DNA of 64,000 nucleotides. It comes from a virus. The DNA is taken from the IMG/VR virus record IMGVR_UViG_3300027852_000041; one strand, given 5' to 3'. The position numbers and the translations under genes were made by a program. Within the stretch, counting starts at the first letter, position 1. Each line of letters opens with the position of its first letter. Positions 1 to 64,000 of the stretch are shown in pieces. Below the pieces are notes generated by a model that was not told where the DNA came from, did not search any database, and saw only the letters and a program-made list of their open reading frames with translations.

Positions 1-590
1 GCTCCAACCTCTTTAGCTTTAATGCTGAAACAAAGGTCTTGTCCCATTGCAAACTCTGTCGCAACATAAAATTGTCCCAATCTGTTTTCCTCACAAATAA
101 TGTTGATGTCGGTGAACCAGGGAAATGCGAGTCGCTTAAAAATTTTGGCACTGCATAGGAAACCACACGTCCCGAAACCATCGGTTTGGAAAGGTTTCTT
201 TCGTACGCTAACTTTTTTTGGGTCTTCTGCATAAAAATCTCCGTTTTGCCATTTACAAACACTTGTTTTGCCCATATATTTTCCAGATTTAATTATTGCC
301 CATCCTGTTGCAATATTATTCTCAGGGTCCTGTTGAACAATTTTCCATAGTTCTATAAAAAATTCAGAAGGAAAAGCCTGGTCTGCATCAATCATCATAA
401 CAAAATCAAAATCATTATCAATAGCCAGCTTAACTATTGCGTTTCTGGCATCTACAACGTGTCTCGCCGCTACAAAATCGAATACATGAGGTAATGGCAC
501 CAGCATATTCCGCAGAGAAAGAGAAAAAGCCGATGGGTTATAAGGAATGCTCCAAGGAGTCCCTATAAAAACTTTAGGCAAATCACTCAT
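1..590 (-). CDS. GT-A fold (family-2-like) glycosyltransferase; C-terminal part lies beyond the window edge
   Basis: Own translation from ATG at 590..588 (MSDLPKVFIGTPWSIPYNP...DFDFVMMIDADQAFP...) stays open to position 1. It has a DxD-type motif IDAD. It is absent from the ORF track because there is no stop inside the window. Confidence 0.55.
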   Translation of the reverse strand, partial: MSDLPKVFIGTPWSIPYNPSAFSLSLRNMLVPLPHVFDFVAARHVVDARNAIVKLAIDNDFDFVMMIDADQAFPSEFFIELWKIVQQDPENNIATGWAIIKSGKYMGKTSVCKWQNGDFYAEDPKKVSVRKKPFQTDGFGTCGFLCSAKIFKRLAFPWFTDINIICEENRLGQFYVATEFAMGQDLCFSIKAKEVG

Positions 591-618
591 ATTCTTCAAA
601 GACAAGTTGTCCGGTATT

Positions 619-2427
619 TTAAGCTTTGTTTTGTAATCCTGCATATCTCTCCTTACACCACCAATAATTGTGTCCAACATAAGTATTTAGTTGTCTCGAA
701 GGAACCTTAACCCTATAATGAAGCTGGTCGCTTAACTCCTTCCCAGAATAAGGATTAACTTCTGAATCTCCTATATTTTTGTAATATCCACTATTTAGCC
801 CACCGCATACTTTCTTAATTGAGCATTCCAAACATTTTGGAGCAAAGATATTTGTTCTGTCGGAAAGCCATTTGGAATATTCAAGGTATGGCGAAAATTC
901 TTTAGGCAAAATGCTGTAATCCCACTCATAACCATCATGCATCACTTGAGGAATGTTACAAATATGTTTTTCATATCCTTTCAGCAGGCACATTGGGAAG
1001 TATCGTACATTAACCATAACGCCGGCAGAGGTTAAAATATCAATCGCTTCTTTCAGGTAAAAAGCAATTTGAGAATTTCTCCCCTGAAAATCCTGTTTAT
1101 CAAGATGAGACCATTCATTATAGGGGTTAAAATTAATAAAATTACTGATTAAGGGTTTAACCTTGGCAAAATACTTAGCCAACTCTATTAAATCTTCAAA
1201 ATTACTTGTTAAGACCGTATTAGTTCTGAATTTGAAATTATTACTGTTACATTTTTCTATGGCTTTATTAACTTTTGCGAAACCATTTTTTGTCTTTGTT
1301 ACTTTATTGTGGATATCTTCAGAACCATGAATAGAAAAAAGAATATCTTCAAGCCCGGCATCCCAAAATTCATCTAATTTTGGTTCTATTTTTTGCCCAT
1401 GTGTAATAACACAGGGGAATAATCCCAACTTTCTTGCTCCCCAAAGCCATTTAGCAAAATCAGGGATGATAGTTGGCTCCCCTCCACTAAAATCGCAGAA
1501 ACGATTTCCTCTCGCCACTCCATCAACCAGAACCCTTTCCATTTCTTCCCATGTTAAAAATCTCCTTTCCTTTTTTTCCATGTGAGAATAGTAGCAAAAC
1601 TCACAACTTAGGTCGCATATACGCCCAACATCTGCCTTGAATCGCCTTGTTGGAGGAAGCCGATACGTCCCATGCCATTCCATTTTATTGTTCAAGCAAA
1701 TATCTGCCCCCCTTACCTTCACGGTATTCATTATGGAAGAATACTCAGGTTTTTTGTCTTCGTTCCCTTCAGTCTCACGGTTGTAAACATATAATGGACG
1801 ATTTATAAAACTTATCTTTCTGGCTGTTTCCAACATTGGAAGAAACAAAGCTGAATCCCCGCAAGTTTGCCAATATTTGCCGGTAGAAGGGTCAACAAGA
1901 GTATCTGAAGACACGCTTTTAAACATTTCAGCCCTGAATGTTCTAAAATGAGAATACGCAATTTTAGCGTAACGTGCCGAGGTCGGGTCTTTTAATGGAC
2001 GGGAAACCCCCATTGTTACCATTGGTGTTCCATTCTTTTGCCCGTGATAAGTAACGTGCTGGCTATAAACCATATCAGCGGATGATTTTTTATAAGCAGT
2101 TACAATTTCCTGCAAAGCCTTCGTCCCCAAAAGCCAGTCATCACCATCAAGCCATGACACAATATCGTCATCTTCAAGATTTTCTATTTTTGATATCCCA
2201 TAAAGAAAGGAAGAAAGTGGAGAGCCTGAATTGCTATCCCGCCTATATGCTTCTACGCTTCCATTATGCCTCTGTATCTTCTCCCATGTCCTGTCAGTTG
2301 AAGCATCATCGACAATAATATGCCTCATGTTTATCCCATCGGTATCTTGGTCTTTGACAGACAAAATGCAGGCATTTATATACTTTGAAGCATTATATGT
2401 TGGTGAAACAATATGAAGTTTTTTCAT
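619..2427 (-). CDS. Fusion protein: N-terminal GT2 glycosyltransferase + C-terminal radical-SAM domain with a Cys-rich SPASM/twitch-like tail
   Basis: N-terminal part: HIVSPTYNASKY...IIVDDASTDRT and the DxD motif WLDGDDW. C-terminal part: CDLSCEFC (CxxxCxxC, nt 1594..1617), the SAM-binding FSGGEPT, and a C-terminal CLECSIKKVCGG. The start overlaps the upstream stop (TAATG). Confidence 0.8.
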   Translation of the reverse strand: MKKLHIVSPTYNASKYINACILSVKDQDTDGINMRHIIVDDASTDRTWEKIQRHNGSVEAYRRDSNSGSPLSSFLYGISKIENLEDDDIVSWLDGDDWLLGTKALQEIVTAYKKSSADMVYSQHVTYHGQKNGTPMVTMGVSRPLKDPTSARYAKIAYSHFRTFRAEMFKSVSSDTLVDPSTGKYWQTCGDSALFLPMLETARKISFINRPLYVYNRETEGNEDKKPEYSSIMNTVKVRGADICLNNKMEWHGTYRLPPTRRFKADVGRICDLSCEFCYYSHMEKKERRFLTWEEMERVLVDGVARGNRFCDFSGGEPTIIPDFAKWLWGARKLGLFPCVITHGQKIEPKLDEFWDAGLEDILFSIHGSEDIHNKVTKTKNGFAKVNKAIEKCNSNNFKFRTNTVLTSNFEDLIELAKYFAKVKPLISNFINFNPYNEWSHLDKQDFQGRNSQIAFYLKEAIDILTSAGVMVNVRYFPMCLLKGYEKHICNIPQVMHDGYEWDYSILPKEFSPYLEYSKWLSDRTNIFAPKCLECSIKKVCGGLNSGYYKNIGDSEVNPYSGKELSDQLHYRVKVPSRQLNTYVGHNYWWCKERYAGLQNKA

Positions 2428-3389
2428 TATTCTTCCATCACCGATTTAATTATAGAATCTAACTTTTTTAATTGTTTATTAATCTCATATTGTTCTACCA
2501 GCTTTTTCTTTTTCTTGCTTATCTGTTGTTTTTCTTCATTGCTTAACTTTTCAAACTGTCCAAGCAAATTAACAAAACTGTCTACTCCTGTAAAACTACA
2601 GTCCTTGCCGAACCTTTCTCTTGCCCCGCAAAAATCATGAATCAGCGGTATCAAGCCACTTCCCATGCTTTCTATTATAGAATTGCCAAAAGACTCAAAA
2701 AGAGAAGTAGAAAGATTGTATGATTTATCCTCAAACCAGGCAGGAAGATTTTTATTATCTACCCAGCCTTCAAAAAAAATGGTATCAGATAAATTCATTT
2801 TTTTTATCATATCAGATAAATATAGTTCATATCTGGGGTCTTGAAAACGACCAATAACATGAAATGTGTAATCCATGCCTTTTTTCTTGAGAGCATCTGC
2901 CAAATATAAAATCATCTGGGGATTTTTCTTATAATTAATCCAGCCAATCCATGCTATTTTATTGCCATACTTTTTTTTCTTCCACTTAAATAAATTGAAA
3001 TCAACCCCGTTCGGCAAAATATCCATCGAAGAAAGCGGTATTTTTGATTTTTCTTTTACCTGCTGCATTAATGTTTCTATTTCTTTACTTACGATTAAAA
3101 GCCTATCACAATTCAACCAATAAGTATTCAAAGGAACAGGCGTAAACAGTTCAAAAGAATGAAGCCTGCAAATTACCTTTGACTCTTTGGGATGTCGCAT
3201 TGCTTCCCGGAACATATCATCGCAAAATTCAAACCAGGTCAAATCATTTTTGCGCATCAAAATTCTTATTTGATCCTGGGGGATTAGTTCGTCAATGTAA
3301 AGAACTTCATGCTTCTTCCCAAGATGAGAAACCATGTGCCCATGATGAAAATCAAAAGTTTTGTATCTGTCAAAAATAACTATTTTCAT
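2427..3389 (-). CDS. GT-B fold glycosyltransferase (GT1/GT4-like)
   Basis: C-terminal motif ESFGNSIIESMGSGLIPLI matches the E-x-FG...E-(A/S)-M-x-x-G-x-P signature of GT4 enzymes. RBS GAGGAG lies upstream. Confidence 0.7.
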   Translation of the reverse strand: MKIVIFDRYKTFDFHHGHMVSHLGKKHEVLYIDELIPQDQIRILMRKNDLTWFEFCDDMFREAMRHPKESKVICRLHSFELFTPVPLNTYWLNCDRLLIVSKEIETLMQQVKEKSKIPLSSMDILPNGVDFNLFKWKKKKYGNKIAWIGWINYKKNPQMILYLADALKKKGMDYTFHVIGRFQDPRYELYLSDMIKKMNLSDTIFFEGWVDNKNLPAWFEDKSYNLSTSLFESFGNSIIESMGSGLIPLIHDFCGARERFGKDCSFTGVDSFVNLLGQFEKLSNEEKQQISKKKKKLVEQYEINKQLKKLDSIIKSVMEE

Positions 3390-3421
3390 GCATTCTCCTC
3401 TGTTAATGTTCCACGAGAAAC

Positions 3422-3472
3422 AAAAAAGGGGATTCCCAACATATTTTTATTTTACATTGAAAATCCCCTTTT
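3422..3472 (-). terminator. 11-bp perfect hairpin (AAAAGGGGATT / AATCCCCTTTT) with flanking T-runs on both strands
   Basis: Arms at 3424..3434 and 3462..3472. On the minus strand it is followed by TTTTTTG. It lies between the 198-aa late gene and the GT genes. The loop is large (27 nt), so confidence is moderate. Confidence 0.4.
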
Positions 3473-3529
3473 GTAAATATTTTCTCCTTTTTTTGATTTG
3501 GATAGAATTTTAACCCATTTTTCTCCTTC

Positions 3530-4126
3530 TTACATCCATAGTTTTACGTACCTCAAAACCACTTCCTGAATGATTAACTCACCCTCGGCATGATCGCCAC
3601 CACAGGTTAATTGTGTATGCACCCCGTAACCTGCCGTGAAAGTAGAAGCAGCAATAGTCACCGTGTCTTTGAATAAAAAAGTTTCGCTTATCCCGGTGGC
3701 CAGTGTTCTTTCGGAAGGGTCAGTAATCCCTGACGTGGTAGTGGCATCACCAATCGCGGCAGTAGAGGCGTTCGGGTTGACAGCGTTATAGGTACACTGC
3801 CAGTTAATTACGTTCCCTTTTGTCGCACTTGCTATCGTCTGGTAATAAACATCCAGATAAGACGCTCCCGTAGAGTCGAAATCATTGGGAAGTTTTACCA
3901 GAAAATCTAACTCATCACCAGTAGCAGGAGCAATCCCGCCCAAACCAGAAGAATTTGCTTCAGCCACGACACTTTTCGCGTTACCAGTTCCCAGCATCGA
4001 CCCAGCGCCGGCAGCATCTTTGGTACTGTACGACTGCATAATAGCCTGCCATGGTATCCGCAATTCTGCATACTTCGCAGTAGTGTCAGTTGGTTTTAAT
4101 TGTGAACTCCATCTTGTTACGGCCAT
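3530..4126 (-). CDS. Late (virion-associated?) beta-rich protein, unknown function
   Basis: 198 aa. RBS GGAGGT upstream. It is the last gene of the capsid operon and has Ser/Thr/Ala-rich stretches. Confidence 0.6.
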   Translation of the reverse strand: MAVTRWSSQLKPTDTTAKYAELRIPWQAIMQSYSTKDAAGAGSMLGTGNAKSVVAEANSSGLGGIAPATGDELDFLVKLPNDFDSTGASYLDVYYQTIASATKGNVINWQCTYNAVNPNASTAAIGDATTTSGITDPSERTLATGISETFLFKDTVTIAASTFTAGYGVHTQLTCGGDHAEGELIIQEVVLRYVKLWM

Positions 4127-4175
4127 AACTATTTACCTCCTTTTGGTATAAATGAGTTTGTGAACTCATTTTTAG

Positions 4176-4631
4176 TTACTGATCTGCTTTTCCACCATAT
4201 TTGGTGTCAACAAACATCCCATAAGCATGGTCGTTTGTCCCATCTAAATCTTCATCTGTGAACCCTTCAATCAAAAAAACAGGAGCGGTAGTCGTTTCAT
4301 CGTTGTCAATCCCGTCAGCCTCATTGGTAATGGTTGCCAATGCCACCACAGTATCTACTTGAATCTGCGCTGTAGTGTCCTCACATTTAGTAATAAAACG
4401 ATTCCCCTCTACTGTAGGGTAATACGGGCAGGTTGTTGAACTGTCCCCGGTCATTGCTTTAGCCGCAATCCCGAGAATATTTACATCGGTATCAATCGTA
4501 GCAACATAAAGGTAGCCTGCCGTAGAAACCAAAGGACTACCCTTTTTTATCGCCTCGCCAGTATATGGTGTTCCATACCTGATTTGATGATCCACTAATT
4601 GATAGGGTTCGAAAACTCTTTGTATCGCCAT
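4176..4631 (-). CDS. Head decoration-like protein (paralog of 4661..5137)
   Basis: Start moved to MAIQRVFEPY because GGAGGTAAACATG precedes it. It shares FEPY, KG..V, GY and ILG(I/V)AA blocks with the neighbouring 158-aa protein. The DUF2190-like pattern was recognised by eye only. Confidence 0.6.
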   Translation of the reverse strand: MAIQRVFEPYQLVDHQIRYGTPYTGEAIKKGSPLVSTAGYLYVATIDTDVNILGIAAKAMTGDSSTTCPYYPTVEGNRFITKCEDTTAQIQVDTVVALATITNEADGIDNDETTTAPVFLIEGFTDEDLDGTNDHAYGMFVDTKYGGKADQ

Positions 4632-4660
4632 GTTTACCTCCAATTAGTACTTTTTTTGAA

Positions 4661-5137
4661 TTACGCAGTCTGATCCCCGGCATTTTGATGCCTGGTGATT
4701 TTAAACAAAACCCTGCCATTAGTGCCAAGCTCATCCGAAGGATGCACGCCGGTTACAGTAATAACTGTTTCCGTGGTAGCATCTTCGTTCACCTCCATTA
4801 CCCCGGATGCCCCTTCAATATCACATTGTTTATGAACAAGAGCCTGGGCAGAATCTCCCGAACACTGTCCGGTAAAAACCGTATCTGGTGAATCATACAC
4901 AGGAACGTCCGCGTTTGAAGCCGTAGCAGCGGCAGCTCCGGCAACGCCTAAAAGGGAACCTACCGTTGCTGAAGCTGCTTTTATATACCCCGCGTTTCCA
5001 GGGTCTTTTCTTACAGCGTCACCTTTGGTAATTTTCGCGGCATCACTCGAAGAATGTTTATACCAGTGCATTGGGGCAGAACTGTCACCTTCATGGTTGT
5101 AAGGCTCAAAACCACAAGGGCTATCTAAATTTGCCAT
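4661..5137 (-). CDS. Head decoration-like protein (paralog of 4176..4631)
   Basis: 158 aa. RBS GGAGGTAAACATTATG. It contains GFEPY...ITKGDAV...GSLLGVAGAAA and sits directly downstream of the capsid gene. Confidence 0.6.
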   Translation of the reverse strand: MANLDSPCGFEPYNHEGDSSAPMHWYKHSSSDAAKITKGDAVRKDPGNAGYIKAASATVGSLLGVAGAAAATASNADVPVYDSPDTVFTGQCSGDSAQALVHKQCDIEGASGVMEVNEDATTETVITVTGVHPSDELGTNGRVLFKITRHQNAGDQTA

Positions 5138-5158
5138 AATGTTTACCTCCTTTTTTTG

Positions 5159-6103
5159 TTAATCTCCCGCGCTACCGTAAACACCAACATAGTCCGGCCA
5201 TCCGCAAGCGAATCTTTCGTAAATGAAATAAAGAAGATTATCGGACAAATCTTCCACCGTCATTTTTGTTCTTGGTTTTTCTCTCCACTGGAACTGAAGA
5301 GGGTATTCTTTCCCCATAGATGCTTTGTCCGCCAACAGATACCAAGCATCCGCATCAACATTCCCCAACCAATACGGCCAAATTATTGACTCGATTTCGG
5401 TTCTTTTTCTGAGAGCGTTAATAGCGTTTTCAGCATTTTCCGGGTATTTGTCGGAATCTAAAAGCTCAGTAGCTTTTTGCTGCAACTGATGGGGGGTTAA
5501 AAGAATTTTGGGCGAGATAGCCTTCGGCAACCCTGCATCGTTCTTGAAGGTATAAAAAGCATTCACCGCAGCCCAAAGACTTGTAGCGGTTAAATCCGCG
5601 TCGGTAGAAGGTTTATTCGATTGAGTATCCCCGTTTTTCATGGCGTGGGAAGTACTGAAAAGATACTCAGTGGCAGACCGATTCCCACTTTGCCAGGCAG
5701 GGAGCGAATCAAAACCTCCGGTAAAAACTGAAGAAGCGTAATATTGTATCGTGGCTTCAGCGGCTTCTCTCATTACCTGCGGAAAACGGGAAATAACACT
5801 GTATCTCTCATCCGCCTGCGCTTCATGAGTGATGGTCATATACACGCCATACGCAATACTCTCAAGGTCGGTGTAATACCCTTCCCCAGGTTCGACGGCA
5901 GAATAATTTGTACCTTCATCCTTTTTTGATAAAAGCGGAACACCCTCGATAGTCATAAATCTTTCATACTGGTACCCGAAAGAAGACACATTGAAAACCT
6001 GATTTATGACGGCGAAAGGATCTGCCTTTTTCCAGGGCGAGAACAAAATCTGGTCAAGCCCGGCTTTCATTAAATTTGCAACATTAGCTCTAATAACAGC
6101 CAT
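5159..6103 (-). CDS. Major capsid protein (HK97-fold candidate)
   Basis: 314 aa. Its position after the scaffold-like gene, its size and its composition are typical of a capsid protein. Strong RBS. Confidence 0.65.
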   Translation of the reverse strand: MAVIRANVANLMKAGLDQILFSPWKKADPFAVINQVFNVSSFGYQYERFMTIEGVPLLSKKDEGTNYSAVEPGEGYYTDLESIAYGVYMTITHEAQADERYSVISRFPQVMREAAEATIQYYASSVFTGGFDSLPAWQSGNRSATEYLFSTSHAMKNGDTQSNKPSTDADLTATSLWAAVNAFYTFKNDAGLPKAISPKILLTPHQLQQKATELLDSDKYPENAENAINALRKRTEIESIIWPYWLGNVDADAWYLLADKASMGKEYPLQFQWREKPRTKMTVEDLSDNLLYFIYERFACGWPDYVGVYGSAGD

Positions 6104-6109
6104 GATATT

Positions 6110-6655
6110 TTACCTCCTTATTGATTCTTTTCTTTTAATCATATCACTAAGCACTTCCTTAATTGTGCCTAGCCCGTTTGCGCTCATTAATTTTTTCATT
6201 CCCTCTATTTGCTGCGCCTGCGTTTCTAAAAACTGGGAATTTTTATGAGCTATTCTGGCCTTACGTTCAGCGTTATACATATCCAGCGGCTTTTCCATCA
6301 AGATGGCTTCAGGAATGCCTGTGGTAGTATCAACAGGGTTTCCTTCCATTAATGCCTTCCCCGCATTTCTGTCTACAACAACCCAGCCTTTTTTCTTTAA
6401 TTCTTCTACTCTCCTGGGTTCTCTCCTTACGTGCCTATATTTCTTATCCTTTTTGCCATCTACGTGGAAAAAATCCTTTTCCTGTGAATAGTCTGCCACA
6501 AATTCAGTTACCGGAGAATCATTCACCGAAGAATCAGTTTTTTCCTGAGAAATATTTGTTTCCATAGTTTTTTTCCCTTTATTTTGCATTCTTGTTTTTC
6601 GTGCTTTCTCCCTGACCTCCGGGTTGCTAAACCCCCTGGCTTTTTTCTCTTCCAT
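6110..6655 (-). CDS. Basic Lys/Arg-rich late protein, unknown
   Basis: 181 aa. It lies between the scaffold and capsid genes. RBS AAAGGA. Confidence 0.55.
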   Translation of the reverse strand: MEEKKARGFSNPEVREKARKTRMQNKGKKTMETNISQEKTDSSVNDSPVTEFVADYSQEKDFFHVDGKKDKKYRHVRREPRRVEELKKKGWVVVDRNAGKALMEGNPVDTTTGIPEAILMEKPLDMYNAERKARIAHKNSQFLETQAQQIEGMKKLMSANGLGTIKEVLSDMIKRKESIRR

Positions 6656-6659
6656 TTAG

Positions 6660-7553
6660 TTATCCTTTCAAAAAAGCATCAAGATTATTAGCAACTTCCT
6701 CCAATTCCTTTTCTCCGGTTATCCCTAACTTTGTCATAAACGCCTTGCCTTTGTCATCAAGCGTATTCCCGGTATTACCGGAATTATTAGCAGGGGCACC
6801 AGCACCTTCCGCTATTTGCCCGGACTTTTTGTTCAAGTCGGCTAAAGCGGCTTGCCTCCCTTCCTCAATATATTTATTTTTCAATTCCTGAAGAGAAACA
6901 TTTTTGTCCTGGGTGTTTTCCTCCGCTGTTTTTTGCTGCGAAGCTAACGCTGCCGAGGCTCTTTCTTTTTTCCCAAGATGCCGTTCCTTCGCCAGCAAAG
7001 CTCTCACAAACTCAGGGTTTGACATTGCCTGATAAACAATATTGTCGGGTACTTTAGAAATTTCATCCTGAAAATCATTATACCCCGGCAAATTTTGTGC
7101 TGTTTTCTTCTCCTTGTCATGGGCAATCATCATTTGCTTAATAAAAGGAGTAAGCGCCTTTAAAGGAGTCGAAATTAATTGTTCAGCCAACTCTGCTTCA
7201 ATTTCTTCTATGCCGGGTTGCTGAACATTGGCAGGCTGGTTTTGCGAAGGCTGAGCGGCATTGTTGTCCACGCCGCCATTCGTTTCATCAAACCAATTAC
7301 TTTCTCCTGCCCCATCATCCAAAGTCGAAGTATCTTTTTGAGATAATTCCTCAAGTTTTTTCTCCAACTTTTCTATTCTCAACACCTTTGCCTGCAAAGC
7401 TTCGTATGGGACTGTTTCCGGTATTTTTGCACCATCTTTATTCTCTGCTCCTTTCGTGGAAGACGGCTCCACGCCCTCTTTAACGTCCTGGTTTTCCAAG
7501 AACGGCGTCTCCTCGGAACTATTGTCTTTAACGCCCGTTTGTTCTTCTGCCAT
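6660..7553 (-). CDS. Scaffolding protein candidate
   Basis: 297 aa, acidic, coiled-coil-like (LEKKLEELSQK...). It sits between the portal and capsid genes. RBS AGGAGG. Confidence 0.5.
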   Translation of the reverse strand: MAEEQTGVKDNSSEETPFLENQDVKEGVEPSSTKGAENKDGAKIPETVPYEALQAKVLRIEKLEKKLEELSQKDTSTLDDGAGESNWFDETNGGVDNNAAQPSQNQPANVQQPGIEEIEAELAEQLISTPLKALTPFIKQMMIAHDKEKKTAQNLPGYNDFQDEISKVPDNIVYQAMSNPEFVRALLAKERHLGKKERASAALASQQKTAEENTQDKNVSLQELKNKYIEEGRQAALADLNKKSGQIAEGAGAPANNSGNTGNTLDDKGKAFMTKLGITGEKELEEVANNLDAFLKG

Positions 7554-7564
7554 AGTTAAACCTC

Positions 7565-7948
7565 CTAAAAATTAGGGTCTTTCGACCAGTGTTGCTTATG
7601 CTTTCTTTTTTTTCTCAACCACCTGACATCACTCATTACGGTATCATATAAATCCTTAATCTCCAGAATCCTTCCTCTGGCTTCCCTGTAGTCTCCCCAA
7701 TCGCTAATAATTTTTTTATCTGTCATTCCCTGAAGGCATAATTCCGCTTTTCTTACCTCTAATGTTTTTATGAAAAATTTTCCAAGGTCAGAATTGAAGA
7801 TAAAATCCTCTAATTTTAACGCTCGTTCTTCTCTCGCGGCTCTATCAAGTTTTCTTTGCAAGTCAGTCAAAGGCTTTTTTATCTTTGATGTTGCCGGCTT
7901 TTGCGTTACCCCACCTTTTTTTTCTTTCATGTCTTTCGCATCTGTCAC
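7565..7948 (-). CDS. Hypothetical late protein
   Basis: 127 aa. GTG start overlaps the portal stop (GTGA). RBS GGGAG. Confidence 0.5.
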   Translation of the reverse strand: MTDAKDMKEKKGGVTQKPATSKIKKPLTDLQRKLDRAAREERALKLEDFIFNSDLGKFFIKTLEVRKAELCLQGMTDKKIISDWGDYREARGRILEIKDLYDTVMSDVRWLRKKRKHKQHWSKDPNF

Positions 7949-9654
7949 GAAGCTTCTCCCTCATTTTGCTGTTTGCTGATTTCTCGCATTATCTCAACGG
8001 CGATGGGCTGTATTTCCTCCGGCAAAGCGGCAACTGGAATCATCGCCTCTCTTTTTTTTACAAAATCTGACGTTTCCTTAAAATCATACAAATTGTCCAT
8101 CATTTTTAAAACATTAGGAAGGTCAAACTGGTATGTGGGATCGTTCTGTAAAATATTGGCTATTTCCCTCAGAAGGTTAGGGAATTGCTGTTGCTTGCTA
8201 TATTTTGAATATTCAGTTTCTACCGCTGTAGCGGCAAAATTAAATTCAATATTTTTAAAAAATCCATCTTCCTTCCCGCGTTTCAGAATATTGAAAGTCT
8301 TTTCTGCCAAAGGCCGCAAAGTTAATCTGTCTGCCTGCTGTATAAATAAGGTAAAAACTTTTTCAGCGGCAGCCATCAAGCCTGTAAATTCTCCCAAAGT
8401 CTCTCTCTTGGATTGCCCTATGCCTACCGTTTCAGCCGTAGCCCTGCTTGTTTTTTCAATTTCTCTGTCAAGAATACTGTGCATATTCCCGAATGCCCCA
8501 AAATTTACTTCCGGGGTGTCAACAATTTTCACATCATCATGATTTTTTAGAAACCAGAGAGAATCCGGCTTACGGATTAAATCATCTTCCGTTAAGTCTG
8601 AGCGTTCCAATACCTGAACAATGTTTGTCAACGACCTTTTATGCTGGTCAAGAAACAAATCGTGATGTTCTTTTTGCTCCACAATAAGAGATTCTACCGC
8701 CTGCAAAGCTCCTTTCCCATAAAAAGAACCGGGAACTATCTGATAAATAGAGGCAATGAAAGGCTTATAATAATTTTTTTCTCCTTCCTCCTCTGTTTCA
8801 AAATAGTTGGTAGAAGGTTCGCATCTGATGATAGTTTCTATTTTGTCTCCATTAAGAACAGCAGTGATAACATATTCTTCCCACACCCTATTCTTAACTT
8901 CAAATTCACCCCACTGTTCTATCAAGTCATATACCGGGGTGCCTGTAGCATCGGCGTTTGCTTCGCTTCCATCACTTTCTTTTGTTATAAAAGCATCTTT
9001 TTGCAAAGTCTTCTTTTTTATTAGTTTGTCTAGGTCGAAATATACGTTTTCCATCCCAGCATAAAGATAACCTGCTTTTTCGGGGTTATCAATTACCGAA
9101 GGCGCCTTCAGCCTAGAAAGTTGAGATATGCTTTTTTGGAATAAATGATAGCAATAACGCATATCATCAATTCTCCCCGGTTTATTACAGGAAGGATCAG
9201 GACCAAAATTTTCAGCTGTTACAAATTCCGTAAAAGGATATAATCCTTTCGGATATATTTTGCAAAAAGATGTTCCTATGTTAGCTGCTTCTTTAAATAA
9301 TTCTACGGCGGTTAAATAAAAGTTTGATTTTCTATCGAGGATATGGGCAAATTCTTTTTGAAGTTTCAGGAGGTCCGTTTGTTCTATGTCCGGGTTTTTT
9401 ATGGTAATCCAGTCCGCAACAGAGAAAATCGCGGCCATTATTCTTGGAGCGATTGTCTCTATAATCTGGTCGCCCTTCGGCATTATCAGGTTAGATTCCC
9501 AATCATGCTCCCTGTCGTCTTGCTGGGAAAGGTACAATTTCCTGTATTTTTCCCAGTCCGTAGATTTTTGTTTTACAAAAGCACTGGAAGCATCAAAGTT
9601 TTCCTGAAGCTGCTTTTTTGCTCTTTCCAGAATTTTTGCAGTTGGTTTTTTCAT
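7945..9654 (-). CDS. Portal protein candidate
   Basis: 569 aa after moving the start to ATG 9654 (RBS GAGG 7 nt upstream). Size and position downstream of the terminase fit a portal. Confidence 0.65.
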   Translation of the reverse strand: MKKPTAKILERAKKQLQENFDASSAFVKQKSTDWEKYRKLYLSQQDDREHDWESNLIMPKGDQIIETIAPRIMAAIFSVADWITIKNPDIEQTDLLKLQKEFAHILDRKSNFYLTAVELFKEAANIGTSFCKIYPKGLYPFTEFVTAENFGPDPSCNKPGRIDDMRYCYHLFQKSISQLSRLKAPSVIDNPEKAGYLYAGMENVYFDLDKLIKKKTLQKDAFITKESDGSEANADATGTPVYDLIEQWGEFEVKNRVWEEYVITAVLNGDKIETIIRCEPSTNYFETEEEGEKNYYKPFIASIYQIVPGSFYGKGALQAVESLIVEQKEHHDLFLDQHKRSLTNIVQVLERSDLTEDDLIRKPDSLWFLKNHDDVKIVDTPEVNFGAFGNMHSILDREIEKTSRATAETVGIGQSKRETLGEFTGLMAAAEKVFTLFIQQADRLTLRPLAEKTFNILKRGKEDGFFKNIEFNFAATAVETEYSKYSKQQQFPNLLREIANILQNDPTYQFDLPNVLKMMDNLYDFKETSDFVKKREAMIPVAALPEEIQPIAVEIMREISKQQNEGEAS

Positions 9655-9700
9655 TTGTTGCCTCAAAATATTGGTAAAACTACTTCTAACCAATTAAGAA

Positions 9701-9758
9701 GAGCGGAGGCGAGAAGACTGCCCCGCTCACTATGACGATATTAGTCTCTCGATATTAT
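9701..9758 (+). promoter_or_regulatory. Hairpin + ATATTA(T) box element, copy A
   Basis: Stem GAGCGG (9701..9706) / CCGCTC (9723..9728), inner GGC/GCC pairs and a purine-rich loop GAGAAGA. CGATATTA follows at 9736..9743 and CGATATTAT at 9750..9758. It lies upstream of plus-strand gene 9784. Confidence 0.5.
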
Positions 9759-9783
9759 CAACCTTAAACAAAAGGAGATTATT

Positions 9784-9987
9784 ATGCCCAACAAACCAAG
9801 AAAATTCATTCGGTATCAAGTCCGCAATAAAAGAAAAATCGTACATGGCGGAATTACCGAAAGAACTATAGAAGAACGATTGGGTGAACACCAACAAAAA
9901 TGGCCTGGCGCTACAATAACGCAAGTTGGGCCAAAAGTTACAGAAGAAACCGCCCGTAAATGGGAAAAGGATAAAGGCTATTCCTAA
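9784..9987 (+). CDS. Small GIY-YIG-like protein (possible free-standing nuclease remnant)
   Basis: 67 aa. Strong RBS AAAGGAG. The pattern IRYQV...KIVHGGITERTIEERLGEH resembles the GIY...YIG...R..EH layout. It is on the opposite strand to all flanking late genes. Confidence 0.4.
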   Translation: MPNKPRKFIRYQVRNKRKIVHGGITERTIEERLGEHQQKWPGATITQVGPKVTEETARKWEKDKGYS

Positions 9988-10172
9988 TCTTTCATAGGCA
10001 TAGCTGTACCATCAAATTTGCCAGTTTCTTTTTCAAAATAATATTCCCGTTTATTAATCGCTAATTTTGTAAAAAACGGGGATACGGATATTTCTATCTT
10101 GTTTCCTGTAACTAAATCTTTGTACTCAAAAGGTTGAATTATTGCTTTTTCCATAACTTCCATTATTTGCAT
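9984..10172 (-). CDS. Hypothetical protein
   Basis: 62-aa ORF. The start codon is uncertain (three in-frame ATGs, weak RBS). Confidence 0.35.
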   Translation of the reverse strand: MQIMEVMEKAIIQPFEYKDLVTGNKIEISVSPFFTKLAINKREYYFEKETGKFDGTAMPMKD

Positions 10173-10345
10173 GAAATATTGATTTTAATCAAGCGTTCAA
10201 CTTGGCGCAAAAAGGGATCGCACCGCTCAGTTAAATCGTTAAGGGAACCAAAATTGTCAAAAAAATTAAAAGTAATGCTTAAAAAAATATCTATTTTTAA
10301 TAAAGGAAACAGAATTTTAATGGAAAAACTCAAAGACACTTAGCC

Positions 10346-10543
10346 TCAATCTGTATCGTCATGGGCATCCAATATTACCTCCATACACTCTTCATCATAT
10401 TCCCAAATTAAAGGACTACCATGAATGTCTTCGTGTCCCACAATAAAACCATGTTTTTTAGACACGGATGCAATCTCTTCAAGAAAAGCATCAATTTTTT
10501 TATTTTCTACTTTCTTTGTAAATTTAGCATTCCATCTTTCCAT
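10346..10543 (-). CDS. Hypothetical acidic protein
   Basis: Start moved to MERWNAKF because AGGAGGAATTTTTATG precedes it. 65 aa. Confidence 0.55.
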   Translation of the reverse strand: MERWNAKFTKKVENKKIDAFLEEIASVSKKHGFIVGHEDIHGSPLIWEYDEECMEVILDAHDDTD

Positions 10544-10568
10544 AAAAATTCCTCCTAACAAATCACTG

Positions 10569-10613
10569 GAGAGGACGGCGAGAGGCCGCCGCCTCTCAGT
10601 TCTGCGATATTAT
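10569..10613 (+). promoter_or_regulatory. Hairpin + ATATTAT box element, copy B
   Basis: Stem GAGAGG (10569..10574) / CCTCTC (10592..10597). The loop ACGGCGAGAGGCCGCCG is nearly identical to the copy A loop. CGATATTAT at 10605..10613. A second GAGAGG at 10580..10585 offers an alternative left arm. Confidence 0.5.
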
Positions 10614-10628
10614 GAGTAGTATATTAAA

Positions 10629-10860
10629 TAATTTGCCGCAACCCCCTTTATTTTCTCGGCTAATATCGTTCTAACAGCGACGATTTTTTGTCGGGATAGG
10701 AGGTGAGCCACATGGCAAAGAAAGTCAAAAAGACCTATCAAATAGGTCGTGACGCTGGCACTGGCAGATTTATCCCTGTTGCAGTTGCCAAGCGTCGCAA
10801 GAAAACTGCTGTCGTTGAAACTGTTCAACGATAGCTACACTTTAGGGTTGCGGCAAATTA
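10629..10860. repeat. 16-bp perfect inverted repeat pair flanking a small opposite-strand gene
   Basis: TAATTTGCCGCAACCC at 10629..10644 and its reverse complement GGGTTGCGGCAAATTA at 10845..10860. Confidence 0.8.
10712..10834 (+). CDS. 40-aa highly basic protein
   Basis: MAKKVKKTYQIGRDAGTGRFIPVAVAKRRKKTAVVETVQR. RBS GGAGGTGA 6 nt upstream. It is too short for the ORF track and lies on the opposite strand to its neighbours. Confidence 0.55.
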   Translation: MAKKVKKTYQIGRDAGTGRFIPVAVAKRRKKTAVVETVQR

Positions 10861-10872
10861 ACTAAATAGGTA

Positions 10873-11070
10873 TTAACTAAAAGCTACCTTAACTTTTGCT
10901 GCTGCCTCGTATGTCTTTCTAGTAACTTTCTTTTCAGCCAAAAGGAGTAATACCCGTGCCTCTTTTATTGACAATCCATTAACTATTTTAATAATGTCAT
11001 CTATCTTGTCTTTATTTTGGCCTGCTGCCTGTTTTGCAAAATCATCATTTAAGAGAACCATAGGGTACAT
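10873..11070 (-). CDS. Hypothetical protein
   Basis: 65 aa. RBS AAAGGAAA. Confidence 0.5.
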   Translation of the reverse strand: MYPMVLLNDDFAKQAAGQNKDKIDDIIKIVNGLSIKEARVLLLLAEKKVTRKTYEAAAKVKVAFS

Positions 11071-11199
11071 AATGTTTTCCTTTTAAATAAAGTTTAGCAT
11101 AATCGTTAAATATGTATTTGTTTTTACTTTATGAAGTTCAAGTTGTTCTTTTGCGTATAACACAATGTCCATAAAATTCCCTTAACTTTTACTCATTTT

Positions 11200-11216
11200 A
11201 TGACAAAAGGCAGACA
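11200..11216 (+). repeat. 17-mer ATGACAAAAGGCAGACA, copy 1
   Basis: Identical to 15960..15976. Both copies lie in intergenic DNA upstream of minus-strand genes. Confidence 0.8.
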
Positions 11217-11255
11217 AAGTACTTCATCCAATAACCAACATTTTCGTTACCTGAG

Positions 11256-11450
11256 CTATTTCTTTTTCGATTTTATAAGTTTTTCCCAACTAAAGATTTC
11301 GTTAGGGTGTTTTTTCTCCCAGAAAGCCTTCTTTGCTTCTAAATCAGCATCTAATTCTAAATACGCTTTCCCGTATTTCAATTTGCCTGCCTTCGCATCT
11401 TTTACTATTAGTTTCCTACGAGTCTTTTCTTTTTTTTTTGGTTTTGGCAT
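11256..11450 (-). CDS. Lys-rich hypothetical protein
   Basis: 64 aa. RBS AAAGGAAA. Confidence 0.5.
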   Translation of the reverse strand: MPKPKKKEKTRRKLIVKDAKAGKLKYGKAYLELDADLEAKKAFWEKKHPNEIFSWEKLIKSKKK

Positions 11451-11542
11451 TACCGTTTCCTTTAGCTTTTTGCGTTACTTATACAAGAATAGACGCACAT
11501 AATTTAAAAATAGTCGCCACTTCTCAGTTTAATGCTAAAGCA

Positions 11543-11585
11543 AAAGTGACAAAACTTGCCATTAAATGCAGTAAATTGTCACTTT
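11543..11585 (-). terminator. 10-bp hairpin downstream of the large terminase gene
   Basis: AAAGTGACAA (11543..11552) / TTGTCACTTT (11576..11585) with a 23-nt loop. There is no clean U-tract. Confidence 0.25.
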
Positions 11586-11628
11586 AATTTTAAATTGCAC
11601 ATATAAAAAAGAATGTCAAGACTTATTT

Positions 11629-13284
11629 TCATCTACCGGCAAATTTATTTAAAGGTGGACGGGCAAAATCTCTCTTTTTCCTCTTTACACATTCATATGC
11701 ACGCTCTTCCCTTGTAGCATAGATAGACCATCCGAGAGAATAAATTGAATCATCATGGTATTTAGTTTTTACCTCCGTATGCTCGGAACGCAGCTTGTTA
11801 TATTTCCCCGGATGCCCGAACTTAGGCAAAGAATTTAAGTCACCCTTCACTGTTTGCTCAAAATCATCAAATTCTTTCCTCAGAAAAGTTCTTCCTTCTT
11901 TGTCTTCCTCATCAACCATCAGCCCGTCAGGGATAACAAGCCTTCCTTTGTGAATCTGGTATAAATCGGTGAACATCGGAATCTGGCGATTATCAGTAGC
12001 ATGGATAAGTTCTGCCTCCATCCCCATGTCTTCAGCCCACTGGCATAAATCAGCAGCCTGGTAAACCTCAAAAACAGTATTGTCTATGCGATATTTTTTA
12101 AAATCTTCAAATATAACTTTTTTTAGACTATATTCGCCGTCTAACCCCTGTAAAAAAACAACTTGGTTCAAGATAATATAAAAAGGAAGAGGGGCGTCGA
12201 ATCCAGTCAACCATCCTTTAGCTGTAACAGTCCAAACACTCCTGTCCCCTTTTTTACTGTAAGGCAAAGACCTGTCAAGCCCGCCACCGATAATAAACTT
12301 TGTCTTAAAATCATGCTCAAGTGTTTTTATCTCTTCCTTCCCAATAGGAATCTCAAGGGTTTTCCCAACGGCAAAACATTCATCCAGATGTTCCTGCCCG
12401 AATAACTTACCCCCGGCGCCAATCCAGATATTACGATGGAAGGCATTATAGTCAGGCCCGGTAAGCTGTTTTTCCCTGCTGCTAAGCCAGGCCCTGGAAA
12501 TTAAAGGAGAGATATTATACTTAACATACTCTTTCGGCTTTTCAACTTTATCGGCAAGATAAACAAAAAATATCCGCTCATCTACCGGCGTTTCCCCTTC
12601 AATTTGAATCAGCTTCCCCGAACTTTTATCATGCTCATAAACAGGAGAACCGGCCAATTCCCACAGCTTATAAAAAATATTGGACTTGGGAGAAACCTGA
12701 GACGGCAAAATAATCTGTCCGTCCCTGTCACCCGTCTGGGAAGCAAGAACCTGATACAGCCCCTCCCCGTCAGGGGCAGCATGAATCTCGTCGACAACGG
12801 CAATATCAATAGGATACCCCCAGGAAGAAGCCTTCTCGCTCGAGACTACAACAACCTTGGACTGAGTATCAAGATTTCTTATCTCTTTATCAAGAATATT
12901 CTGTTCCCCAATCATCTCAAATAATTCAGGAGAATTCAAAATTATCTTCTTGATACTGTCAAAAGCTGTAGAAGCTGACTGTTCCCTGGAGTTTGAAGCA
13001 ATAACACTTTCAACATTATAAAACATCGAAAAGTTCCAGGCTCCCAATATCGCTGCCATAAAAGTCTTGGAGTTCCTTTTGGGCAAACCGAAACAGGCAA
13101 CGGTATATTTGTGGCATCTCTCCCCGTCAATTTCAATCATCTCGGTAGCTTCCCTCAACATCCACTTCTGGGAAGTCCAGGGGGATATCTTCTCTATCTT
13201 CCTCCGAACCGGGAAAAATACCAGGTCATTCACCCACCACACAATGTCCTTCTGGTACAACTCTATCTGTTTTTGTGTAAGCAT
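11629..13284 (-). CDS. terL: Terminase large subunit
   Basis: 551 aa. Walker-B-like VVDEIHAAPDGEGLY and an N-terminal P-loop-like GLPKRNSKTF. Size and a nuclease-length C-terminal half are typical. Confidence 0.8.
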   Translation of the reverse strand: MLTQKQIELYQKDIVWWVNDLVFFPVRRKIEKISPWTSQKWMLREATEMIEIDGERCHKYTVACFGLPKRNSKTFMAAILGAWNFSMFYNVESVIASNSREQSASTAFDSIKKIILNSPELFEMIGEQNILDKEIRNLDTQSKVVVVSSEKASSWGYPIDIAVVDEIHAAPDGEGLYQVLASQTGDRDGQIILPSQVSPKSNIFYKLWELAGSPVYEHDKSSGKLIQIEGETPVDERIFFVYLADKVEKPKEYVKYNISPLISRAWLSSREKQLTGPDYNAFHRNIWIGAGGKLFGQEHLDECFAVGKTLEIPIGKEEIKTLEHDFKTKFIIGGGLDRSLPYSKKGDRSVWTVTAKGWLTGFDAPLPFYIILNQVVFLQGLDGEYSLKKVIFEDFKKYRIDNTVFEVYQAADLCQWAEDMGMEAELIHATDNRQIPMFTDLYQIHKGRLVIPDGLMVDEEDKEGRTFLRKEFDDFEQTVKGDLNSLPKFGHPGKYNKLRSEHTEVKTKYHDDSIYSLGWSIYATREERAYECVKRKKRDFARPPLNKFAGR

Positions 13285-13287
13285 AAA

Positions 13288-13866
13288 TTATTCACTTTTC
13301 TCTGAAGGGGTAACATCAATCATAGCCTTCTCAGCTTCCAAAAGCTTCCTCTTGTCTTCCTCAATCTGTAAAAACAATTTCCCGTATTCCGAAAAAGCCC
13401 GTTTCCCCTTCCTCTTCCCGCCAGCAGAATCCATATTCTCCTCGGCCATCGAATAAAACTTCTCTGACAAACGAACCACCATTTCAAGATATTTCGGATA
13501 AGTATCGGAAAGAACAGACAAAACTTTCCCGTCCCCATCAACAAGATTATGCTTCTTTTCCCCATCTATGGCAAGATTCTCAACAATCCACTTATCGAGC
13601 AGGCCCTTAACAATAATCGCGCTGGAAAGGCTGTCCAGGACAAGAGCAACCCCCTGATACTTGCTGAAGCTATCCTCCGCGATTTTGGCTTCTATCTTCA
13701 GATTCCTCCGAACTTTCCCAACATACTTCTTCAAATCCATGTGTTCATTTGGTAATTGCCCGGCAGTGACAAAAGAAACCGCGAGCTTCCGGGACTGTTC
13801 CTCATCCAGATCCTCTTCATTAACAAAAGGAACTAAAGTCTGCTTCGGTGTGTTAGTAACTGACAT
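13288..13866 (-). CDS. Putative terminase small subunit
   Basis: Start moved to MSVTNTPKQ (RBS AGGAGGTAGAAATG). 192 aa. The call rests on its position immediately upstream of terL. Confidence 0.4.
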   Translation of the reverse strand: MSVTNTPKQTLVPFVNEEDLDEEQSRKLAVSFVTAGQLPNEHMDLKKYVGKVRRNLKIEAKIAEDSFSKYQGVALVLDSLSSAIIVKGLLDKWIVENLAIDGEKKHNLVDGDGKVLSVLSDTYPKYLEMVVRLSEKFYSMAEENMDSAGGKRKGKRAFSEYGKLFLQIEEDKRKLLEAEKAMIDVTPSEKSE

Positions 13867-13895
13867 TTCTACCTCCTTTTTTAGGTTTATAATGA

Positions 13896-14090
13896 TTATG
13901 TAAAAACAACTTTGATGCCAATCGCCAGCAACATTACCCAACCAGTAACCACGATAACTTTTATAAATTTTAACAACCTCTGATGATCGGCTGTCATTCC
14001 TTTCTCACCGACAAGAGGAACTAAAAGCAATATGAGCGCCCCAAGGACAGCTCCAACACAAAATATCATTTTAGACATTGCGATTAACAT
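13896..14090 (-). CDS. Small two-TM membrane protein
   Basis: The track ORF 13896..14180 overlaps the tRNA. The internal start MLIAMSKMIFCVG has RBS AAGGAGAGAT. 64 aa. Confidence 0.5.
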   Translation of the reverse strand: MLIAMSKMIFCVGAVLGALILLLVPLVGEKGMTADHQRLLKFIKVIVVTGWVMLLAIGIKVVFT

Positions 14091-14110
14091 ATCTCTCCTT
14101 TCTACATCTT

Positions 14111-14186
14111 TGGCAGTGGCAGAAGGATTCGAACCTTCGTATATCCGGATCAAAGCCGGATGCGTTAACCTCTTCGCCATGCCACT
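14111..14186 (-). tRNA. tRNA-Gln (anticodon TTG) with encoded CCA
   Basis: Hand-folded cloverleaf. Acceptor AGTGGCA/TGCCACT. Anticodon stem TCCGG/CCGGA with loop CTTTGAT. T arm GAAGG-TTCGAAT-CCTTC. Discriminator G plus CCA. 76 nt. Confidence 0.85.
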
Positions 14187-14207
14187 GTGTTTTTTACTGT
14201 TTTAATC

Positions 14208-14372
14208 TTACAGAAAATCATTGAACAATTTTACCGCTGTGTTTTCCCCTAATTGTAACTGCAAACAAGATATAATACTTTTTAACACGTTTTTTAAGTT
14301 CGCAATATCCTTTTCTAATTTTATAACTTTTGCTTCATTCTCAATGAAGTTTTGATATTCTTCTACGTCCAC
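14208..14372 (-). CDS. Hypothetical coiled-coil protein
   Basis: GTG start preceded by GGAGGTTTAAT. 54 aa (VDVEEYQNFIENEAKV...). Confidence 0.4.
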   Translation of the reverse strand: MDVEEYQNFIENEAKVIKLEKDIANLKNVLKSIISCLQLQLGENTAVKLFNDFL

Positions 14373-14418
14373 ATTAAACCTCCAAGAACCTTTAAGTTTA
14401 TAATATATTCGCAAGTTT

Positions 14419-14640
14419 TCATTTTTTCCGTATCTCCTTGGAATCGCAATTAAAAATCGCCAACTTCTCAACTATTTCGAGAACCATAAACCCAAACAAC
14501 ATCCCAAACCCAAAAATAATCAGAAGCAACTTTATAAACTCATACACTGTCTGGTATTCATGATAAAATAAGGTACTGCTACATATTACCGCAACAAACC
14601 CAAAAAATATGTTTGCGACAAAAAGAACTATTGCTGGCAT
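14419..14640 (-). CDS. Small multi-TM membrane protein
   Basis: 73 aa. RBS AAGGAGGG. Hydrophobic throughout. Confidence 0.6.
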   Translation of the reverse strand: MPAIVLFVANIFFGFVAVICSSTLFYHEYQTVYEFIKLLLIIFGFGMLFGFMVLEIVEKLAIFNCDSKEIRKK

Positions 14641-14794
14641 AATATCCCTCCTTTTTTAGTTTGAAAAAATTTGATATCCCGTAATTTTTGAAATAAAACG
14701 CAATGAAAACGGGAGGTTAGGAAATGGGTTTGGGGAATTTGACGGGGGGATTTGAAGGGGTATATATCATTATTCCGCGCAGAAACCATGGGTA

Positions 14795-14852
14795 CCCCTA
14801 CCCCCCCCACCCCTACCCCATCAACAACTCTACCCACTCCTTACCCCACCCC
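14795..14852 (-). other. G-quadruplex-prone tract (C-runs on the plus strand)
   Basis: Plus strand reads CCCC TA CCCCCCCC A CCCC TA CCCC (14795..14819), followed by CCC, CCCC and CCCC up to 14852. It overlaps the stop codon of CDS 14813..15100. Confidence 0.7.
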
Positions 14853-15100
14853 TTACGATACCAAAGCCTAAAGGTTTCCCAAGCATTACTACCCTCCACC
14901 GGTTGTCGCTTCATCCATTCCCCATCTTTGCGCAGGAAGACAGGCCCAAGTATGGGCCGGAACTCCCATCGCCACTCCTTCCCCCTCTTGTCAACACCGC
15001 TATCCTTATACCGAGCATGTGAACACTCCCGGCAATAATCGCACCCGTAATTGTTGCAGTACATAGATGTGCAGGTAAATGCGCAGATATCCGATTTCAT
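14813..15100 (-). CDS. Cys-rich hypothetical protein
   Basis: 95 aa. RBS AAGGAGAG. The N-terminus is CAFTCTSMYCNNYGCDYCREC. Confidence 0.55.
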   Translation of the reverse strand: MKSDICAFTCTSMYCNNYGCDYCRECSHARYKDSGVDKRGKEWRWEFRPILGPVFLRKDGEWMKRQPVEGSNAWETFRLWYRKGWGKEWVELLMG

Positions 15101-15141
15101 TTAATAATCTCTCCTTAAATATGTGTACTTGCCTGAAATCA

Positions 15142-15366
15142 TTAACTTTTATGCCGGAAAACTGGCAATTCTCCTGAATATTCCCCGGAATAAGTAAAAA
15201 AATAAAAGATTCCGCTTTCATCCTCCTCCTCAGCCACCACCGGCCCCCCTTCCTCAGATTTAGAAAGTGGCGGATATAGCAGCACTTCAAGACAATCCGG
15301 GGAAAAATCAGGAATTTCAATTTCCTCCTCTTTTGCCAAGCCCTTAAATTCAAGCAACACCTTCAT
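15142..15366 (-). CDS. Acidic hypothetical protein
   Basis: 74 aa. RBS AAGGAGGA. Confidence 0.55.
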   Translation of the reverse strand: MKVLLEFKGLAKEEEIEIPDFSPDCLEVLLYPPLSKSEEGGPVVAEEEDESGIFYFFTYSGEYSGELPVFRHKS

Positions 15367-15396
15367 GATCTTATCCTCCTTAAGTGTACGGGTGAA

Positions 15397-15717
15397 CTAT
15401 TCCCCCCAGTTCCCCGCCTTAACCGGGCGACCACAGCTATCCTGCCCTATCCCAGGGCCATAGGCATCAAGCTTAACCTTGCCAGTCCTGCTGGTTTCTC
15501 CCTCCCTTGTCCGCCATTCAAACGGCCGGCCGGCAGCGTCAGAGTGCAAGCCGGAACCATAAGCATTTGTTTTATAAGGCTTAATGGTGTCATTTGCCCC
15601 TTGATTGTCCCAGGTATTACCGAAAGTCTCGGAATTATTACCTTGAGAAAAAGCACAAGTAAGTGAAAACATTAAGGTTATTGCTGTTAATATGGATATC
15701 TTGGCTATTTTAATCAT
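15397..15717 (-). CDS. Secreted protein with internal repeat
   Basis: 106 aa. Signal-peptide-like N-terminus MIKIAKISILTAITLMFSLTCAFS. Repeats NAYGSGLHSDAAGRPF and DAYGPGIGQDSCGRPV. RBS AAGGAGGA. Confidence 0.6.
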   Translation of the reverse strand: MIKIAKISILTAITLMFSLTCAFSQGNNSETFGNTWDNQGANDTIKPYKTNAYGSGLHSDAAGRPFEWRTREGETSRTGKVKLDAYGPGIGQDSCGRPVKAGNWGE

Positions 15718-15731
15718 TGCTTATCCTCCTT

Positions 15732-15881
15732 TTAAGATAAAACAAGTACCCGGATTCCTATCCCGCAACCAAGAAACAGCGCTACCCAGTTCAACCAACG
15801 GGTAGGTTTCTGAACTATAAACGGGATTTGTATTGCTGCTACAATAAAATCAGTTGTTGCTAAAAATGCCTGATTTTCCAT
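15732..15881 (-). CDS. 49-aa membrane protein
   Basis: Own translation MENQAFLATTDFIVAAIQIPFIVQKPTRWLNWVALFLGCGIGIRVLVLS. RBS GGGGAGGAG. Below the track length cut-off. Confidence 0.45.
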   Translation of the reverse strand: MENQAFLATTDFIVAAIQIPFIVQKPTRWLNWVALFLGCGIGIRVLVLS

Positions 15882-15959
15882 TTTTCTCCTCCCCTTTTAA
15901 AAAGTAAAAATTTAAGTAATTCCCTTTATTTTAGTGTATCCCAGGGGTGATGACAAAAG

Positions 15960-15976
15960 GCAGACATTGTATCCCC
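15960..15976 (+). repeat. 17-mer ATGACAAAAGGCAGACA, copy 2
   Basis: Identical to 11200..11216. A partial inverted copy TTTTGTCATCA lies at 16122..16132. Confidence 0.8.
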
Positions 15977-16246
15977 CAAACACACACATTTTTTAACCAC
16001 CTGTTTTAATTAAACTTTCTCAAAACCTCTATCTTTTAAGCAGAACATTTTTTATTTTCCCCGGTTTTTCTTTTCTCTTGCTTTTCTTTTATGCCTGAAC
16101 TTGTGCTTTTGTTTGTGTGCGTTTTGTCATCAGTTTGTGCAGTTTCTTTTTTTTTATGTTTTCTCCTTTAAAAAATCAATTTAAAAAAAGAACCAAAAAA
16201 AGCTATGTTTTTTAAATCTAATCTTACACAATTATGCTTTTTTTGT

Positions 16247-16269
16247 TTATCCTCTTAGTTATCCTCTTA
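16247..16269 (+). repeat. Tandem direct repeat TTATCCTCTTA x2 (12-bp period)
   Basis: Copies at 16247..16257 and 16259..16269, inside a 540-bp non-coding AT-rich region. Confidence 0.8.
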
Positions 16270-16345
16270 ATAATTGCAAGAATCATGCCGGGGGTTAAGC
16301 TCATGAATTTAAAGAGGAATCTCCGTTGAAAAAAAAAATAACAAA

Positions 16346-16438
16346 TAGCATATTATGCTAAGAGGGTTAGCACCTCGTGCTAATAGCGTTAGCATATCGT
16401 GCTATTTGATACCCAATAACAAACAGCATGCCGTGCTA
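16346..16438. promoter_or_regulatory. Array of four TAGCA-N5-TGCTA palindromes (operator/iteron-like)
   Basis: TAGCATATTATGCTA at 16346..16360, TAGCACCTCGTGCTA at 16368..16382, TAGCATATCGTGCTA at 16390..16404 and cAGCATGCCGTGCTA at 16424..16438. The first three are spaced exactly 22 bp apart. CGTGCTATTTGATA occurs twice. Confidence 0.75.
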
Positions 16439-16750
16439 TTTGATAAGTGGGAATATGATTAAATAATCAGTCGATTTTAATCTTTTGCCCGTGTAAGTTG
16501 TAACCTTTTTTTTAATGAAATTTTTATCAACTAAAATGTTTTTTGTATTTGTGATTGATCTTAGAGACAGCCCGGTATTTTCTTGTAACTCATGGTCTTC
16601 GCAATAGAACCACCCGCCGTTCTTGTCTCCTTTGTATTTCTGGCTGTAAAGCTCAATAAATAGTATTCTGGCAATCGGTGGCAATGTTATGAATTCTTTG
16701 GCGTGTAATAACTCATCTATTTCTAAATTAACATATTTTTTCTTTTTCAT
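16436..16750 (-). CDS. Winged-helix DNA-binding protein (replication-initiator/organiser-like N-domain)
   Basis: 104 aa. The layout resembles the N-terminal part of the 30604..31440 protein (LSLRSITNTKNILVDKNFIKK versus LYRVIKHLVKLNFLSK). Its stop codon lies inside palindrome 4. Confidence 0.45.
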   Translation of the reverse strand: MKKKKYVNLEIDELLHAKEFITLPPIARILFIELYSQKYKGDKNGGWFYCEDHELQENTGLSLRSITNTKNILVDKNFIKKKVTTYTGKRLKSTDYLIIFPLIK

Positions 16751-16854
16751 GGTTTCCCCTGTATAGAAAAAATGAAGGGGAAGGAAAACAGCAGATACAG
16801 GCTACCATTTTAATTCCGTACCCCGTCGGGCACAACTCCCCCCCTGCTGTGTAT

Positions 16855-16968
16855 TTACTCAAGACTATCAATATAACCCAGCTTTTCCCTAAGATAAAGC
16901 CATAAAGCTTTTCCTGCCAGTTTGCCCAGCCAGTAAAGGCCCTCGAAAAACTCTAATATTGCTCTCAT
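16855..16968 (-). CDS. 37-aa hypothetical peptide
   Basis: Own translation MRAILEFFEGLYWLGKLAGKALWLYLREKLGYIDSLE. RBS AGGAAAC. Short, so weak support. Confidence 0.25.
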   Translation of the reverse strand: MRAILEFFEGLYWLGKLAGKALWLYLREKLGYIDSLE

Positions 16969-17127
16969 GCTGTTTCCTTTCTAAATATCCTACCACCTAT
17001 AGACAGCCAGCACCGAAATCACCACAATATGTTGTAAAAACGCCGTTAAGGGGGCAAGGTTGGACGATCTCGCTTCCTGACTTGTCATTATACCTCTTTA
17101 CTCTTTTTAATGGCTTATTTTGGCGGT

Positions 17128-17568
17128 TTAACCGATAAAAAGCATATCATCTGAAATAGTCCGGTTATTAACCGTGCAAACCGGGCAAATTCTCAGCCCA
17201 CCCCAAGACATAAATTTTTTGTCACACTGCCGGCAAAATCGGAACTTTCCTTCTTCCTGTGGGAGTTCAAATTCCCCGTCAACTTTTTCCCTCTCCCTTG
17301 CATCCCCCCGTGTGATCTTTTCTCGGTCCCTCTTATTTTTTTCCTGACAAACTGGGTGGCCACAGGTCCGGGCGTCTCTTCTCCCCAGGAGCAATCTTTT
17401 TTTGCAGTAAGGACACAATTTTCCCTCTTTGTTCTTGTATTTCCGGTTTTTCTTTCCCCCTCCGCTGCTATGTTGAAAAAGGCACTCCGGGTTTCCGCAG
17501 GTCTTTGCATCATGTCTATTTACAAGCGGCCTTTTCCCGCAGTAAGGACACATTTCTTTTTTACTCAT
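17128..17568 (-). CDS. Protein with duplicated zinc-ribbon modules
   Basis: CPYCGKRPLVNRHDAKTCGNPEC and CPYCKKRLLLGRRDARTCGHPVC, plus a C-terminal CRQCDKKF...CPVC. Start set to ATG 17568 (RBS GGAAGGG). Confidence 0.6.
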   Translation of the reverse strand: MSKKEMCPYCGKRPLVNRHDAKTCGNPECLFQHSSGGGKKNRKYKNKEGKLCPYCKKRLLLGRRDARTCGHPVCQEKNKRDREKITRGDAREREKVDGEFELPQEEGKFRFCRQCDKKFMSWGGLRICPVCTVNNRTISDDMLFIG

Positions 17569-17842
17569 CAACCGCCCTTCCGGATTCCCGCACCATTTTT
17601 ATTAATTTATCACAATCTTTGCCGCTCCTTCTGATTTTTTCCCTTTTGCGCTTCAGCTTGATCAATTTATCATGCCTTTTTTTTCGTATCAATTTTTGTA
17701 TATCTGAACGCAATAAAAGCTTTAACGGTGGGACTTCGAACACCTCCAATTCTGTCCGTGCTATATGGTGGTAGATATTTGTGCGCCTGCAGCCCATCAA
17801 GTCCGCTGCTTCGGGAAAACTTATGTATTTTTTCAGCTTCAT
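17561..17842 (-). CDS. Excisionase/MerR-type HTH DNA-binding protein
   Basis: 93 aa. ISFPEAADLMGCRRTNIYHHI fits the HTH_17 pattern. Basic tail. RBS GGAGGG. It is the first minus-strand gene beside the divergent control region. Confidence 0.6.
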   Translation of the reverse strand: MKLKKYISFPEAADLMGCRRTNIYHHIARTELEVFEVPPLKLLLRSDIQKLIRKKRHDKLIKLKRKREKIRRSGKDCDKLIKMVRESGRAVDE

Positions 17843-17861
17843 CTGTACCCTCCGATTTTTC

Positions 17862-17891
17862 TTGACAATATTGAATAGCTCAAGATATAAT
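17862..17891 (+). promoter_or_regulatory. Consensus sigma70-type promoter (early, rightward)
   Basis: TTGACA at 17862..17867, 18-nt spacer, TATAAT at 17886..17891. It points into the plus-strand gene block. Confidence 0.65.
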
Positions 17892-17931
17892 TAACTATAT
17901 AATAACCACTCCATAGTTGTCAATCTTTTTT

Positions 17932-18440
17932 TTACCACATATAGACACCACCTTAAAAGTGTTGCATTTTATGAAAAATATTATTACTTGTAAAGTCCCT
18001 GAAATAGCACATCTTCAGACTTTCAGCGAATTGAACTTCCCGAAAATTAAAAAAGTGTTGCAGGTTATATCTATCTATAGACATGCAATACCTTTTGAGC
18101 AAAACGATTGCAGGATTGCAACGAAAATAAGCGGTGATTTCCCAAAATTACCATATATAGACATGTCCTTTCAAGATGGGACAATTTTCCCCATGAGTAT
18201 GTTCAGCAAAGTCAATGATACCGGGGTTCTTCATATTTTCTTAAAAACAGGGACTATTTGCCATACCACATATAGTGTTCCTCTGATTTTTTGGGGAATT
18301 TTGTCCCACTTTTTTTGCTGTTTTTTGTACTCATTTTACTTGCAAATTTTAACCCACCTACATATAGACATACTAAAAAAATATAATACATTATATGGGA
18401 AAGGTGCTGTGTTGGCACGACTAATGCAATTATATAGAGG
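17932..18440 (+). repeat. Dispersed same-orientation copies of TACCACATATAGACA in the early leader
   Basis: Core ATATAGACA at 17939..17947, 18155..18163 and 18362..18370. Variants at 18075..18083 (CTATAGACA), 18270..18278 (ATATAGTGT) and 18431..18440 (TATATAGAGG). An extra copy TACCACCTATAGACA lies at 16991..17005. Confidence 0.75.
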
Positions 18441-18483
18441 TAATTGCGGGGCATGATGCCCGGCTTAACAAGGAGGAAAAGCA

Positions 18484-18888
18484 ATGGAAGAAGTAGGAAA
18501 AAGAGCAGCAAAAGTTATTGATGTTTTAGTAGAGGGGCTGACTTATTCAGATGACAACAGCAGCAGAAAGATTGATAATTCCTCTTCTATGGCGGTACAC
18601 GTTGAAATAATCGGCACTGTCGGAAACGCCAAAGACCTCATCAGCATTGCCCATTATTATGAGCAAAATGGCGACCTGATGCGTGATCCCGACATGGTTT
18701 TTTTACGGGCGGCTCCTTCCCGATATTATCCTGTTTCCTTTCAACAAGATGGAGGAGTCCCGACTTTTCAGGAAGCAATTTTATTCGAGGACGGAAATCT
18801 TAAGAGTTTCAGAAAAACGCTAGGCCGGCAATTGGTATCATTCGCAAATAAATGGATGGTGAACATTAAAGCGCAGCAAAATCTTTAG
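18484..18888 (+). CDS. First early gene, unknown function
   Basis: 134 aa. RBS AGGAGG. The motif HYYEQNGDLMRDPDM recalls a conserved plasmid/phage leading-region family, but this is unverified. Confidence 0.65.
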   Translation: MEEVGKRAAKVIDVLVEGLTYSDDNSSRKIDNSSSMAVHVEIIGTVGNAKDLISIAHYYEQNGDLMRDPDMVFLRAAPSRYYPVSFQQDGGVPTFQEAILFEDGNLKSFRKTLGRQLVSFANKWMVNIKAQQNL

Positions 18889-18913
18889 AAAAATTTAATT
18901 AAGGAGAAATAAA

Positions 18914-19246
18914 GTGAAAAAAGCTGCAATTTTGGAACACTGGCAAGCAATTGAAGAAGGGCAGCCGATAGAAATGGAAATGGTCCCCTATAAACACACG
19001 GGCAGCACCTATGCCGAGGACGGCATAAGATTAACCGGGACTATGGCTTTTATTGATTCAGTCCTGTCGAATCTCAAACCATTGCTGAAGGCCGAAAACG
19101 GCAGCACCAGACTACAGCTTAATTATCAGGAATCAAAGGACAGAGAAACCGGGGAGCCTACAGGCTCATATAACTGCTATATCCAGGTTCATGAAAGAGG
19201 CGGGGAAGCAAAACATTTTAACAGAATGAGAGCTAATTTACTTTAA
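18914..19246 (+). CDS. Hypothetical early protein
   Basis: 110 aa. GTG start with RBS AAGGAG. Confidence 0.55.
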   Translation: MKKAAILEHWQAIEEGQPIEMEMVPYKHTGSTYAEDGIRLTGTMAFIDSVLSNLKPLLKAENGSTRLQLNYQESKDRETGEPTGSYNCYIQVHERGGEAKHFNRMRANLL

Positions 19247-19260
19247 GGGAGAGAAAGCCA

Positions 19261-19566
19261 ATGGAAAAAATTAATATATTTGCTCAAAAACTTTCTGGGC
19301 AAACAAAAGAAAGGATTGAAAAATTATATCCTATGTTAAGCGCATACCATGAGGCCAGAGTAAAAATAGTTCCCGGCAAAAAATATATTAAAGTAGATAT
19401 AGGAGGATCAGGAAAATACATGGTTGATAAACAAGGGAACATCTATGGAATCAAAGGTTATGGAGTTATCAACAAAAAGAAACAATTCGGGGACCTGGAC
19501 ACCATTGAAGAATATTTTTGGGGGGGTTATTCTCCTGTTAAAGTTTCCGATAAGGAGGGAAAATAA
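19261..19566 (+). CDS. Hypothetical early protein
   Basis: 101 aa. RBS GGGAGAG. Confidence 0.55.
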   Translation: MEKINIFAQKLSGQTKERIEKLYPMLSAYHEARVKIVPGKKYIKVDIGGSGKYMVDKQGNIYGIKGYGVINKKKQFGDLDTIEEYFWGGYSPVKVSDKEGK

Positions 19567-19784
19567 TGACTACTGCCGAGCAAAAAACTTTTATTGTAGA
19601 AGTTATAGAAGATATTAAAAAAGGCTTGCTAAGAAGAGCCGAGCAATACCCTGACAACTGGGACGGGGCAGAATTGAGGTGGCTAATCCGGGATAAGTTC
19701 AGCGAGGTTGTTTTTCCTCACCACGATAAAAATTCACCAAGAAAAAAAGAGTATAAAAATGAGGTTTTAATTAATAATTTTTAA
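19566..19784 (+). CDS. Hypothetical early protein
   Basis: 72 aa. ATGA overlap with the upstream stop. RBS AAGGAGGG. Confidence 0.55.
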   Translation: MTTAEQKTFIVEVIEDIKKGLLRRAEQYPDNWDGAELRWLIRDKFSEVVFPHHDKNSPRKKEYKNEVLINNF

Positions 19785-19796
19785 GGAGAAAAAACA

Positions 19797-20222
19797 ATGA
19801 GAACAAGAAACGAAAAAACAGGCCGGTATCAATCAGTAAGTCTCCCAGCGCACAAAGAAGAAGGCGATTTTCCGGGCGGCGGGAAATGGACGATTGAGCG
19901 GGTCAGGCAACAAGTGCCGGATAAAGGGGATCATGTAATCATAAGGGGAATGATTTACCTCTTAGCGGAGGGAGACAACGCACGGAGATTAGACCACGCC
20001 ATAATTTTTGGCAACCGTGCCCGGATTATAGATGAAGGTTTATATTCGAATTGGGGTTTGCCTGGGGAAAAAGAAGGGTATAGGGGAAGCACTTTTTTAG
20101 TAGAAGCCGCAACTTGGAAAAAAGGGTTTGCCCAAGCCAAAGAAAGAATCGCCGCTGAAGCAAATGTCTTGAGTACGATAATTGATGCCAGGGTAAAGGC
20201 CCTGGAAGATGCGGAACTATAA
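19797..20222 (+). CDS. Hypothetical early protein
   Basis: 141 aa. RBS AAGGAG. Confidence 0.55.
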   Translation: MRTRNEKTGRYQSVSLPAHKEEGDFPGGGKWTIERVRQQVPDKGDHVIIRGMIYLLAEGDNARRLDHAIIFGNRARIIDEGLYSNWGLPGEKEGYRGSTFLVEAATWKKGFAQAKERIAAEANVLSTIIDARVKALEDAEL

Positions 20223-20242
20223 AAAACAATCGGAGGAGAAAA

Positions 20243-20467
20243 ATGAAAACATTGAATTTTAAATCATTAGCAGGGGAAAACTATTGTTTAACTCACCCCC
20301 TGTCAAAACCTGGGAATCATGGCAGATATAGGAATTTGCGTGTTACGGGAGTACCTTTAGATACGGACGCTGCTGAAGTCCAAACTTTGGTCAATTCAAT
20401 GGCATTCCTGGACGTTTTTGAAGTAAAATTTAGGGAACTGGCGCTATGTGGAATCCTGAGAAAATAA
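20243..20467 (+). CDS. Hypothetical early protein
   Basis: 74 aa. RBS GGAGGAG. Confidence 0.5.
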   Translation: MKTLNFKSLAGENYCLTHPLSKPGNHGRYRNLRVTGVPLDTDAAEVQTLVNSMAFLDVFEVKFRELALCGILRK

Positions 20468-20530
20468 CATTGGTGATGATGGGCAGTTTTCCCAAGTGGT
20501 AATTTAAGATTTTTAAAGGAGAAAAAATTT

Positions 20531-20776
20531 ATGAGAAAATTAATTGAGGATATCGTATATAAAAACTTTAAGTATGGGCTTAGTGAGATGTCCAGGTTGG
20601 ACAGGGGATCGGAATTGGATAGATACCTTGAGCCTATGAATGATATGGACTGGAAGGAGAGGAAGCAGTGGGCATCCAACTCAAGGCTGAAAGAAATTAA
20701 GAGGTTGATAGAACTACTAAGCGATAAACAGCTACTTGATTGCCTGACCGAGCAACATTGCGAACAGTTTAGATAA
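20531..20776 (+). CDS. Hypothetical early protein
   Basis: 81 aa. RBS AAGGAG. Confidence 0.5.
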   Translation: MRKLIEDIVYKNFKYGLSEMSRLDRGSELDRYLEPMNDMDWKERKQWASNSRLKEIKRLIELLSDKQLLDCLTEQHCEQFR

Positions 20777-20794
20777 ATAAAAAGGAGTTAACCA

Positions 20795-20995
20795 GTGGGC
20801 GCGGCAAAAAGAAGAGGCACTTTTGAGGAAAGAAAGGCATTAGCGATAAAACGTGATGCAGGGAAAAAGCCTGTTGGGCGGAAGAAAAGAAGGACGTCAC
20901 CAGCCGGGAATCTTATGGCTACGGTGACAGCACTTAGCACAACAAATTTGAACGATAGGCTTTTCTATTACATAAACCCAAGGAGGAACACATGA
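20795..20995 (+). CDS. Basic hypothetical protein
   Basis: 66 aa. GTG start with RBS AAGGAG. Its stop overlaps the next start. Confidence 0.45.
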   Translation: MGAAKRRGTFEERKALAIKRDAGKKPVGRKKRRTSPAGNLMATVTALSTTNLNDRLFYYINPRRNT

Positions 20996-21315
20996 AAATA
21001 GCAATTATCGGCTCAACTGCATACGCAAAAAAAATGGACGCCCACAGGGTACTACTGAAAAAGGCCGGGCACGAGGTTTTAATCCCCTTTTTTGATGATG
21101 ATGATCCGGATATCTTGGCAGTATGCATGGGAAACCGGGACAACATCAAGGCGGCAGATAGAATCGATATTTTTTGGGATCAGCGTTCAATCGGTACAAT
21201 TTTAGATTTCGGCATGGCGTTTGCTCTTGAAAAGCCGATTAAGTTAATTTATGTTGAGAAGAAAACTATCTTGGAAGTCATGCAAAGATATGAGCAAGAG
21301 AAAGGAGGAGCATAA
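20992..21315 (+). CDS. Nucleoside 2-deoxyribosyltransferase-like (Rossmann-like) protein
   Basis: 107 aa. N-terminal MKIAIIGS and a C-terminal IGTILDFGMAFALEKPI resembling the GT.(E/D).G.A...KP signature of the NDT/DUF4406 superfamily. Recognised by eye only. Confidence 0.4.
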   Translation: MKIAIIGSTAYAKKMDAHRVLLKKAGHEVLIPFFDDDDPDILAVCMGNRDNIKAADRIDIFWDQRSIGTILDFGMAFALEKPIKLIYVEKKTILEVMQRYEQEKGGA

Positions 21316-21626
21316 TGATTTTTTTGATAATTGGTTTATCGGGGCTGGGATTGTTTCTTTTTATGCTGAAGCGGCGGAACACACGAGTATTAGAAGAATG
21401 TATCCGGGTACAAAATGTAGTGGATGCCTTAGCGAAAAAAGACATTGCCCGTGATCTTCCCTGGGAATGGCGATATGACAGCTTTGAATCCATGTCATAC
21501 GACAAAATGCTTTACGAGTTCTGGAAACCTGTTAAATCTTACTTTAAGAACTCTCCTTGTTGCCAGGAATCCCCTGAAATCAATAAAAGAAAGGAGGAGC
21601 AACGAAATGACACCGCAAGCAGCTAA
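21315..21626 (+). CDS. Membrane-anchored hypothetical protein
   Basis: 103 aa. N-terminal TM MIFLIIGLSGLGLFLFML. RBS AGGAGGAG. Confidence 0.5.
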   Translation: MIFLIIGLSGLGLFLFMLKRRNTRVLEECIRVQNVVDALAKKDIARDLPWEWRYDSFESMSYDKMLYEFWKPVKSYFKNSPCCQESPEINKRKEEQRNDTASS

Positions 21627-21789
21627 ACAAGAGGAACCCCAGTGTATTTACCACGGATTTCCCATCACGATTAAGTTTTACTTAGAAAGCGTGGAATACT
21701 GGATAGGCCCGAACTACATGGGTCGCTTCACCAAGGAGAGTGAAACCGGAAGAATTTTAATGGAATGGAGGGAAAATGAAGAAAAATAA
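21607..21789 (+). CDS. Hypothetical protein
   Basis: 60 aa from ATG 21607 (RBS AAGGAGGAG). The longer track ORF 21445..21789 was rejected. Confidence 0.45.
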   Translation: MTPQAAKQEEPQCIYHGFPITIKFYLESVEYWIGPNYMGRFTKESETGRILMEWRENEEK

Positions 21790-22138
21790 AAACATGCGCA
21801 ACGTGCTGGACTCGCAAGAAAAATACCTGAAGTCCTCCCAGCTTTGGCCGAAAAGGATTATGTGGCTAATTATGGGAGCATTGATAGGTGCTGGGGTAAT
21901 GTTATCGCTATTAATTACCCTACAAGAAGAAACAACCTTTGAGCAGGGCACGCAAGCCCTAAGAATGGCCGGCATTGAACACATAGAGGTAAGGAAAGGG
22001 TTATGGGGGCCAGCGCTCTACGACCCCCGTATGGAAGTCCAGAAAGGCCGTTGTTTTGATAGTGTGGAGGATGCGGTTCAAGCGGCACTGGCAGGGGAGC
22101 GACCGTCAAAGATGGAAGTGGTGGAAAATAAAAACTAA
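21776..22138 (+). CDS. Single-TM hypothetical protein
   Basis: 120 aa. TM segment IMWLIMGALIGAGVMLSLLI. RBS GGAGGG. Confidence 0.5.
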   Translation: MKKNKNMRNVLDSQEKYLKSSQLWPKRIMWLIMGALIGAGVMLSLLITLQEETTFEQGTQALRMAGIEHIEVRKGLWGPALYDPRMEVQKGRCFDSVEDAVQAALAGERPSKMEVVENKN

Positions 22139-22153
22139 AAAGGAGAAATACTC

Positions 22154-22447
22154 ATGGACATTAAAAAATTTCAGTACCCAAAACCCAGCTTTTGCACAAA
22201 AACAAATCGAAAACTATTGGCCGAGGCTGAAAAGCGAGGGTTTTATAACGGAGATACAGAATATAACAAATTGTTTAATAATTTGTTTTTTAACGGTGGG
22301 GAGTTAAAATTTAAGCCTGATTTAGATAAAAAGTTCAAGCAAGCAGCTTTGCCCTACCTAAAATCTTTTATGGCATCATTTGAACCAAAACACGAAGAAA
22401 AGGAAGCCATCTCGGCGTTGCTCCTGTCAGAGTTAGTGGTTGTATAA
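22154..22447 (+). CDS. Hypothetical protein
   Basis: 97 aa. RBS AAGGAG. Confidence 0.5.
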   Translation: MDIKKFQYPKPSFCTKTNRKLLAEAEKRGFYNGDTEYNKLFNNLFFNGGELKFKPDLDKKFKQAALPYLKSFMASFEPKHEEKEAISALLLSELVVV

Positions 22448-22468
22448 AAACTAAAAAGGAAGCAAAAA

Positions 22469-22690
22469 ATGAAAAGTCTTGCAGAGAAAATACTGTACCT
22501 GAATGAAGTTTGCAAAGACTCAATCGTGATTGAAAAATATGTGCTTTGGGAAGTGCATTCTTACCAGGACGGGAGTTTGTTGCGTTTAAAAAACAAGCAG
22601 AAGCATAAAGACATAGAAACAGCCATTGATATGGCCGTTGAATTTTGCGAACAAAAACTAAAGGAGGAAAAAAATGTCATTAACACTTGA
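22469..22690 (+). CDS. Hypothetical protein
   Basis: 73 aa. RBS AAGGAAG. Confidence 0.5.
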   Translation: MKSLAEKILYLNEVCKDSIVIEKYVLWEVHSYQDGSLLRLKNKQKHKDIETAIDMAVEFCEQKLKEEKNVINT

Positions 22691-23603
22691 GCAATTAAAA
22701 GAACGGCAGAAGGGTATAGGCGGCAGCGACAGCCCTGTGATTATGGGAGTCAGCCCGTTTAAAAATATTGATAAATTGTATCTGGAAAAACGGGGGTTAG
22801 TATATGAAGAAACAGAAACGCCGGTAATGAAAAGGGGGTCCGCCCTTGAACCTCTTGTTGCTGATATGTACCGGGAGGAAACGGGAAGAGAAATAAGCGT
22901 AGAAAAGAAGCTTTTACGCCATCCTCAACTTGATTTTCTTATCGGGAATATCGACCGGAAAATTATGGACTTGGAAAAAGGGGAAGGTGTTCTTGAAATT
23001 AAATGCCCCGGCCTTCAGGTTTTCGGTAAATGCAAAAGGGAAGGATTGCCGGATTATTATCAAATTCAAAAACAACATTATCTCGCTGTTACTGGCTTGG
23101 AATGGGGGGCCTTTGCCGTTTTTAACGCTGAACAGTGGGAGTTAATCCATTTTGATGTTGAGCGAGATGACGAATTGATTGACCTCATTATCGAAAAGGA
23201 CGCAAAATTTTGGGAGATGGTGAAAGCCGGAACCCCGCCGCCGGAAGAAGAACCGGCTATTGATTTGCCTGCCATTGGCGGAGATTTGGTGCAGGTAACA
23301 AGCCCGGAATGGGAGGAGGCGATAACTGATTTTGTGGAAGCCAGGGCGATTAGGCAGGAATGGGAAGAGCTTGAAAAAGTGGCAAAAGGGAAGCTTACGG
23401 GAATGATGGAAGCTGAAGGGGCTGGGGTTATAGAAGGGTTTAATTTCCGGGGATATTACAAATATCAAGCCGGACGGACAACTTTTGACAAGAAAAAACT
23501 TATCTCTGAACACCCGGAAATTGTTCTAAGCCAGTATGAAAAAAAAGGGAAGCCGTTTAAGGCATTTAGGCCATACATTTTAAAAGGAGGAAGCCATGAA
23601 TAA
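22674..23603 (+). CDS. YqaJ-type (lambda-Exo-like) recombination exonuclease
   Basis: 309 aa. N-terminal RQKGIGGSDSPVIMGVSPFKN is the classic YqaJ signature. PD-(D/E)xK-like GNIDRKI...LEIKC. Confidence 0.8.
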   Translation: MSLTLEQLKERQKGIGGSDSPVIMGVSPFKNIDKLYLEKRGLVYEETETPVMKRGSALEPLVADMYREETGREISVEKKLLRHPQLDFLIGNIDRKIMDLEKGEGVLEIKCPGLQVFGKCKREGLPDYYQIQKQHYLAVTGLEWGAFAVFNAEQWELIHFDVERDDELIDLIIEKDAKFWEMVKAGTPPPEEEPAIDLPAIGGDLVQVTSPEWEEAITDFVEARAIRQEWEELEKVAKGKLTGMMEAEGAGVIEGFNFRGYYKYQAGRTTFDKKKLISEHPEIVLSQYEKKGKPFKAFRPYILKGGSHE

Positions 23604-25050
23604 TGAAGAAATGGGACAATTGGCAGTATTAAAAAAACCTGAGTTTTCTTTGGCGCAATCTGACCCGGCTGCTGTTGCTGCGGCTGAAACGGCGAAAGCC
23701 AGGATACAATCAGCTTTTTTGATGGCATTGCACAAGCCCCGGAACGCTGACCAGGCCAGAATCAATATTCTGGAAGCTTGCAAAAGACCTATTTTCGCGG
23801 AAAGGGTTGAGTTCAGCAAGCCCGTAGGTGGAAAAAAAATTAAGGGTCCATCCATCCGATTTGCTGAATTAGCAATCAGGGAATGGGGGAATGTTCTCAC
23901 GGAAACCCAAGTAGTTTTTGAAGATGATTCTTCCAGGAGGGTAAAATTGTTCGTAACTGACTTGGAATCTAACACAAGCCATAGCAAGGAAATTGTTGTT
24001 GCTAAAACTATTGAGCGCAAATATCCCCCGAAAGATAGGGAAATTTTCAAAGAAAGAACCAACACGAAAGGGGAAAAGGTTTATATCGTAGAGGCCACAG
24101 ATGATGAATTGCATAATAAAGAAGCTGCTCTGATTTCAAAGGCGTTGAGAAATGAAGGCTTGCGCCTGATTCCAAGCGATATCATTGACGAAGGGATTAT
24201 GATTGCAAAAGAGACTTTGGGGAAAAAAGATTCGGAAGACCCGCTTGCTGCCAAAAAAATACTTTTCGATGGTTTTGCCGGGATAGGAATAAAGCCAAAG
24301 GATATTGAACAATACCTGAAGCACAAAGCAGAGACTATCAGCCCGGCAGAAATGCAGGATTTGAGGGGAATGTATAGGGCGATTAAAGATGGAGAAGCAA
24401 GCTGGAACGATTATATTAACCCGGAAGAAATTGAACAAAAAACTGAGGCTAAAAAGGAAGCACTCAAGGAAAAACTCAAAAAGGGAAAGGAGGCTAAAGC
24501 GCAACCGGCCCAAGAAGGGGAGGGGTTGCCTCTTGCCGAGGAACTAATAAAAGCAATTTCAGAAACCACGGCAGACAGACACCTCGACAACTGGTTCGGA
24601 AAACACAAGAAAGAAATTGATGCTCGCCCGGAAGCAGAAAAAGCAAAAATCATGGCAGTGTTTGGGGAGAAAAAGGAGAGCTTTAAGGCCCCCCACAAAG
24701 AAGAACCTCCCCAAGAGACTGAAAATTCTATCAGCTGCCCCAACAGAAAGGATGCCATGATTAGCAAAACTTTCTGTGAAAAATGCAGCGGGAGAAAAGG
24801 TTGCCCGTCTTGGGAAGTAAAAGATGCCGCCAAATATAAAACAATGGCCGAAGGGATTGCACACGAATTTAATGGCGCCACAAAAAAATCTTTCAAGAAT
24901 CTTCTGGGGAACAACGACAAAAATATTGAGCTACTACTGGAAACAAGTCTTCCATCCTGGCTGATTGTGGAGGATGCGATTAACGCAGCAAGAAACCGGC
25001 TGGGGATAGAAGAGGTGAAAAAGGAAGAATTTGAAACGTCTTTAATTTAA
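23596..25050 (+). CDS. Putative single-strand annealing protein with a long C-terminal extension carrying a Cys cluster
   Basis: 484 aa. The call rests mainly on synteny (directly after the exonuclease) and an N-terminal 200-aa domain. C-terminal CPNRKDAMISKTFCEKCSGRKGCPSW. Confidence 0.45.
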   Translation: MNNEEMGQLAVLKKPEFSLAQSDPAAVAAAETAKARIQSAFLMALHKPRNADQARINILEACKRPIFAERVEFSKPVGGKKIKGPSIRFAELAIREWGNVLTETQVVFEDDSSRRVKLFVTDLESNTSHSKEIVVAKTIERKYPPKDREIFKERTNTKGEKVYIVEATDDELHNKEAALISKALRNEGLRLIPSDIIDEGIMIAKETLGKKDSEDPLAAKKILFDGFAGIGIKPKDIEQYLKHKAETISPAEMQDLRGMYRAIKDGEASWNDYINPEEIEQKTEAKKEALKEKLKKGKEAKAQPAQEGEGLPLAEELIKAISETTADRHLDNWFGKHKKEIDARPEAEKAKIMAVFGEKKESFKAPHKEEPPQETENSISCPNRKDAMISKTFCEKCSGRKGCPSWEVKDAAKYKTMAEGIAHEFNGATKKSFKNLLGNNDKNIELLLETSLPSWLIVEDAINAARNRLGIEEVKKEEFETSLI

Positions 25051-25062
25051 AAGGAGGTAAGC

Positions 25063-26388
25063 ATGGAAATTATTGAATTGCAGGTAGAAAATGTAAAAAG
25101 AATAAACGCCCTTACTATCAAGCCCACCGAGGCGGTAGTAGAAATTACCGGTAAAAATGAACAAGGGAAAAGTTCAACACTCGATAGCATTCTTTTTGCC
25201 CTGGGCGGTAAGGGGAAAATCGGGGATATGCCTCTCAGGAAAGGAAAAGATAAAGGGGAAGTCTTGATAGTTCTGGGGGATAACGGTATCCCAAAATACC
25301 GGGTATCCCGAACATTTACAAAGGCGGGCAAAAGTACCTTAAAGGTTGAAAGTGCCGATGGAGCAACTTTTAAATCTCCACAGTCCTTGATTGACTCATT
25401 CAAAGAGGACGTAGCTTTCAACCCTGAAGATTTTGCCAATGCGGATGAAACCACCCAAAGGAGAATGCTTTTCAGCGTTTCCGAAGTCAATCTTGATACG
25501 GAAAAATTAAAAAGTTTGTCCGGGGTTACTGCTACCGGGGATGATCCCCTTGCCATAATCCAGAACACCTACAGGGTAGTTTATAACAACAGAACTCTTG
25601 CCGGCCATAGCCTGAAAAATGCGAAAAGTCTTGTTGAATCATCCCCGGAAGTAAAAAAAATTGCCCCCGTTAGTTCTGCGGAACTTTTGAAGGAAAGGAA
25701 AGAGATTGAGGAAAGAATTTGGGAGGTAGCCGAGCAAAAAGAACACCTTGTTGACTTAAGGAACTCTGAAGCAGAGGGAAAAGAAGAGGCAACTGCTTTA
25801 AGGCAAAAGATTGAAGCATTGGAAAAAGAATTAGGGGAAAATGAAGCGAACCAAGTTCCTTTGGCTGAAAAGGTTAAAGCCCAAGAGAAAAAAATAGCAG
25901 CTTACCCCAAATATTCGCTCGCCGAAATAGACGAAAAAATCAATAACGCCGATGCCGTCAACCAGCAAGCCAGAGATTATGAAACCCGGCAGGCAAAGGT
26001 TGCTGAGTTGGCAAAACAGCAAAAGGCATGGGATGCCTATACTGAAAAACTCATGGGTATCAAAGACTATGAGCAAGAAGTTATTGCTTCCGCAAAATTC
26101 CCTATTCCAAAGCTGGGATTTGATGAAAGCGGAGTTACACTGGAGGGCATCCCTCTGAATCAAAGAGGGGAATCAAAAAAGATTCTGTTGGGAATGACTA
26201 TTTTGTCAGCCCTTAATCCTAAATTAAGAATAATCTTAATCCGGGCCGGGAATGATTTTGACTCGGAAACGAAAACTAAAATATTCGCATGGGCAAGACA
26301 AAACAATTTTCAGGTCTGGATTGAGCGGGTAGCAGATAAAAAAGAAGGAGTTTGTTTTTATATTGAAGATGGGGCGGTGTCCTCGTAA
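25063..26388 (+). CDS. SMC/RecF/SbcC-like AAA ATPase with a central coiled coil
   Basis: 441 aa. Walker A ITGKNEQGKSS. Long E/K-rich coiled coil. C-terminal LRIILIRAGNDFD is Walker B/D-loop-like. Confidence 0.7.
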   Translation: MEIIELQVENVKRINALTIKPTEAVVEITGKNEQGKSSTLDSILFALGGKGKIGDMPLRKGKDKGEVLIVLGDNGIPKYRVSRTFTKAGKSTLKVESADGATFKSPQSLIDSFKEDVAFNPEDFANADETTQRRMLFSVSEVNLDTEKLKSLSGVTATGDDPLAIIQNTYRVVYNNRTLAGHSLKNAKSLVESSPEVKKIAPVSSAELLKERKEIEERIWEVAEQKEHLVDLRNSEAEGKEEATALRQKIEALEKELGENEANQVPLAEKVKAQEKKIAAYPKYSLAEIDEKINNADAVNQQARDYETRQAKVAELAKQQKAWDAYTEKLMGIKDYEQEVIASAKFPIPKLGFDESGVTLEGIPLNQRGESKKILLGMTILSALNPKLRIILIRAGNDFDSETKTKIFAWARQNNFQVWIERVADKKEGVCFYIEDGAVSS

Positions 26389-26407
26389 ATAGAAAGGAGT
26401 TAATCGG

Positions 26408-26545
26408 ATGTTACACGAAAACATACCCTTTCCTGAATGCTCTAATATTTGCAATGTGGTAAAGTATTTTGGAGTCTGTGAATGCGAATCAATTTGTCCT
26501 GCCAAGTTCGACGAAAATGGCGACCCTATTGACAAAATTGATTAA
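26408..26545 (+). CDS. 45-aa Cys-rich peptide
   Basis: Own translation MLHENIPFPECSNICNVVKYFGVCECESICPAKFDENGDPIDKID. RBS AAAGGAG. Confidence 0.45.
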   Translation: MLHENIPFPECSNICNVVKYFGVCECESICPAKFDENGDPIDKID

Positions 26546-26571
26546 ACTTTTTTAAGAATTGACCCCGCCTG

Positions 26572-26597
26572 CCGGCTGGCGGTAATAGCCGGTTTTT
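26572..26597 (+). terminator. Rho-independent terminator candidate
   Basis: CCGGCT (26572..26577) / AGCCGG (26587..26592) with a 9-nt loop, followed by TTTTT (26593..26597). Confidence 0.5.
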
Positions 26598-26683
26598 CTC
26601 CCTCCTGTTTTGCGGGTTTCCAGGAGCTAAGAACCAAATCCGCGAAAACTTTTTTAGTAATCTTATATAAAAGGAGCTTTAAA

Positions 26684-26881
26684 ATGGGTGAAAAGAAAAG
26701 ACCAGAAAATTGCACTGAAGAACATCTCAAATATTTGGATGACCTCAGAGATAGTGGCATTACCAATATGCTTGGGGCAAGACCATATTTATTGAAGGCA
26801 TTCCCCGAATTATCCAAGAAAGATGCTTTAGATATTTTAAATTATTGGATGGATTCTTTCTCCGAAAGACATCCAGCATAA
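26684..26881 (+). CDS. Hypothetical protein
   Basis: 65 aa. RBS AAGGAG. Confidence 0.55.
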   Translation: MGEKKRPENCTEEHLKYLDDLRDSGITNMLGARPYLLKAFPELSKKDALDILNYWMDSFSERHPA

Positions 26882-26934
26882 CCAAACTAATTTTTTAAAA
26901 CTTAGAAAACAAATTGAGAAAGGGGTATAATACT

Positions 26935-27150
26935 ATGACTGTTGCAGAACAAAGAGAAGCTATTTACATTGCAGAAAGAGAAATCGAGACAGCACTGGAC
27001 AAATTGAGAAAAACTGCACGGATAAATGCAGACGAGATTAAAATCCAGGCACTCCTTGATGATAACATGGATGAAATACCAGTGATTAAAGTTAATGTCA
27101 TTCTTTCCAAAATAACGCCTTCTGCCTTAACCCCCGGCAAGAAAGGATAA
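26935..27150 (+). CDS. Hypothetical protein
   Basis: 71 aa from ATG 26935. The track start at 26914 is TTG. Confidence 0.45.
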   Translation: MTVAEQREAIYIAEREIETALDKLRKTARINADEIKIQALLDDNMDEIPVIKVNVILSKITPSALTPGKKG

Positions 27151-27154
27151 CCAA

Positions 27155-27355
27155 ATGGAATGGCTAAGTATTGAAAAAGATGGACCCCCGAAAACAAACC
27201 GGAGAGTATTAACATATTCTGAATGCTATGCTGGCAAACCAGAATTGGCTTTTAGGATTATTGATGGGCAATTTGTTCGTATTTGCCCAGAGGTTACACT
27301 TTATTTTTATTTACAGGAACCGGGGAGGCTACAACAAGAAAGGAAACCAAAATGA
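27155..27355 (+). CDS. Hypothetical protein
   Basis: 66 aa. RBS AAAGGA. Confidence 0.45.
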   Translation: MEWLSIEKDGPPKTNRRVLTYSECYAGKPELAFRIIDGQFVRICPEVTLYFYLQEPGRLQQERKPK

Positions 27356-27576
27356 TAATAGAACTTTGCCGAACAGGAATAGAAATCTTGCCTGAAAATG
27401 AGCAGGATGTATGTTATATCAATGATACTTTAGGACTCACAAAACCAGGGGATTCACTGGAAATTATTAGGTATCACAACAATTTTATGGGGATAAAGCA
27501 GGAGGAAGAAAAACCGGGCCTTAAAAAATGCAGTGAAAGTTACGGGCTATGTTTGGGCGTTAGGATAGATAACTAA
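27352..27576 (+). CDS. Hypothetical protein
   Basis: 74 aa from ATG 27352 (ATGA overlap with the upstream stop). Confidence 0.45.
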   Translation: MIIELCRTGIEILPENEQDVCYINDTLGLTKPGDSLEIIRYHNNFMGIKQEEEKPGLKKCSESYGLCLGVRIDN

Positions 27577-27605
27577 GCAAGGCAACAAGAAAGGATAATT
27601 GCGAA

Positions 27606-27758
27606 ATGAATGAAAAAATGTCGCTATCAGAAGATTTACAATATTGGCGCATCGAAAGACCGGATGAATGGATAATGGATAGATTTATTCGTAAGGCAAA
27701 AAAACTTGAGTTACTGGTTAAGCAACAACAGAGAATAATAGAAAGGAAATCAAAATGA
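27606..27758 (+). CDS. 50-aa hypothetical protein
   Basis: Own translation MNEKMSLSEDLQYWRIERPDEWIMDRFIRKAKKLELLVKQQQRIIERKSK. Its stop overlaps the dcd start. Confidence 0.4.
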   Translation: MNEKMSLSEDLQYWRIERPDEWIMDRFIRKAKKLELLVKQQQRIIERKSK

Positions 27759-28318
27759 TCTCCGATAAAGAAATTTTAAAAGTTTTAAAAGATGGCCGAA
27801 TAATCATTGAACCTTTTCAACAAATAAACCTTGGTACCAATAGTTACGATGTGACTTTAGGGTCAAACACTTATGTGCCCAATAATTCAGTGCGTATAGT
27901 AGATTTATGGAGTAAGGAAGATTGCACTGATTTTTGGACGTATAAAAAATCAGAATCAGTTGTTACAGTATTTCCCGGAGAAACTATTTTAGGACATACT
28001 CAGGAAATTGTGGGTTGTTTGAGAGATTATACAACTCAAATGTTTGCCCGTTCTTCTATTGCCAGATGTGGTGTATCCGTTTGCAAATGTGCTGGACTCG
28101 GTGATGTTGGATTCGTTAATCATTGGACAATGGAAATAACAAATCATTTATCTGTTCCAGTATCTTTAAGAGTAGGGATGAGGATAGCACAAATTACTTT
28201 TGAATTTGTTGGACCAACAAAAAATATTTATATGGGTAAATACAAATCGGATTGCCAAAATTGGGAACCAAGTGATATGCTTCCTAAATTGTGGTTAGAT
28301 AGAGAACTTTCTTTATAA
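27755..28318 (+). CDS. dcd: dCTP deaminase family protein (dUTPase-fold)
   Basis: 187 aa. ARSSIARCG matches the GRSSLARLG motif of Dcd. WTMEITN matches the catalytic-Glu strand. The N-terminal I...L.DGRI.I.P layout is also conserved. Confidence 0.8.
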   Translation: MISDKEILKVLKDGRIIIEPFQQINLGTNSYDVTLGSNTYVPNNSVRIVDLWSKEDCTDFWTYKKSESVVTVFPGETILGHTQEIVGCLRDYTTQMFARSSIARCGVSVCKCAGLGDVGFVNHWTMEITNHLSVPVSLRVGMRIAQITFEFVGPTKNIYMGKYKSDCQNWEPSDMLPKLWLDRELSL

Positions 28319-28331
28319 AAGGAAACTAAAA

Positions 28332-28457
28332 ATGACAACCTACAGAAAAATAGCTAAAGCATGGGAAAACTTTGAGTTGAACAGGTATCTTGACAGGATA
28401 GACAGGGAAGAAGCAGAGGAGGAAATGGAGGACTATGAAGACGAATATGAGGATTAA
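28332..28457 (+). CDS. 41-aa acidic peptide
   Basis: Own translation MTTYRKIAKAWENFELNRYLDRIDREEAEEEMEDYEDEYED. Weak RBS. Confidence 0.35.
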   Translation: MTTYRKIAKAWENFELNRYLDRIDREEAEEEMEDYEDEYED

Positions 28458-28662
28458 ATCCGGTATGTTTCTGAAAAAACTCCGTGATATTTTTATGGAG
28501 CCGATATCAGAAGGTGAATTGTGGACCCGGCATGGAGTAGCCACAAAGACGATATTCCTGGAAGAGGAAAAGAGGCGGGCATTTCTGGCAAGGGAGAGGG
28601 GGGCGGTCTCGGAATATGAAACTTACCGGGAGTGGAAAAAGAGTTTGGTAAAAACATTATAA
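28435..28662 (+). CDS. Hypothetical protein
   Basis: 75 aa. RBS GGAGGA. Confidence 0.5.
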   Translation: MKTNMRIKSGMFLKKLRDIFMEPISEGELWTRHGVATKTIFLEEEKRRAFLARERGAVSEYETYREWKKSLVKTL

Positions 28663-28674
28663 AGAAAGGAACCC

Positions 28675-28857
28675 ATGACGCAGAACGAATTATATGAGTA
28701 TATAAAAAATAAAAAGTATCTTTGCCATCTCTGCCAAAATTTGAGAAAAGAGGTAATTTTATACGGACTGGAAGCGATTAAAAATTACAAGGGTATGGCT
28801 TGCAAGGGCATAGAGGATATGCAAATTAAGTTTTCAGAGGTGACGGATAATCCTTGA
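28675..28857 (+). CDS. Hypothetical protein
   Basis: 60 aa. RBS AAAGGAA. Confidence 0.45.
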   Translation: MTQNELYEYIKNKKYLCHLCQNLRKEVILYGLEAIKNYKGMACKGIEDMQIKFSEVTDNP

Positions 28858-29063
28858 ATTTATTTTAATAAAGGAGATTAAGCTATAAAACTTGAAGAAG
28901 CAGAAAAAGTGTTAGGTTCTATAATACAAGATAATGGTAATCTGGATTCCCTGGAATGGCATTTTAGCTGGGCATTCGGGGATGAGGAAGCAAATCTTGA
29001 TGGTCCTTTTACAGCAGAAGTGTTAGAAGCAATCGCCTGTTGGATGAAAAGTAAAACAGGGAG

Positions 29064-29102
29064 TTAATGCCCCGCTTGGAAGAGTGGGGGCGTTAATATT
29101 AT
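29064..29102 (+). promoter_or_regulatory. Hairpin + AATATTAT box element, divergent copy D
   Basis: TTAATGCCCC (29064..29073) pairs with GGGGCGTTAA (29087..29096), including one G-U pair. The loop contains GGAAGAG. AATATTAT at 29095..29102. It lies 17 nt upstream of ATG 29119. Confidence 0.4.
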
Positions 29103-29118
29103 CTATTAGGAGGTAATT

Positions 29119-29373
29119 ATGAAAGAAAATACGGGTGAGATTTTACAAAGATTATACGATTCAGAAATACACTTAAGAATTGGTTGGATGTGGGACGGTG
29201 GTCTCGAATATTCAGTGGGGTCAACAAGTAACGATATTTGGGATTCAAATTTTAATAAAGCTGAGATTGTTTACACCGGCAAAGCAAATTTGGCAGACGG
29301 AATCGAAGAAATGGCGAATGCTATTGCTGCCGAATATCCTAAGTCGGCGTTTGCTGAGTGGTGGAACGAATAA
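29119..29373 (+). CDS. Hypothetical protein
   Basis: 84 aa. RBS AGGAGG. Confidence 0.55.
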   Translation: MKENTGEILQRLYDSEIHLRIGWMWDGGLEYSVGSTSNDIWDSNFNKAEIVYTGKANLADGIEEMANAIAAEYPKSAFAEWWNE

Positions 29374-29400
29374 TAGAACCTAGGAGAAAGGAGATTAAAC

Positions 29401-29601
29401 ATGGCGGACAAAGAAATAATTGAAACTTTAGTGCTGATAATGGAAAAAATGGAAGAGGGTGTAAAGAATTTTGACAGGCGTCCCTTCGACAGGGATGCCG
29501 TTGCTGAAGGTTTAGGGGGCCTTGGAGCAGCTATATCCGCATTGGCTCTTATCATAATCTCAAGGATAGAGAAAGGAGACCCAAATGCAAAATTGGCTTG
29601 A
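29401..29601 (+). CDS. Hypothetical protein
   Basis: 66 aa. RBS AAGGAG. Confidence 0.5.
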   Translation: MADKEIIETLVLIMEKMEEGVKNFDRRPFDRDAVAEGLGGLGAAISALALIIISRIEKGDPNAKLA

Positions 29602-29851
29602 AAAACACCATAAAGCTGGTGATAAATTATTTCGTATCCCCCTCCATTTACGTGAATTAGCACAAGCTTTTTCAATAGTCGGGAATGATGTTGTCGGAGA
29701 AAAGCTTCATGAAATTGCTGATATAATTGAAAAAAGCAGGGAAGAAATGAACCAAGCGGTAGGACAGTCAATTAATGAGGCGATTGAAAATTCACAGAAA
29801 ACTACTGCTGTGATGTTTGAATCTGTATTGAAGAAGGAGCTAAACCAATGA
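29585..29851 (+). CDS. Hypothetical protein
   Basis: 88 aa. RBS AAGGAG. Confidence 0.5.
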   Translation: MQNWLEKHHKAGDKLFRIPLHLRELAQAFSIVGNDVVGEKLHEIADIIEKSREEMNQAVGQSINEAIENSQKTTAVMFESVLKKELNQ

Positions 29852-30156
29852 ATCTAATCCCAAGAATTACCTTGTTTTGCCTCAGTCTTTTTATAGCTTC
29901 CTGGTTTATTCTGGGGTGCGCTACTATCCCCCCCAGAGTTTATGAACTGGATGACATTAATCTTACTGTTGTTGTTTCCGATAGCCCCGGATATCTCAAG
30001 AAATGCTGCGGAAGCGCGCCGGGTTGCCGGGTCCAGGGTTGCTGGGATTCCCGGAATAGAGTTCTATACACGAAGCCCGATTTTGAAACTTTCCTCCATG
30101 AGCTACGACATGCGGGGGGAGAACATCATTATGGGAAATTGAATTTTAATGATTAA
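29848..30156 (+). CDS. Small lipoprotein with an HExxH motif
   Basis: 102 aa. Lipobox-like FILGC after a hydrophobic N-terminus. HELRH near the C-terminus, followed by GGEHH. Confidence 0.55.
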   Translation: MNLIPRITLFCLSLFIASWFILGCATIPPRVYELDDINLTVVVSDSPGYLKKCCGSAPGCRVQGCWDSRNRVLYTKPDFETFLHELRHAGGEHHYGKLNFND

Positions 30157-30174
30157 AAATTAAGGAGATTTAAA

Positions 30175-30363
30175 ATGGCGTTAGAAAATGTTGAAGTTCC
30201 ACTTTATATTTTGCCAGTGTCAGACGAAAAACGTAGATTAATCGTCAATGAACTTGCGGGACGAATCCAGCTAACCATTGAAAGAGAGGGCAAGGAAGAA
30301 ATAACCATCGCATTTTTTTTTGATAATCTTGAGTTGGCGTGGAATGCGGTAAAGCGTTCTTAA
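30175..30363 (+). CDS. Hypothetical protein
   Basis: 62 aa. RBS AAGGAG. Confidence 0.5.
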   Translation: MALENVEVPLYILPVSDEKRRLIVNELAGRIQLTIEREGKEEITIAFFFDNLELAWNAVKRS

Positions 30364-30391
30364 TTTTGTTGATTAAAAAGTAAAAAAATGC

Positions 30392-30419
30392 TTGACATTC
30401 TGTAATTAACTGTTATAAT
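30392..30419 (+). promoter_or_regulatory. Consensus sigma70-type promoter with extended -10
   Basis: TTGACA at 30392..30397, 16-nt spacer ending in TGT, TATAAT at 30414..30419. It lies upstream of the replication module. Confidence 0.7.
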
Positions 30420-30446
30420 TATGTTTATTTACAGAAAGGAAATCCA

Positions 30447-30617
30447 ATGGAAACGAAAGAGTTAATCTCGCACTACCAGGCCGCTAAAATATTAGAAGTC
30501 AGCCCTCCTACAGTTTACCGCTTAACTGATAGGCGAATCCTCAAGCTTTACCCTGTGGGAAAGGGGAATTTTTTGGATAAAAAAGAAGTTGAAGCGTATA
30601 AAAATGCAAAAAGCTAA
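30447..30617 (+). CDS. Excisionase/MerR-type HTH protein
   Basis: Own translation METKELISHYQAAKILEVSPPTVYRLTDRRILKLYPVGKGNFLDKKEVEAYKNAKS (56 aa). RBS AAAGGAAA. Confidence 0.6.
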   Translation: METKELISHYQAAKILEVSPPTVYRLTDRRILKLYPVGKGNFLDKKEVEAYKNAKS

Positions 30618-31440
30618 TCCAATCCCCTGGTTTTCTAAAATAACAACGGATGAGTATAATGAAGCATTCCAGTTTTTACAACAGGCAGATGGCCTGTATT
30701 GGAAAGTTCTTATGGCTGCACAAGCAAGAGCAAGCAGGAAAAATAATAAATTAACCGGATTAGATGAATGTGAGTTTTATCTTTCCCAAACGGAAACGAG
30801 GTCTTTTGGGTTGGAAGATTCTCAACACGGGAAACTGTATCGGGTGATAAAACACTTGGTAAAATTAAATTTCTTGTCAAAAGTAGGTAACAAAACAGGT
30901 AGCAAAAATGCTGCCGTATATCGTTTGAATAAAGGCTTTATGGGGCTTTTAGATTTTCAAATAGGTAGCGAAACAGATATCAAACAGGTAGCAGGCAGGT
31001 ATCAAACAGGTAGCAGGCAGGTAGAAAATAAGAATGTATTAGAGTGCAAAAGAGTGAATAAGAATGATCAGACAAAAGAAAAAAAAGAAATTAAAAAAGA
31101 AAAAGAAATTTTAATTTTACCAGATTTTTTAGATGAAAAACTTTGGAATGATTTTATAAATTTTCGTATCAGTATAAAAGCTAAGATGACTCATAAAGCC
31201 AAAGAACTTGCCATTAAAAAATTAACCGGTTTTCATGAGCAAGGTGAAAACATCTCCGGCATAATAGAGCAAAGCATAATGAACGGGTATAAGGGACTTT
31301 TCTTAGTAAATAAAGGAAATAACAATGGACGAAATTCAAGCAGCGCAGGATCGACTAGAGAAGAAGCGGGGAAAGCTCAAAGTGATGACGAACCCTACCC
31401 CGCACCTGAAGTCTTCCCAGCCGATGAAGGTTATTCTTGA
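30604..31440 (+). CDS. Replication organiser/initiator-like protein (wHTH N-domain + DnaD/phage-Rep-like C-domain)
   Basis: 278 aa from ATG 30604. C-terminal FLDEKLWNDFINFRISIKAKMTHKAKELAIKKL...IIEQSIMNGYKGLF is typical of phage replication-organiser C-domains. Iterons lie inside the gene. A DnaC-like gene follows. Confidence 0.55.
   Translation: MQKANPIPWFSKITTDEYNEAFQFLQQADGLYWKVLMAAQARASRKNNKLTGLDECEFYLSQTETRSFGLEDSQHGKLYRVIKHLVKLNFLSKVGNKTGSKNAAVYRLNKGFMGLLDFQIGSETDIKQVAGRYQTGSRQVENKNVLECKRVNKNDQTKEKKEIKKEKEILILPDFLDEKLWNDFINFRISIKAKMTHKAKELAIKKLTGFHEQGENISGIIEQSIMNGYKGLFLVNKGNNNGRNSSSAGSTREEAGKAQSDDEPYPAPEVFPADEGYS
30979..31022 (+). repeat. Perfect 22-bp tandem duplication ATCAAACAGGTAGCAGGCAGGT x2, within a wider AGGTAGC iteron cluster (30883..31024)
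   Basis: Units at 30979..31000 and 31001..31022. Further AGGTAGC cores lie at 30897..30903 and 30963..30969, and AGGTAAC at about 30884. Confidence 0.8.
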
Positions 31441-32248
31441 TCCTATTATGGGTGAAACTTGTCACCACCATGTCCCTATCGCGATAGAATGTGGCAAGTG
31501 TAAGAGGGAGGAAGCGATTCTTAAATTACCAGAGGATCACCCGGTTTGTATCCACGGGGAACCTGAAGGACTTTGCGCTACCTGCGATGCACTGGCAAAA
31601 CAGGCAGAGATGGAGGAAAGGGATAGAGGGGAAATTGAAAGACAAACAAAATTAGAACTTGCCCGGATAGCGGGGCTTAAAGAAAATCCGGAAACAAAAT
31701 TAAGAGAATGCGGAATCCCTAAAAAATACCTCTTTTCTTCTTTTGAAAACTTCGCCGGCAATAATAAATTAATCGAAGGGTGCAAGGAATACCAGTCTGA
31801 AGGGTTAGTTTTAACCGGCAAAACAGGTGGAGGCAAAACGCACCTGGCAGTGGCAATTTTAAGGGACATGGTTAGAAATGACAAAATTACCGAAGCCGGA
31901 TTCATAACGATCCCGGATTTGCTGATGAAAATCAGAGCATCTTTTAAGGATGATGCACAGGAAACAGAAGAAGAAATTGTTGACTTTTACTCTAAGGTTC
32001 CTTTCCTGATCTTAGACGACCTGGGGAGTGAAAAAACTACAGATTTTGCTATTACTACCCTGTATATCATTATTGATCGCCGTGACAGGGAACTACTCTC
32101 AACTATCATTACCACGAATTTAAGTTTGCTGGACATTGAAAAAAAACTGGACGCTCGGATCGCCTCAAGATTGGCGGGGATGAAAAATATCAAAGTTGAT
32201 ATGGCGGATTACCGGAAAATTAAGAAAGCAGTTGGAGCAAAAGGGTAA
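31325..32248 (+). CDS. DnaC/IstB-like AAA+ helicase loader
   Basis: Walker A LTGKTGGGKTHLAVAI, Walker B FLILDDLGSE. The N-terminus has CxxC pairs. The start is uncertain because ATG 31325 overlaps the upstream gene by 116 nt. Confidence 0.75.
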   Translation: MDEIQAAQDRLEKKRGKLKVMTNPTPHLKSSQPMKVILDPIMGETCHHHVPIAIECGKCKREEAILKLPEDHPVCIHGEPEGLCATCDALAKQAEMEERDRGEIERQTKLELARIAGLKENPETKLRECGIPKKYLFSSFENFAGNNKLIEGCKEYQSEGLVLTGKTGGGKTHLAVAILRDMVRNDKITEAGFITIPDLLMKIRASFKDDAQETEEEIVDFYSKVPFLILDDLGSEKTTDFAITTLYIIIDRRDRELLSTIITTNLSLLDIEKKLDARIASRLAGMKNIKVDMADYRKIKKAVGAKG

Positions 32249-32279
32249 GAGAATCTAAGGAAGAGGGAGTAGAAACAAA

Positions 32280-32930
32280 TTGAGCATAAAAGATACATAT
32301 CGTGTACAGAGTATAAAAAAGGAAGAATGCAAAGAATGGTTCTTGCATAAACATTATGCCCATCGTATGGCAAATATTATTTATGCTTTTGGTTTGTATT
32401 GTAGTAACGTCCTTTGTGGGGTGTGCTCTTTTGGCCCGGCTCCAAATATAAACACAAACAATATCGTTGGTGACGTGAAGGTTTATGAACTGAATAGGCT
32501 TGTAATAAACCAGGATACGCCCAAGAACACATTGTCATTTTTTGTTTCAAAAGCATTGATTTCGCTTCCTACACCAACCTGTATAATTTCATACGCAGAC
32601 ACGGGAAGAGGGCATCACGGGTACATTTATCAAGCAACGAATTGGATATATACTGGAGAAAGTTCCCCAGGGGGTGCCACCGAATTTGAAAAAGATGGAA
32701 TAATTTATCACGCACGAAATCTTTATGGTGAAAATTATGATAAAAATAAATTTATGTTTACGCCAATTCCAAGAAGCCCAAAACACAGATATTTTTACTT
32801 TTTAGGTAGCAAAAAACAGAAAAAAGAAATGTTGTCTAAGCTACCTTTCGCCGTGTTGCCATATCCGAAAGGCGATAATAAACGATATGACGCAAGTTAT
32901 GAGGTTAGGACTCAACTATCTTTGTTGTAG
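32280..32930 (+). CDS. Mom-like GNAT-fold protein (candidate DNA-modification acyltransferase)
   Basis: 216 aa. The block CIISYADTGRGHHGYIYQATNWIYTG, together with YELNRLVI and KNTLSFFVSKAL, matches my recollection of the Mom adenine-modification family. TTG start. Confidence 0.5.
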   Translation: MSIKDTYRVQSIKKEECKEWFLHKHYAHRMANIIYAFGLYCSNVLCGVCSFGPAPNINTNNIVGDVKVYELNRLVINQDTPKNTLSFFVSKALISLPTPTCIISYADTGRGHHGYIYQATNWIYTGESSPGGATEFEKDGIIYHARNLYGENYDKNKFMFTPIPRSPKHRYFYFLGSKKQKKEMLSKLPFAVLPYPKGDNKRYDASYEVRTQLSLL

Positions 32931-32944
32931 TCCTAACCTCATAA
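32897..32944 (+). other. 16-bp perfect hairpin spanning the stop codon of the Mom-like gene
   Basis: TTATGAGGTTAGGACT (32897..32912) / AGTCCTAACCTCATAA (32929..32944). The 16-nt loop contains the TAG stop. No U-tract follows. Confidence 0.8.
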
Positions 32945-33128
32945 CAAAAGGTTATCAGGAGTCCCTTTATGACTGAAAACGAGTTTGACAGATGCTTCGA
33001 AAAATTATGCAAACGTTGGGGTAAGAAATTCAATGAAGGCCAAGCGGAAATTTACTAATGGCAGAAACAGCAAAAGTAATCCTACTTAAAGGGAATCAAG
33101 GGGCTTAGGCTACCATAACAAATCGTCA

Positions 33129-33169
33129 AAGCGGACGGGGGAAGATTCCACCGCTTAACTTAATATTAT
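33129..33169 (+). promoter_or_regulatory. Hairpin + AATATTAT box element, copy C
   Basis: Stem AAGCGG (33129..33134) / CCGCTT (33151..33156). The loop ACGGGGGAAGATTCCA is homologous to the loops of copies A and B. AATATTAT at 33162..33169. Confidence 0.5.
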
Positions 33170-33175
33170 AAAAAT

Positions 33176-33331
33176 ATGATAGAAAAATTATACATAAAAC
33201 AAAGGCTGGTTTTAGACGATTTGGTTTTAGATATTGGCGATATTGTCGATGGAATAAAAGTTAGACCAGACACATATAAGGTTTTTGTAAGAAATGGTTG
33301 GTGGGCAGTCCCATCAAATTATTTTTTATAA
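33176..33331 (+). CDS. 51-aa hypothetical protein
   Basis: Own translation MIEKLYIKQRLVLDDLVLDIGDIVDGIKVRPDTYKVFVRNGWWAVPSNYFL. No recognisable RBS. Confidence 0.3.
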   Translation: MIEKLYIKQRLVLDDLVLDIGDIVDGIKVRPDTYKVFVRNGWWAVPSNYFL

Positions 33332-33350
33332 CAAGCTCAGGAGGTAAAAA

Positions 33351-33581
33351 ATGCACTACAAAGAAACACAATACGGATTTGAATGGGGAGACGCAAAAGT
33401 TACCCGGATAGCCTCAGATGAAAAAAATAAGTGGGTAATGTTGGGTATTAAATCATCAAAATATTCAAAACATGGTCTCCAGATTTACGTGACGAAAACT
33501 GGGAAAATAAGAATCCACTCAAATGGGGTAGAGTGGTTTCCTTGTGAGAAGAAGCGGACGGGGAAGGGCTCTGTTGGGTAG
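33351..33581 (+). CDS. Hypothetical protein
   Basis: 76 aa. RBS AGGAGG. Confidence 0.55.
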   Translation: MHYKETQYGFEWGDAKVTRIASDEKNKWVMLGIKSSKYSKHGLQIYVTKTGKIRIHSNGVEWFPCEKKRTGKGSVG

Positions 33582-33589
33582 TTTAAACA

Positions 33590-33691
33590 TTATGCCACTT
33601 TGCGCGGGGTGTCGTGAAAAGTCGGTCACAAGCGGGTCGCACCCGATCATGAGGGGGATGACGTCCTTCCGCCCCGTCCAAAGTGGCATAA
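33590..33691 (+). ncRNA. GC-rich structured element R1 (candidate ncRNA or long hairpin)
   Basis: 13-bp perfect closing stem TTATGCCACTTTG (33590..33602) / CAAAGTGGCATAA (33679..33691), extended by GCGGGG/CCCCGT pairing. It is visibly more GC-rich than its surroundings. TTTAAACATTA immediately precedes it. Confidence 0.4.
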
Positions 33692-33734
33692 CAAGCAAGC
33701 TCGTTTTGATGATTAACCACTATAAGGAGGAATT

Positions 33735-33986
33735 ATGAAAATTATCGAAATTACAAGAACGGTTTCAGGTCTTAACTATGACAATATATCTGCAAAAGCC
33801 ACCCTGGAGGATGGGGATGATTTTACCCAAAAGGCCATTGAGCTTGAAATTATGTTACAAAAAGCCCTACAAGAAATTAGCAATAGACAAATTGCCGCAA
33901 GCCAGGCGGCAAGGGAAAAGGATAACACGGTATCGTTGCTCCAAGATGCGTTAGATTATGCCAAACAAAACGACATACCTTTTTAA
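33735..33986 (+). CDS. Hypothetical protein
   Basis: 83 aa. RBS AAGGAGG. Confidence 0.55.
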   Translation: MKIIEITRTVSGLNYDNISAKATLEDGDDFTQKAIELEIMLQKALQEISNRQIAASQAAREKDNTVSLLQDALDYAKQNDIPF

Positions 33987-34032
33987 AAATATCTCCCAAG
34001 TATTAACAATTAAGGATTATAAAGGAGAAATT

Positions 34033-34350
34033 ATGGATATCAACGAACGAGTAAAATGTGCAGAAAAATTTCCTTGGGGTAAACCTTTGGAGTGGTTTGA
34101 AATTGGTCCATATACCATTTTGAAATTTAATCCTCGTATAGTTGAAAATGGGTGCGCATCCACCAAAAGTCATATTAGTAAAGAGGTATCCTATCACGGA
34201 TGGATAGACGGCAAGGATTCCAATGAATCATGGCCTACACCCGAAACTTGTATTGCGGGTTTAATTGGCCGGAAATGGGCGGGGGATAATAACGGGGGTG
34301 TCGGGTATTATTTTTGCAGAATGGTTGAAGCACCTCCTTATAACAAATAG
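34033..34350 (+). CDS. Hypothetical protein
   Basis: 105 aa from ATG 34033 (RBS AAAGGAG). Confidence 0.5.
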   Translation: MDINERVKCAEKFPWGKPLEWFEIGPYTILKFNPRIVENGCASTKSHISKEVSYHGWIDGKDSNESWPTPETCIAGLIGRKWAGDNNGGVGYYFCRMVEAPPYNK

Positions 34351-34462
34351 TGTATAGCACTGACAACAAATGGCCTATCCTGTGGCCTACAGGGGGTCAA
34401 ATTTGGTATCAAAAGAAAGAAGGGTAGGGTTACACCTATTAATAACTTTAGGAGGCTAAAAA

Positions 34463-34663
34463 ATGACTTGTTGCGAAAGGGCGATAACCACATATATTAT
34501 TAAAGAGTCTTTATTGATTCGAGGTATGGATAAGAATGTAAATTCTATTGTAGAACAAATGATCGATGGTGCTGGCATCAGCATGAATAACCCGGAAGAT
34601 ATGGCTATTATTAAAGAGATAGGGGCAGAAGCAATGAAGTTAATGGAAGATTTAAATAGATAA
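34463..34663 (+). CDS. Hypothetical protein
   Basis: 66 aa. RBS AGGAGG. Confidence 0.5.
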   Translation: MTCCERAITTYIIKESLLIRGMDKNVNSIVEQMIDGAGISMNNPEDMAIIKEIGAEAMKLMEDLNR

Positions 34664-34782
34664 CCAACGGTTGGCTTGACCGGGGAACCCCAAGGCGAAT
34701 TTCGCAGTGTGGGGGTACGAAAAGAGCTTGATCGTGTGAGTTGTTTTGGCAAGTTAGCTTAAATCATTAGGAGGTTTAAAAA

Positions 34783-35043
34783 ATGGAACAGGCGGTGCAA
34801 AGAATAAGAAAGTTGGTCAGAACTCATAAGGGAAGAAAGCCGACAGTAGAGAAAAACACTTTTGACCAGGGGGTTGATGCTGGGCTAATACTGGCACGGC
34901 AGGCTCTTTTAACTGCAAAATTCGCCTCCAAACAAGGCGTTGAAGCTGACGGGTCTCAAGCATGGGAATATTGTAAAAACTTTATTTCAAGTATTTTGTC
35001 ATATTTTCGTAAGGTGTGCGGGCGAAAGTTGCCTACAGCTTAA
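34783..35043 (+). CDS. Hypothetical protein
   Basis: 86 aa. RBS AGGAGG. Confidence 0.5.
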   Translation: MEQAVQRIRKLVRTHKGRKPTVEKNTFDQGVDAGLILARQALLTAKFASKQGVEADGSQAWEYCKNFISSILSYFRKVCGRKLPTA

Positions 35044-35085
35044 CTAAGACGTTATGAATAATCAAACGGGAGGAGGGTTGTTGAG

Positions 35086-35499
35086 ATGACAAAAAAGAAA
35101 GTCTGGCGGTACTACTGCGAATATTGCAAGAAGGCAAATTGCTCCGGTGGGTCAATAGCAAAGCATGAAAAACATTGCACTATGAACCCAAATAGAAAAT
35201 GCCGAATGTGTGCAATGTTTGATAATCCAACTACCTCAATAGATAAAATGCTGGCTATTTTGCCAGACCCAAATGCTTCTTACGAAAGACCAAGTGAGAA
35301 TGAATGGATGAGCTTCGATGGCCTAGGTGCAGCAGTTGAAAAAGTAATGCCTAAGCTACGGGAAATAACTGGTGGGTGCCCTGCTTGTATTTTGGCAGCT
35401 TTACGGCAAAAAGGTATTCCTGTTAGAGCTATTTATTCGTTTAACTTCAAGCAAGAAGTGAACGATTGGTGGAGTTCATTTAATCAAGACCAGATGTAG
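35086..35499 (+). CDS. Cys-rich (zinc-binding?) protein
   Basis: 137 aa. Contains CEYCKK...C, HEKHC, CRMC and GGCPAC. RBS GGAGGAGGG. Confidence 0.55.
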   Translation: MTKKKVWRYYCEYCKKANCSGGSIAKHEKHCTMNPNRKCRMCAMFDNPTTSIDKMLAILPDPNASYERPSENEWMSFDGLGAAVEKVMPKLREITGGCPACILAALRQKGIPVRAIYSFNFKQEVNDWWSSFNQDQM

Positions 35500-35579
35500 A
35501 GAGATCATGCCGCTTTTCAATATGGCTAATCAGCATCAAGCGTTATCGCTACATTATCTACCCAAAAAAGGAGAAAACC

Positions 35580-35912
35580 ATGAGAACTTTTAAACACTTT
35601 CCAAAAGACGAAATATGCCTTCTGTGTGGCACAAATGAGGATAAAGAATGTATTTTGATCCCCATTGACAGGACAAGTGATGGTAGTATTTGCGAAGCTA
35701 TCCCGGTTCATGCCGAATGCGCAAGAAAAGGTGATTTGCGTTATAATAGTGGCGCAAATATTTTTTATAAGGTGGGCGTACCATGCAAGGAAAGGGTGGC
35801 AGAAATAGCTGAATTAAACAGGAAGAACCAAAAGAATAAAGCCCGGATACACAAAATTAATTCTGAATTGGGGAAGAAAAGCAGTGTTAATAAAAAAAGG
35901 AGGGTATCATGA
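35580..35912 (+). CDS. Cys-rich protein with a basic tail
   Basis: 110 aa. Contains CLLCG...C...C...HAEC. RBS AAGGAG. Confidence 0.55.
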   Translation: MRTFKHFPKDEICLLCGTNEDKECILIPIDRTSDGSICEAIPVHAECARKGDLRYNSGANIFYKVGVPCKERVAEIAELNRKNQKNKARIHKINSELGKKSSVNKKRRVS

Positions 35913-36385
35913 AAACAACATTAGGTGAAGCAAGAGGCGGGGAAAAGTTAAAAGAAATACTGTTGGAGAGCGAAAATGCCAAGGAATATTCCATAGATTT
36001 AATCAGCAAAATAAGTCCTGTCCCCACAGACATTATCCAGAAATATTTTACCAATGAAATGCGCAGATATGGCAGGACACCGTTTTGTACCCGCCTGTGG
36101 AAACTGTGCTACATGATATCCAAGTCCCCCGGATTGCCGATAACGGAGATTACCAGGACTTTCGCCGACAGTATTGGCATTTCGGAACATACAATAAAAA
36201 AATTCCGGTTGCGCTGGGGAATCAAGAATCACTCAAGGAAGAAAAAAGTAGAAGTAGAGCCGAAAGAAATAGTAGAGCCGGATGTAAAAGCTCCTCCTGA
36301 AGAGCAAGAAGAACCTGTTTCCTTTTACGCCGCTGTTGCTGACGCACTGGTTATCTTTGCTGAATATTTTAGAGGTAAGAAATAG
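35909..36385 (+). CDS. Hypothetical protein (possible HTH)
   Basis: 158 aa. RBS AAGGAGGG. Confidence 0.5.
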   Translation: MKTTLGEARGGEKLKEILLESENAKEYSIDLISKISPVPTDIIQKYFTNEMRRYGRTPFCTRLWKLCYMISKSPGLPITEITRTFADSIGISEHTIKKFRLRWGIKNHSRKKKVEVEPKEIVEPDVKAPPEEQEEPVSFYAAVADALVIFAEYFRGKK

Positions 36386-36397
36386 GAGGGAACTACC

Positions 36398-36988
36398 ATG
36401 GACGAAAAAACAAAAAGCAATAGTCTTAATTTGTTGGCTGATTTTTGTGGTGGGAGGTTTGACAGACCATTCAGCGAGGGTAAATACACTTACGCCACTG
36501 ATGGCATAGTGATTGTTCGGTTGCCGGCCATAGGGATTGCCGAACCACTTGACAGCTTTACCGGCGTATCAAACCAATTGTTTGAACAAAAAGGAAAGCT
36601 TGTGTCTCTTCCTAAATTGCCTAAAGAGACAAAAAACACTTGTGGTATTTGTGGAGGGCGGGGGAAGGTTACAAAATGCCCAGATTGCGATGGTAACGGA
36701 AAGATTTATTATAGTACAAACAATCATGAATACGAATGGGACTGCAAAGAATGTGATTCTATGGGGTATCTCCCCGGTGAAGTAAAAATTTGTTCTGAAT
36801 GTAACGGAACAGGGAAGGTAATCGACAACTTTCACAAAATTATCACTATTAACGGCCACAAACTGCAATTAGGCTATTTAAGAAAATTGTCAAAATTGCC
36901 TGGGATTAAAATAGCTGCTCACCCTGTTGAATATCGGCACTATTTTAAATTTGATGGTGGAGATGGCATTTTAATGGGGATGAGATAA
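36398..36988 (+). CDS. Protein with a DnaJ-type CxxCxGxG x4 zinc-finger domain and no J-domain
   Basis: CGICGGRGKV, CPDCDGNGKI, CKECDSMGYL and CSECNGTGKV (nt 36641..36817). RBS AGGAGGG. Confidence 0.65.
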   Translation: MDEKTKSNSLNLLADFCGGRFDRPFSEGKYTYATDGIVIVRLPAIGIAEPLDSFTGVSNQLFEQKGKLVSLPKLPKETKNTCGICGGRGKVTKCPDCDGNGKIYYSTNNHEYEWDCKECDSMGYLPGEVKICSECNGTGKVIDNFHKIITINGHKLQLGYLRKLSKLPGIKIAAHPVEYRHYFKFDGGDGILMGMR

Positions 36989-36998
36989 GGAGGAACCA

Positions 36999-37217
36999 AT
37001 GGCGAAACAATTAAATCACAGTCTAAATACCACTTGGGTTGATACGGTTGAAGTTGGAAAAAGGAATGATGACCTCGTTTTTATCCGGTTTTTAACAAAT
37101 TTACCGGAAGGGGTATTTGAACAAATGAGGATAATAACGGGGGAAGAGAGGTTAAGGGACTTTGTGGACAAATTTTGTGATGTTTTGGATTATTACCCTA
37201 GGGAGAAAGAAAAATAA
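36999..37217 (+). CDS. Hypothetical protein
   Basis: 72 aa. RBS AAGGAGG. Confidence 0.5.
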   Translation: MAKQLNHSLNTTWVDTVEVGKRNDDLVFIRFLTNLPEGVFEQMRIITGEERLRDFVDKFCDVLDYYPREKEK

Positions 37218-37229
37218 AGGAGGGGTCTG

Positions 37230-37868
37230 TTGGAAAAAATTATAAAAATCAAGCAAGGCCGGAAGAATAAGTATCAATACCAAAGCATCATTTATGACTC
37301 CAAAGAGGAAATCTGGTTTTTGTGGTATCTGGAAGAGCTACGGGAAGCAGGATTTACCGGAGCAATATTTTATCACCCTCCACCACGGGTTTTAAGCTCT
37401 CCTGTTTCTTATTCCTGGAATAAGCAACTCAAAACAAAAAAGAAGTTAATGCAGTCTCAGTTATTGCCGGGATGTTCATACACCCCTGATTTTTGGTGGA
37501 CATGGGAAGACAAAGCTGAAGGTATTTTTTTTGAAAACATTGAGAGCAGGAACAAACTTCAGCCATTCTTCTGGTCTCAGTATGATTGTTCTCACGTGGA
37601 CATAAAAGGGACCCATTCAATTTATAAAGATTCACGAGAATTTGAAGCTAAGCGAAAATGGGTGTGGTATATATACAACATATATGTTCAAAAAGTAATC
37701 CCAGAGAATTTGTTTAAAACTACTTTCACCCCGGAAAGATTTTTAGTCTGTGATGCCTTGCTTACTCGGAAAAGGGTAATTAAATTTGAGGTTAGGGAGT
37801 TGGGGGAATTTTTGGATGGAGTAAAAGAACGTTACTCGAAAGGAGGAAATAATGGCAATACACTATGA
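37230..37868 (+). CDS. PD-(D/E)xK-like nuclease candidate
   Basis: 212 aa. The layout YDSKEEIWFLWYLEEL ... SYTPDF ... HVDIKG resembles DUF1064/VRR-NUC-type nucleases. TTG start with RBS AAGGAGGGG. Confidence 0.4.
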   Translation: MEKIIKIKQGRKNKYQYQSIIYDSKEEIWFLWYLEELREAGFTGAIFYHPPPRVLSSPVSYSWNKQLKTKKKLMQSQLLPGCSYTPDFWWTWEDKAEGIFFENIESRNKLQPFFWSQYDCSHVDIKGTHSIYKDSREFEAKRKWVWYIYNIYVQKVIPENLFKTTFTPERFLVCDALLTRKRVIKFEVRELGEFLDGVKERYSKGGNNGNTL

Positions 37869-38070
37869 TCTTATCAAAGTAGGCGATAAAGTTCAGCAAG
37901 TTGGTTTTTTACCAGCTATGTCTTGTCTGGAAAAAGATAAAGTTTATACTGTGATAGAAACAGATGGCCACCAGACACTACCAGATCTTTTACTGGAGGG
38001 CATAAAAGATATAATGTCATGCACGAACTTTAAACGACTATACCCAGTTACTTCATTCTTGGAGGAATAA
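37852..38070 (+). CDS. Hypothetical protein
   Basis: 72 aa. RBS AAGGAGG. Confidence 0.5.
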   Translation: MAIHYDLIKVGDKVQQVGFLPAMSCLEKDKVYTVIETDGHQTLPDLLLEGIKDIMSCTNFKRLYPVTSFLEE

Positions 38071-38072
38071 TT

Positions 38073-38282
38073 ATGGCACATCCAATAAATGATTTATTGA
38101 ACCGTAAATGGGGAGTTAAAGCGATACCATGTTCCAAGGAATGTGAATATTTTAAGTTTCCGCATCTCGAGAGGGCCTGTGTGCTTTCAGATGTATTCTC
38201 AGTATTACAAGGAGAACCTTGTGGCGAATTTAAGCCCAAAAAAGGACAACCAAAAAATGTACCGGATGAAAATAGCGGGTAA
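38073..38282 (+). CDS. Hypothetical protein
   Basis: 69 aa. RBS GGAGGA. Confidence 0.5.
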   Translation: MAHPINDLLNRKWGVKAIPCSKECEYFKFPHLERACVLSDVFSVLQGEPCGEFKPKKGQPKNVPDENSG

Positions 38283-38320
38283 TTTTGGCAATACACATAC
38301 AGCACAGAGGAGGTCCAATT

Positions 38321-38629
38321 ATGAGTAAGTTTAAAATATCAGTAATTGATTTTATCCCCGAAACCGGAAGGCATCCTATTGGTGAGGTCGATTCAAACGG
38401 TGAAGCCATCACGGTTGGTGATATCGTTACCCTGAATGGTGAAAAACATATGGTCGCTTATCGGTACGGTGACTTTGTACTCAAACAGCCGATGACCATG
38501 CACACCCTTGGTATTTCAGATTGGTCTAAAACAACGAAACTAAACGAAATATGGTCAACGCCAGACAATATAGCATGTGGCGATATATCGGAAGCTTTTT
38601 ATAATAGGGTTAAGCATTTGTGTGTATAA
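38321..38629 (+). CDS. Hypothetical protein
   Basis: 102 aa from ATG 38321 (RBS GAGGAGG). Confidence 0.5.
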   Translation: MSKFKISVIDFIPETGRHPIGEVDSNGEAITVGDIVTLNGEKHMVAYRYGDFVLKQPMTMHTLGISDWSKTTKLNEIWSTPDNIACGDISEAFYNRVKHLCV

Positions 38630-38662
38630 CCAGTAATTCCAGCCTTCCCAAACCACGGGCGG

Positions 38663-38677
38663 CTGATTTAACCATTA
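38663..38677 (+). repeat. 15-mer CTGATTTAACCATTA, copy 1
   Basis: Identical copies at 39499..39513 and 40743..40757. Copies 1 and 2 share about 28 further upstream nt (ATTCCAgCC..CC.AAA..CACGG.CGG). Confidence 0.8.
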
Positions 38678-38690
38678 GGAGGAAAATATA

Positions 38691-39001
38691 ATGAAGACTC
38701 CGAGACAACAACTGGATAAATTAGCACGATATTTGATCAATAATCATGGTGATATTGTCTGTGTTGACGATTTATCAAACGAAGAGGCCGTAGATGAAGC
38801 GATCCGAGTAATGGAAGCTTTAACTGCCTTAAATATGAAATGGATCAGCGTAAAAGACGAATTGCCTGACAAATCAGATGATGTTTTACTGTGGAATGGA
38901 GCAGAAAGAGAAATATATCTCTGCTAACGAAAGAACACTTTGAAGCACATTATAAAGACATTACCCATTGGATGATATTACCAGAACCGCCGTCCTTATA
39001 A
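38691..39001 (+). pseudogene. DUF551-like gene split by a frame change
   Basis: Frame A (38691..38927) contains MKWISVKDELPDKSDDVLLWNG and then stops. A second frame continues ...KEHFEAHYKDITHWMILPEPPSL to the stop at 38999..39001, which is the hallmark C-terminus of this family. Confidence 0.45.
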
Positions 39002-39066
39002 CCAAAAAACTTACCCGGCTAAAAAAAGAGCGGGTGATTTTGCAGTTTATGCCATAGGAGGAAATT

Positions 39067-39465
39067 ATGAGGCATCAAGATAAAATCAACTGGATGATTC
39101 AGTGGGCGCACAAAAATAAGTTGCGTCTTGAGCTTGAAGGTGAGTGTGGGTTTGGACGTGAATGTGTCGGAGTTGTCGCAGATACGGTTGGATACCCGGA
39201 TTATGAGTGGTCGGACGACAAAACATGGGAACGCCTCGATGAGAATGGAGAGGTTTGGACACCAGAAGACGCTTACCACAAACACCCCTGCGTTGCGGTT
39301 CTTGGCCGTGGGGTTGATGTGGAGGGGCAGCTTTACGATTGGCTCAAGTGGTTCGAAGCTAATAACTTCGTGGTCGAAACCGGGCAAACCAAAAAGAAGA
39401 ACCTTAATTCAATACATATTATGCTTGGAAAACACAGATATGCCAGAATGGTTAAACAGGCATAA
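39067..39465 (+). CDS. Hypothetical protein
   Basis: 132 aa. RBS AGGAGG. Confidence 0.55.
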   Translation: MRHQDKINWMIQWAHKNKLRLELEGECGFGRECVGVVADTVGYPDYEWSDDKTWERLDENGEVWTPEDAYHKHPCVAVLGRGVDVEGQLYDWLKWFEANNFVVETGQTKKKNLNSIHIMLGKHRYARMVKQA

Positions 39466-39498
39466 CAAATCATTCCATCCGACCGAAAAGCACGGCGG

Positions 39499-39513
39499 CT
39501 GATTTAACCATTA
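39499..39513 (+). repeat. 15-mer CTGATTTAACCATTA, copy 2
   Basis: Directly abuts structured element R2. Confidence 0.8.
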
Positions 39514-39663
39514 TGCGCCAGAAAGAGAAAGATGCTTGCCAGCAACCCCACTGTGCAGGGGAGACCATGACCTTTACCGAACCGGATGGCGCCGGTAGAT
39601 GATGAATATCGCAAAGTAAAGGTGGGCGTTTGAAGCCCTTAAAATCGGGTGCAGTGGCGCATA
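39512..39663 (+). ncRNA. GC-rich structured element R2 (candidate ncRNA)
   Basis: Closing stem TATGCGCCA (39512..39520) / TGGCGCATA (39655..39663). Internal hairpins CCCC-ACTGTGCA-GGGG, CCGG-ATGGCG-CCGG and GGGC-GTTTGAA-GCCC. No ORF longer than 12 codons. A weak AGCTA/TAGCT + TTTTT hairpin follows. Confidence 0.4.
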
Positions 39664-39704
39664 GCTAACAAATAATAGCTTTTTATTAAAGAAAGGAGCC
39701 TACC

Positions 39705-39935
39705 ATGTTAAACTACATCAAAAAAGTTTTCCTGTTATTTTTATTAATTATGTTTTCTGCCGGGGATTGGATAAAAGAACTTTTTATGCCTCGGGAAGAC
39801 AAGAAAAGTCAGAGTGCTTTTTCTCCGGGGATGGTGGTTAAAATAGGGGTAGGCATTTTATTGGGGGCGCTTATGTATGGGGTGAGTTGCCTCTCTTACT
39901 TGTTTTGGAAAATGATATTTTTAATAGGAGGGTAA
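39705..39935 (+). CDS. Two-TM membrane protein
   Basis: 76 aa. RBS AAGGAG. Confidence 0.55.
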   Translation: MLNYIKKVFLLFLLIMFSAGDWIKELFMPREDKKSQSAFSPGMVVKIGVGILLGALMYGVSCLSYLFWKMIFLIGG

Positions 39936-39936
39936 A

Positions 39937-40419
39937 ATGGATTTAGAGTATGCCCGGCACATTTCAAGAAGCGGGATGGAAACAGCGGCTTTTGTAGCAG
40001 AAAGCAACAAAATTGAGGGAATTTTAAGGGATCCTACCATGGAAGAAATCAAAGAACATGATCGTTTTATCAGCCTTCGAGTTATTAAATTGGGAGACTT
40101 AAAGAAATTTGTAAAAATTTGCCAACCCGGCGCTGTCCTTCGAGACAAGTTTGGGATGAATGTGCGTGTCGGTAATTACACTCCCCCAGCAGGGAATCCC
40201 AACATGGGCAAACTTGTATCAAAGTTGCTCAGTACCGCAGGGCTTAAAACTCCCTTTGAATTGCATAATGAGTACGAAACACTGCATCCCTTCACGGACG
40301 GAAACGGGAGAAGCGGCAGGGCTTTGTGGGCATGGAGGATGATGAGAACCGAAGGCAATTATAGCCTTGGGTTTCTGCATTCGTTTTATTATCAAGCTTT
40401 GGAGGCATGGAGGAAATAG
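39937..40419 (+). CDS. fic: Fic-domain protein (minimal, 160 aa)
   Basis: Canonical HPFTDGNGRSGR (nt 40285..40320) fits HxFx(D/E)GNGRxxR. The N-terminal SNKIEG (nt 40003..40020) fits the (S/T)xxxE(G/N) inhibitory-helix motif. Confidence 0.85.
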   Translation: MDLEYARHISRSGMETAAFVAESNKIEGILRDPTMEEIKEHDRFISLRVIKLGDLKKFVKICQPGAVLRDKFGMNVRVGNYTPPAGNPNMGKLVSKLLSTAGLKTPFELHNEYETLHPFTDGNGRSGRALWAWRMMRTEGNYSLGFLHSFYYQALEAWRK

Positions 40420-40467
40420 GTTAAAGCCGTGCCGGTAGTTAAAAACTTTATCTGGGAGAAGAATAAA

Positions 40468-40746
40468 ATGGATGCTCAGGACAGAATAGCACAAGTAAAA
40501 GGGTTGGCAAAAAGTGACAAGGAAGCAATTACCATGTTGCTGTCTTCCTGCGCTGATATGGGAAGCGCAAATGGGGTATTGTTAAGCGTCTCCAAGTTTG
40601 ATGAAGCCGCAGAACTTATCCTTGGTTATTTTTCACAAAGCCACATAATACCCAATATAGGCGACGGTGCCAAAGAGCCTTTGGATTGTAAAGGGATAGA
40701 GATAGGTGGAAACACAATTGCCGGGAAGATTGTACCCCGTACCTGA
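40468..40746 (+). CDS. Hypothetical protein
   Basis: 92 aa from ATG 40468. Its TGA stop is part of 15-mer copy 3. Confidence 0.45.
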   Translation: MDAQDRIAQVKGLAKSDKEAITMLLSSCADMGSANGVLLSVSKFDEAAELILGYFSQSHIIPNIGDGAKEPLDCKGIEIGGNTIAGKIVPRT

Positions 40747-40757
40747 TTTAACCATTA
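40743..40757 (+). repeat. 15-mer CTGATTTAACCATTA, copy 3
   Basis: Identical to copies 1 and 2. Confidence 0.8.
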
Positions 40758-40781
40758 ATTTTTTACAAAAAGGAGAACTCC

Positions 40782-41969
40782 ATGAACATCGCTCGAAAAT
40801 ATACTGTTTACCGACAAAATATTATAGATTACCACCTTACCGATGAGGGTCAGCTACATTACCGGGACCGGGTAGACGTCACCCCCGGCCATGCAAGATT
40901 AGCGGACGCTACAGCATGGACGGCAATGCTGCTTTCCTCTGAGGTTATGAGATATGCAAGACAGCCGGGTCAAGAAGGCTTGAAAATAATAAATAAACTG
41001 TTTTCCTACTTTGAGCTATATCCCAAAATTTTCGGAATGCCGCTGTTAGGGCGTTGTATCCATGTAAGACAAAATGGGGAGTGGCCGGCAGGGGCAAGAA
41101 AAGACCGGAAATATTTTGAGGGTAAGGGGGAATATGCAAAATATGTGATAGCGGCAGATGTAAGCCCGGACCAATATAGCTATTTTATGCAGGCAATGGC
41201 GCTGGTTTATTGCTATATTCCTTCTTTAAGAAGCCGGGTAGTTCATCTGGTTATCCCGATGCTGGAAAAAATTGAGCGAGACGGGTTTAATATTTTTGAT
41301 TTTGACGGGGAGCAGACAAAACACGGGGATTTGCGCACGTGGTTCGGTCCTGTGCCTATTACCTTCTATGCGTACTTAAAGTATGCTTTTTATTATTTCG
41401 GCAACATCATAGCACCCGGTAAATTTGAGCATACCCTTAAAAAATGGCGCTGGCATGGCTACAATTATCTGCTCGCGCGCCCCCGGTTAGGCGGCAGAAT
41501 GTCAAAGGAGAGCAACGTGATTTATCTGATTACAAATATGTTCACCCTTTGGCTGTGCGCTTACAAAACAAATGATGTGAAGCTGTTAACACAAATAGAG
41601 AAAGGAGCACGTTTTGCATGGAGCAGAATTGGACGCCGTGGGAATGCCCCGGTTAATTTTATTCTTGGCCACATTGGTCTTACTGGTGATACTCAACAGG
41701 AAGCATTTAAGCAAGGAGTTCAAACACTGGTGGACTTCCCGGAAAATAAAAGATGGTACGAAAATGTGATAGACGAGAAGGAAAGGAGGGAGGTAGTACC
41801 GATAGGCAAGCGGAAAAAGAATACCGTGTACTGGAAGGGGGATCACTATCTTGAGGAAATCCGGGCGGACAATAAGCTGTGCAGAAAAGAAAAGGAATAT
41901 ACCGGAGTTGACTTTCTGTATGCAGTGGAGTTGGAGAAGGCGTTGGGGGAAGGAAGATATAAAATCTAA
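40782..41969 (+). CDS. 395-aa orphan protein, helical-repeat-like
   Basis: The largest early ORF of unknown function. RBS AAGGAG. No motif I recognise. Confidence 0.6.
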   Translation: MNIARKYTVYRQNIIDYHLTDEGQLHYRDRVDVTPGHARLADATAWTAMLLSSEVMRYARQPGQEGLKIINKLFSYFELYPKIFGMPLLGRCIHVRQNGEWPAGARKDRKYFEGKGEYAKYVIAADVSPDQYSYFMQAMALVYCYIPSLRSRVVHLVIPMLEKIERDGFNIFDFDGEQTKHGDLRTWFGPVPITFYAYLKYAFYYFGNIIAPGKFEHTLKKWRWHGYNYLLARPRLGGRMSKESNVIYLITNMFTLWLCAYKTNDVKLLTQIEKGARFAWSRIGRRGNAPVNFILGHIGLTGDTQQEAFKQGVQTLVDFPENKRWYENVIDEKERREVVPIGKRKKNTVYWKGDHYLEEIRADNKLCRKEKEYTGVDFLYAVELEKALGEGRYKI

Positions 41970-42126
41970 TATACTTGGAGACCCAAGAATGAACAAAAAT
42001 CCCTACGGTGACATTTTGCTTGAATTATAATCCGGGTTATAGGAGCATGACTGTAGAATTGAGGAAGGAATTGCCGAGCCATATGGGTTCACCAACCAGC
42101 ATTTCCATGCCTGTCTAAAAATTTTC

Positions 42127-42279
42127 ATGGATGCTTTTCTCTGGAAAATATTGGAAAATATGAAAGACGAAAAAGACAATGGGAAAAAAGCGGACGTAGT
42201 TCAAAAAGCGGGGGAAGCATTGAGAAAAATTATCCTTGAATTTACGGGGATTGATCCTCATGAGCTTCATAAAAGTTAA
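42127..42279 (+). CDS. 50-aa hypothetical protein
   Basis: Own translation MDAFLWKILENMKDEKDNGKKADVVQKAGEALRKIILEFTGIDPHELHKS. No clear RBS. Confidence 0.3.
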   Translation: MDAFLWKILENMKDEKDNGKKADVVQKAGEALRKIILEFTGIDPHELHKS

Positions 42280-42308
42280 ATTAATTATAGTTTTTAAAGG
42301 AGACTCAA

Positions 42309-42503
42309 ATGGAAGAACAAGGCCTTTTCCATGCAAGTATTAATATACCAAAAGCATCAAAATGGAAATGTTATATGTTCGGCAATACCCCAGAAACAAA
42401 TAATGGTATTTGCTATTTTCCTGTTGAGGGGCAAGTGCCAAATATTTTTGTTAGATTTATGATGAAAATATGTTTTGCTTGTACGTGGGTTAAAACTGAA
42501 TAA
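42309..42503 (+). CDS. Hypothetical protein
   Basis: 64 aa. RBS AAGGAG. Confidence 0.5.
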   Translation: MEEQGLFHASINIPKASKWKCYMFGNTPETNNGICYFPVEGQVPNIFVRFMMKICFACTWVKTE

Positions 42504-42548
42504 TAAAAAACTATCTGGCTTAACCGTTATCTTCCAAGGAGTACCCAA

Positions 42549-43022
42549 ATGATGTTTTTAGATAGGTTTGATTCAGTCTCAGAGTTGCGAGGCAAAAATA
42601 GGACTTACGAAAACATAAAGAAGGCTGTTCTGAAAGCAGGCAGATTCTCGGTTTTCGATGTTAAGACAAAAGAGGACAAAATATTATTCACACGCCTTTG
42701 TAATGATCCTGATCTTGAAATTTACAAAAAGGAATACCCATGGACGTATGTGAGAAGCCGAAACAATATCCCCATTTCAAGTAAGCTGTATTTAGAAGGA
42801 AAAGCGATTAAGTGGTGTGCCGATAACGATAGGACTTCAAGCCCGTTCAATGTTATCTCTGCGTTGTGCGCTATGGGGTGGATAAAGGAGGAGGTTCGCC
42901 AATATCAATTATTAGTTGGTAAATGGAAAGCACAAGCTGATAAAACGGCTGACGAACGGGAACAAATGTGGTTATACGCTTGTGCGTCAGATTTGGAATC
43001 ATTAATTAGACAGTCCCACTAA
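42549..43022 (+). CDS. Hypothetical protein
   Basis: 157 aa. RBS AAGGAG. Confidence 0.55.
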   Translation: MMFLDRFDSVSELRGKNRTYENIKKAVLKAGRFSVFDVKTKEDKILFTRLCNDPDLEIYKKEYPWTYVRSRNNIPISSKLYLEGKAIKWCADNDRTSSPFNVISALCAMGWIKEEVRQYQLLVGKWKAQADKTADEREQMWLYACASDLESLIRQSH

Positions 43023-43102
43023 CAATCGCATCCACACAGATGCCATACTACCGGCGCGGGTGATGCAAAATTTTATGCCCTTTGGGCAAAAGGAGAATAA
43101 AT

Positions 43103-43333
43103 ATGTCAAGCACATTAAATCCAAGCGAAGCTGTTTATGGTTTTGCAGCATGGTTAACGACCCGGAGTGAAAAAACGGTAATGTCTGCCTCGAATGATGC
43201 AGCACCAATTGCTGACCTTGTAAAGCAATTTTGTGAAACAAACTCTTTGCCGGAGATATCGGAACATTGGCCAGATAATTTAATACATCCAACTGGTGAA
43301 GTGGCAGTGCCGGAAATTGTGCATAACCAATAA
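43103..43333 (+). CDS. Hypothetical protein
   Basis: 76 aa from ATG 43103 (RBS AAGGAG). Confidence 0.5.
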   Translation: MSSTLNPSEAVYGFAAWLTTRSEKTVMSASNDAAPIADLVKQFCETNSLPEISEHWPDNLIHPTGEVAVPEIVHNQ

Positions 43334-43396
43334 ATGCACTGGACGGCAAACAGCCGCCGCCCGTGATTAAAGACGATAACGCTTGGAGGTAAAACA

Positions 43397-43612
43397 ATGT
43401 GCGGAATGCCAACGGAAGATGAAATATTAAAACTCCAAAAAGAAGGGCATACTTTTCATTGTGCTATGCGAATTTTAACAGGCGACGGTGAATGTGAGTG
43501 CGGCAAAAAAGACTTCATCCCAAGTGGCATTTCCCGTGCAATGTATAAGGGACGCTGCCCCGTTTGCTTAAAAAGCGAAGGGCATACTCCGTGGTGTAGA
43601 AACGCAGGGTAA
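43397..43612 (+). CDS. Cys-rich small protein
   Basis: 71 aa. Contains C..HC, CEC and CPVC...H..C. RBS GGAGG. Confidence 0.5.
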   Translation: MCGMPTEDEILKLQKEGHTFHCAMRILTGDGECECGKKDFIPSGISRAMYKGRCPVCLKSEGHTPWCRNAG

Positions 43613-43622
43613 CATAAAAAAA

Positions 43623-43636
43623 GGGCCTTTCGGCCC
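43623..43636. terminator. Short GC hairpin GGGCC-TTTC-GGCCC
   Basis: An A7 run precedes it on the plus strand, which becomes a T-run after the hairpin on the minus strand. No T-run follows on the plus strand, so the direction of action is unclear. Confidence 0.35.
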
Positions 43637-43745
43637 CCGATGGCAAGTCACCATCCACCTCCATGATTATGGATTAAAAACAGTGTACTAAATTTGCTTA
43701 TTGTTGTCAATACTTAATTAGCTTGTTCCAAAGGGAGGTTTTGCA

Positions 43746-44054
43746 ATGATACAACATAAACCATTTATTCTTATAGGTCCGGGAGATACTATTCAGGAAG
43801 AAATCACTGCAAGAGGATGGAGCCAGCAATACTTCGCAGAAGTTATTAATATGTCCTCGAAGTCAGTAAATTTATTGATTAACAACAAGCAACCGATTAC
43901 CCTTGAAATGGCATCACGGTTAAGCAAAGTCTTTGGGCAGTCCGTTCAATTTTGGCTGAATCAAGATGCAATTTATCGAGAACATTTAGATTGGCAATTT
44001 ATCCCAAAGTGTAGAAAAAGGAGAGGAGAAAAAATGAAGGAGGAAAGGAGGTGA
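43746..44054 (+). CDS. HigA/VapI-like XRE-family HTH protein
   Basis: 102 aa. GDTIQEEITARGWSQQYFAEVINMSSKSVNLLINNKQPITLEMASRLSKVFGQSVQFWLNQD is typical of HigA-type antidote proteins. No HigB-like ORF is adjacent. Confidence 0.7.
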   Translation: MIQHKPFILIGPGDTIQEEITARGWSQQYFAEVINMSSKSVNLLINNKQPITLEMASRLSKVFGQSVQFWLNQDAIYREHLDWQFIPKCRKRRGEKMKEERR

Positions 44055-44058
44055 TATT

Positions 44059-44298
44059 GTGGAATTTGGTAGAGCAATAGAGCATAAGATTATCATTGAA
44101 CCAACAAGTAACAAGGGTTTTTATGTTCGTGTAGGGTGTGGAAGATTTTCTTTTAGTAACAACGAAGATCTTTTGCAAGGGTTAAGAGATTATCTTGTTA
44201 ATCCTGAGAAGTTGGAAAAGGAATATAACAGATTACAATCTCAACTAGAAGAAGTAGCCCGTGAACCAGTAGAAGATCCACCTATTACAGTAACATAA
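44059..44298 (+). CDS. Hypothetical protein
   Basis: 79 aa. GTG start with RBS AAGGAGG. Last plus-strand gene. Confidence 0.45.
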   Translation: MEFGRAIEHKIIIEPTSNKGFYVRVGCGRFSFSNNEDLLQGLRDYLVNPEKLEKEYNRLQSQLEEVAREPVEDPPITVT

Positions 44299-44305
44299 AG
44301 CAAAG

Positions 44306-44342
44306 GGCTTGCTACCTACAGAGCATACGTAGGTAGCAAGCC
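44306..44342. terminator. 14-bp perfect hairpin at the convergent junction of the early and late blocks
   Basis: GGCTTGCTACCTAC (44306..44319) / GTAGGTAGCAAGCC (44329..44342) with a 9-nt loop. Confidence 0.6.
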
Positions 44343-44351
44343 ACAGAACTA

Positions 44352-44555
44352 TTAATTATCGTCATCCGGGATATTAAACGTAGCCCGAATCATATCGCAG
44401 ATAGGCAGAACACTTTTGTCGTCTATCTTGTTTTCACTGTTTATCACTGCATCCTCAGCGAAGTCTAACAGCTTATCGGCAAATGACCTTAATAGTTCCG
44501 GGGTTAACAGCCCCATTAACATTTCAATCAAATATACTAATAACTTGGTTTTCAT
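44352..44555 (-). CDS. Small lysis-cassette-associated protein
   Basis: 67 aa from ATG 44555. Hydrophobic N-terminus, acidic C-terminus (IPDDDN). Confidence 0.45.
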   Translation of the reverse strand: MKTKLLVYLIEMLMGLLTPELLRSFADKLLDFAEDAVINSENKIDDKSVLPICDMIRATFNIPDDDN

Positions 44556-44575
44556 GTAATTCAACACCTCCCTTC

Positions 44576-44824
44576 TTATTCAGATTCTTCCATTCTTAAT
44601 TCCTGATATGTTTTTTTCCCAAAATATTTACGGGGATTCCCGCAGGCATGGCAAGAGCAACGCACCTTTGTCTTTCGATAGCCTCCCAGTATCCAGTTAA
44701 TGTGGTTTTCTCCCGAAAAATGTTCTCTTTCTTCTCCAGAAAGCGTATCAGGGTAATGCCCATGATATTTCTTGAAAGTTTTCCTTGCTATTCTGTTAGC
44801 AACTTGCAAACGATTATAGTTCAT
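44576..44824 (-). CDS. Hypothetical protein with a C-terminal CSCHACGNPR motif
   Basis: 82 aa from ATG 44824. It overlaps the upstream stop. Confidence 0.45.
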   Translation of the reverse strand: MNYNRLQVANRIARKTFKKYHGHYPDTLSGEEREHFSGENHINWILGGYRKTKVRCSCHACGNPRKYFGKKTYQELRMEESE

Positions 44825-45290
44825 TTTTACTATTCTCAATATATTTTTTCTGAGTCAGGCTGTTCACAACTTTTTCAGTTACCATCTGGACAGTTCTTGC
44901 GCCAAAATAGAAGGCGATTATCGTGAGAACTGCCGTTTCATGAAACTTTGTCAATGTGATATATTCAAAAGCACTCGCCAGGTAAACAACAAGCCCTCCT
45001 AAAGCATATAATGGCCGGGGCAATATTCGTAGTATTTCCGCCCATGCTGGAGGTTTGATATTGATAGCTTCCTGAATTGCTAATTGTCTTGCCGAATCCC
45101 TGTCCCCGTAAACTTTTTCAAGCACGTCCGACAAAACTTTATCATTATATTTTAACGCCCTGATAACTTCAATCCTGATTCTTGATTCAATAGTTTTTTG
45201 TTCTTTCTCGGATATTTTGTCGGGCCAAAACTTATCAAGAACTTTCGAGACAATATCAGTTACAGGTGCGACTAAGGTTTTCCACCACAT
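44814..45290 (-). CDS. Holin candidate (GTA-type 3-TM holin-like)
   Basis: Start set at MWWKTLVAPV (RBS GAGGA). The VLDKFWPDK...coiled region...hydrophobic C-terminal half resembles the holin-of-3TMs family. Recognised by eye only. Confidence 0.4.
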   Translation of the reverse strand: MWWKTLVAPVTDIVSKVLDKFWPDKISEKEQKTIESRIRIEVIRALKYNDKVLSDVLEKVYGDRDSARQLAIQEAINIKPPAWAEILRILPRPLYALGGLVVYLASAFEYITLTKFHETAVLTIIAFYFGARTVQMVTEKVVNSLTQKKYIENSKNEL

Positions 45291-45295
45291 TGTTA

Positions 45296-45475
45296 TTATT
45301 CCTCTGTTTTGTGCTTTTCCAACAACAGCAATACCCGCCACGAAGGATACTCAGCAAGAATATCCAGCAAATGTTTCTGGACCTCCTTAATTTGAGCAAT
45401 AGGCAAATTTATTACCCCCCCCTCTTTTTCTGCAACTTTGACGGCAAGCGATGTTTCGTTTATTGTAGTTTTCAT
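45296..45475 (-). CDS. 59-aa hypothetical protein
   Basis: Own translation MKTTINETSLAVKVAEKEGGVINLPIAQIKEVQKHLLDILAEYPSWRVLLLLEKHKTEE. One residue below the track cut-off. Confidence 0.4.
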   Translation of the reverse strand: MKTTINETSLAVKVAEKEGGVINLPIAQIKEVQKHLLDILAEYPSWRVLLLLEKHKTEE

Positions 45476-45484
45476 AGTCCTCCC

Positions 45485-45796
45485 CTACTTATGTTTTGCC
45501 GCCAGCTTCAATACCAAAGTGTAAATATCATCTACTTTTTTTCGTAAATATTCATATTCTTTTTTGTTCTCTTTCCCCCGCTCACAGCTATGATAAATGA
45601 TTTCGCTGTCTCTTTCCATACTTTGTGCTTCCACCCGTTCTAATTCTGCGCTACTCGCCTTTGTTGCAATGACAGTATTTATTTTGTCTAATTTCCCCCC
45701 CATAATAGTTCCTACCCCAAGGCTGGCAACTGCCAGAAAAGCCAGAAAAGCAATTACAACTTTTGCTTGTGTTAATGTTATATTTTCTCCGGCCAT
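45485..45796 (-). CDS. N-terminal TM + coiled-coil protein (spanin- or holin-accessory-like)
   Basis: 103 aa. TM segment VVIAFLAFLAVASLGVGTIMGG. RBS GGGAGGGG. Confidence 0.5.
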   Translation of the reverse strand: MAGENITLTQAKVVIAFLAFLAVASLGVGTIMGGKLDKINTVIATKASSAELERVEAQSMERDSEIIYHSCERGKENKKEYEYLRKKVDDIYTLVLKLAAKHK

Positions 45797-46254
45797 CGTC
45801 TTTTTTCCCCTCCCAAGTCAATGTAAAAAAATGTAGCATACCTATGAAATCCACCCGGCCAATCTTTTCCCAACATATCATCCACCTCATCTAATAATTG
45901 TCTTGTACTTATTATCCCCAACTTGGAGATAGGAGTTATCTCAAGTGCGGTTGCCACAGGCTTGGAAGGCCAGATAAGATGACAAGAATTGTAGGGAATT
46001 TTATCTTCAGCGACTCCCATCTTTTTGTAAATATCGACATGGTGCTTTACACATCTTGCCCCGGAGTTTACTTTTAACATAATCTCATCCTGTTCCCGGC
46101 AACGGCTGTTCAGAGCGGCTCTGATTGCCTCTGCTACCCACAGGATAGATATATCAATCCTTACCTCTTCATCGTCCCTGCAACGCCTACAGGGACATCT
46201 AATCGTATCATATTTGCCGGTATAGTTAAAGTGGGGAGTTAGTTGCATATTCAT
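45778..46254 (-). CDS. Peptidase M15-like endolysin candidate
   Basis: 158 aa. The layout VNSGARCVKHH ... SCH ... ATALEI ... FFYIDLG resembles the SGyRc..hN / S.H / A.D / vD motifs of M15A D-Ala-D-Ala carboxypeptidase-type lysins. Confidence 0.45.
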   Translation of the reverse strand: MNMQLTPHFNYTGKYDTIRCPCRRCRDDEEVRIDISILWVAEAIRAALNSRCREQDEIMLKVNSGARCVKHHVDIYKKMGVAEDKIPYNSCHLIWPSKPVATALEITPISKLGIISTRQLLDEVDDMLGKDWPGGFHRYATFFYIDLGGEKRRWPEKI

Positions 46255-46592
46255 TTCTGCCCGTTTTTCTTTTCTGTCATCACCGGCTTTTTTCCATGCT
46301 CATATTTCACCGATACCTCTTTGTTCAATTTCTCTTCGTCCCCGCTATAGCCCTTTCGGGTAATGGTGTCCAATACCCCATCTTTCGTGTAAGTATATTC
46401 CTCTACCCTGCTGGAAATCACTTTGCCATCAATGTCTACTATTTTTTCTTTCCATTTCTTATACCCTCTGCCTTGTGCGTCCTGCTCTGTTTCAACAACC
46501 GATTGCGGCAGATGTTCTCCGGCTTCAATAGCCTCCACTAAGTCAGGACGGTCAAGAACAATATCACTTAATGTTGCATCTTTTAAGTCCAT
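46251..46592 (-). CDS. Hypothetical late protein
   Basis: 113 aa. RBS AAGGAG. Confidence 0.55.
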   Translation of the reverse strand: MDLKDATLSDIVLDRPDLVEAIEAGEHLPQSVVETEQDAQGRGYKKWKEKIVDIDGKVISSRVEEYTYTKDGVLDTITRKGYSGDEEKLNKEVSVKYEHGKKPVMTEKKNGQK

Positions 46593-46601
46593 GTTATCTC
46601 C

Positions 46602-47441
46602 TTATAGGTCTCTGACGAGACGGCAGTTATATTTGTTGAGTTTTCGAGGTGTTGTACTAAAATAGAACTGGCTAAAAAGCAATCTTGCCGCATAAGTAGG
46701 ATTTTTGTCTGTGACCGACGACATCCAGGTATAACCCGTCGGGGTAGAAGGAAACACCGTAGTGTCGACATGTGGGTCTTTTTCGGATATGTCTACAATA
46801 GAAAATAATTGGAACAAATTCGGCACATACCAATCACTATGCCCCCCAAGACTATTAGCATTCGCCTGATCTGCAAAATTCCAAATCAAGTCATCTGTTG
46901 TTGCCAAGTCAATACTTACGCTGGCTTCATTTACAACCGCTTCCGATACCGTGATAACGGAAGAGGTGATTCCTGCTACTGTAAACGGCCCTGGATTATT
47001 CCCAGATGTGGTGGGGAATATTCGTCCCCCGCATAACGCAGCTGTGCTAAACGGCGTCCCTGCATCAGCAGTGATTGTTTTCCCTGCGGCGTCAAAAGTG
47101 CAGGTTTCTCCGGTGATGGCGTACTGTTCCCAGAATAGTACGCCATCACCGGCAGGCCCAATATCGCTTTGAGGAACCGCTGACCATTCCAGATTATTAA
47201 CGTGGTCTTTAGTGCAATTATTAGACAATGCACAAGTTTTACTATTGATAGTAATATTAGTAGTTCCCGCATATTGCCCGGCAATCATTAGTTCGAAATC
47301 TCTGGCTAATCCTTTTTGTAATGCACCATCATCTCCGGCATGGTAGCTGGTTGTTTGGCCGGTTGTTAAAAGGCCACCTGCAGTTCCCCCCGACACCGAT
47401 GGCCCTGGTGGGTACATCGCAGGATACATAGTAGGATTCAT
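46602..47441 (-). CDS. Fibre-like protein with a DUF1566 (Lcl C-terminal)-like domain
   Basis: 279 aa. GGHSDWYVPNLFQLFSIVD and YTWMSSV resemble the dWRLPt..EL / YWSS motifs. The N-terminus MNPTMYP is shared with the next gene. Confidence 0.55.
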   Translation of the reverse strand: MNPTMYPAMYPPGPSVSGGTAGGLLTTGQTTSYHAGDDGALQKGLARDFELMIAGQYAGTTNITINSKTCALSNNCTKDHVNNLEWSAVPQSDIGPAGDGVLFWEQYAITGETCTFDAAGKTITADAGTPFSTAALCGGRIFPTTSGNNPGPFTVAGITSSVITVSEAVVNEASVSIDLATTDDLIWNFADQANANSLGGHSDWYVPNLFQLFSIVDISEKDPHVDTTVFPSTPTGYTWMSSVTDKNPTYAARLLFSQFYFSTTPRKLNKYNCRLVRDL

Positions 47442-47511
47442 ACTCCCCCCTCCTAAAGTCTAAATACATTATCTTTTGCTATTGCTTTCATTTAATTCCA
47501 AGCTCCCATGT

Positions 47512-48240
47512 TTAGTTCTTATACCCCATAGCTCCTTGATAAATGCTTATTATATTATTTGCGTCTGCACTTGCCCATTGTGCTGTGATTGTTACATCCA
47601 TATTCAAAGTTGTATTAATGGTTGTGACAGCAATAATCTCCTCTGTGGTCCCATCTATGTCCAAGTCAACATGAATTGCTCTTGAACCTGTTGCTCCTAT
47701 AGTTCTTTGTGTCGCATCTGCATCTATCTGCCAGAATGAACCAACGCCTATCGCTTTTGTTGTAGGGTTTAAGGTGACTATTGTATTGCCACCTACTTTA
47801 ATTCTTAAAGTGACTTCATCTGCAGCGGTTGCTCCACCATTTTGGATAACTCCATCGCAATGAAATTTAAATATATTGCCAGCTTTCAAGCTATCGGCAG
47901 CCATCGCACCAGTCCATAGAGTAGTTTCATCAGTAGTATTTTCGCAAGTTACGGTTTCCAGCAACACATCGGAAGTTCTGTCTATGACCCTTTGATGAGC
48001 TACATTGGTAATGTAAAATCTTCCGTCCGCAAATTCAAGACTCCCTGTTTCAGGAGTTGTTAATTTTGTACTGGCCTCGAACTTGATTTGTGGAATTAAA
48101 GCTGTCCCTGCCGCTAAATTAAGCAGTGCTGTTGTAGAATATACCCAACGCTTCAACTCAGCGTCCCAAAATGCTATTTGCCCTTGCGCAGAACCCTCAG
48201 CACCAGGCATACAGGATATCGGATACATTTGTGGGTTCAT
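47512..48240 (-). CDS. Fibre-like late protein
   Basis: 242 aa. N-terminus MNPQMYPISCMPG. Beta-rich. Confidence 0.5.
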   Translation of the reverse strand: MNPQMYPISCMPGAEGSAQGQIAFWDAELKRWVYSTTALLNLAAGTALIPQIKFEASTKLTTPETGSLEFADGRFYITNVAHQRVIDRTSDVLLETVTCENTTDETTLWTGAMAADSLKAGNIFKFHCDGVIQNGGATAADEVTLRIKVGGNTIVTLNPTTKAIGVGSFWQIDADATQRTIGATGSRAIHVDLDIDGTTEEIIAVTTINTTLNMDVTITAQWASADANNIISIYQGAMGYKN

Positions 48241-48254
48241 AGGTTGCCCTTTTC

Positions 48255-48680
48255 CTAAAGTCTGAATAGTTTAAAATAAACCGTAACCGCCCCACTATCT
48301 ACGGCAAACTTCGCCCCTATTTTTACGCTTCCTTCCCCGACAAACAATCCCTGGATTAATTTGCATTCGTAAACAACCGCTCCGGTTGAATCCCCAATGG
48401 CGAAAGAGGAAAGTTCGGTATCTCTTGAATCCGTCCCGTTAATCTTGATTTCATTATATACCGTTACCGTTAATGTTTCCGCTGTTGCCTCAATTGGCTT
48501 TTCGATAGCCAGCAAATAATAATCGTGGGGATGGCATGGTTCCGCTATGCTGATAGAAGCAGTTTTCTTCTCGGTTGTCAAATCATCCCCTGCGTCAAAA
48601 GCAATGCTTGATTCGGCGATTTTCCCTGAATCTATTTCAGCCCGGTCATATACATATATTGCCTTTTCTCCTGCTTTCAT
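48255..48680 (-). CDS. Hypothetical late protein
   Basis: 141 aa. RBS AAGGAG. Confidence 0.55.
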   Translation of the reverse strand: MKAGEKAIYVYDRAEIDSGKIAESSIAFDAGDDLTTEKKTASISIAEPCHPHDYYLLAIEKPIEATAETLTVTVYNEIKINGTDSRDTELSSFAIGDSTGAVVYECKLIQGLFVGEGSVKIGAKFAVDSGAVTVYFKLFRL

Positions 48681-48697
48681 TTAACCATCTCCTTTTC

Positions 48698-51600
48698 TTA
48701 ATAAATTTCTTTTCTTGTCCGCTTTTTTTTATAGAAAAACAAATGTTCAATTCCTTCGTCCATAGCTTTCTGCATATCTTTGTGAGCTAAATACCCCGGC
48801 ACAAAAAGAAGAAGAGAAGACCACGCCTCTTTCCTGTATTTTTTTATATTTCTTTTGTCCCCAACGCCTACAGCTTGCAAAAACTTGGCAAGAACGATGA
48901 GCTTGGAAGGAATAACCCCGATCCCGGTAGGAATAACACCGAGCAAAACAGTTTTTAAATAATCGTAATCAAAGTTTTTCGCTACAAAAGCCAATATCGC
49001 CCATTGGATAGCGGTTCTCGCAGCCTTATCTCCCTTTCTTTCTTTTACTGTTCTATGCATGTGGTCAAAATACCACATACACCAAGAGCTATACTGCCCC
49101 ATTAATTTTCCTGTAGGCGATTTAAAAAAAACAGGCAAGTCTATTCCGTATCCCCACTGTGTATTTGTGATAGCTTTCTCCCCCGCCCTTATTAAATCTT
49201 TATCGGAAGCATTCGGATTTCTTTTTTTGGCAACCATATACCCGGTAGCAAAAGCAGTTTTAACATTATCTACGTCAGCCGCTCGGTAAAATACCATCAT
49301 CGCGTCCCTGGCCTTGTCCCCGATATCGGTTATCCCTGAAATTTTTTCTTCCCAAACCTGATATTGTTTTTTCCTAATTTGCACTAAATCAGACAACTCC
49401 ATCGCTATTTTGACTTCCTGGTTCATCCGTCCAGCAGTTCTACCTTTGAGATAGGGGATTAGCTTATATTCATTAATAATAAGCCATTGCTGAAGTGCGT
49501 TTCTTATCCCAAGTTTAGGTCTCAGCCCCATAAAAGAAGAATAGTTCGCGCTTTGTAATTCATGAACAAAGGTACGATAAAGCCTTGGATTCTGGGAAAC
49601 ACTAATCCCTGCCTTTTTGAATATTTTTTGAGTTGTTTTTTCATTGGCAACTTCAATACCCCTCATTAGCCTCGAAATTGCAACATCTCCAACCTTCTCG
49701 TCTTTTGTCGGGTGTTTTTTAATAACTGTGTTAATCCAGCTTTGGGCGAAAGTCTTTTTTTGTTCATTAAACGAATCCAGAAGCGGCTGTATTTTTTCAA
49801 TAGCTTCTTCCCCGTATTTATGCCTGAACCCAACAGTTATGTAACTTTGCAACAACCGTAAAGAATCCTTTTCTGTCTTGGAAAGCTGCCCTGTTCTTGC
49901 GTGTTCAGCCCAAAAATCAAACTTTACCGCCCCCTGCGGAGAAAAAACCCAGTTGACAAGTTGAGTTTTATTCTTGAAAGATGGCCTTCGAGGGTTATAT
50001 TTCTCAATATAAGCTTCTATCTCAAAAACTTCCCAAAGATTATCATATATTTTTGACACGGCATTACTGGCACGTTTTTCTTCATTGCTTAACTTTTCCC
50101 CAGGCAATCTTCCTTCCCTGAACTCCGTTATTCTTCTTCTGCTGGCTTTCCCCAAACCTTTAAATATTTTTTTAGATTCTTCATATAAGGGATGGGAAGA
50201 TTCCTGAACCTTTAAAGCCATGTGCCTGAAAGGGGCTATAAATTTTTCTCCGAAAATCCTTTTAACCGGCGTAAAATAGGGAAAAATAACATCTTCTCCT
50301 GGCCGTATTTCATTAGTTATTTTAATAAACTCAACAATATCCTTAACCTCTGACTCTTTTAAGTAATCCCCTTTCTGGTACTGTAAGGCATAATCTATTA
50401 AATCAAGATCATCAACATCATAAATTCTAATAGCTCTTTCCAGTTTTTCTTTTGTCTTTTTTGAAATAGCAGCACTTTTATCAATTTCTTTAAAACTTTC
50501 AACGCCATGCAGTACTACTTTCTCTCTATCCATAATAAGAAGTTTTAATATGTCTGCTTCTTCCCTGTCTAATTCTTCTACCGTAGTCGCTTCTCTTGTG
50601 CTTGATCTAACAATATCGTCAATATCTGCCTTGGTTAAATTTTTCGATTCTGCGAGTTTATGAATTTCCTTAATATCTTTTCCGGTGATAGCCTCTCCTG
50701 CTTCTTCCCAATCTTTTATGGCCTTTCTTGTCTCTTTCCGTTCCTTTCTTTTGCTTATACCCTCGATAACTTCTTCGTAAACTGTCTGGACTTCCCGGCC
50801 TTTCTTTTTTAAGGCATCAATAACCGCACGGGCTTCTTTTATATCCATGCCGGCCATGCTTTTTATCTTGCCCAAAGCTTCAATTTTAGCGGCGTCAAGG
50901 TCTTCCTTAACAGGGGCAAGACGATGGGCGAGTGCCTTTAAGTGGTTGAGTTCTTTTTTCTCTTTTTTTGATAATGGTTTCTGTGGTTTTGCCCCCGGCT
51001 CTTTTTCAACAGCATATTTTACCCCAACCTTTTTCCCAGCTTTCTTAATCTTCCCCGTCTCAACAGCCCTTTTCCCTTTTGCCAACCACCCCATCAATTC
51101 AGAGTCAGTAACTTTGAAATTGAATCCCATCTTACGCAACCAGACTTTGATAGAGCGAAGTACACGCCTCATCAATGGCGTGTTATCGTTTATCTTAGCC
51201 ATACGCCCTAATTTTTCTTTTACGGCATCCCTGCGCCCTTTTGCGGTGTTTAAATCGAATTTGTAATCTTTGGCTACTTTATAGAGATTCGTGGCTGGAA
51301 CATCTTTCCCGGAGTCAAATATCGCTTTATCTTTTGCTATAAATGATTTCCATATCTGGTCGTAAAACTTTTTGCCTACTATTTTTTCAAGACCGGCATG
51401 GTTAAAGGTTTCATGTGCCAAAGTCTGGAGAGCGTCATCAACGCTTTTAAGATTCTTGCTAAGAAGAAAAACTGTATTTTCTTTTGAGTCATAGAAACCT
51501 TTGACAATTTTGCCTTCTTTCGCTTGCTGGCTAACTCTGTCTTGGTGTTGCAAAGGAAGCTCACTGATATCTTGCGCAACTTTGACGTGGGGCGTCACCC

Positions 51601-54600
51601 CTGCAACTTTTTTCCATCTGCTGATAATAGGATTAATGGCTTTGTTTATATCCGCAATCGGGGTTCCGGTAGCAGGTTTCTTTTTAGGCGAAACTACTGG
51701 CCTTGTCTCCAATGCAAATTGCGGCTCTGCTTTTTCTTCTTTTACCTCATACCCTTGATCAACCGCTTTTTTAATAGAAGTCTGGAAAGTGGTATATTTC
51801 CCTTTGAGTTTGAGAATATCCTTGGCGGCGTCAACTTTCAGAACCTTGAATTGCTTGCCTTTATAGGTTATCGTATCGCCTTTTTTGTAGGGGCGGGGAG
51901 GTTTTGTTGCGGCAGGCTTAGCAACTTCGGCAGGTTTTTCTTTGGCAACTTTTTTCTCTTTTTTTACTCCCGGCAATTCAGGTGCTTTCGGTTCTTTCTT
52001 TTTAAAAAGTTCGGTTTCTTCAATTGGTTTAGCCTTTCCATCAACTTTTATTCCGCCTTCAGGAAGTTTGGGCCGTCCTAAATCTACATCTAAAACTTGC
52101 TGAACTGGTTTTTCTTTTTTTTTCTTTTCTTTCTGGGCAACTAATTCAAGCCCAGCTTTTTCTGCTTTTAATTCTTCCTTCATTTCATCAAAAAAATCAT
52201 TCAGTTCTTTTATGTTTTCCGAGGGGATATTTTCCTCTGCCGCCATTTCGCTGACAACTTCTTTTTTAAGCTCGGCTTCAGCAATTTCTTTATCTCGTCT
52301 ATATTCTTCCGATTCTGTCCATTCTTTTCCATAAGCATCCTCCAACACTTTCCCGGATTTATATTGTCTTAAATTCTCATCTAATAAATTCCACAAATCA
52401 GTTATCGTACTATTTTCTTGAAGATATCCTTCCTCTTCAAGCCTTGAACGCAAGTCATCCGGTTTCCTTCCTGACTTCCTATTTACGAGACCAGGATAAC
52501 CACCCTCTTTAATGGAAAATTTTGTTTGTTCCCCCCTCGCATAATCGGGATGAATGCCACCTTCTCTCTTAACAAAAAGAAGAATTTCGGAACCAGCTTT
52601 TTCAGGAGGAGGTTCTTTTCTCGCTACTGTTGGTTTTTCAACAGCCTCCCCCTGCTTCTCTACTTCTTTCCACTCTATGGCTTCCCGGTAAAATTGCCCT
52701 CTTGTCGCTTCGTCAGACAACGCCTGCAAATCATCAGTAGACTTGTCTTTCTTCCCCCTCATCTCGGTGAAGCGTTCATTGCTTTCCTTTTTAAGCCGTG
52801 CCAATTCCCCCATCTGTTCAGGAGTGGCTTTCTTGCCGAACTCAAGAGCTTCGTTGGTTGACTTAAGTTCGGGAATGGCAGGGCGTTTTTCTTTGGCTTC
52901 AGCAACCTTCTTCTCTGCCGCAGGCAGTTCTTTTGTCTTCCCAACTATCTTCTTAAATTCCGGGAATTGCTTAACTAAATCTGGCCTGCTCTCAGCAATT
53001 CCTTTAACCATATTCGGCAAAGAACTGAGGGTGTGAGTATCAAGTTTTAAATCAGCAACATCAGTGCTGGGACCACGGACGATAATAGAACGAACATGCT
53101 CCGAAAATAATGGATTTTCCATTAAATCGGCTACAACAGAAGCAGGAAGATGATGCCGCCCACCATTAACATCCTTTATTCCCAACATTCTATCGCCATA
53201 TTTTTTAACCATTCCACGTAAATCATGTTCACCAGTAATATAAGAATCATAACCATGCTCAGGTTTTTTGTCCCACGGTACGATTCCCACCCCTGTCTCT
53301 TGCTTGGGAAGAATTTCTTTTGTTTCTGGTGCAATTATTTCTGACAATTTCTTGCCAGTTGGCTTGAAAAGAAGAAGTTCCTGGTCCGCTTTTGAAAGTT
53401 GGTCAAATAAAGAAAAAATTTGAGACACTGATTCTTTAGGATTTTTCTCGAAGTTTTCCGCATATCCAGGACTATCTTTTTTAAGCAACTCAATATTTCT
53501 TTTTACAACATCATTAAGCTGAGATTTTTCTTTGCTATTCGATAAGGTGTACATCAAATGCCCTATTTCATGCAAATAAGTCTTGTCTATTTCAGAAGCA
53601 TTAGGGTTAAGCCTTATCTTGCCTGTTTTGGTTACGGCTCCATCTTGGGACAATTCAAAAGTATGCGGTTTGTCAATTACAATCTCTTCGATGCCTACGT
53701 TTTTGGATAATTTTTCCGCAACCGGATTTTCAGATAAAGCAACTAATGTCTTTGTCGCCTGCGGTGAGGTAGGGAAGTTAAAGGTAGTTTTAATTTTCGT
53801 CGTAGGCTCTTCTACCTTCTTTTCTACTTTAGGGGCTAATTTGGGAAGTTTGGGGGCTTCCTGTGGAAGTTTTTCTTCTGCCGCTATCCTGGCTTTTATC
53901 GCAGGAGTTTCCGCTGCTATTTTTTGTCGTATTTTCTTTTCATGTTCGAGTTTAGCTTTCTCAAGCCTTGCTTCTCTTTCAAGTTTCCTTTCTTTCGCAA
54001 TTTCTTCTTCTGTTTTTTCTACAGGCTTAATGTATTCTTCACTAATTTTCTCTGGCAAAAATTCTGTTGGCTTTTTTACTTTTCTGCCAGAAATATCTTT
54101 CTTGGCTTTTATCCTTGGGGTTTCTTCTCTTATTTTTCGCCGTATTTTTTCCTCATGTTCCCGGTTTGCTCTTTCTAACCTTTCTTCTTTTTCTATCCTT
54201 CTTTCTTCAATTTTTCTTTCAGCAGTAGCTTTTTTTTCAGAGACCTCTTTGGCCCCTGCCACGCCCTTTAAGGTTTCCCCAAGTTTTATCCTTGCGGCTT
54301 TTAGCAAATCTTGCTGACGCTTGAGTATTTCTTGTCTTGCTTTGTCTTTCTGCGCTCTTGCTTCTTTTAATTTTTTGGCAATAAGAATTTCTGCTTTTCT
54401 TATTTGCTTTCTCTTTGATTGTACTCTCGATGTGTTGGCTTGCCCCATGCCAGCACCTAATAAAGCAAGAGGTAAGACAACAGTCCCTTCGTAAGCACCT
54501 TCCTTTAAAGCTTCAGGCAACTCGCTTAAAAAAGTATCAAGATTTGTAAGCATTTTTTTATCAGGATTCAAAGCAAAAAGATTTGTAAAAGCTTCTGGAA

Positions 54601-55582
54601 TCGCTTGCGCTGTTTCTGTTAACCATTCCGTTCCGCCTGCTTCCACCATTCTTCTAATCTTTTGAATCAAATTTTTTTGTGGTTTCCATGCTTTCATTAT
54701 TTTGGAAACCCCTAACCCCTCCAAGCTACTTTGGGTTAACGCATTTACTAAAGAATAAATAAAAGCACGTTCCGGTTTTGCCCCTTCTTCCCTTAGAGAC
54801 AAATATTGCGACCCCATAATTTGGGAACCAATAAAACTTATCCCAAGAGCAGGGTTAAGAATGCTTGACCCAATCAATGCCCCAAATTGTGGAATTTGGC
54901 CAAAAACATCTTCAAGCCACCCAGAACTTGTTTTGTATTTTTCAGGAATTTGCAGTGCCTTAGATTGTATTGTTTTTCCCAACAGTGGCTTAATATCATA
55001 TTGCTGGCCTATTGCTCCCGGACGTGGCTCAAGAGGTTGTATCGCAGTCTCATCATATTGCTGGCCTATTGCCGCTGTTTCAGGAGGCATTACCCCTCTC
55101 TCTTCATACAGTGTACCCCTTGTGCGCTTTTCCCTTAAAGATTCTTGAGCTTCGATACCTCCCAAAATAGAACCCAAAGCTCCGGTGGCTATTCTTTTTG
55201 TTTCTGCTCCTATTCTCCCAGCAACTCTGCCTAAAGTTAAATCAGGAGTTTTCGGCTCAAGCTCTGATAAATCAATTCCAGTTTCCTCGTATATCCCCGG
55301 CCTTATCTCCTCAAACCCATAGACGACACCATCTTCCTCATATGTCTCAGGAGTTTTCGGGTTAAGCATTGAATACTGCGCCTGCACAAAATTATTTTTT
55401 ACTTTCGCCTGTTTTTCAGCAGGGAATGCCTTAAACGCATCATCAGAATAATATTCGTCAAAATGGCCATGAAGAGCTTTTTCTTTCTGGTCGGGAGGAA
55501 GAACCCGAAATTCTTCATCTTGTTCCCATTCTTGGAGAATATTGTCTTCTTCTTCCCCTATGTTCTGTTGTGGTATTGGCAT
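48698..55582 (-). CDS. Giant (2294-aa) polyvalent virion/ejection-type protein with two HExxH motifs and a C-terminal membrane-active region
   Basis: HEIGH at nt 53558..53572 and HETFNH at nt 51398..51415. A long K/E-rich region contains an internal duplication. The C-terminus is hydrophobic (AILAFVAKNF...GVIPTGIGVIPSKLIVLAKFLQAVGVG). Its position after the smaller internal-protein-like genes follows T7 gp14-16 logic. Confidence 0.7.
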   Translation of the reverse strand: MPIPQQNIGEEEDNILQEWEQDEEFRVLPPDQKEKALHGHFDEYYSDDAFKAFPAEKQAKVKNNFVQAQYSMLNPKTPETYEEDGVVYGFEEIRPGIYEETGIDLSELEPKTPDLTLGRVAGRIGAETKRIATGALGSILGGIEAQESLREKRTRGTLYEERGVMPPETAAIGQQYDETAIQPLEPRPGAIGQQYDIKPLLGKTIQSKALQIPEKYKTSSGWLEDVFGQIPQFGALIGSSILNPALGISFIGSQIMGSQYLSLREEGAKPERAFIYSLVNALTQSSLEGLGVSKIMKAWKPQKNLIQKIRRMVEAGGTEWLTETAQAIPEAFTNLFALNPDKKMLTNLDTFLSELPEALKEGAYEGTVVLPLALLGAGMGQANTSRVQSKRKQIRKAEILIAKKLKEARAQKDKARQEILKRQQDLLKAARIKLGETLKGVAGAKEVSEKKATAERKIEERRIEKEERLERANREHEEKIRRKIREETPRIKAKKDISGRKVKKPTEFLPEKISEEYIKPVEKTEEEIAKERKLEREARLEKAKLEHEKKIRQKIAAETPAIKARIAAEEKLPQEAPKLPKLAPKVEKKVEEPTTKIKTTFNFPTSPQATKTLVALSENPVAEKLSKNVGIEEIVIDKPHTFELSQDGAVTKTGKIRLNPNASEIDKTYLHEIGHLMYTLSNSKEKSQLNDVVKRNIELLKKDSPGYAENFEKNPKESVSQIFSLFDQLSKADQELLLFKPTGKKLSEIIAPETKEILPKQETGVGIVPWDKKPEHGYDSYITGEHDLRGMVKKYGDRMLGIKDVNGGRHHLPASVVADLMENPLFSEHVRSIIVRGPSTDVADLKLDTHTLSSLPNMVKGIAESRPDLVKQFPEFKKIVGKTKELPAAEKKVAEAKEKRPAIPELKSTNEALEFGKKATPEQMGELARLKKESNERFTEMRGKKDKSTDDLQALSDEATRGQFYREAIEWKEVEKQGEAVEKPTVARKEPPPEKAGSEILLFVKREGGIHPDYARGEQTKFSIKEGGYPGLVNRKSGRKPDDLRSRLEEEGYLQENSTITDLWNLLDENLRQYKSGKVLEDAYGKEWTESEEYRRDKEIAEAELKKEVVSEMAAEENIPSENIKELNDFFDEMKEELKAEKAGLELVAQKEKKKKEKPVQQVLDVDLGRPKLPEGGIKVDGKAKPIEETELFKKKEPKAPELPGVKKEKKVAKEKPAEVAKPAATKPPRPYKKGDTITYKGKQFKVLKVDAAKDILKLKGKYTTFQTSIKKAVDQGYEVKEEKAEPQFALETRPVVSPKKKPATGTPIADINKAINPIISRWKKVAGVTPHVKVAQDISELPLQHQDRVSQQAKEGKIVKGFYDSKENTVFLLSKNLKSVDDALQTLAHETFNHAGLEKIVGKKFYDQIWKSFIAKDKAIFDSGKDVPATNLYKVAKDYKFDLNTAKGRRDAVKEKLGRMAKINDNTPLMRRVLRSIKVWLRKMGFNFKVTDSELMGWLAKGKRAVETGKIKKAGKKVGVKYAVEKEPGAKPQKPLSKKEKKELNHLKALAHRLAPVKEDLDAAKIEALGKIKSMAGMDIKEARAVIDALKKKGREVQTVYEEVIEGISKRKERKETRKAIKDWEEAGEAITGKDIKEIHKLAESKNLTKADIDDIVRSSTREATTVEELDREEADILKLLIMDREKVVLHGVESFKEIDKSAAISKKTKEKLERAIRIYDVDDLDLIDYALQYQKGDYLKESEVKDIVEFIKITNEIRPGEDVIFPYFTPVKRIFGEKFIAPFRHMALKVQESSHPLYEESKKIFKGLGKASRRRITEFREGRLPGEKLSNEEKRASNAVSKIYDNLWEVFEIEAYIEKYNPRRPSFKNKTQLVNWVFSPQGAVKFDFWAEHARTGQLSKTEKDSLRLLQSYITVGFRHKYGEEAIEKIQPLLDSFNEQKKTFAQSWINTVIKKHPTKDEKVGDVAISRLMRGIEVANEKTTQKIFKKAGISVSQNPRLYRTFVHELQSANYSSFMGLRPKLGIRNALQQWLIINEYKLIPYLKGRTAGRMNQEVKIAMELSDLVQIRKKQYQVWEEKISGITDIGDKARDAMMVFYRAADVDNVKTAFATGYMVAKKRNPNASDKDLIRAGEKAITNTQWGYGIDLPVFFKSPTGKLMGQYSSWCMWYFDHMHRTVKERKGDKAARTAIQWAILAFVAKNFDYDYLKTVLLGVIPTGIGVIPSKLIVLAKFLQAVGVGDKRNIKKYRKEAWSSLLLFVPGYLAHKDMQKAMDEGIEHLFFYKKKRTRKEIY

Positions 55583-55593
55583 GTTTGCCCTCT

Positions 55594-56853
55594 TTAATCG
55601 AGATACTTACGATAAGATTTTTTCTTTATTTTTTCGCCTTCACCCTCTGTTTCCAATGGTTCTACACCGACAAAATCATACGTAGCGAAAATATCATATA
55701 ACTGCTCTTTGCCAGTTAATTCTTTCAATTTGGCTTTCAGCCCGTATGGTCTTAATTTTGAGTTTAAATTTTCAACCTCTTCTTCGTCTAAGCCTTCACC
55801 AATGCCAAAATCACGGATAATTGCTTCAACATTTTTATCCATTTGATGTTGCTGATATGGCGTAAACTTTTCTTTCGGGGGCTTGATTTCTTTCACAGGC
55901 TTGGTTATTTTCAGCGGCGGGGTTCCTTTCGGCAAGGCTTCCCCGAAAAGATTATGCCTCGCATGTAGTCTGCCGGCCGCAAGAGAAACCCCAAAAGTTT
56001 TCGCTAAACCTTGAGCAGTTTTTAAAAGAGTCAGTTTGTCTATTTTTTTATCACCATAGTCTTTGCCATATAGCGTGTTTATCAACTTTACCGGGTCTTT
56101 TATGTTATACTTTATCGCAAAAGTAAACAATTCGGCTCTTTGTTTCTTGTCTTTAGGGTCTGCCCCGGTAGCAAGAATCCCCTGGATGGTTGACAACATT
56201 TTCTTTTTATCTTTTTGTTTTTGGACATACTCATATAAAGCAAGTTCTTCTTTGTTTAGCGACATCGGATTTTGTGATTGTACCGCTTCCGCAAGTCTAG
56301 CAAGCCCTTCCTTGTCTTCTCTCGCAGTTTCTTCTCTTTTAATCCGTGCTTTTGTTGTTTCTCTCGCCTCAGTGATATCACCTTCAGCTTGTATTTTTCT
56401 CTGTGCTTTTTCTCCCTGGGTAGGATATGTGAAAGGCTCAAATCTTGGCTGCCGGGGAATTTCTTCAAAGCCCCCTTGCGAAGTAGGCAAGACAATATTA
56501 GGAACTGCCGAGGCTTGGGGAGAAGTAAAGGTTCCGGTTCTGCCTAACATTCTCCCAAACTCCGGGAAATTATCCACTCTTCCCCCGACTGCCTGCAAAT
56601 GCTTTTCCTGATAAGCGGCTTTCTCCATGTCCCGTTCGTATTGTTGCTCTTCCATTTCCTGAACTTTTTTTTGAAGCTCTTTTTCCCTCATAGTTTTGAA
56701 CAATTCATCTATTTTGCTACGACGGGCAGCTTCTTTTTTAAACCCGCCTCCGAGAGCATACCCTATTGTTGCCCAAGGGCTTCTCCCTGGGTCAGGTCTT
56801 TGAGACTGCTGTTGCAATAATTGTGCTATTTGCTGTTCTTCTATTGATGGCAT
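55594..56853 (-). CDS. Internal virion protein candidate
   Basis: 419 aa, charged and coiled. It lies directly upstream of the giant gene. Confidence 0.45.
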   Translation of the reverse strand: MPSIEEQQIAQLLQQQSQRPDPGRSPWATIGYALGGGFKKEAARRSKIDELFKTMREKELQKKVQEMEEQQYERDMEKAAYQEKHLQAVGGRVDNFPEFGRMLGRTGTFTSPQASAVPNIVLPTSQGGFEEIPRQPRFEPFTYPTQGEKAQRKIQAEGDITEARETTKARIKREETAREDKEGLARLAEAVQSQNPMSLNKEELALYEYVQKQKDKKKMLSTIQGILATGADPKDKKQRAELFTFAIKYNIKDPVKLINTLYGKDYGDKKIDKLTLLKTAQGLAKTFGVSLAAGRLHARHNLFGEALPKGTPPLKITKPVKEIKPPKEKFTPYQQHQMDKNVEAIIRDFGIGEGLDEEEVENLNSKLRPYGLKAKLKELTGKEQLYDIFATYDFVGVEPLETEGEGEKIKKKSYRKYLD

Positions 56854-56888
56854 TTTAAGCCTCCATTTTTGTCTATTTATTGCTTTCC

Positions 56889-57347
56889 CTACAAAGTAGA
56901 CGCCCAGCCTGCTCCCATTTGCCCCGCCGCTTGTGGCAACCCACTCATCATGGAATACCCAAGCCCGGCGCCGGAAGAATTCCCACCTCCACCAAACATG
57001 CCTGTCATCCCTGATATAGCCAAGCGCCGTCTTTCTTCTTCCATAGCCTTCGCTTTTAAATAGGCGTTTGCTATATTTGAAAGATACGACCTGTCGAGTT
57101 TTGACTGCTCATATCCTGCTAACCCAGAGCCGTGGGATAAACCCCTTAATGCTAAATTTTGTTCCATCCCTCTCTGCCTCCCGGCTCTTTGAGTTTGCAT
57201 CCCTGACAAAAGGTCGCCCAACAAAGAATTATAATATTGAGGGCTGAAAATTTTGGCATAATAAGGGTCTATAATGCCTTTATATTCATCCGGGGTTTTT
57301 TCGTAGGGAGTATAGGTTTTTGACTTGCTTGAAGAAAAGATACTCAT
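56889..57347 (-). CDS. Gly-rich internal virion protein candidate
   Basis: Start moved to MSIFSSSK (RBS AGGAGGAATAACATG). The C-terminus is GGGGNSSGAGLGYSMMSGLPQAAGQMGAGW. Confidence 0.45.
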   Translation of the reverse strand: MSIFSSSKSKTYTPYEKTPDEYKGIIDPYYAKIFSPQYYNSLLGDLLSGMQTQRAGRQRGMEQNLALRGLSHGSGLAGYEQSKLDRSYLSNIANAYLKAKAMEEERRRLAISGMTGMFGGGGNSSGAGLGYSMMSGLPQAAGQMGAGWASTL

Positions 57348-57348
57348 G

Positions 57349-57567
57349 TTATTCCTCCTGTTCTGCTTTTTTGGATTTTTCAACAGCCTTGATTTCGGCG
57401 TGTACTTTTTTCAACTCTTCTTGCGTATTGTCAAAAGCTACCTGCAAAAGCTGGGCCTGAAATTTTATTCTTCCTATTCGCTCTGAGTAAAGTTCTACTT
57501 TTAGTTTTAGTGTCTCGATACTATCGCTCACTTTTGCCACCTGTTTCTCTAAAATAATGTTTTTCAT
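57349..57567 (-). CDS. Small coiled-coil protein
   Basis: Start moved to MKNIILEK (RBS GGTGGAG). 72 aa. Confidence 0.45.
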   Translation of the reverse strand: MKNIILEKQVAKVSDSIETLKLKVELYSERIGRIKFQAQLLQVAFDNTQEELKKVHAEIKAVEKSKKAEQEE

Positions 57568-57578
57568 AACTCCACCAT

Positions 57579-58697
57579 CTAAACAAGACAAAGAAATCTA
57601 TAATTTGTCCCACTTAAATTGATAACTGCGGTATGAGTAGCTACCGGCGTTTCGGCGGTTGGAGTTATGTCTATTCTAAGCCCGTCCATTTGAACAGTTC
57701 CATTTATATTTGCCCCGGTATCTTTTATATAATATGTTCCGGTAGCCCCGTCTAAATTGATAGGTTTTCCGGAAAGCACTCTGATAGCAGTGGTAGCACT
57801 GGCATCAAGCTCAGTCAAGTTTAACCCATGTTCAAATTTACCTTTGATATTAAGCCCATATCTACAAAGCTGTGCCCCGGTTGACTGGATAATCCCACCG
57901 TCAAAATAATGCCCGGCATCAGCGGCAACTACGGTTTCCTTTCTCACCACAAAATTGAAAAGGTTCCCGCCTTTTTTAACAGTTGTCCCTGCGATAACAT
58001 CAATAGTCGATTCCATAAAAGAGTAATAACCACAGGTATCTGACAGCCCTGTTCTTCCTACCAGCAATGCCCCACCGAAAATCTGCCCTTCGTTATAGTC
58101 GTCCCCTCCGCTATCGGCATCGCCTAACTCCATATTCCCAATAAAAGAGTGTGCTGAACCATCCCCTGTTTTATACACAGCATCGTAATGAGAATATTGA
58201 TAAGTTTGCCCTACCCCGAGGCCAACCCCGTCAGTAAAGTGGGATTCTGTCCTATGGCAAGCCTGACTTTTTGACTCATTGTAGGTTATTTTACTGTTAT
58301 GGAGCCAGTTTGCTGTTTCGGAGGAAACCGTAATGTCTTGTCTGGCAAAGCCGGTATCCCCGTCGATTACATATTTTTCACTCCCCAACATCCCGGAATA
58401 AAGCTTTAAACTCGCCCCACCTCTCAGATAAACATCTCTATTGCTGGCAGGAGCAACGTAGGTTGTTTCATTTTCCCACAAAGAACTGACATTCGGGGTG
58501 CTGACAGTAACAGTATCGCCGGAAGTATCAACATCAATCCCGTCGCCACCTGTGAAAGAAACCGGGCCGGTTAAATCATTTAAGGACTTAACCAAATCTT
58601 CTGCGTTTTCAATTTTCTTTAAATGCTGGTAAACATCTTCAAAAAGTCTATTTACGCCGGTGATATCTAAATTTGTGAGTTTAAAAGGTCGTAACAT
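57579..58697 (-). CDS. Tail fibre/spike-like protein
   Basis: 372 aa. Gly/Thr/Ser-rich beta-type composition. Confidence 0.5.
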   Translation of the reverse strand: MLRPFKLTNLDITGVNRLFEDVYQHLKKIENAEDLVKSLNDLTGPVSFTGGDGIDVDTSGDTVTVSTPNVSSLWENETTYVAPASNRDVYLRGGASLKLYSGMLGSEKYVIDGDTGFARQDITVSSETANWLHNSKITYNESKSQACHRTESHFTDGVGLGVGQTYQYSHYDAVYKTGDGSAHSFIGNMELGDADSGGDDYNEGQIFGGALLVGRTGLSDTCGYYSFMESTIDVIAGTTVKKGGNLFNFVVRKETVVAADAGHYFDGGIIQSTGAQLCRYGLNIKGKFEHGLNLTELDASATTAIRVLSGKPINLDGATGTYYIKDTGANINGTVQMDGLRIDITPTAETPVATHTAVINLSGTNYRFLCLV

Positions 58698-58706
58698 TTT
58701 GTAACC

Positions 58707-60800
58707 TTACTGTAAAATACAGGGAAGAAATAAAAAAGTCAGTGGCGGCTCAATTTTCCCTGTACAAGTTATTTCCAGGTCAAAAGTTTTACATTTTAAT
58801 GTGGCAGGAAAACTAAATTCCTGCCTTGTTATTGAAGAAGTTTCGGCGGTTCCTGTATAGCTTGCGGTATCCGAGCCATCTAGGTAAATACTAAAAGATA
58901 AAGTCCCGTTTATGTTTATCCACATTTTACGCAAATAAGAATACAAATTGGCATATTCAAATTTTATTTGATTTTTCCTCCAGGTAAATTGTTCCTCGGC
59001 TCCGCTTCCAATTGTATATATTCCCGTGATATCACCTGAATAAAGAACCAGATTTTCTTTGTCATAAAAAAAACAATTAGGGTTGTAGTCATGTCTGACA
59101 AAAGATATTTTTTCTGGGAAAGAAAGCAAGTCAGCGACTATTACCTTGCTGTTATTCGATACAAAATATTTATTATCTGAAACTTCGGCGTGGGCGTCAG
59201 TGTCGGCTGACGTAAAATAATCACCTATTTTCCCTGAAAGCAAAGCCGGGACATCGTTACCGGTTGTTATATAAACTCCATCATGCCCTCTTAGAACAAG
59301 ATATCCTCTAAAAAAACGTACAGATTCAGGGCTGTAGCATGTCCCGTCCCAAGCCATATCATTTTTATCAAAATTATCAACGGTATCCCCAATAATTTTG
59401 TAATTTCCTTTTTTGGTGAAAACAACTAAATTTTCATTAATATTTTTGATCCCGGTAATATCGTCTGAAAAACCTATTGTATAATCAAGAGGCCATGCTT
59501 CTTTATAAATTCCCGGCCTTGAAATATATAAAGTTTTCGGGTTATCCGTATCCCCTGCCATCCAAAAACGTCCATCGCATTCTTCAAGCCATTTCCCGAC
59601 ATTCGCTTGCGGGGAAGTGTGGTCTGATGTTGAGCAAACAGTGGTTAAATCAGTGTCTTTAGTTTTGTCAGTGTACGTAGTGGTGGTGTTATCTTCTATA
59701 GTATCCACCAGCATTATGCTTGAAAGAGTTCCGCCTGTTCTCCATATTTTCCTTCCTTCTACTTGTGAATCAGAGCTTAGAGGAATACCTGTAATAGATA
59801 TCTGGGAATCTGATACCCATGTTGTCGCAGCGGCATCAGAGGCGGCTGAAAGAGCAGAATCTTGTCCATACTCGCTATAATAAGAAACGTAATAAACATA
59901 TCTTCCGGAGAGCGGCCCACCCCCTGCTACTATGCCGTCAATTCTGGCAACTGCCGGGTATGATGTCCCTGAAGGGAGTTTAAGCCCAACACAGATTATG
60001 GCCGTATCACTCGCCGGGTTTGCCAGGTCAACAACGACATACGTCCATGTATTGGCCCGAATCGTGGGGAGGCTTATTGTTTCCAATGGAGAAGCGCAGG
60101 CGGTAGTGTCATCCAGTAAAAGTTGAATTTCCCCAGCGGCAGCTCCGGTATTTACTTTTATCCAAAATCCAACGTCAGTGCTTGAAGAAAGATCGACAGC
60201 CGTAAAATCAGAACTATGAGCGACAACGGCAGTAGCCCCAAGCCCACCGGGAACAGTTATTTTGACTGAGCCTGCTCCTTCCCTGAAATCAGATTCATCG
60301 TAAGATGACGTTACCCCCAAACCTGCCGGTACTGCCGGGATTGTCCACGCAGCTGTACAATAATCAAGCCCATTCTTAGTTTTTTCAGCAACCGCAAGTC
60401 CTGTGTTAACCGGCGTTTCTATGCCAACCTGAGTTATATCCGTCCCATTATATTTATAGAAATACGTCCCATTAAGAAAATATAAAAAATCACCATACTC
60501 AATGGCCTGAAATTCTCCACCAAACCCGGATTTTAACGTAGAGGACACTCCTTCTCCCGAAACGGTGTAAAGGTTGCTGTTGTCAGTCGCAAGCAAATTG
60601 TCGCCATATTTAAGGATAGTCTGAATATTGGCTTTCGTTAAATATAGTTCATTCTCCAGTCTGCTTTCTATTGCTCCCGCTTCGTCAAGAAGGGCATCAT
60701 CAACAACAAAAGCTTCATCCGGCTTTATCAGCTTGGACGTTGTTTTTAAGTTTAAGCCACCTTGAAAAGATTCTATTTCGTGATATTTATGTCTTGGCAT
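58707..60800 (-). CDS. Large tail protein (nozzle/hub-like) with an inserted carbohydrate-binding-like segment
   Basis: 697 aa. Repeated Y/F/G-rich blade-like segments. The central region is SVKITVPGG...FWIKVNTGAAAGEIQLLLDD. Confidence 0.5.
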   Translation of the reverse strand: MPRHKYHEIESFQGGLNLKTTSKLIKPDEAFVVDDALLDEAGAIESRLENELYLTKANIQTILKYGDNLLATDNSNLYTVSGEGVSSTLKSGFGGEFQAIEYGDFLYFLNGTYFYKYNGTDITQVGIETPVNTGLAVAEKTKNGLDYCTAAWTIPAVPAGLGVTSSYDESDFREGAGSVKITVPGGLGATAVVAHSSDFTAVDLSSSTDVGFWIKVNTGAAAGEIQLLLDDTTACASPLETISLPTIRANTWTYVVVDLANPASDTAIICVGLKLPSGTSYPAVARIDGIVAGGGPLSGRYVYYVSYYSEYGQDSALSAASDAAATTWVSDSQISITGIPLSSDSQVEGRKIWRTGGTLSSIMLVDTIEDNTTTTYTDKTKDTDLTTVCSTSDHTSPQANVGKWLEECDGRFWMAGDTDNPKTLYISRPGIYKEAWPLDYTIGFSDDITGIKNINENLVVFTKKGNYKIIGDTVDNFDKNDMAWDGTCYSPESVRFFRGYLVLRGHDGVYITTGNDVPALLSGKIGDYFTSADTDAHAEVSDNKYFVSNNSKVIVADLLSFPEKISFVRHDYNPNCFFYDKENLVLYSGDITGIYTIGSGAEEQFTWRKNQIKFEYANLYSYLRKMWININGTLSFSIYLDGSDTASYTGTAETSSITRQEFSFPATLKCKTFDLEITCTGKIEPPLTFLFLPCILQ

Positions 60801-60823
60801 TATTCACCGTTTTCTTAAAATAT

Positions 60824-62269
60824 TTATACCGCCAAATTTGCCATAGCTTTCCAAGTACCAGGCGTTCCTGCTGTTACACACACCCAGCCGGGAGGTCCAC
60901 CTGCTGACGGTGTCCTGTTCCAACGAATATCCCCTCGTTTACGTGCTCCTGTTGTTGGAGCGGCAGTCCCATTTGTAACACTCGCAAAACTCTCATCCGT
61001 CCTTTGCAGCACGCCAGCAGCGTCATACCATTTAGTAGTGAAGCCGGTGCTATACCAATATCCCCCGTGAATTTGTGCTATTCTACCCATAGATTTGTAT
61101 GAATCGGTCCCACCTGATTCCGCATAAGTTCTATAATCAATAAAGGTATTCCCAGCTACGTTTGTTATATGGGAATCCCAGCCATACAGATAGGGTGTAT
61201 CAATAACAAACCCACGGGAACTGGCTGCACTGTTAAAATCTATCAAGTTGCTTCCTGCACCGTGTGAGGTATTGTAGCTGCCACCAAAGATATGAAGTCC
61301 ATGCACAGCCATCCCTGATGTAGCCAATTTAACATGATTCGTGATATCACCATAACTATACCCACCAAAAAAACTAAGCCCGGTTAAGTTAGATGAATTT
61401 ATCAAAACATTTGTTGGTTGTGCCTCAAAATAAGTTCCGTGAAAAGAAATATCTTTTATCTCGATCCCACTGGCATCCCCGATTTTTACCCCGTTTGTGA
61501 TATTATATTCGATATCACCACCGTGGAAGGAAATACCAGAGGTAGTTGACCCAGCCTCTATATAGCAACCAGTATCGCAATGTTGCAAGCTACAGCCAAC
61601 AAAAGTTATTCCATTTGCCGCTGAGCCTAAAAGCCAACCCACGCTATTCGCAGTATCAGAACCATGCGCCCTGCAATGATCAAAATAGTTAAGCCAGTTA
61701 TTCGCTGTGTTATTCCACAGGTTTGCAAAAGCCCCCCTAACACGCACATTCCTATAGTTTGTGGGATGTGAGGTAATGTATATGCCATTAGTATAAGTTC
61801 CATCGCACACTATATCAAGGTCCGAAACTTCGCCATTTCCTATATCACAGGCCAAAGCTGAGGTTGCAGAGCCTTGAAAATTTAAGGTTGCGAAAGAGCC
61901 GGATATTTTTCTGACAGTCGAGGGGGCAGATAAAGCATTTGTATTGTATGTTCCATAAGGGATAAGAATATTCTCTTTCCCGGAATCGAAAGCTGCCTGA
62001 ATACAGGTGGTGTTGTTTGCCGCTGTTTCAGAGGTTGACGCTCCGTAAGCTCTAATATCTGCCCACGGCCCCTTAGAATAAATATCCCCAGGACGTATTA
62101 TCCTTGTATATTCATTTGTCCAAGGTAAGGCATCCCCAGCAACTTTACTGATGGATTGGTTCCCGCCGGTTGATGTTGTTCTGCTGAATGTTTCTTGAGC
62201 AGTGTCATCCGCCTGAAAATCAAAATCTTCCTGTCCTATTTTCTCAACTGTTACTTGTTTTCTCGCCAT
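60824..62269 (-). CDS. Tailspike with a right-handed beta-helix (pectate-lyase-3-like) domain
   Basis: 481 aa. ADIRAYGASTSETAANNTTCIQAAFDSGKENILIPYGTYNTN fits the Pectate_lyase_3 N-terminal signature. Repetitive G/N/T turns. The N-terminal 40 aa is shared with 62471..63583. Confidence 0.65.
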   Translation of the reverse strand: MARKQVTVEKIGQEDFDFQADDTAQETFSRTTSTGGNQSISKVAGDALPWTNEYTRIIRPGDIYSKGPWADIRAYGASTSETAANNTTCIQAAFDSGKENILIPYGTYNTNALSAPSTVRKISGSFATLNFQGSATSALACDIGNGEVSDLDIVCDGTYTNGIYITSHPTNYRNVRVRGAFANLWNNTANNWLNYFDHCRAHGSDTANSVGWLLGSAANGITFVGCSLQHCDTGCYIEAGSTTSGISFHGGDIEYNITNGVKIGDASGIEIKDISFHGTYFEAQPTNVLINSSNLTGLSFFGGYSYGDITNHVKLATSGMAVHGLHIFGGSYNTSHGAGSNLIDFNSAASSRGFVIDTPYLYGWDSHITNVAGNTFIDYRTYAESGGTDSYKSMGRIAQIHGGYWYSTGFTTKWYDAAGVLQRTDESFASVTNGTAAPTTGARKRGDIRWNRTPSAGGPPGWVCVTAGTPGTWKAMANLAV

Positions 62270-62462
62270 TTTCGGCTTTCTTTTCTTTTTTTATAGATTG
62301 GCTGAATAAATTCAATTCTCCCTGTACCGCATGAATAATCCCTCCCACTAACCATTTTGTCGGTTGTTGGCTAGGCTTATCAATTAACAAAGAAATATCA
62401 TTCCCAAAGTTTGCAAGGAGAGTAACGATATTTTTGCTAAGTTTTTCAATTTGCTCTGTCAT
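62244..62462 (-). CDS. Small protein between the two receptor-binding genes
   Basis: 72 aa. RBS AAGGAAA. Confidence 0.45.
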   Translation of the reverse strand: MTEQIEKLSKNIVTLLANFGNDISLLIDKPSQQPTKWLVGGIIHAVQGELNLFSQSIKKEKKAENGEKTSNS

Positions 62463-62470
62463 AATTTTCC

Positions 62471-63583
62471 TTATGTGCTAACAAATCCATTCGTGTCAAT
62501 ATAGCCTTCCACCACTCCGTTTAAATAAAAATCAATTCTGTCATCCGCAGAATTATAAACTATTTTTGTTGAATTAGGGGAAGAATCACCATCTAAATCA
62601 ATGCTCATATCCGCCGCGACACGTAACCCCGGAACCCCTGCTGTAAAAGTAGCACCGGATATATCTATTCCACAAACTGAAAAATCACATTTGGGAGCAA
62701 AAACATACCCGCCGCTTGCAGCACTGTCAGCCGATTCTACATTCATTAAATTTTGCCATTTACCTCTCAAGAGAAGCCCATCTTTTGCCCTGAAATCATT
62801 ATAATTCGCAGCAGGCGAATCTTTCATCACGCACATTATTAATCCATAATGATTCCAGGTTCCGGCAGAATTGTGGACTAAAACTCTATGATGCCCGACA
62901 GAAGAACCCCCGCCACCTGTTGCCGTACTTTCAACATTTATCTGCCCTTCCGCAAAAGCATACATCATACCCGGAGTATTCCCGGAGACTGAAGCACCGT
63001 AAGTTATCACGTCCATGTCGGTGTGCTGGTCTGCCGTGCCATCGCCTCCATCGTAGTCCATGACAGTAAAAGTACGAATTGTCGCGTTATCGTAAGCCGG
63101 GCCTGAAGCGTGAAGGTCGTGCAAAAAACCGATCGCCCTGTTGTCTTGCCTATGAGCCATGTTTGAATGAATTTTAGCGTAATAAGCGGCAGTAAAGGTA
63201 GGGGTGCCAGCTTCATAACTATGGCTTACGGTAAGGTCAACAACATTCGCAGGTTCTACGTAAATTTCTGGATGTTGGTAAAGCCTGTAACCAGTGGAAG
63301 ACGGGTCCCCGGATTGTGTTTTTTCTATTTTGCTCCAGGTATTTGTTGCCTGTGAAATACTGTATTTGCTTGGTTTTATCTCGACATCACACCCACCGTC
63401 TACCAAGTCTTCTATTTGTTTCGCGATAGAACGAAACTGAATATGAGTGGCGTCTATTTGCTTTATTGTCTGAGAACCACCAGTAGAAGTGGTTCGGCTA
63501 AAAGTAGCCTCAACAACCCCGGAAGTTTTAAGGTTTAAATCTTCGTACCCTATCTTTTCAACTGTTACTTGTTTGTCTGCCAT
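62471..63583 (-). CDS. Second receptor-binding/tail-fibre protein
   Basis: 370 aa. The N-terminus MADKQVTVEKIGYEDL...ATFSRTTSTGGSQ parallels MARKQVTVEKIGQEDF...ETFSRTTSTGGNQ of the tailspike. Confidence 0.55.
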   Translation of the reverse strand: MADKQVTVEKIGYEDLNLKTSGVVEATFSRTTSTGGSQTIKQIDATHIQFRSIAKQIEDLVDGGCDVEIKPSKYSISQATNTWSKIEKTQSGDPSSTGYRLYQHPEIYVEPANVVDLTVSHSYEAGTPTFTAAYYAKIHSNMAHRQDNRAIGFLHDLHASGPAYDNATIRTFTVMDYDGGDGTADQHTDMDVITYGASVSGNTPGMMYAFAEGQINVESTATGGGGSSVGHHRVLVHNSAGTWNHYGLIMCVMKDSPAANYNDFRAKDGLLLRGKWQNLMNVESADSAASGGYVFAPKCDFSVCGIDISGATFTAGVPGLRVAADMSIDLDGDSSPNSTKIVYNSADDRIDFYLNGVVEGYIDTNGFVST

Positions 63584-63590
63584 GGTTTAA

Positions 63591-64000
63591 TTATCCCAGT
63601 CTACTTTGTCTGCCTCTTTTACGCTTTAAGCTTGGCTTTTTAAACTTGGTCGCTTTAGAATAAAATTCGCCAAGATACCCTTTTGCTTCAACTATCTTAC
63701 TGCTATCCATCTCTTTCATCATTAACTTATACATGCAAAATAATACTATGCAATCATGCAGAGAACTGTCCAGCGTAGAAATATCGGTGGAGATAGAAAG
63801 AGCTTCCGGGATTTGCACATAATCAACCTGGATTGTGGTATCTGTCTGAAAAGGTTTATCCATATAAAGCTTTTTATTCACATCGTAAAGAAAAAAATAA
63901 TCCGGGATTCCCCATGAATCGCTCTCCCATCCTTCGTTATTGTCATCCAAAAAGTCCCATGTTTCCCAATCAAGTACTCTTTCGCTACCTGATTCCTCAT
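63591..64000 (-). CDS. Late protein (adaptor/connector-like by position); N-terminus beyond the window edge
   Basis: The reading frame of track ORF 63591..63950 stays open upstream to position 64000 (...EESGSERVLDWETWDFLDDNNEGW...). Confidence 0.45.
   Translation of the reverse strand, partial: EESGSERVLDWETWDFLDDNNEGWESDSWGIPDYFFLYDVNKKLYMDKPFQTDTTIQVDYVQIPEALSISTDISTLDSSLHDCIVLFCMYKLMMKEMDSSKIVEAKGYLGEFYSKATKFKKPSLKRKRGRQSRLG

What the first reader, a model, noticed from the sequence alone, without database searches (positions are those of the whole stretch)
1..3389. Three-gene glycosylation cassette appended to the end of the capsid/decoration operon
Three co-oriented glycosyltransferase genes follow the capsid, decoration and beta-rich late genes on the same strand. 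They are a GT-B/GT4-like gene, a GT2/radical-SAM fusion and a further GT-A gene that runs off the window. Only one hairpin (3422..3472) separates them from the late genes. Phage GTs are usually discussed for DNA glucosylation or O-antigen conversion, but placement next to capsid genes has been linked to virion glycosylation in some mycobacteriophages. The radical-SAM partner suggests an unusual sugar or linkage. The cassette may continue beyond the left edge of the window.
Basis: partly seen in the sequence, partly recalled or inferred. Interest (0 to 1): 0.75.

Follow-up and report, generated by a model that had tools for sequence, protein, structure and literature searches.

The report
Phage head-module protein-glycosylation cassette with radical SAM
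An uncultivated phage carries three sugar-adding enzyme genes, one fused to a radical-SAM enzyme, inside its late structural operon just after the capsid genes, and comparative evidence suggests (without proving) that they put an unusual sugar coat on a virus-particle protein.

Summary
On the minus strand lie a GT-B/GT4-like gene (2427..3389), a GT2::radical-SAM fusion (619..2427) and a divergent GT-A gene (starts at 644, runs off the window). They follow the capsid gene, two small paralogues and a 198-aa beta-rich gene, after one strong terminator-like hairpin.

Three corrections:
- The cassette does not continue leftwards. The third gene is 233 aa and ends 58 nt past the edge.
- The cassette is not at the end of the operon. 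It lies between the head and adaptor/tail modules.
- The hairpin is a terminator-like attenuator found in 8 of 9 related lineages.

The block [MCP, ~155-aa protein, 198-aa jelly-roll protein, terminator, 0-2 methyltransferases, GT-B, GT2::rSAM, GT-A] recurs in lineages whose enzymes are only ~45% identical. All three genes are under purifying selection (dN/dS 0.06-0.10) and encode soluble proteins. The 198-aa protein and GT-B are always found together. Bacterial homologues of the radical-SAM domain (41% identical, both domain orders) sit in two flagellin-glycosylation-type loci.

Best reading: late, low-level expression of a cytoplasmic protein-glycosylation system acting on a virion surface protein. 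It is analogous to, not homologous with, the mycobacteriophage Corndog system. No glycan has been shown. I class it as a new variant of a known kind.

The parts
1..644 (-). Third glycosyltransferase (GT3), a divergent GT-A. The window holds the first 214 of 233 codons; the gene ends 58 nt beyond the left edge.
   Evidence: ATG at 644..642. The full length comes from the L001/L004 overlap and from sister phage L008. PHROG 1574 E 6.5e-10. 4 of 5 family members hit Pfam Glycos_transf_2, best E 5e-5. The DxD motif IDAD is conserved. Homologues lie in the same position in L005, L006 and L007, and as a GT3-like::methyltransferase fusion in L096/L097. The AlphaFold model failed (pLDDT 37).
619..2427 (-). 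GT2::radical-SAM fusion protein, 602 aa. GT2 domain about 1915..2412; radical-SAM core about 1171..1629; conserved Cys-rich C-terminal extension about 703..1170.
   Evidence: Pfam PF00535 68.3 bits and PF04055 73.3 bits. Invariant residues: DD (D40, D41), DGDD (D94, D96, D97), D191, CX3CX2C (C271, C275, C278), SGGEP (314-318), and C480, C532, C535, C541. Best solved-structure relatives of the rSAM part are BlsE cytosylglucuronate decarboxylase (2e-18), viperin-like enzymes, SkfB, PqqE and anSME. For the GT2 part they are chondroitin synthase and TarP/TarS. No transmembrane segment. dN/dS 0.093.
2427..3389 (-). GT-B fold glycosyltransferase (Glycos_transf_1, GT4-like), 320 aa.
   Evidence: Pfam PF00534 60 bits. 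PHROG 2170 glycosyltransferase E 4.9e-13. All NCBIfam hits are far below their cut-offs. dN/dS 0.060. Present next to every 198-aa family gene whose context is known.
3417..3472 (-). Intrinsic-terminator-like hairpin (20-bp stem at 3424..3472) plus U-tract. Proposed attenuator between the abundant head proteins and the enzyme, adaptor and tail genes.
   Evidence: Folding energy -28 kcal/mol, z -4.9. Equivalent hairpin plus T-run, with unrelated stem sequences, lies directly after the 198-aa gene in 8 of 9 lineages. Only 32 nt separate it from the GT-B start, and that stretch includes the GAGGAG ribosome-binding site.
3530..4126 (-). 198-aa beta-sandwich (jelly-roll) protein. Last gene of the highly expressed head block and candidate glycan acceptor.
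   Evidence: No Pfam, PHROG or NCBIfam match. AF2 model pLDDT 68.6, pTM 0.68, all-beta. Foldseek gives weak matches to CBM27/CBM22, gingipain adhesin domains, and fibre-knob or C1q-like viral domains, TM 0.3-0.55. Most conserved gene of the region: 95% identity and dN/dS 0.029 against the sister phage. GC3 equals that of the MCP. Small family: 9 hits in the word-indexed search; 12 representatives at E<=1e-10 and 59 at E<=1e-3 in the exhaustive search. Always found with GT-B.
4176..4643 (-). 155-aa paralogue of the 158-aa protein (151 aa from the ATG used in the ENA gene call). Present in this phage and in L095, absent from sister phage L008.
   Evidence: Alignment A2; hmmsearch; ORF map of L008.
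4661..5137 (-). 158-aa post-capsid protein. A role as decoration protein is possible but unverified.
   Evidence: No family match. Conserved next to the MCP in all lineages, including those lacking the 198-aa protein.
5159..6103 (-). Major capsid protein (HK97-fold, Phage_capsid_4 / Mu gpT-like).
   Evidence: Pfam PF10124 and PF25209; PHROG 133, 4523 and 371. No Ser/Thr-rich C-terminal extension.

Best explanation
The three genes encode a soluble, cytoplasmic protein-glycosylation system that belongs to the phage's late structural operon.

Proposed expression. Transcription of the head genes mostly stops at the hairpin after the 198-aa gene. The read-through fraction expresses, at low level, GT-B, GT2::rSAM and GT3. 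It then continues into the adaptor and tail genes.

Proposed chemistry. Using host nucleotide sugars, the enzymes build a short glycan on Ser/Thr of a surface-exposed virion protein.
- The most likely acceptor is the co-inherited 198-aa jelly-roll protein.
- The MCP or the 158-aa protein may be acceptors for the more widely conserved GT3.
- The radical-SAM domain, with one auxiliary Fe-S cluster, then alters the sugar installed by its fused GT2 domain. By analogy with BlsE, viperin and BtrN-type enzymes, the reaction could be decarboxylation, dehydration, oxidation or epimerisation.
- In relatives, class I and TylF-like methyltransferases would methylate the glycan.

Shown here: gene content, domain motifs, solubility, purifying selection, conserved synteny, terminator-like structures, co-occurrence, and the bacterial contexts.

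Inferred, not shown: late read-through expression, a protein acceptor, which protein is the acceptor, and the radical-SAM reaction.
For: 1. Position. The contiguous sister genome has the order MCP, 158 aa, 198 aa, hairpin, GT-B, GT2::rSAM, GT3, small ORFs, 160 aa, 324 aa (PHROG 399 structural), 217 aa (SU10_adaptor), 370 aa, tail. In this phage the contig overlap gives the same order. No terminator or long gap follows GT3.

2. Conservation. The same block occurs in L005, L006, L007, L092 and L093, where GT2::rSAM is ~45% identical and the MCP ~30% identical. These carry 1-2 added methyltransferases. L090/L091 and L095 carry at least the 198-aa gene and GT-B.

3. Co-inheritance. Every member of the close 198-aa family with a known context has GT-B within two genes (9 lineages). 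The closest capsid relatives without the 198-aa protein are L096 (64% MCP identity) and L097/L098 (57%). They lack GT-B and GT2::rSAM but keep a GT3-like::methyltransferase fusion in the same slot.

4. Expression logic. A terminator-like hairpin lies after the 198-aa gene in 8 of 9 lineages. In five of them the gap to the next gene is only 51-57 nt, which leaves no room for a separate promoter. The genes show start/stop overlaps of 1 nt and 26 nt.

5. Functional genes. dN/dS is 0.06-0.10 and the catalytic motifs are invariant.

6. Soluble proteins. The maximum Kyte-Doolittle 19-residue hydropathy is 1.05-1.40, so no transmembrane segment is predicted. The cassette has no flippase, polymerase or GT-C partner.

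7. Bacterial homologues. The rSAM domain is 41% identical in bacterial proteins, fused to GT2 in the opposite order. These lie directly after flgK-flgL-fliW-csrA, and in a locus with the order flgL, csrA, fliW, GT2/TPR, fliC, flaG, fliD, fliS, TPR protein, rSAM-GT2-TPR. That is the layout of flagellin glycosylation islands. TPR-GT fusions such as FlmG are cytoplasmic flagellin O-glycosyltransferases (PMC7591256).

8. Precedent. [quoted passage not shown]
Against: - No glycan, transcript or virion proteome is available. Everything rests on metagenomic contigs.
- The enzymes are not homologous to the mycobacteriophage ones.
- The MCP has no Ser/Thr-rich C-terminal tail of the kind reported as acceptor in mycobacteriophages.
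- The 198-aa model has only moderate confidence and its fold matches are generic. It could be a glycan-binding protein rather than an acceptor.
- A distant 198-aa-like protein occurs without recognisable GTs in L125.
- L090/L091 carry the 198-aa gene and GT-B, but an 83-aa DUF3850 gene follows instead of GT2::rSAM.
- The nearest homologue in isolated phages, Campylobacter phage CP220 gp163 (30% identical), is a stand-alone rSAM among DNA-metabolism genes.
- Another bacterial homologue lies in a cluster with a Wzx-type flippase, which fits polysaccharide synthesis.
- The phage enzymes lack the TPR domains of their flagellar-locus homologues.
Confidence: 0.5

Rival explanations
1. The cassette modifies a host cell-surface glycan or glycoprotein during infection. 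Targets could be LPS, capsule, teichoic acid or host flagellin. The effect would be to block superinfection or to stop progeny sticking to cell debris. The 198-aa protein would then be co-inherited because it binds that same glycan.
For: - GT-B and GT2 resemble polysaccharide GTs most closely, all far below cut-offs: VpsD and EpsE; TuaG, TarP/TarS and chondroitin synthase.
- One bacterial homologue sits beside a GT-C protein and a Wzx flippase.
- The 198-aa model weakly resembles carbohydrate-binding modules.
- Homologues in flagellar loci would also fit a flagellin target.
Against: - None of the three proteins has a membrane segment, and there is no flippase or GtrA/GtrC-like partner.
- The genes sit in the middle of the late structural operon, behind a terminator and without their own promoter. 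That is late and weak expression for a surface-remodelling function.
- No integrase was found among the scanned ORFs, so lysogenic conversion is unlikely.
Confidence: 0.2
2. The enzymes hypermodify the phage DNA by glycosylating a modified base, or act on a nucleotide. The radical-SAM domain would work on a nucleotide or nucleoside sugar, as BlsE, viperin and MoaA do.
For: - The best solved-structure relatives of the rSAM domain act on nucleoside or nucleotide substrates.
- The homologue in Campylobacter Firehammervirus phages lies among DNA-metabolism genes.
- The window encodes other nucleotide and DNA modification functions: Mom family, dCTP deaminase-like, and nucleoside deoxyribosyltransferase-like proteins.
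Against: - No thymidylate-synthase-like hydroxymethylase, TET/JBP dioxygenase or DNA cytosine methyltransferase was found in the ORFs scanned.
- The cassette lies in the head module, not the replication module.
- It is co-inherited with a structural protein.
- The bacterial homologues lie in flagellar or glycan loci, not DNA-modification loci.
Confidence: 0.07
3. The cassette makes a soluble glycoconjugate or small molecule unrelated to the virion, or it is a selfish moron whose position is accidental.
For: - GC3 of the three genes (0.33-0.34) is at the low end for the phage.
- Cassette content varies between lineages: methyltransferases, an extra 216-aa gene, and replacement by DUF3850.
Against: - Position and order are conserved across lineages with ~45% identity.
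- Purifying selection equals that on the structural genes.
- The genes are translationally coupled.
- They are co-inherited with the 198-aa protein.
Confidence: 0.08

Closest known systems
Mycobacteriophage virion glycosylation. Cluster O Corndog: gp35 O-methyltransferase, gp36/37 GTs, gp38 GlcNAc-transferase. Also cluster F Che8.
   Same: Phage-encoded GTs, with an O-methyltransferase in some relatives here, lie inside the head-gene block. The enzymes are non-virion and soluble. The proposed product is a glycan coat on structural proteins (PMC4351075, PMC11600133, PMC11256854).
   Different: - No sequence homology.
- Different slot: after the capsid block here, between portal and protease in Corndog.
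- Different phage type (SU10-like portal and adaptor, unknown non-actinobacterial host).
- Includes a radical-SAM domain.
- The candidate acceptor is a separate 198-aa protein rather than the C-terminal tail of the capsid or tail-tube protein.
- Glycosylation has not been demonstrated here.
Bacterial flagellin glycosylation islands with soluble cytoplasmic O-glycosyltransferases (for example FlmG with a TPR domain; Maf; GmaR-type GT2-TPR)
   Same: Homologous rSAM-GT2 proteins (41% identical rSAM domain) lie next to fliC/flgL/fliW/fliD/fliS in two bacterial lineages, with TPR-GT2 partners. The logic is the same: cytoplasmic glycosylation of a polymerising surface-structure subunit encoded next door (PMC7591256).
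   Different: - The phage proteins lack TPR domains and have the opposite domain order.
- No rSAM-GT2 protein from a flagellar locus was found described in the searched literature.
- The acceptor in the phage cannot be a phage flagellin.
Sugar- and nucleoside-modifying radical-SAM enzymes with auxiliary clusters (BlsE, viperin-like enzymes, BtrN/anSME, MoaA)
   Same: CX3CX2C motif, GGE motif, and a C-terminal Cys cluster. BlsE is the best solved relative (E 2e-18).
   Different: - All NCBIfam scores are far below the cut-offs.
- No Pfam SPASM hit.
- The conserved 180-aa C-terminal extension (NFINFNPY, RYFPxC, EWDY, CxxCx5C) defines a separate, uncharacterised family that is fused or adjacent to GT2.
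Phage GtrABC O-antigen conversion and prophage TarP teichoic-acid glycosylation
   Same: A phage-encoded GT2 enzyme. Weak PHROG hits to GtrB-like families and a PDB hit to TarP.
   Different: - No GtrA or GtrC, and no membrane anchor.
- Not in a lysogeny or moron position.
- No integrase found.

Membership tests
Phage virion glycosylation systems (Corndog/Che8 type) | Phage-encoded glycosyltransferases with intact catalytic motifs | tested here: met
   Pfam GT1 and GT2 scores are above the gathering cut-offs. DD, DxD and D191 are invariant. dN/dS is 0.06-0.10.
Phage virion glycosylation systems (Corndog/Che8 type) | GT (and methyltransferase) genes embedded in the virion structural gene block | tested here: met
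   The cassette lies between the head and adaptor/tail genes. Methyltransferases are present in relatives.
Phage virion glycosylation systems (Corndog/Che8 type) | Glycan covalently attached to capsid or tail proteins (mass spectrometry or glycostain) | not testable with these tools
   The phage is metagenomic and no particles are available.
Phage virion glycosylation systems (Corndog/Che8 type) | Sequence homology to the mycobacteriophage enzymes | tested here: not met
   tblastn of GT-B against 50,697 phage records gives no match. GT2::rSAM matches only Campylobacter and Listeria phage records and one uncultured phage record; the 15 rows shown are Campylobacter radical-SAM genes. The system is therefore an analogue, not a family member by descent.
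Phage virion glycosylation systems (Corndog/Che8 type) | Acceptor is a C-terminal region of the capsid or tail-tube subunit | tested here: inconclusive
   The MCP ends ...GVYGSAGD with no Ser/Thr-rich extension. MCPs of phages with and without the full cassette have similar C-termini. The 198-aa protein has a conserved Thr-rich loop, DATTTSGITDP.
Radical SAM superfamily | CX3CX2C cluster motif plus GGE SAM-binding motif in a partial TIM barrel | tested here: met
   C271, C275, C278 and SGGEP 314-318 are invariant. PF04055 scores 73.3 bits.
SPASM/twitch radical-SAM subfamily | C-terminal auxiliary Fe-S cluster domain (CX2CX5CX3C-type motif) | tested here: inconclusive
   C480, C532, C535 and C541 are invariant, giving CX2CX5C plus one upstream Cys. 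There is no Pfam SPASM hit. PqqE, anSME and SkfB match only over the core.
GT2 (GT-A fold) glycosyltransferases | Pfam PF00535 match with DxD metal/nucleotide-sugar motif | tested here: met
   The fusion protein scores 68.3 bits with DGDD. The third gene shows only sub-threshold or family-level support, best E 5e-5, with IDAD.
GT4-like GT-B glycosyltransferases | Glycos_transf_1 domain with EX7E motif | tested here: met
   PF00534 scores 60 bits. FESFGNSIIES was read from the translation. The N-terminal acceptor domain has no family match.
GtrABC-type O-antigen conversion | Membrane-anchored GtrB with a GtrA flippase and a GtrC serotype-specific GT | tested here: not met
   No transmembrane segment. 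The neighbouring genes are structural.
Phage DNA base glycosylation | Partner enzyme that makes a hydroxymethyl-pyrimidine or other acceptor base, with GTs in the DNA-metabolism module | tested here: not met
   Pfam scans of 56 further ORFs found no thymidylate-synthase-like, TET/JBP or C5-methyltransferase protein. Only ORFs of 90 aa or more were scanned.
Flagellin-glycosylation-island rSAM-GT2 proteins (uncharacterised) | Homologous rSAM domain with NFINFNPY, RYFPxC, EWDY and CxxCx5C motifs, fused to GT2 | tested here: met
   41% identity over 324 aa to P0016 and 38% to P0032. The flagellar context is seen in L151/L157 and L164.

The most novel reading that the evidence does not exclude
A previously undescribed, radical-SAM-dependent protein O-glycosylation system is shared between phage capsid modules and bacterial flagellin-glycosylation loci. 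In it, a GT2 domain installs a sugar on a structural-protein subunit and the fused radical-SAM domain rewrites that sugar in place. In the phage the system decorates a dedicated 198-aa capsid knob protein. More broadly, the slot just after the capsid gene in SU10-like phages would be a hot-spot for post-translational-modification cassettes. Different lineages carry different sets there: GT-A::methyltransferase (L096/L097); GT-B plus GT2::rSAM plus GT-A; or three rSAMs plus an FkbM methyltransferase plus a GT2-TPR-GT1 fusion (L121).
Probability: 0.35. Interest if true: 0.8.

Novelty: new variant of a known kind. Interest (0 to 1): 0.62.

Why it matters
Virion glycosylation in phages is so far documented experimentally mainly in mycobacteriophages. 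There it alters antibody recognition. A conserved, unrelated cassette in an uncultivated SU10-like lineage would show that glycan coats on phage particles arose independently and are more widespread than thought.

It also points to an uncharacterised enzyme family. This is a GT2 fused, in either order, to a distinctive radical-SAM domain. Its bacterial members sit in flagellin-glycosylation-type loci. The phage version offers a compact system of three enzymes and one candidate acceptor that could be reconstituted to find the reaction.

The adjacent-acceptor layout, and the variety of modification cassettes in the same slot, suggest a general way to find modified phage structural proteins from sequence alone.

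Tried and rejected
- Megablast of 1..9700 against 50,697 phage records: no match.
- Single-protein pattern scan of IMG/VR for the fusion protein: nothing. The alignment-based scan found only the sister phage plus stand-alone GT2 or rSAM genes.
- AlphaFold model of the third GT from a 5-sequence alignment: it failed (pLDDT 36.9), so no fold search was run on it. Sequence search of the PDB gave nothing significant.
- 198-aa protein: fold matches are generic jelly-rolls with TM 0.3-0.55. I therefore do not call it a CBM or a fibre knob.
I used the capsid alignment instead.
- The primary paper on virion glycosylation (PMC10527164) is not held. Its content is cited only through papers that describe it.
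- Literature searches for radical SAM plus GT plus phage capsid or flagellin glycosylation found nothing relevant.
- The portal row of the dN/dS table used a wrong offset and should be ignored.
- A sigma-70-like promoter match (TTTACA-17-TAAAAT, 3477..3449) overlaps the hairpin. I do not rely on it. Promoter-like matches occur at chance frequency (30 found against 28.6 expected). The host is unknown. The five lineages with 51-57 nt gaps have no room for such an element.
- I first read L096/L097 as lacking the cassette altogether. Profile comparison then showed that their 425/433-aa protein is a GT3-like domain fused to a methyltransferase. The co-occurrence claim is therefore limited to the 198-aa protein with GT-B and GT2::rSAM.
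- The L095 relative has only a weak hairpin after its 198-aa gene, so the terminator count is 8 of 9, not all.

Full report
**1. What is in the window**

All the genes of the finding are on the minus strand. In the direction of transcription they run as follows.

| Feature | Coordinates | Notes |
|---|---|---|
| Portal | 7945..9693 | PHROG 332/1216 |
| 127-aa gene | 7565..7948 | |
| Scaffold-like gene | 6660..7553 | |
| 181-aa gene | 6110..6655 | |
| Major capsid protein | 5159..6103 | Phage_capsid_4 / Mu gpT-like |
| 158-aa gene | 4661..5137 | paralogue of the next gene |
| 155-aa gene | 4176..4643 | paralogue of the previous gene |
| 198-aa gene | 3530..4126 | no family match |
| 140-nt gap | 3390..3529 | contains the hairpin |
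| GT-B | 2427..3389 | |
| GT2::radical SAM | 619..2427 | |
| Third gene (GT3) | starts at 644 | leaves the window |

Pfam scores for GT-B (60 bits) and for both halves of the fusion protein (68.3 and 73.3 bits) are well above the gathering cut-offs.

The third gene is only weakly GT-A-like in this window (E 0.0033). However, 4 of 5 members of its small family hit Glycos_transf_2 (best E 5e-5), and a DxD motif is conserved.

The three genes are tightly coupled. GT-B and the fusion gene share a TAATG overlap, and the fusion gene overlaps GT3 by 26 nt.

The hairpin has a 20-bp stem at 3424..3472 followed by a U-tract on the coding strand. Its folding energy is -28 kcal/mol and z = -4.9.

**2. What lies beyond the left edge**

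The exact fusion protein occurs on an ENA contig that stops 14 nt past the window edge. That contig end overlaps, by 141 nt, the start of another contig from the same sample. The second contig continues into the window's right end. The assembly is therefore circular, at about 66.2 kb.

A sister phage with 84-95% identical proteins has the whole region on one contig. Both sources give the same answer:
- The third GT is 233 aa and ends 58 nt beyond the window.
- The next genes are a 64-aa zinc-ribbon-like ORF and a 160-aa gene.
- Then come a 324-aa structural protein (PHROG 399), a 217-aa SU10-type adaptor, and the 370-aa gene at 62471..63583.

So the cassette has three genes. It lies between the head and the adaptor/tail modules. 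No terminator or long gap separates it from the downstream structural genes.

**3. Are the genes functional and soluble?**

- dN/dS against the sister phage is 0.060 for GT-B, 0.093 for the fusion and 0.095 for GT3. Synonymous divergence is 0.5-0.9, in the same range as the capsid (0.051) and adaptor genes.
- Ten full-length fusion homologues were aligned. Invariant residues are the GT2 DD and DGDD motifs with D191, the CX3CX2C motif (C271, C275, C278), SGGEP, and four C-terminal cysteines (C480, C532, C535, C541) that could hold one auxiliary cluster.
- None of the three proteins has a hydrophobic stretch long enough to span a membrane.

**4. Comparative genomics**

Full-length fusion homologues at 43-48% identity lie on phage contigs with the same layout:
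1. terminase, SU10-type portal, (Cpn10), scaffold
2. capsid protein
3. a ~150-aa protein
4. a protein of the 198-aa family
5. one or two methyltransferases (class I; TylF-like in L007)
6. GT-B, then GT2::rSAM
7. adaptor genes further downstream

One homologue, P0005, even fuses a TylF-like methyltransferase to the GT2::rSAM protein. An HMM search shows that GT3 is also present after the fusion gene in L005, L006 and L007.

The 198-aa family is small:
- 9 proteins in the word-indexed search of 5.8 billion sequences
- 12 representatives at E<=1e-10 and 59 at E<=1e-3 in the exhaustive search

In all nine lineages where its context is known, GT-B follows within two genes.

A capsid-anchored scan of metagenomes returned 57 loci. 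The closest capsid relatives that lack the 198-aa protein are L096 (64% identity) and L097/L098 (57%). They also lack GT-B and GT2::rSAM. In the same slot they carry a 425/433-aa protein. It is a GT3-like domain (hhalign E 1.7e-5; joint HMM E about 1e-77) fused to a class I methyltransferase.

This gives two nested patterns:
- A GT3-type enzyme goes with the capsid and the 158-aa-type protein.
- The 198-aa protein goes with GT-B and, usually, GT2::rSAM.

There are exceptions:
- L090/L091 have the 198-aa gene and GT-B followed by a DUF3850 gene.
- L125 has a distant 198-aa-like protein without recognisable GTs.
- Most capsid relatives at ~30% identity have nothing comparable.

**5. The hairpin**

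A GC-rich stem followed by a T-run lies directly after the 198-aa gene in 8 of 9 lineages. The stem sequences are unrelated between lineages. In five lineages the whole gap to the next gene is 51-57 nt, so a separate promoter is unlikely.

The simplest reading is an attenuator. It would separate proteins needed in hundreds of copies (capsid, 158-aa and 198-aa proteins) from enzymes, adaptor and tail proteins needed in few. In line with this, GC3 of the 198-aa gene equals that of the capsid gene (0.44), against 0.33-0.34 for the GT genes. This is inference; there are no transcript data.

**6. The 198-aa protein**

It has no family match. The AlphaFold model has moderate confidence (pLDDT 68.6, pTM 0.68). 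It shows a beta-sandwich with a disordered Ser/Thr/Gly/Ala-rich loop at residues 30-53.

Foldseek finds generic jelly-rolls, with TM-scores of only 0.3-0.55:
- carbohydrate-binding modules
- gingipain adhesin domains
- knob domains of viral collagen-like and tail fibres, and C1q-like domains

The most conserved stretch of the family is a Thr-rich loop, DATTTSGITDP, with G133 invariant.

It is the most conserved protein of the region between the two sister phages (95% identity, dN/dS 0.029). I regard it as a surface-exposed virion protein and the best acceptor candidate. It could equally be a glycan-binding partner.

**7. What the enzymes resemble**

Radical-SAM part:
- Its best solved relatives are BlsE, a cytosylglucuronate decarboxylase (E 2e-18), followed by viperin-like enzymes, SkfB, PqqE, anSME and MoaA.
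- All NCBIfam hits are far below their cut-offs.
- The domain plus its 180-aa extension is 38-41% identical in bacterial proteins. There it is fused to GT2 in either order and often to TPR repeats.

Bacterial contexts:
- Most are in Syntrophobacteraceae and other Thermodesulfobacteriota MAGs, with tandem TPR-GT2 genes downstream.
- In one lineage the gene lies directly after flgK-flgL-fliW-csrA and an epimerase, and is followed by GT9 and TPR-GT2 genes.
- In a second lineage the order is flgL, csrA, fliW, GT2-TPR, fliC, flaG, fliD, fliS, TPR protein, rSAM-GT2-TPR, and then a 1666-aa rSAM/SPASM-GT4-WbsX-TPR-GT2 protein.
- That is the layout of flagellin glycosylation islands. TPR-GT proteins such as FlmG are cytoplasmic flagellin O-glycosyltransferases whose TPR domain binds flagellin (PMC7591256).
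- A Nitrospirota homologue instead sits with a GT-C protein, GT4s, a B12-rSAM and a Wzx flippase.

Isolated phages:
- The only homologues listed are stand-alone rSAM genes (30% identical) of Campylobacter Firehammervirus phages. They lie among DNA-metabolism genes.
- GT-B has no hit in isolated phages.

**8. Alternatives**

- O-antigen-conversion-type function. This is unlikely: there are no membrane parts, the position is in the late operon, and no integrase was found.
- DNA glycosylation. This is unlikely: no enzyme that would make an acceptor base was found, although the phage has a Mom-family gene and nucleotide-metabolism genes elsewhere.
- Host surface or flagellin modification. This cannot be excluded.

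**9. Comparison with what is known**

The nearest known system is mycobacteriophage virion glycosylation. Corndog has an O-methyltransferase, two GTs and a GlcNAc-transferase between its portal and protease genes, and these are not virion components (PMC4351075). [quoted passage not shown]

The present cassette works like that system in layout and probable purpose. It is not related to it by sequence. It has a different slot, a radical-SAM component and a dedicated candidate acceptor. I found no paper describing it.

**10. Verdict**

| Item | Assessment |
|---|---|
| Observation | confirmed |
| Virion-protein glycosylation (best explanation) | confidence about 0.5 |
| Novelty | new variant of a known kind |
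| Interest | 0.62 |

Noticed in passing
L121:8001-16909 (metagenome contig Ga0172381_10001891): A different modification cassette sits in the same post-capsid slot. After the MCP comes a 191-aa Thr/Ser/Gly-rich repeat protein. Then follow three radical-SAM genes (one B12-binding, one with a SPASM domain), an FkbM methyltransferase, and a GT2-TPR-GT1 fusion of at least 812 aa. L138 has MCP, a homologous 193-aa protein, then an rSAM gene. The slot after the capsid gene may be a hot-spot for post-translational-modification enzymes.
   Followed up: partly
window 32280..32930 (+): A Mom-family protein (Pfam PF25680, E 2.6e-33) lies in the early/replication block. Other ORFs match dCTP deaminase-like, dUTPase, nucleoside 2-deoxyribosyltransferase-like and Fic families, though the batch scan does not say which ORFs. 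This suggests DNA or nucleotide modification independent of the GT cassette.
   Followed up: no
window 4176..4643 (-) versus 4661..5137 (-): The 155-aa gene is a diverged tandem paralogue (27% identity) of the 158-aa post-capsid gene. The duplication is present here and in L095 but absent from sister phage L008.
   Followed up: partly
window 1..130 (-) and contig ends of L001, L002 and L004: Two co-occurring sister phages in sample ERZ27237542 share an identical stretch inside the third GT gene, and both ENA contigs break there. The two contig ends are identical over at least the last 80 nt. The 141-nt overlap with contig L004 allowed the genome to be closed in silico.
   Followed up: yes
L004:205-399 (+), just beyond the window's left edge: A 64-aa ORF with CxxC...CxxxxC spacing (zinc-ribbon-like) lies between the third GT and the 160-aa gene. 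In sister phage L008 this interval is about 1.4 kb and holds other small ORFs.
   Followed up: no
window 48698..55582 (-): A 2294-aa ORF in the tail/injection block has no PHROG match. The neighbouring 697-aa protein matches an internal virion protein family (PHROG 511).
   Followed up: no
L005:4055-4330, L006:5086-5346, L092:2079-2351: Relatives encode a Cpn10 (GroES-like) co-chaperonin directly after the SU10-type portal gene. The window phage has a 127-aa gene without that domain in the same place.
   Followed up: no
L155 (JAXHUS010000504.1, 2.6 kb): A copy of the fusion gene whose rSAM part is 81% identical lies on a short 36%-GC contig binned into a Thermodesulfobacteriota MAG from a tar biofilm. 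It is probably a phage fragment and gives only a weak hint about the host.
   Followed up: no
window 14111..14186 (-): A single tRNA-Gln (anticodon TTG) lies between the terminase and the early-gene block.
   Followed up: no

Follow-up and report, generated by a model that had tools for sequence, protein, structure and literature searches.

Why would a phage carry, among its head genes, a protein that joins a family 2 glycosyltransferase (GT2) to a radical SAM (rSAM) enzyme? The gene in question lies in the viral IMG/VR record IMGVR_UViG_3300027852_000041, and the window, that is, the whole stretch of DNA analyzed, is 64,000 nucleotides long. The features on which the argument rests are all on the minus strand.

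1..644, minus strand: ORF3, a conserved accessory gene cut short by the left end of the window (L001 gene call; 233 aa in the relative L011)
619..2427, minus strand: GT2-rSAM fusion gene from the ORF list, 602 aa, ATG start, stop codon at 619-621
622..1170, minus strand: family-specific C-terminal domain of the fusion, residues 420-602, with NFNPY, RYFPxC480 (nt 988-990), DxYEW, and C532-x2-C535-x5-C541 (nt 805-834); putative single auxiliary [4Fe-4S] site
1171..1650, minus strand: rSAM core of the fusion (partial TIM barrel, PF04055), residues ~260-419, with CX3CX2C (C271, C275, and C278; nt 1594-1617) and GGE at 315-317
1723..2427, minus strand: GT2 domain of the fusion (GT-A fold, PF00535), residues 1-235, with VDD at 39-41, DGDD at 94-97 (nt 2137-2148), and G190-D191
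2427..3389, minus strand: GT4 (GT-B) glycosyltransferase gene, 320 aa (PF00534, E = 2.7e-16; phrog_2170, glycosyltransferase)
3530..4126, minus strand: p198, a conserved Ser/Thr-rich protein of 198 aa, always encoded after the capsid gene and before the enzymes
4176..4643 and 4661..5137, minus strand: ORFs for two small paralogous proteins (155 and 158 aa) filling the minor-capsid or decoration slot behind the capsid gene
5159..6103, minus strand: HK97-like major capsid protein gene, 314 aa (PF25209 Phage_capsid_4; PF10124 Mu-like gpT; PHROG major head families)

A preliminary description of this DNA, made from the letters alone, read the fusion as one polypeptide with the hallmarks of both enzymes, and the motifs sit where it placed them: SPTYN at residues 8-12, VDDASTD at 39-45, DGDD at 94-97, CDLSCEFC at 271-278, GGEPT at 315-319, and CLECSIKKVCGG at 532-543. 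Two domains were recognized by Pfam: Glycos_transf_2 (PF00535; residues 6-171; E = 1e-18), which scored 68.3 bits where the cut-off is 23.3, and Radical_SAM (PF04055; residues 267-419; E = 3.4e-20), which scored 73.3 bits where the cut-off is 29.5. Independent assemblies from JGI, ENA, and Logan contain 13 proteins with the same order, GT2 and then rSAM, at 32 to 84% identity in those that have the two halves; full-length homologs are 43 to 84% identical. The collinear homologs (identity, 31 to 84%) have a conserved linker between the two halves, and a second assembly carries a protein identical to that of the window. AlphaFold2 modeling, which the preliminary description had recommended, returned the whole chain as one confident unit (mean pLDDT, 92.5; pTM, 0.90), suggesting that the two domains are fixed relative to each other. 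Joining of two adjacent genes by a sequencing or assembly error can practically be dismissed, given the identical protein on a second assembly, the divergent collinear homologs in three data sources, and the conserved linker in a confident single-chain model. The ORF, the Pfam matches, the model, and the invariant catalytic residues described below all point to a genuine single polypeptide, and probably an active one.

In the GT2 half, residues D40, D41, D94, D96, and D97 and the pair G190-D191 are invariant among 10 collinear homologs, and we infer that D191 is the catalytic base. Foldseek and phmmer together matched this half to the GT-A enzymes TarS (Foldseek, 5tzi; E = 2.8e-11), TarP (Foldseek, 6h1j), SpsA (Foldseek, 1qg8), and K4CP; the VDD and DSDD motifs of TarS align with the VDD and DGDD motifs of the fusion. 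The half thus has all the sequence and fold hallmarks of a GT2 enzyme, with glycosyl transfer as its putative activity. Stand-alone members of the GT2 subfamily are uninformative about the fusion, since none of their 76 IMG/VR loci has an rSAM, GT4, capsid, or p198 homolog within 8 kb.

The rSAM half is conserved in its core. The three cysteines of the CX3CX2C motif (C271, C275, and C278) show no variation in the close set, and across 99 relatives each is kept in 90% or more; G315, G316, and E317 (GGE) are invariant in all 99. Six beta/alpha repeats are visible in the AlphaFold2 model. The nearest solved relative is BlsE, which decarboxylates a sugar nucleoside (PDB 7vob; PMC3715490), both by profile (E = 1.4e-31) and by fold (Foldseek E = 7.7e-12 over 338 aligned columns), and the two proteins have the CX3CX2C and GGEP motifs in common; SuiB, viperin, and SkfB were also among the fold matches. 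The sequence similarity to BlsE ends after the barrel core (profile positions 11-177), and the C-terminal signature of the fusion family (NFNPY, RYFPxC, DxYEW, and CX2CX5C) had no alignment to it. We also compared the protein with the NCBIfam equivalogs MoaA, PqqE, NirJ, BlsE, viperin, and anSME and rejected each of these assignments, as every score was far below its cut-off (for example, 59.8 against 284 for MoaA, 49.4 against 381 for PqqE, 46.6 against 180 for viperin, and 34.6 bits against 400 for the BlsE/cytosylglucuronate decarboxylase model TIGR04466).

The C terminus was initially described as carrying extra cysteine clusters typical of SPASM or twitch domains. One conserved set of four cysteines is indeed present: C480, C532, C535, and C541 are invariant in the 99 relatives and also in 43 stand-alone members of the family, and they would be enough for a single putative auxiliary cluster, not for several. 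The CX2CX5C motif of the fusion aligns with the SuiB SPASM motif 'KCLSCGLLKICEG', so part of the resemblance stands, together with the remote cysteine. The remaining SPASM cysteines are absent, however. A SPASM domain requires at least seven cysteines, arranged as Cx2-4Cx5Cx2-3Cx14-18C plus two remote cysteines, and binds two clusters (PMC5682303). In the fusion family, the conserved C-terminal cysteines are limited to those of C532-x2-C535-x5-C541 and the remote C480, no cysteine occurs within the 18 residues that follow C541, and the Pfam SPASM profile (PF13186) matched neither the whole protein at E ≤ 0.01 nor residues 410-602 at E ≤ 1. The profile itself works, because it matches a neighboring rSAM protein in locus L013. 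No Pfam family matched residues 420-602. We therefore rejected a canonical SPASM domain. The region is probably not a typical twitch domain (BtrN or MoaA type) either, although four invariant cysteines would suit the single auxiliary cluster, bound by 3-4 Cys, of such a truncated SPASM-like extension.

The fusion gene is on the same strand as, and downstream of, the terminase, portal, and capsid genes. Its start codon overlaps the stop codon of the GT4 gene (TAATG), and its 3′ end overlaps the start of ORF3 at position 644. The preliminary description's placement of such a fusion in a phage late operon, a setting with no precedent known to it, is therefore well founded. The arrangement recurs in seven phage loci from two capsid lineages. 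In six SU10-like loci, p198, GT4, the fusion, and ORF3 occur in that order and follow the capsid gene, with GT4 directly upstream of the fusion; the seventh comes from a phage whose capsid belongs to another family (PF13252), and there too the fusion is within the head module. ORF3, which belongs to phrog_1574 (function unknown), is kept in five lineages; its signature, which includes an invariant D-x-D-Q, is weakly GT-A-like. As an outright glycosyltransferase it was rejected: PF13641 scored below its cut-off (E = 0.0033), and the best glycosyltransferase match among PDB profiles was nonsignificant (E = 0.23).

Homologs of p198 (31 to 35% identity) occupy the same position in L004, L092, and L093. 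A homolog search with p198 returned only three close relatives. Its serine and threonine fraction (0.21) is the highest in the cassette, it had no Pfam or PHROG match, and its AlphaFold2 model, built from a four-sequence alignment, was unusable (pLDDT, 49). We regard p198 as a candidate glycan acceptor. The 155- and 158-aa proteins are weakly similar to each other and to the proteins at the same position in L004 and L092. In phage SU10, the place behind the capsid gene is taken by gp10, predicted to be an Ig-like minor capsid protein (PMC9509320); no word beginning with "glycos" occurs in that cryo-EM paper.

We propose that the conserved, late-expressed cassette of SU10-like podophages, with the bifunctional fusion enzyme at its core, whose products (p198, GT4, GT2-rSAM, and ORF3, with or without SAM methyltransferases) appear to be soluble, glycosylates a head protein and that the rSAM half tailors the sugar, a reading to which we give an even chance. 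The same enzymes could instead modify a host envelope glycopolymer, such as O-antigen, teichoic acid, capsule, or exopolysaccharide, and so block superinfection or alter the infected cell's surface. Such modification of host envelope glycopolymers is the work of phage GtrB-type and TarP-type enzymes, the wall teichoic acid glycosyltransferases TarS and TarP are the top structural and sequence matches of the GT2 half, GtrB-like O-antigen conversion families are among the PHROG matches, and one bacterial relative adjoins a Wzx-type flippase. The GT4 gene (GC content, 0.33) and the fusion gene (0.38) are also AT richer than the neighboring head genes (0.43 to 0.48), which is compatible with moron-like acquisition. 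However, the similarity to TarS and TarP (~20% identity) is generic for the GT-A fold, and the cassette is found inside the head module, translationally coupled there, in two unrelated capsid lineages. It also has no flippase or initiating phosphoglycosyl transferase, none of its proteins has a transmembrane segment, and no integrase or lysogeny gene was present among the ORFs scanned. On balance, we consider an envelope target unlikely.

A target in the phage DNA would be a second departure from head glycosylation, with the cassette glycosylating modified bases and the rSAM half making or tailoring the attached group. Hypermodification of DNA by phage glycosyltransferases is known (Pyle et al. 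2024, cited in PMC12619734), and the phage encodes a dCTP deaminase and a Mom-like DNA modification protein. Some members of the rSAM family lie outside glycan cassettes, and the homolog in Campylobacter phage CP220 sits among nucleotide metabolism genes (thymidine kinase and phosphoesterase). Against this, the Mom-like and nucleotide genes of the window are some 25 to 30 kb away on the opposite strand, a scan of early-region ORFs of 187 aa or longer turned up neither a thymidylate synthase-like hydroxymethylase nor a DNA kinase, and all seven loci have the cassette inside the head module. We regard modification of the DNA as very improbable.

The family to which the rSAM half belongs is uncharacterized and comprises 194 representative clusters at E ≤ 1e-30. 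It is joined to at least three GT2 subfamilies and in both domain orders: its architectures include GT2(N)-rSAM, rSAM(N)-GT2, PF13641-rSAM, PF13712-rSAM, TPR-containing forms, a methyltransferase-GT2-rSAM triple fusion, and stand-alone proteins. Among 58 long representatives, PF00535 was present in 19, PF13641 in 9, and PF10111 in 6. The architecture thus recurs and is not unique: metagenomes contain dozens of GT2+rSAM proteins, which appear in databases simply as "radical SAM protein." What does hold of its initially suggested novelty is that we found no characterized example: the NCBIfam scores were far below their cut-offs, a BFVD fold search gave no viral protein matching both domains (best TMq, 0.36), and full-text literature searches returned no paper on the GT2-rSAM architecture, the two domains being handled separately in the one paper that names them both.

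The gene neighborhoods of the family are rich in glycan genes. One bacterial rSAM-GT2 gene lies in the order FlgK, flagellin, FliW, CsrA, epimerase, rSAM-GT2, GT9, and TPR-GT2. Other loci contain GT4, a B12-rSAM protein, a Wzx-type flippase, methyltransferases, Epimerase_2, FdtA, and RmlD, and TylF-type sugar O-methyltransferases are present in relatives. In 25 genome loci, found by a scan with a five-sequence alignment, TPR repeats were encoded by 24 of the 89 flanking genes and GT2 domains by at least 13 of the 89, counts that are phylogenetically redundant as the majority of the loci come from Syntrophobacteraceae. The flippase, seen at a single bacterial locus, points to a lipid-linked polysaccharide there rather than to a protein acceptor. 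Cellular relatives are nearly all from metagenome-assembled genomes of anaerobes, which fits an oxygen-sensitive enzyme. The repeated GT2 fusions in both orders and the location in glycan cassettes lend support to the early suggestion that radical chemistry may be coupled to glycosyl transfer.

Does the radical act on the sugar or on the protein? As in SPASM and twitch maturases or anSME, the rSAM half could act on a protein acceptor, by cross-linking, epimerizing a residue, or oxidizing Ser or Cys, with the GT2 half glycosylating the same protein. The peptide maturases SuiB and SkfB are, with anSME, among the best PDB matches, the CX2CX5C motif aligns with that of SuiB, and protein-binding TPR domains are often fused to or adjacent to members of the family. 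BlsE outranks the peptide maturases, however, and the sugar nucleotide enzymes, sugar O-methyltransferases, and glycosyltransferase fusions more simply fit a sugar substrate. Furthermore, the rSAM core of stand-alone members starts near residue 5, too close to the N terminus for a peptide recognition domain to fit, and no RiPP recognition or other peptide-binding domain precedes the core. The TPR domains could serve the glycosyltransferase half alone, as in FlmG (PMC7591256). We therefore find a protein substrate for the radical distinctly unlikely, and the rank of BlsE, the early start of stand-alone members, and the TylF-type methyltransferases of relatives lead us to infer that the substrate of the rSAM half is a sugar.

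Under the proposed head glycosylation with a tailored sugar, the GT2 half would move a sugar from a host nucleotide-sugar to the acceptor. The rSAM half would cleave SAM reductively to give a 5′-deoxyadenosyl radical, which would take a hydrogen atom from the sugar, while this is still on the nucleotide-sugar donor or once it has been transferred, and the putative auxiliary cluster would accept an electron or give it back. The outcome may be a redox tailoring of the sugar, such as formation of a keto sugar, epimerization, or a BlsE-like decarboxylation; these reaction types are guesses from analogy. GT4, ORF3, and the methyltransferases might then extend and cap the glycan. The likeliest acceptor would be a protein of the head surface, namely the capsid protein or p198, which is co-conserved.

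To our knowledge, sugar-acting rSAM enzymes are known almost only from antibiotic pathways and none from protein or virion glycosylation. Tentatively, and with more doubt than conviction, we suggest that the family comprises new rSAM enzymes for sugar tailoring within protein glycosylation, acting in flagellin and TPR-glycosyltransferase islands of anaerobic bacteria and on the heads of phages. If this is true, phage capsids would show a novel radical-modified sugar or even a radical-forged linkage between sugar and protein. A sizeable, uncharacterized rSAM family is now tied to glycosyl transfer by repeated independent fusions and by gene neighborhoods, and the compact, soluble phage versions are suited to biochemistry. 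Should the model hold, phages of anaerobes would turn ordinary host nucleotide-sugars into unusual capsid sugars with a single fused enzyme. This would be a new chemistry for virion glycosylation, with a bearing on immune or receptor shielding and on phage stability, and a new tailoring enzyme would become available for glycoengineering. Flagella may be decorated by the same chemistry, as the bacterial relatives beside flagellin suggest.

How does the fusion compare with systems that are already understood? TarS, TarP, SpsA, and K4CP are soluble inverting GT-A enzymes that share with the GT2 half its fold, its nucleotide-binding motif, and its DxD motif. Identity is only ~20%, none of the four is fused to an rSAM domain, and their acceptors (teichoic acid and spore or capsule glycans) need not hold for the fusion. 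BlsE likewise stands alone in the blasticidin S antibiotic pathway and is neither fused to a glycosyltransferase nor borne by a phage. The SPASM enzymes anSME, SuiB, PqqE, and AlbA have a core in the same rSAM subgroup as the fusion, and their known substrates are peptides or proteins; they have at least seven cysteines, in contrast to the three motif cysteines and one remote cysteine conserved in the fusion family. The twitch-domain sugar enzymes, BtrN and also HygY and SpeY, would match the fusion in logic, as an rSAM cluster and one auxiliary cluster act together on a carbohydrate C-H bond in oxidation or epimerization. The similarity to them is nevertheless very weak (the BtrN profile matches the core only, with an E value of 2.6e-4), and the cysteine pattern of the fusion is the CX2CX5C part of SPASM, not that of twitch domains. 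BtrN, HygY, and SpeY act on free aminoglycoside intermediates and have no glycosyltransferase fusion.

Parallels to the whole cassette come from protein glycosylation. We know of no rSAM enzyme in mycobacteriophage virion glycosylation, and our literature search found none described in flagellin O-glycosylation islands with TPR-glycosyltransferases. A bacterial rSAM-GT2 relative stands between flagellin, FliW, and CsrA on one side and a TPR-GT2 gene on the other. TPR proteins are enriched beside the rSAM family, although the phage fusion itself has no TPR domain. FlmG is a GT-B glycosyltransferase that attaches pseudaminic acid to flagellin, and its TPR domains serve to bring in the protein acceptor (PMC7591256). 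Flagellin glycosylation and the proposed phage system would both be cytoplasmic, and both would act on a self-assembling surface protein. In mycobacteriophages, phage-encoded glycosyltransferases are believed to act in the cytoplasm, where they would decorate capsid and tail proteins (Freeman et al. 2023, cited in PMC12619734), and glycosyltransferase genes go with structural genes there as they do in the fusion cassette. The mycobacteriophages are another phage lineage, the host here is presumably anaerobic, and glycosylation here is putative. With these differences, the proposed glycosylation of the head would parallel both the cytoplasmic glycosylation of flagellin in bacteria and the glycosylation of mycobacteriophage capsids.

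The preliminary description had read a single polypeptide joining a GT2 glycosyltransferase to a radical SAM (rSAM) domain, and the gene bears this out. It is one ORF of 602 amino acids with an ATG start (619..2427, minus strand), in which Pfam places Glycos_transf_2 at residues 6-171 (E = 1e-18) and Radical_SAM at residues 267-419 (E = 3.4e-20), both well over the curated cut-offs. All of the motifs named in that description are present in the ORF.

Motifs of the fusion protein (residue numbers of the fusion)
Residues 8-12, N-terminal half: SPTYN
Residues 39-45, N-terminal half: VDDASTD
Residues 94-97, N-terminal half: DGDD
Residues 271-278, C-terminal half: CDLSCEFC
Residues 315-319, C-terminal half: GGEPT
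Residues 532-543, C-terminal half: CLECSIKKVCGG

A frameshift or assembly artefact is ruled out by a second, independently assembled contig encoding an identical protein, by collinear homologs, among which the GT2-rSAM linker is conserved, and by a confident single-chain model; we regard the probability of an artefact as negligible. The GT2-then-rSAM order is common to 13 proteins from JGI, ENA, and Logan assemblies (32 to 84% identity where both halves are present), and when 1.84 billion representatives were searched exhaustively, a further collinear relative emerged, P0114 (31% identity). The AlphaFold2 model of the whole chain has a mean pLDDT of 92.5 and a pTM of 0.90, values that, in a two-domain protein, suggest a defined mutual orientation of the domains. 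With intact catalytic motifs in both halves, the fusion is, judging from sequence, almost certainly real and functional.

The window covers most of a phage genome of ∼66 kb. As had been proposed, the fusion gene lies in a late operon, co-oriented with the terminase, portal or adaptor-like, and capsid genes.

Minus-strand gene order around the fusion gene
11629-13284, minus: large terminase
7945-9693, minus: portal or adaptor-like protein
Between the portal or adaptor-like and capsid genes, minus: two unassigned genes
5159-6103, minus: major capsid protein
After the capsid gene, minus: three small proteins of 158, 155, and 198 aa (the last being p198)
2427-3389, minus: GT4 glycosyltransferase
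619..2427, minus: GT2-rSAM fusion
Beyond the fusion gene, running off the window's left end, minus: ORF3

The GT4 stop codon overlaps the fusion start codon (TAATG), and ORF3 starts 26 nt inside the 3′ end of the fusion gene, overlaps that fit one translationally coupled late operon. By homology, the phage is SU10-like, as its relatives L004, L092, and L093 match SU10_portal and SU10_adaptor. In SU10, the predicted Ig-like minor capsid protein gp10 fills the slot between capsid protein gp9 and adaptor gp11 (PMC9509320). Two of the relatives carry a Cpn10/GroES co-chaperonin gene directly after the portal gene (L004, 4055-4330; L092, 5086-5346); no Cpn10/GroES Pfam match was found among the window ORFs tested in the corresponding region.

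The GC contents of the GT4 (0.33) and fusion (0.38) genes are lower than those of the adjacent head genes (0.43 to 0.48) and the window average (0.41) (positions 619-3389 versus 3530-6103), and this AT richness relative to their neighbors hints at horizontal acquisition of both. L001 and L002, two related-phage contigs assembled with MEGAHIT from the same sample, each end inside ORF3, ∼630 bp past the fusion gene, and the window starts there too; the shared end probably arose where assembly broke off in a region common to co-occurring strains. Elsewhere on the minus strand, a lone tRNA-Gln gene (anticodon TTG; 14111-14186) lies between the terminase region and upstream genes. The tail or virion module has a 2294-aa ORF (48698-55582), unusually big for a 66-kb podophage-like genome and without a Pfam match at E ≤ 0.001. 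A possible receptor-binding or fiber protein of 279 aa (46602-47441) has an Lcl C-terminal domain (PF07603; E = 8e-17) at its end.

Six SU10-like loci (the window, also seen as L001; L002/L011; L004; L092; L093; and L133) share the gene order capsid, small proteins, p198, optional methyltransferases, GT4, fusion, and ORF3, with cassette protein identities of 29 to 52%. In the L011 phage (84% identical), the cassette runs on with a 233-aa ORF3 and a class-I SAM methyltransferase-like gene before structural genes follow. The L093 methyltransferases include a TylF-type sugar O-methyltransferase, and P0005, a metagenomic protein, joins three domains in the order methyltransferase, GT2, rSAM. A distant collinear fusion, P0015 (32% identity), belongs to a phage of a different capsid family (PF13252), where its gene is again part of the head module; it overlaps the 588-aa gene before it and lies two genes ahead of the capsid gene. 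In IMG/VR, the full fusion occurs on only one contig apart from the window's own lineage, the stand-alone family rSAM on three contigs, and the stand-alone GT2 subfamily on hundreds, in unrelated contexts; a BFVD fold search returned no viral protein matching both domains.

The GT2 half keeps the nucleotide-binding aspartate pair (D40 and D41) and a DxD-type motif (D94, D96, and D97), and its invariant G190-D191 sits where the catalytic base is expected. Its sequence and fold are similar to those of TarS, TarP, SpsA, and K4CP, all soluble GT-A enzymes. The TarS/TarP-like and GtrB-like similarities, a flippase at one bacterial family locus, and the low GC content of the two enzyme genes would suit a cassette that modifies a host envelope polymer. 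We consider this unlikely, as the GT-A similarity is generic, the position in the head module recurs in two phage lineages, the ORFs scanned include no integrase, and the cassette has neither a flippase nor, in any of its proteins, a predicted membrane segment. Glycosylation of DNA by the cassette is brought to mind by two other genes of this phage.

Genes related to DNA modification
32280-32930, plus: Mom-like DNA-modification protein (phrog_1384, E = 2e-53; PF25680, E = 2.6e-33, over the cut-off)
27755-28318, plus: early-region dCTP deaminase homolog (phrog_1663, E = 4e-34)

However, the early ORFs scanned include no thymidylate-synthase-like hydroxymethylase and the cassette is far from the replication module, which makes a DNA acceptor highly improbable. 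The Mom-like gene directly follows a DnaC-like helicase loader gene, and DNA modification in this phage probably proceeds independently of the glycosyltransferase cassette.

In the rSAM half, CX3CX2C and GGE are both retained. Among solved structures, the nearest relative of this half is BlsE, which acts as cytosylglucuronate decarboxylase in the blasticidin S pathway (family profile E = 1.4e-31; Foldseek E = 7.7e-12 over 338 columns), followed by SkfB, SuiB, PqqE, viperins, GDGT-MAS, and MoaA. No curated NCBIfam model was reached, the best matches (MoaA, PqqE, NirJ2, BlsE, and viperin) all being several-fold under their cut-offs, and the fusion is therefore a member of none of the named rSAM families. 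Matches to SuiB, SkfB, and anSME, together with TPR partners, would be expected of an rSAM half directed at protein, akin to peptide maturases; yet BlsE ranks above all three, a recognition domain is lacking, and the neighboring genes encode sugar enzymes, making such a role quite unlikely. We think it probable that the rSAM half has a glycan-related role.

The wider family points the same way. The exhaustive search recovered 194 representative clusters at E ≤ 1e-30, and about half of the best 150 representatives are long and multidomain. A set of 58 long representatives carries PF00535 (19/58), PF13641 (9/58), PF10111 (6/58), TPR (4/58), or methyltransferase (2/58) domains. As the GT2 domain may precede or follow the rSAM domain and represents at least three subfamilies, the sequences point to repeated independent fusion, a pattern that is classical evidence of a functional link. 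Intein splicing domains (PF14890) also occur in 3 of the 58 (P0107-P0247 set, alignment A4).

Gene neighborhoods agree with this link. One bacterial locus reads FlgK, flagellin, FliW, CsrA, NDP-sugar epimerase, rSAM-GT2, GT9, and TPR-GT2; a Nitrospirota locus reads GT-C-like gene, GT4, B12-rSAM, GT2-rSAM, GT4, and Wzx-type flippase; and further family loci, two of them virus-like contigs, contain methyltransferases, GT4, Epimerase_2, FdtA, and RmlD. TPR and GT2-TPR genes lie downstream of the family gene at one Syntrophobacteraceae locus, and across 25 phylogenetically redundant reference-genome loci, 24/89 flanking genes encode TPR and at least 13/89 GT2 domains. In the flagellin glycosyltransferase FlmG, a TPR domain binds the protein acceptor (PMC7591256). 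On the virus-like contig L010, with HNH, NUMOD4, DNA polymerase A, and clamp-loader-like genes, a 13-kb glycan cassette (618-13797) surrounds a stand-alone family rSAM gene (three GT4, two GT2, GT17, GT25, Epimerase_2, FdtA, RmlD, and one methyltransferase). One counterexample to the glycan setting is Campylobacter phage CP220 (L091, record 139333-140349). There, a stand-alone protein homologous to the rSAM half (30% identity) has thymidine kinase, phosphoesterase, and helicase genes as neighbors instead of glycosyltransferases, so the roles of the family may extend beyond glycans. CP220-type phages carry an unusual load of 11 to 12 rSAM genes (PMC2853527).

Cellular relatives come almost entirely from anaerobe MAGs (Syntrophobacteraceae, Desulfobacteraceae, Desulfarculales, and Clostridia), as would suit an oxygen-sensitive enzyme. 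An rSAM domain 82% identical to that of the fusion (L094, 1288-2328) lies on a 2.6-kb contig in a Thermodesulfobacteriota MAG bin from a tar biofilm; the contig probably derives from a related phage. Both findings give a hint of the host.

We propose that the GT2 half would transfer a sugar from a host nucleotide-sugar and that the rSAM half would, before or after transfer, abstract a hydrogen atom from that sugar with a 5′-deoxyadenosyl radical, a putative auxiliary cluster handling the electron. The outcome could be oxidation, epimerization, or BlsE-like decarboxylation, after which GT4, ORF3, and the methyltransferases would lengthen and cap the glycan. The acceptor would most likely be a head-surface protein, either the capsid protein or p198, the latter a candidate because it is co-conserved with the cassette and has its highest Ser+Thr content (21%). 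We give this full model, virion acceptor included, an even chance.

The only residues invariant in 99 family members are G315, G316, E317, S365, N403, N429, R475, P478, C480, C532, C535, and C541, and the four cysteines are likewise invariant among 43 stand-alone members. The preliminary description had assigned extra cysteine clusters of SPASM/twitch type to this region. There are indeed four invariant cysteines beyond CX3CX2C, but they suffice for one [4Fe-4S] cluster only, a single putative auxiliary-cluster site. Their CX2CX5C lines up with 'KCLSCGLLKICEG' in the SPASM domain of SuiB and thus probably descends from a SPASM-like ancestor. SPASM domains are defined by at least seven cysteines, a Cx2-4Cx5Cx2-3Cx14-18C motif plus two remote ones (PMC5682303), of which the fusion family lacks the fourth and fifth motif cysteines and one remote cysteine. 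Pfam SPASM, which does match a neighboring rSAM protein in locus L013, matched neither the whole fusion nor its C-terminal part alone; a canonical SPASM domain is ruled out on both counts. A signature peculiar to the family (NFNPY, RYFPxC, DxYEW, and CX2CX5CxG) marks the last 180 residues, a region covered by no Pfam model. The C terminus is, from its sequence, a reduced, single-site SPASM derivative, and the SPASM/twitch label is only partly correct.

The fusion, of predicted function, is relevant to enzymologists and phage glycobiologists alike. A full-text literature search found no paper describing a GT2-rSAM architecture, consistent with the earlier impression that it was uncharacterized, and databases name its relatives just "radical SAM protein." GT2 and rSAM are well-known superfamilies, and phage glycosyltransferase cassettes near structural genes are already known, so the fusion is not categorically new. 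What is new is an uncharacterized rSAM family that has a C-terminal domain specific to it and a putative single-cluster site reduced from SPASM, that is repeatedly fused to GT2 domains, and that is present in phage head operons.
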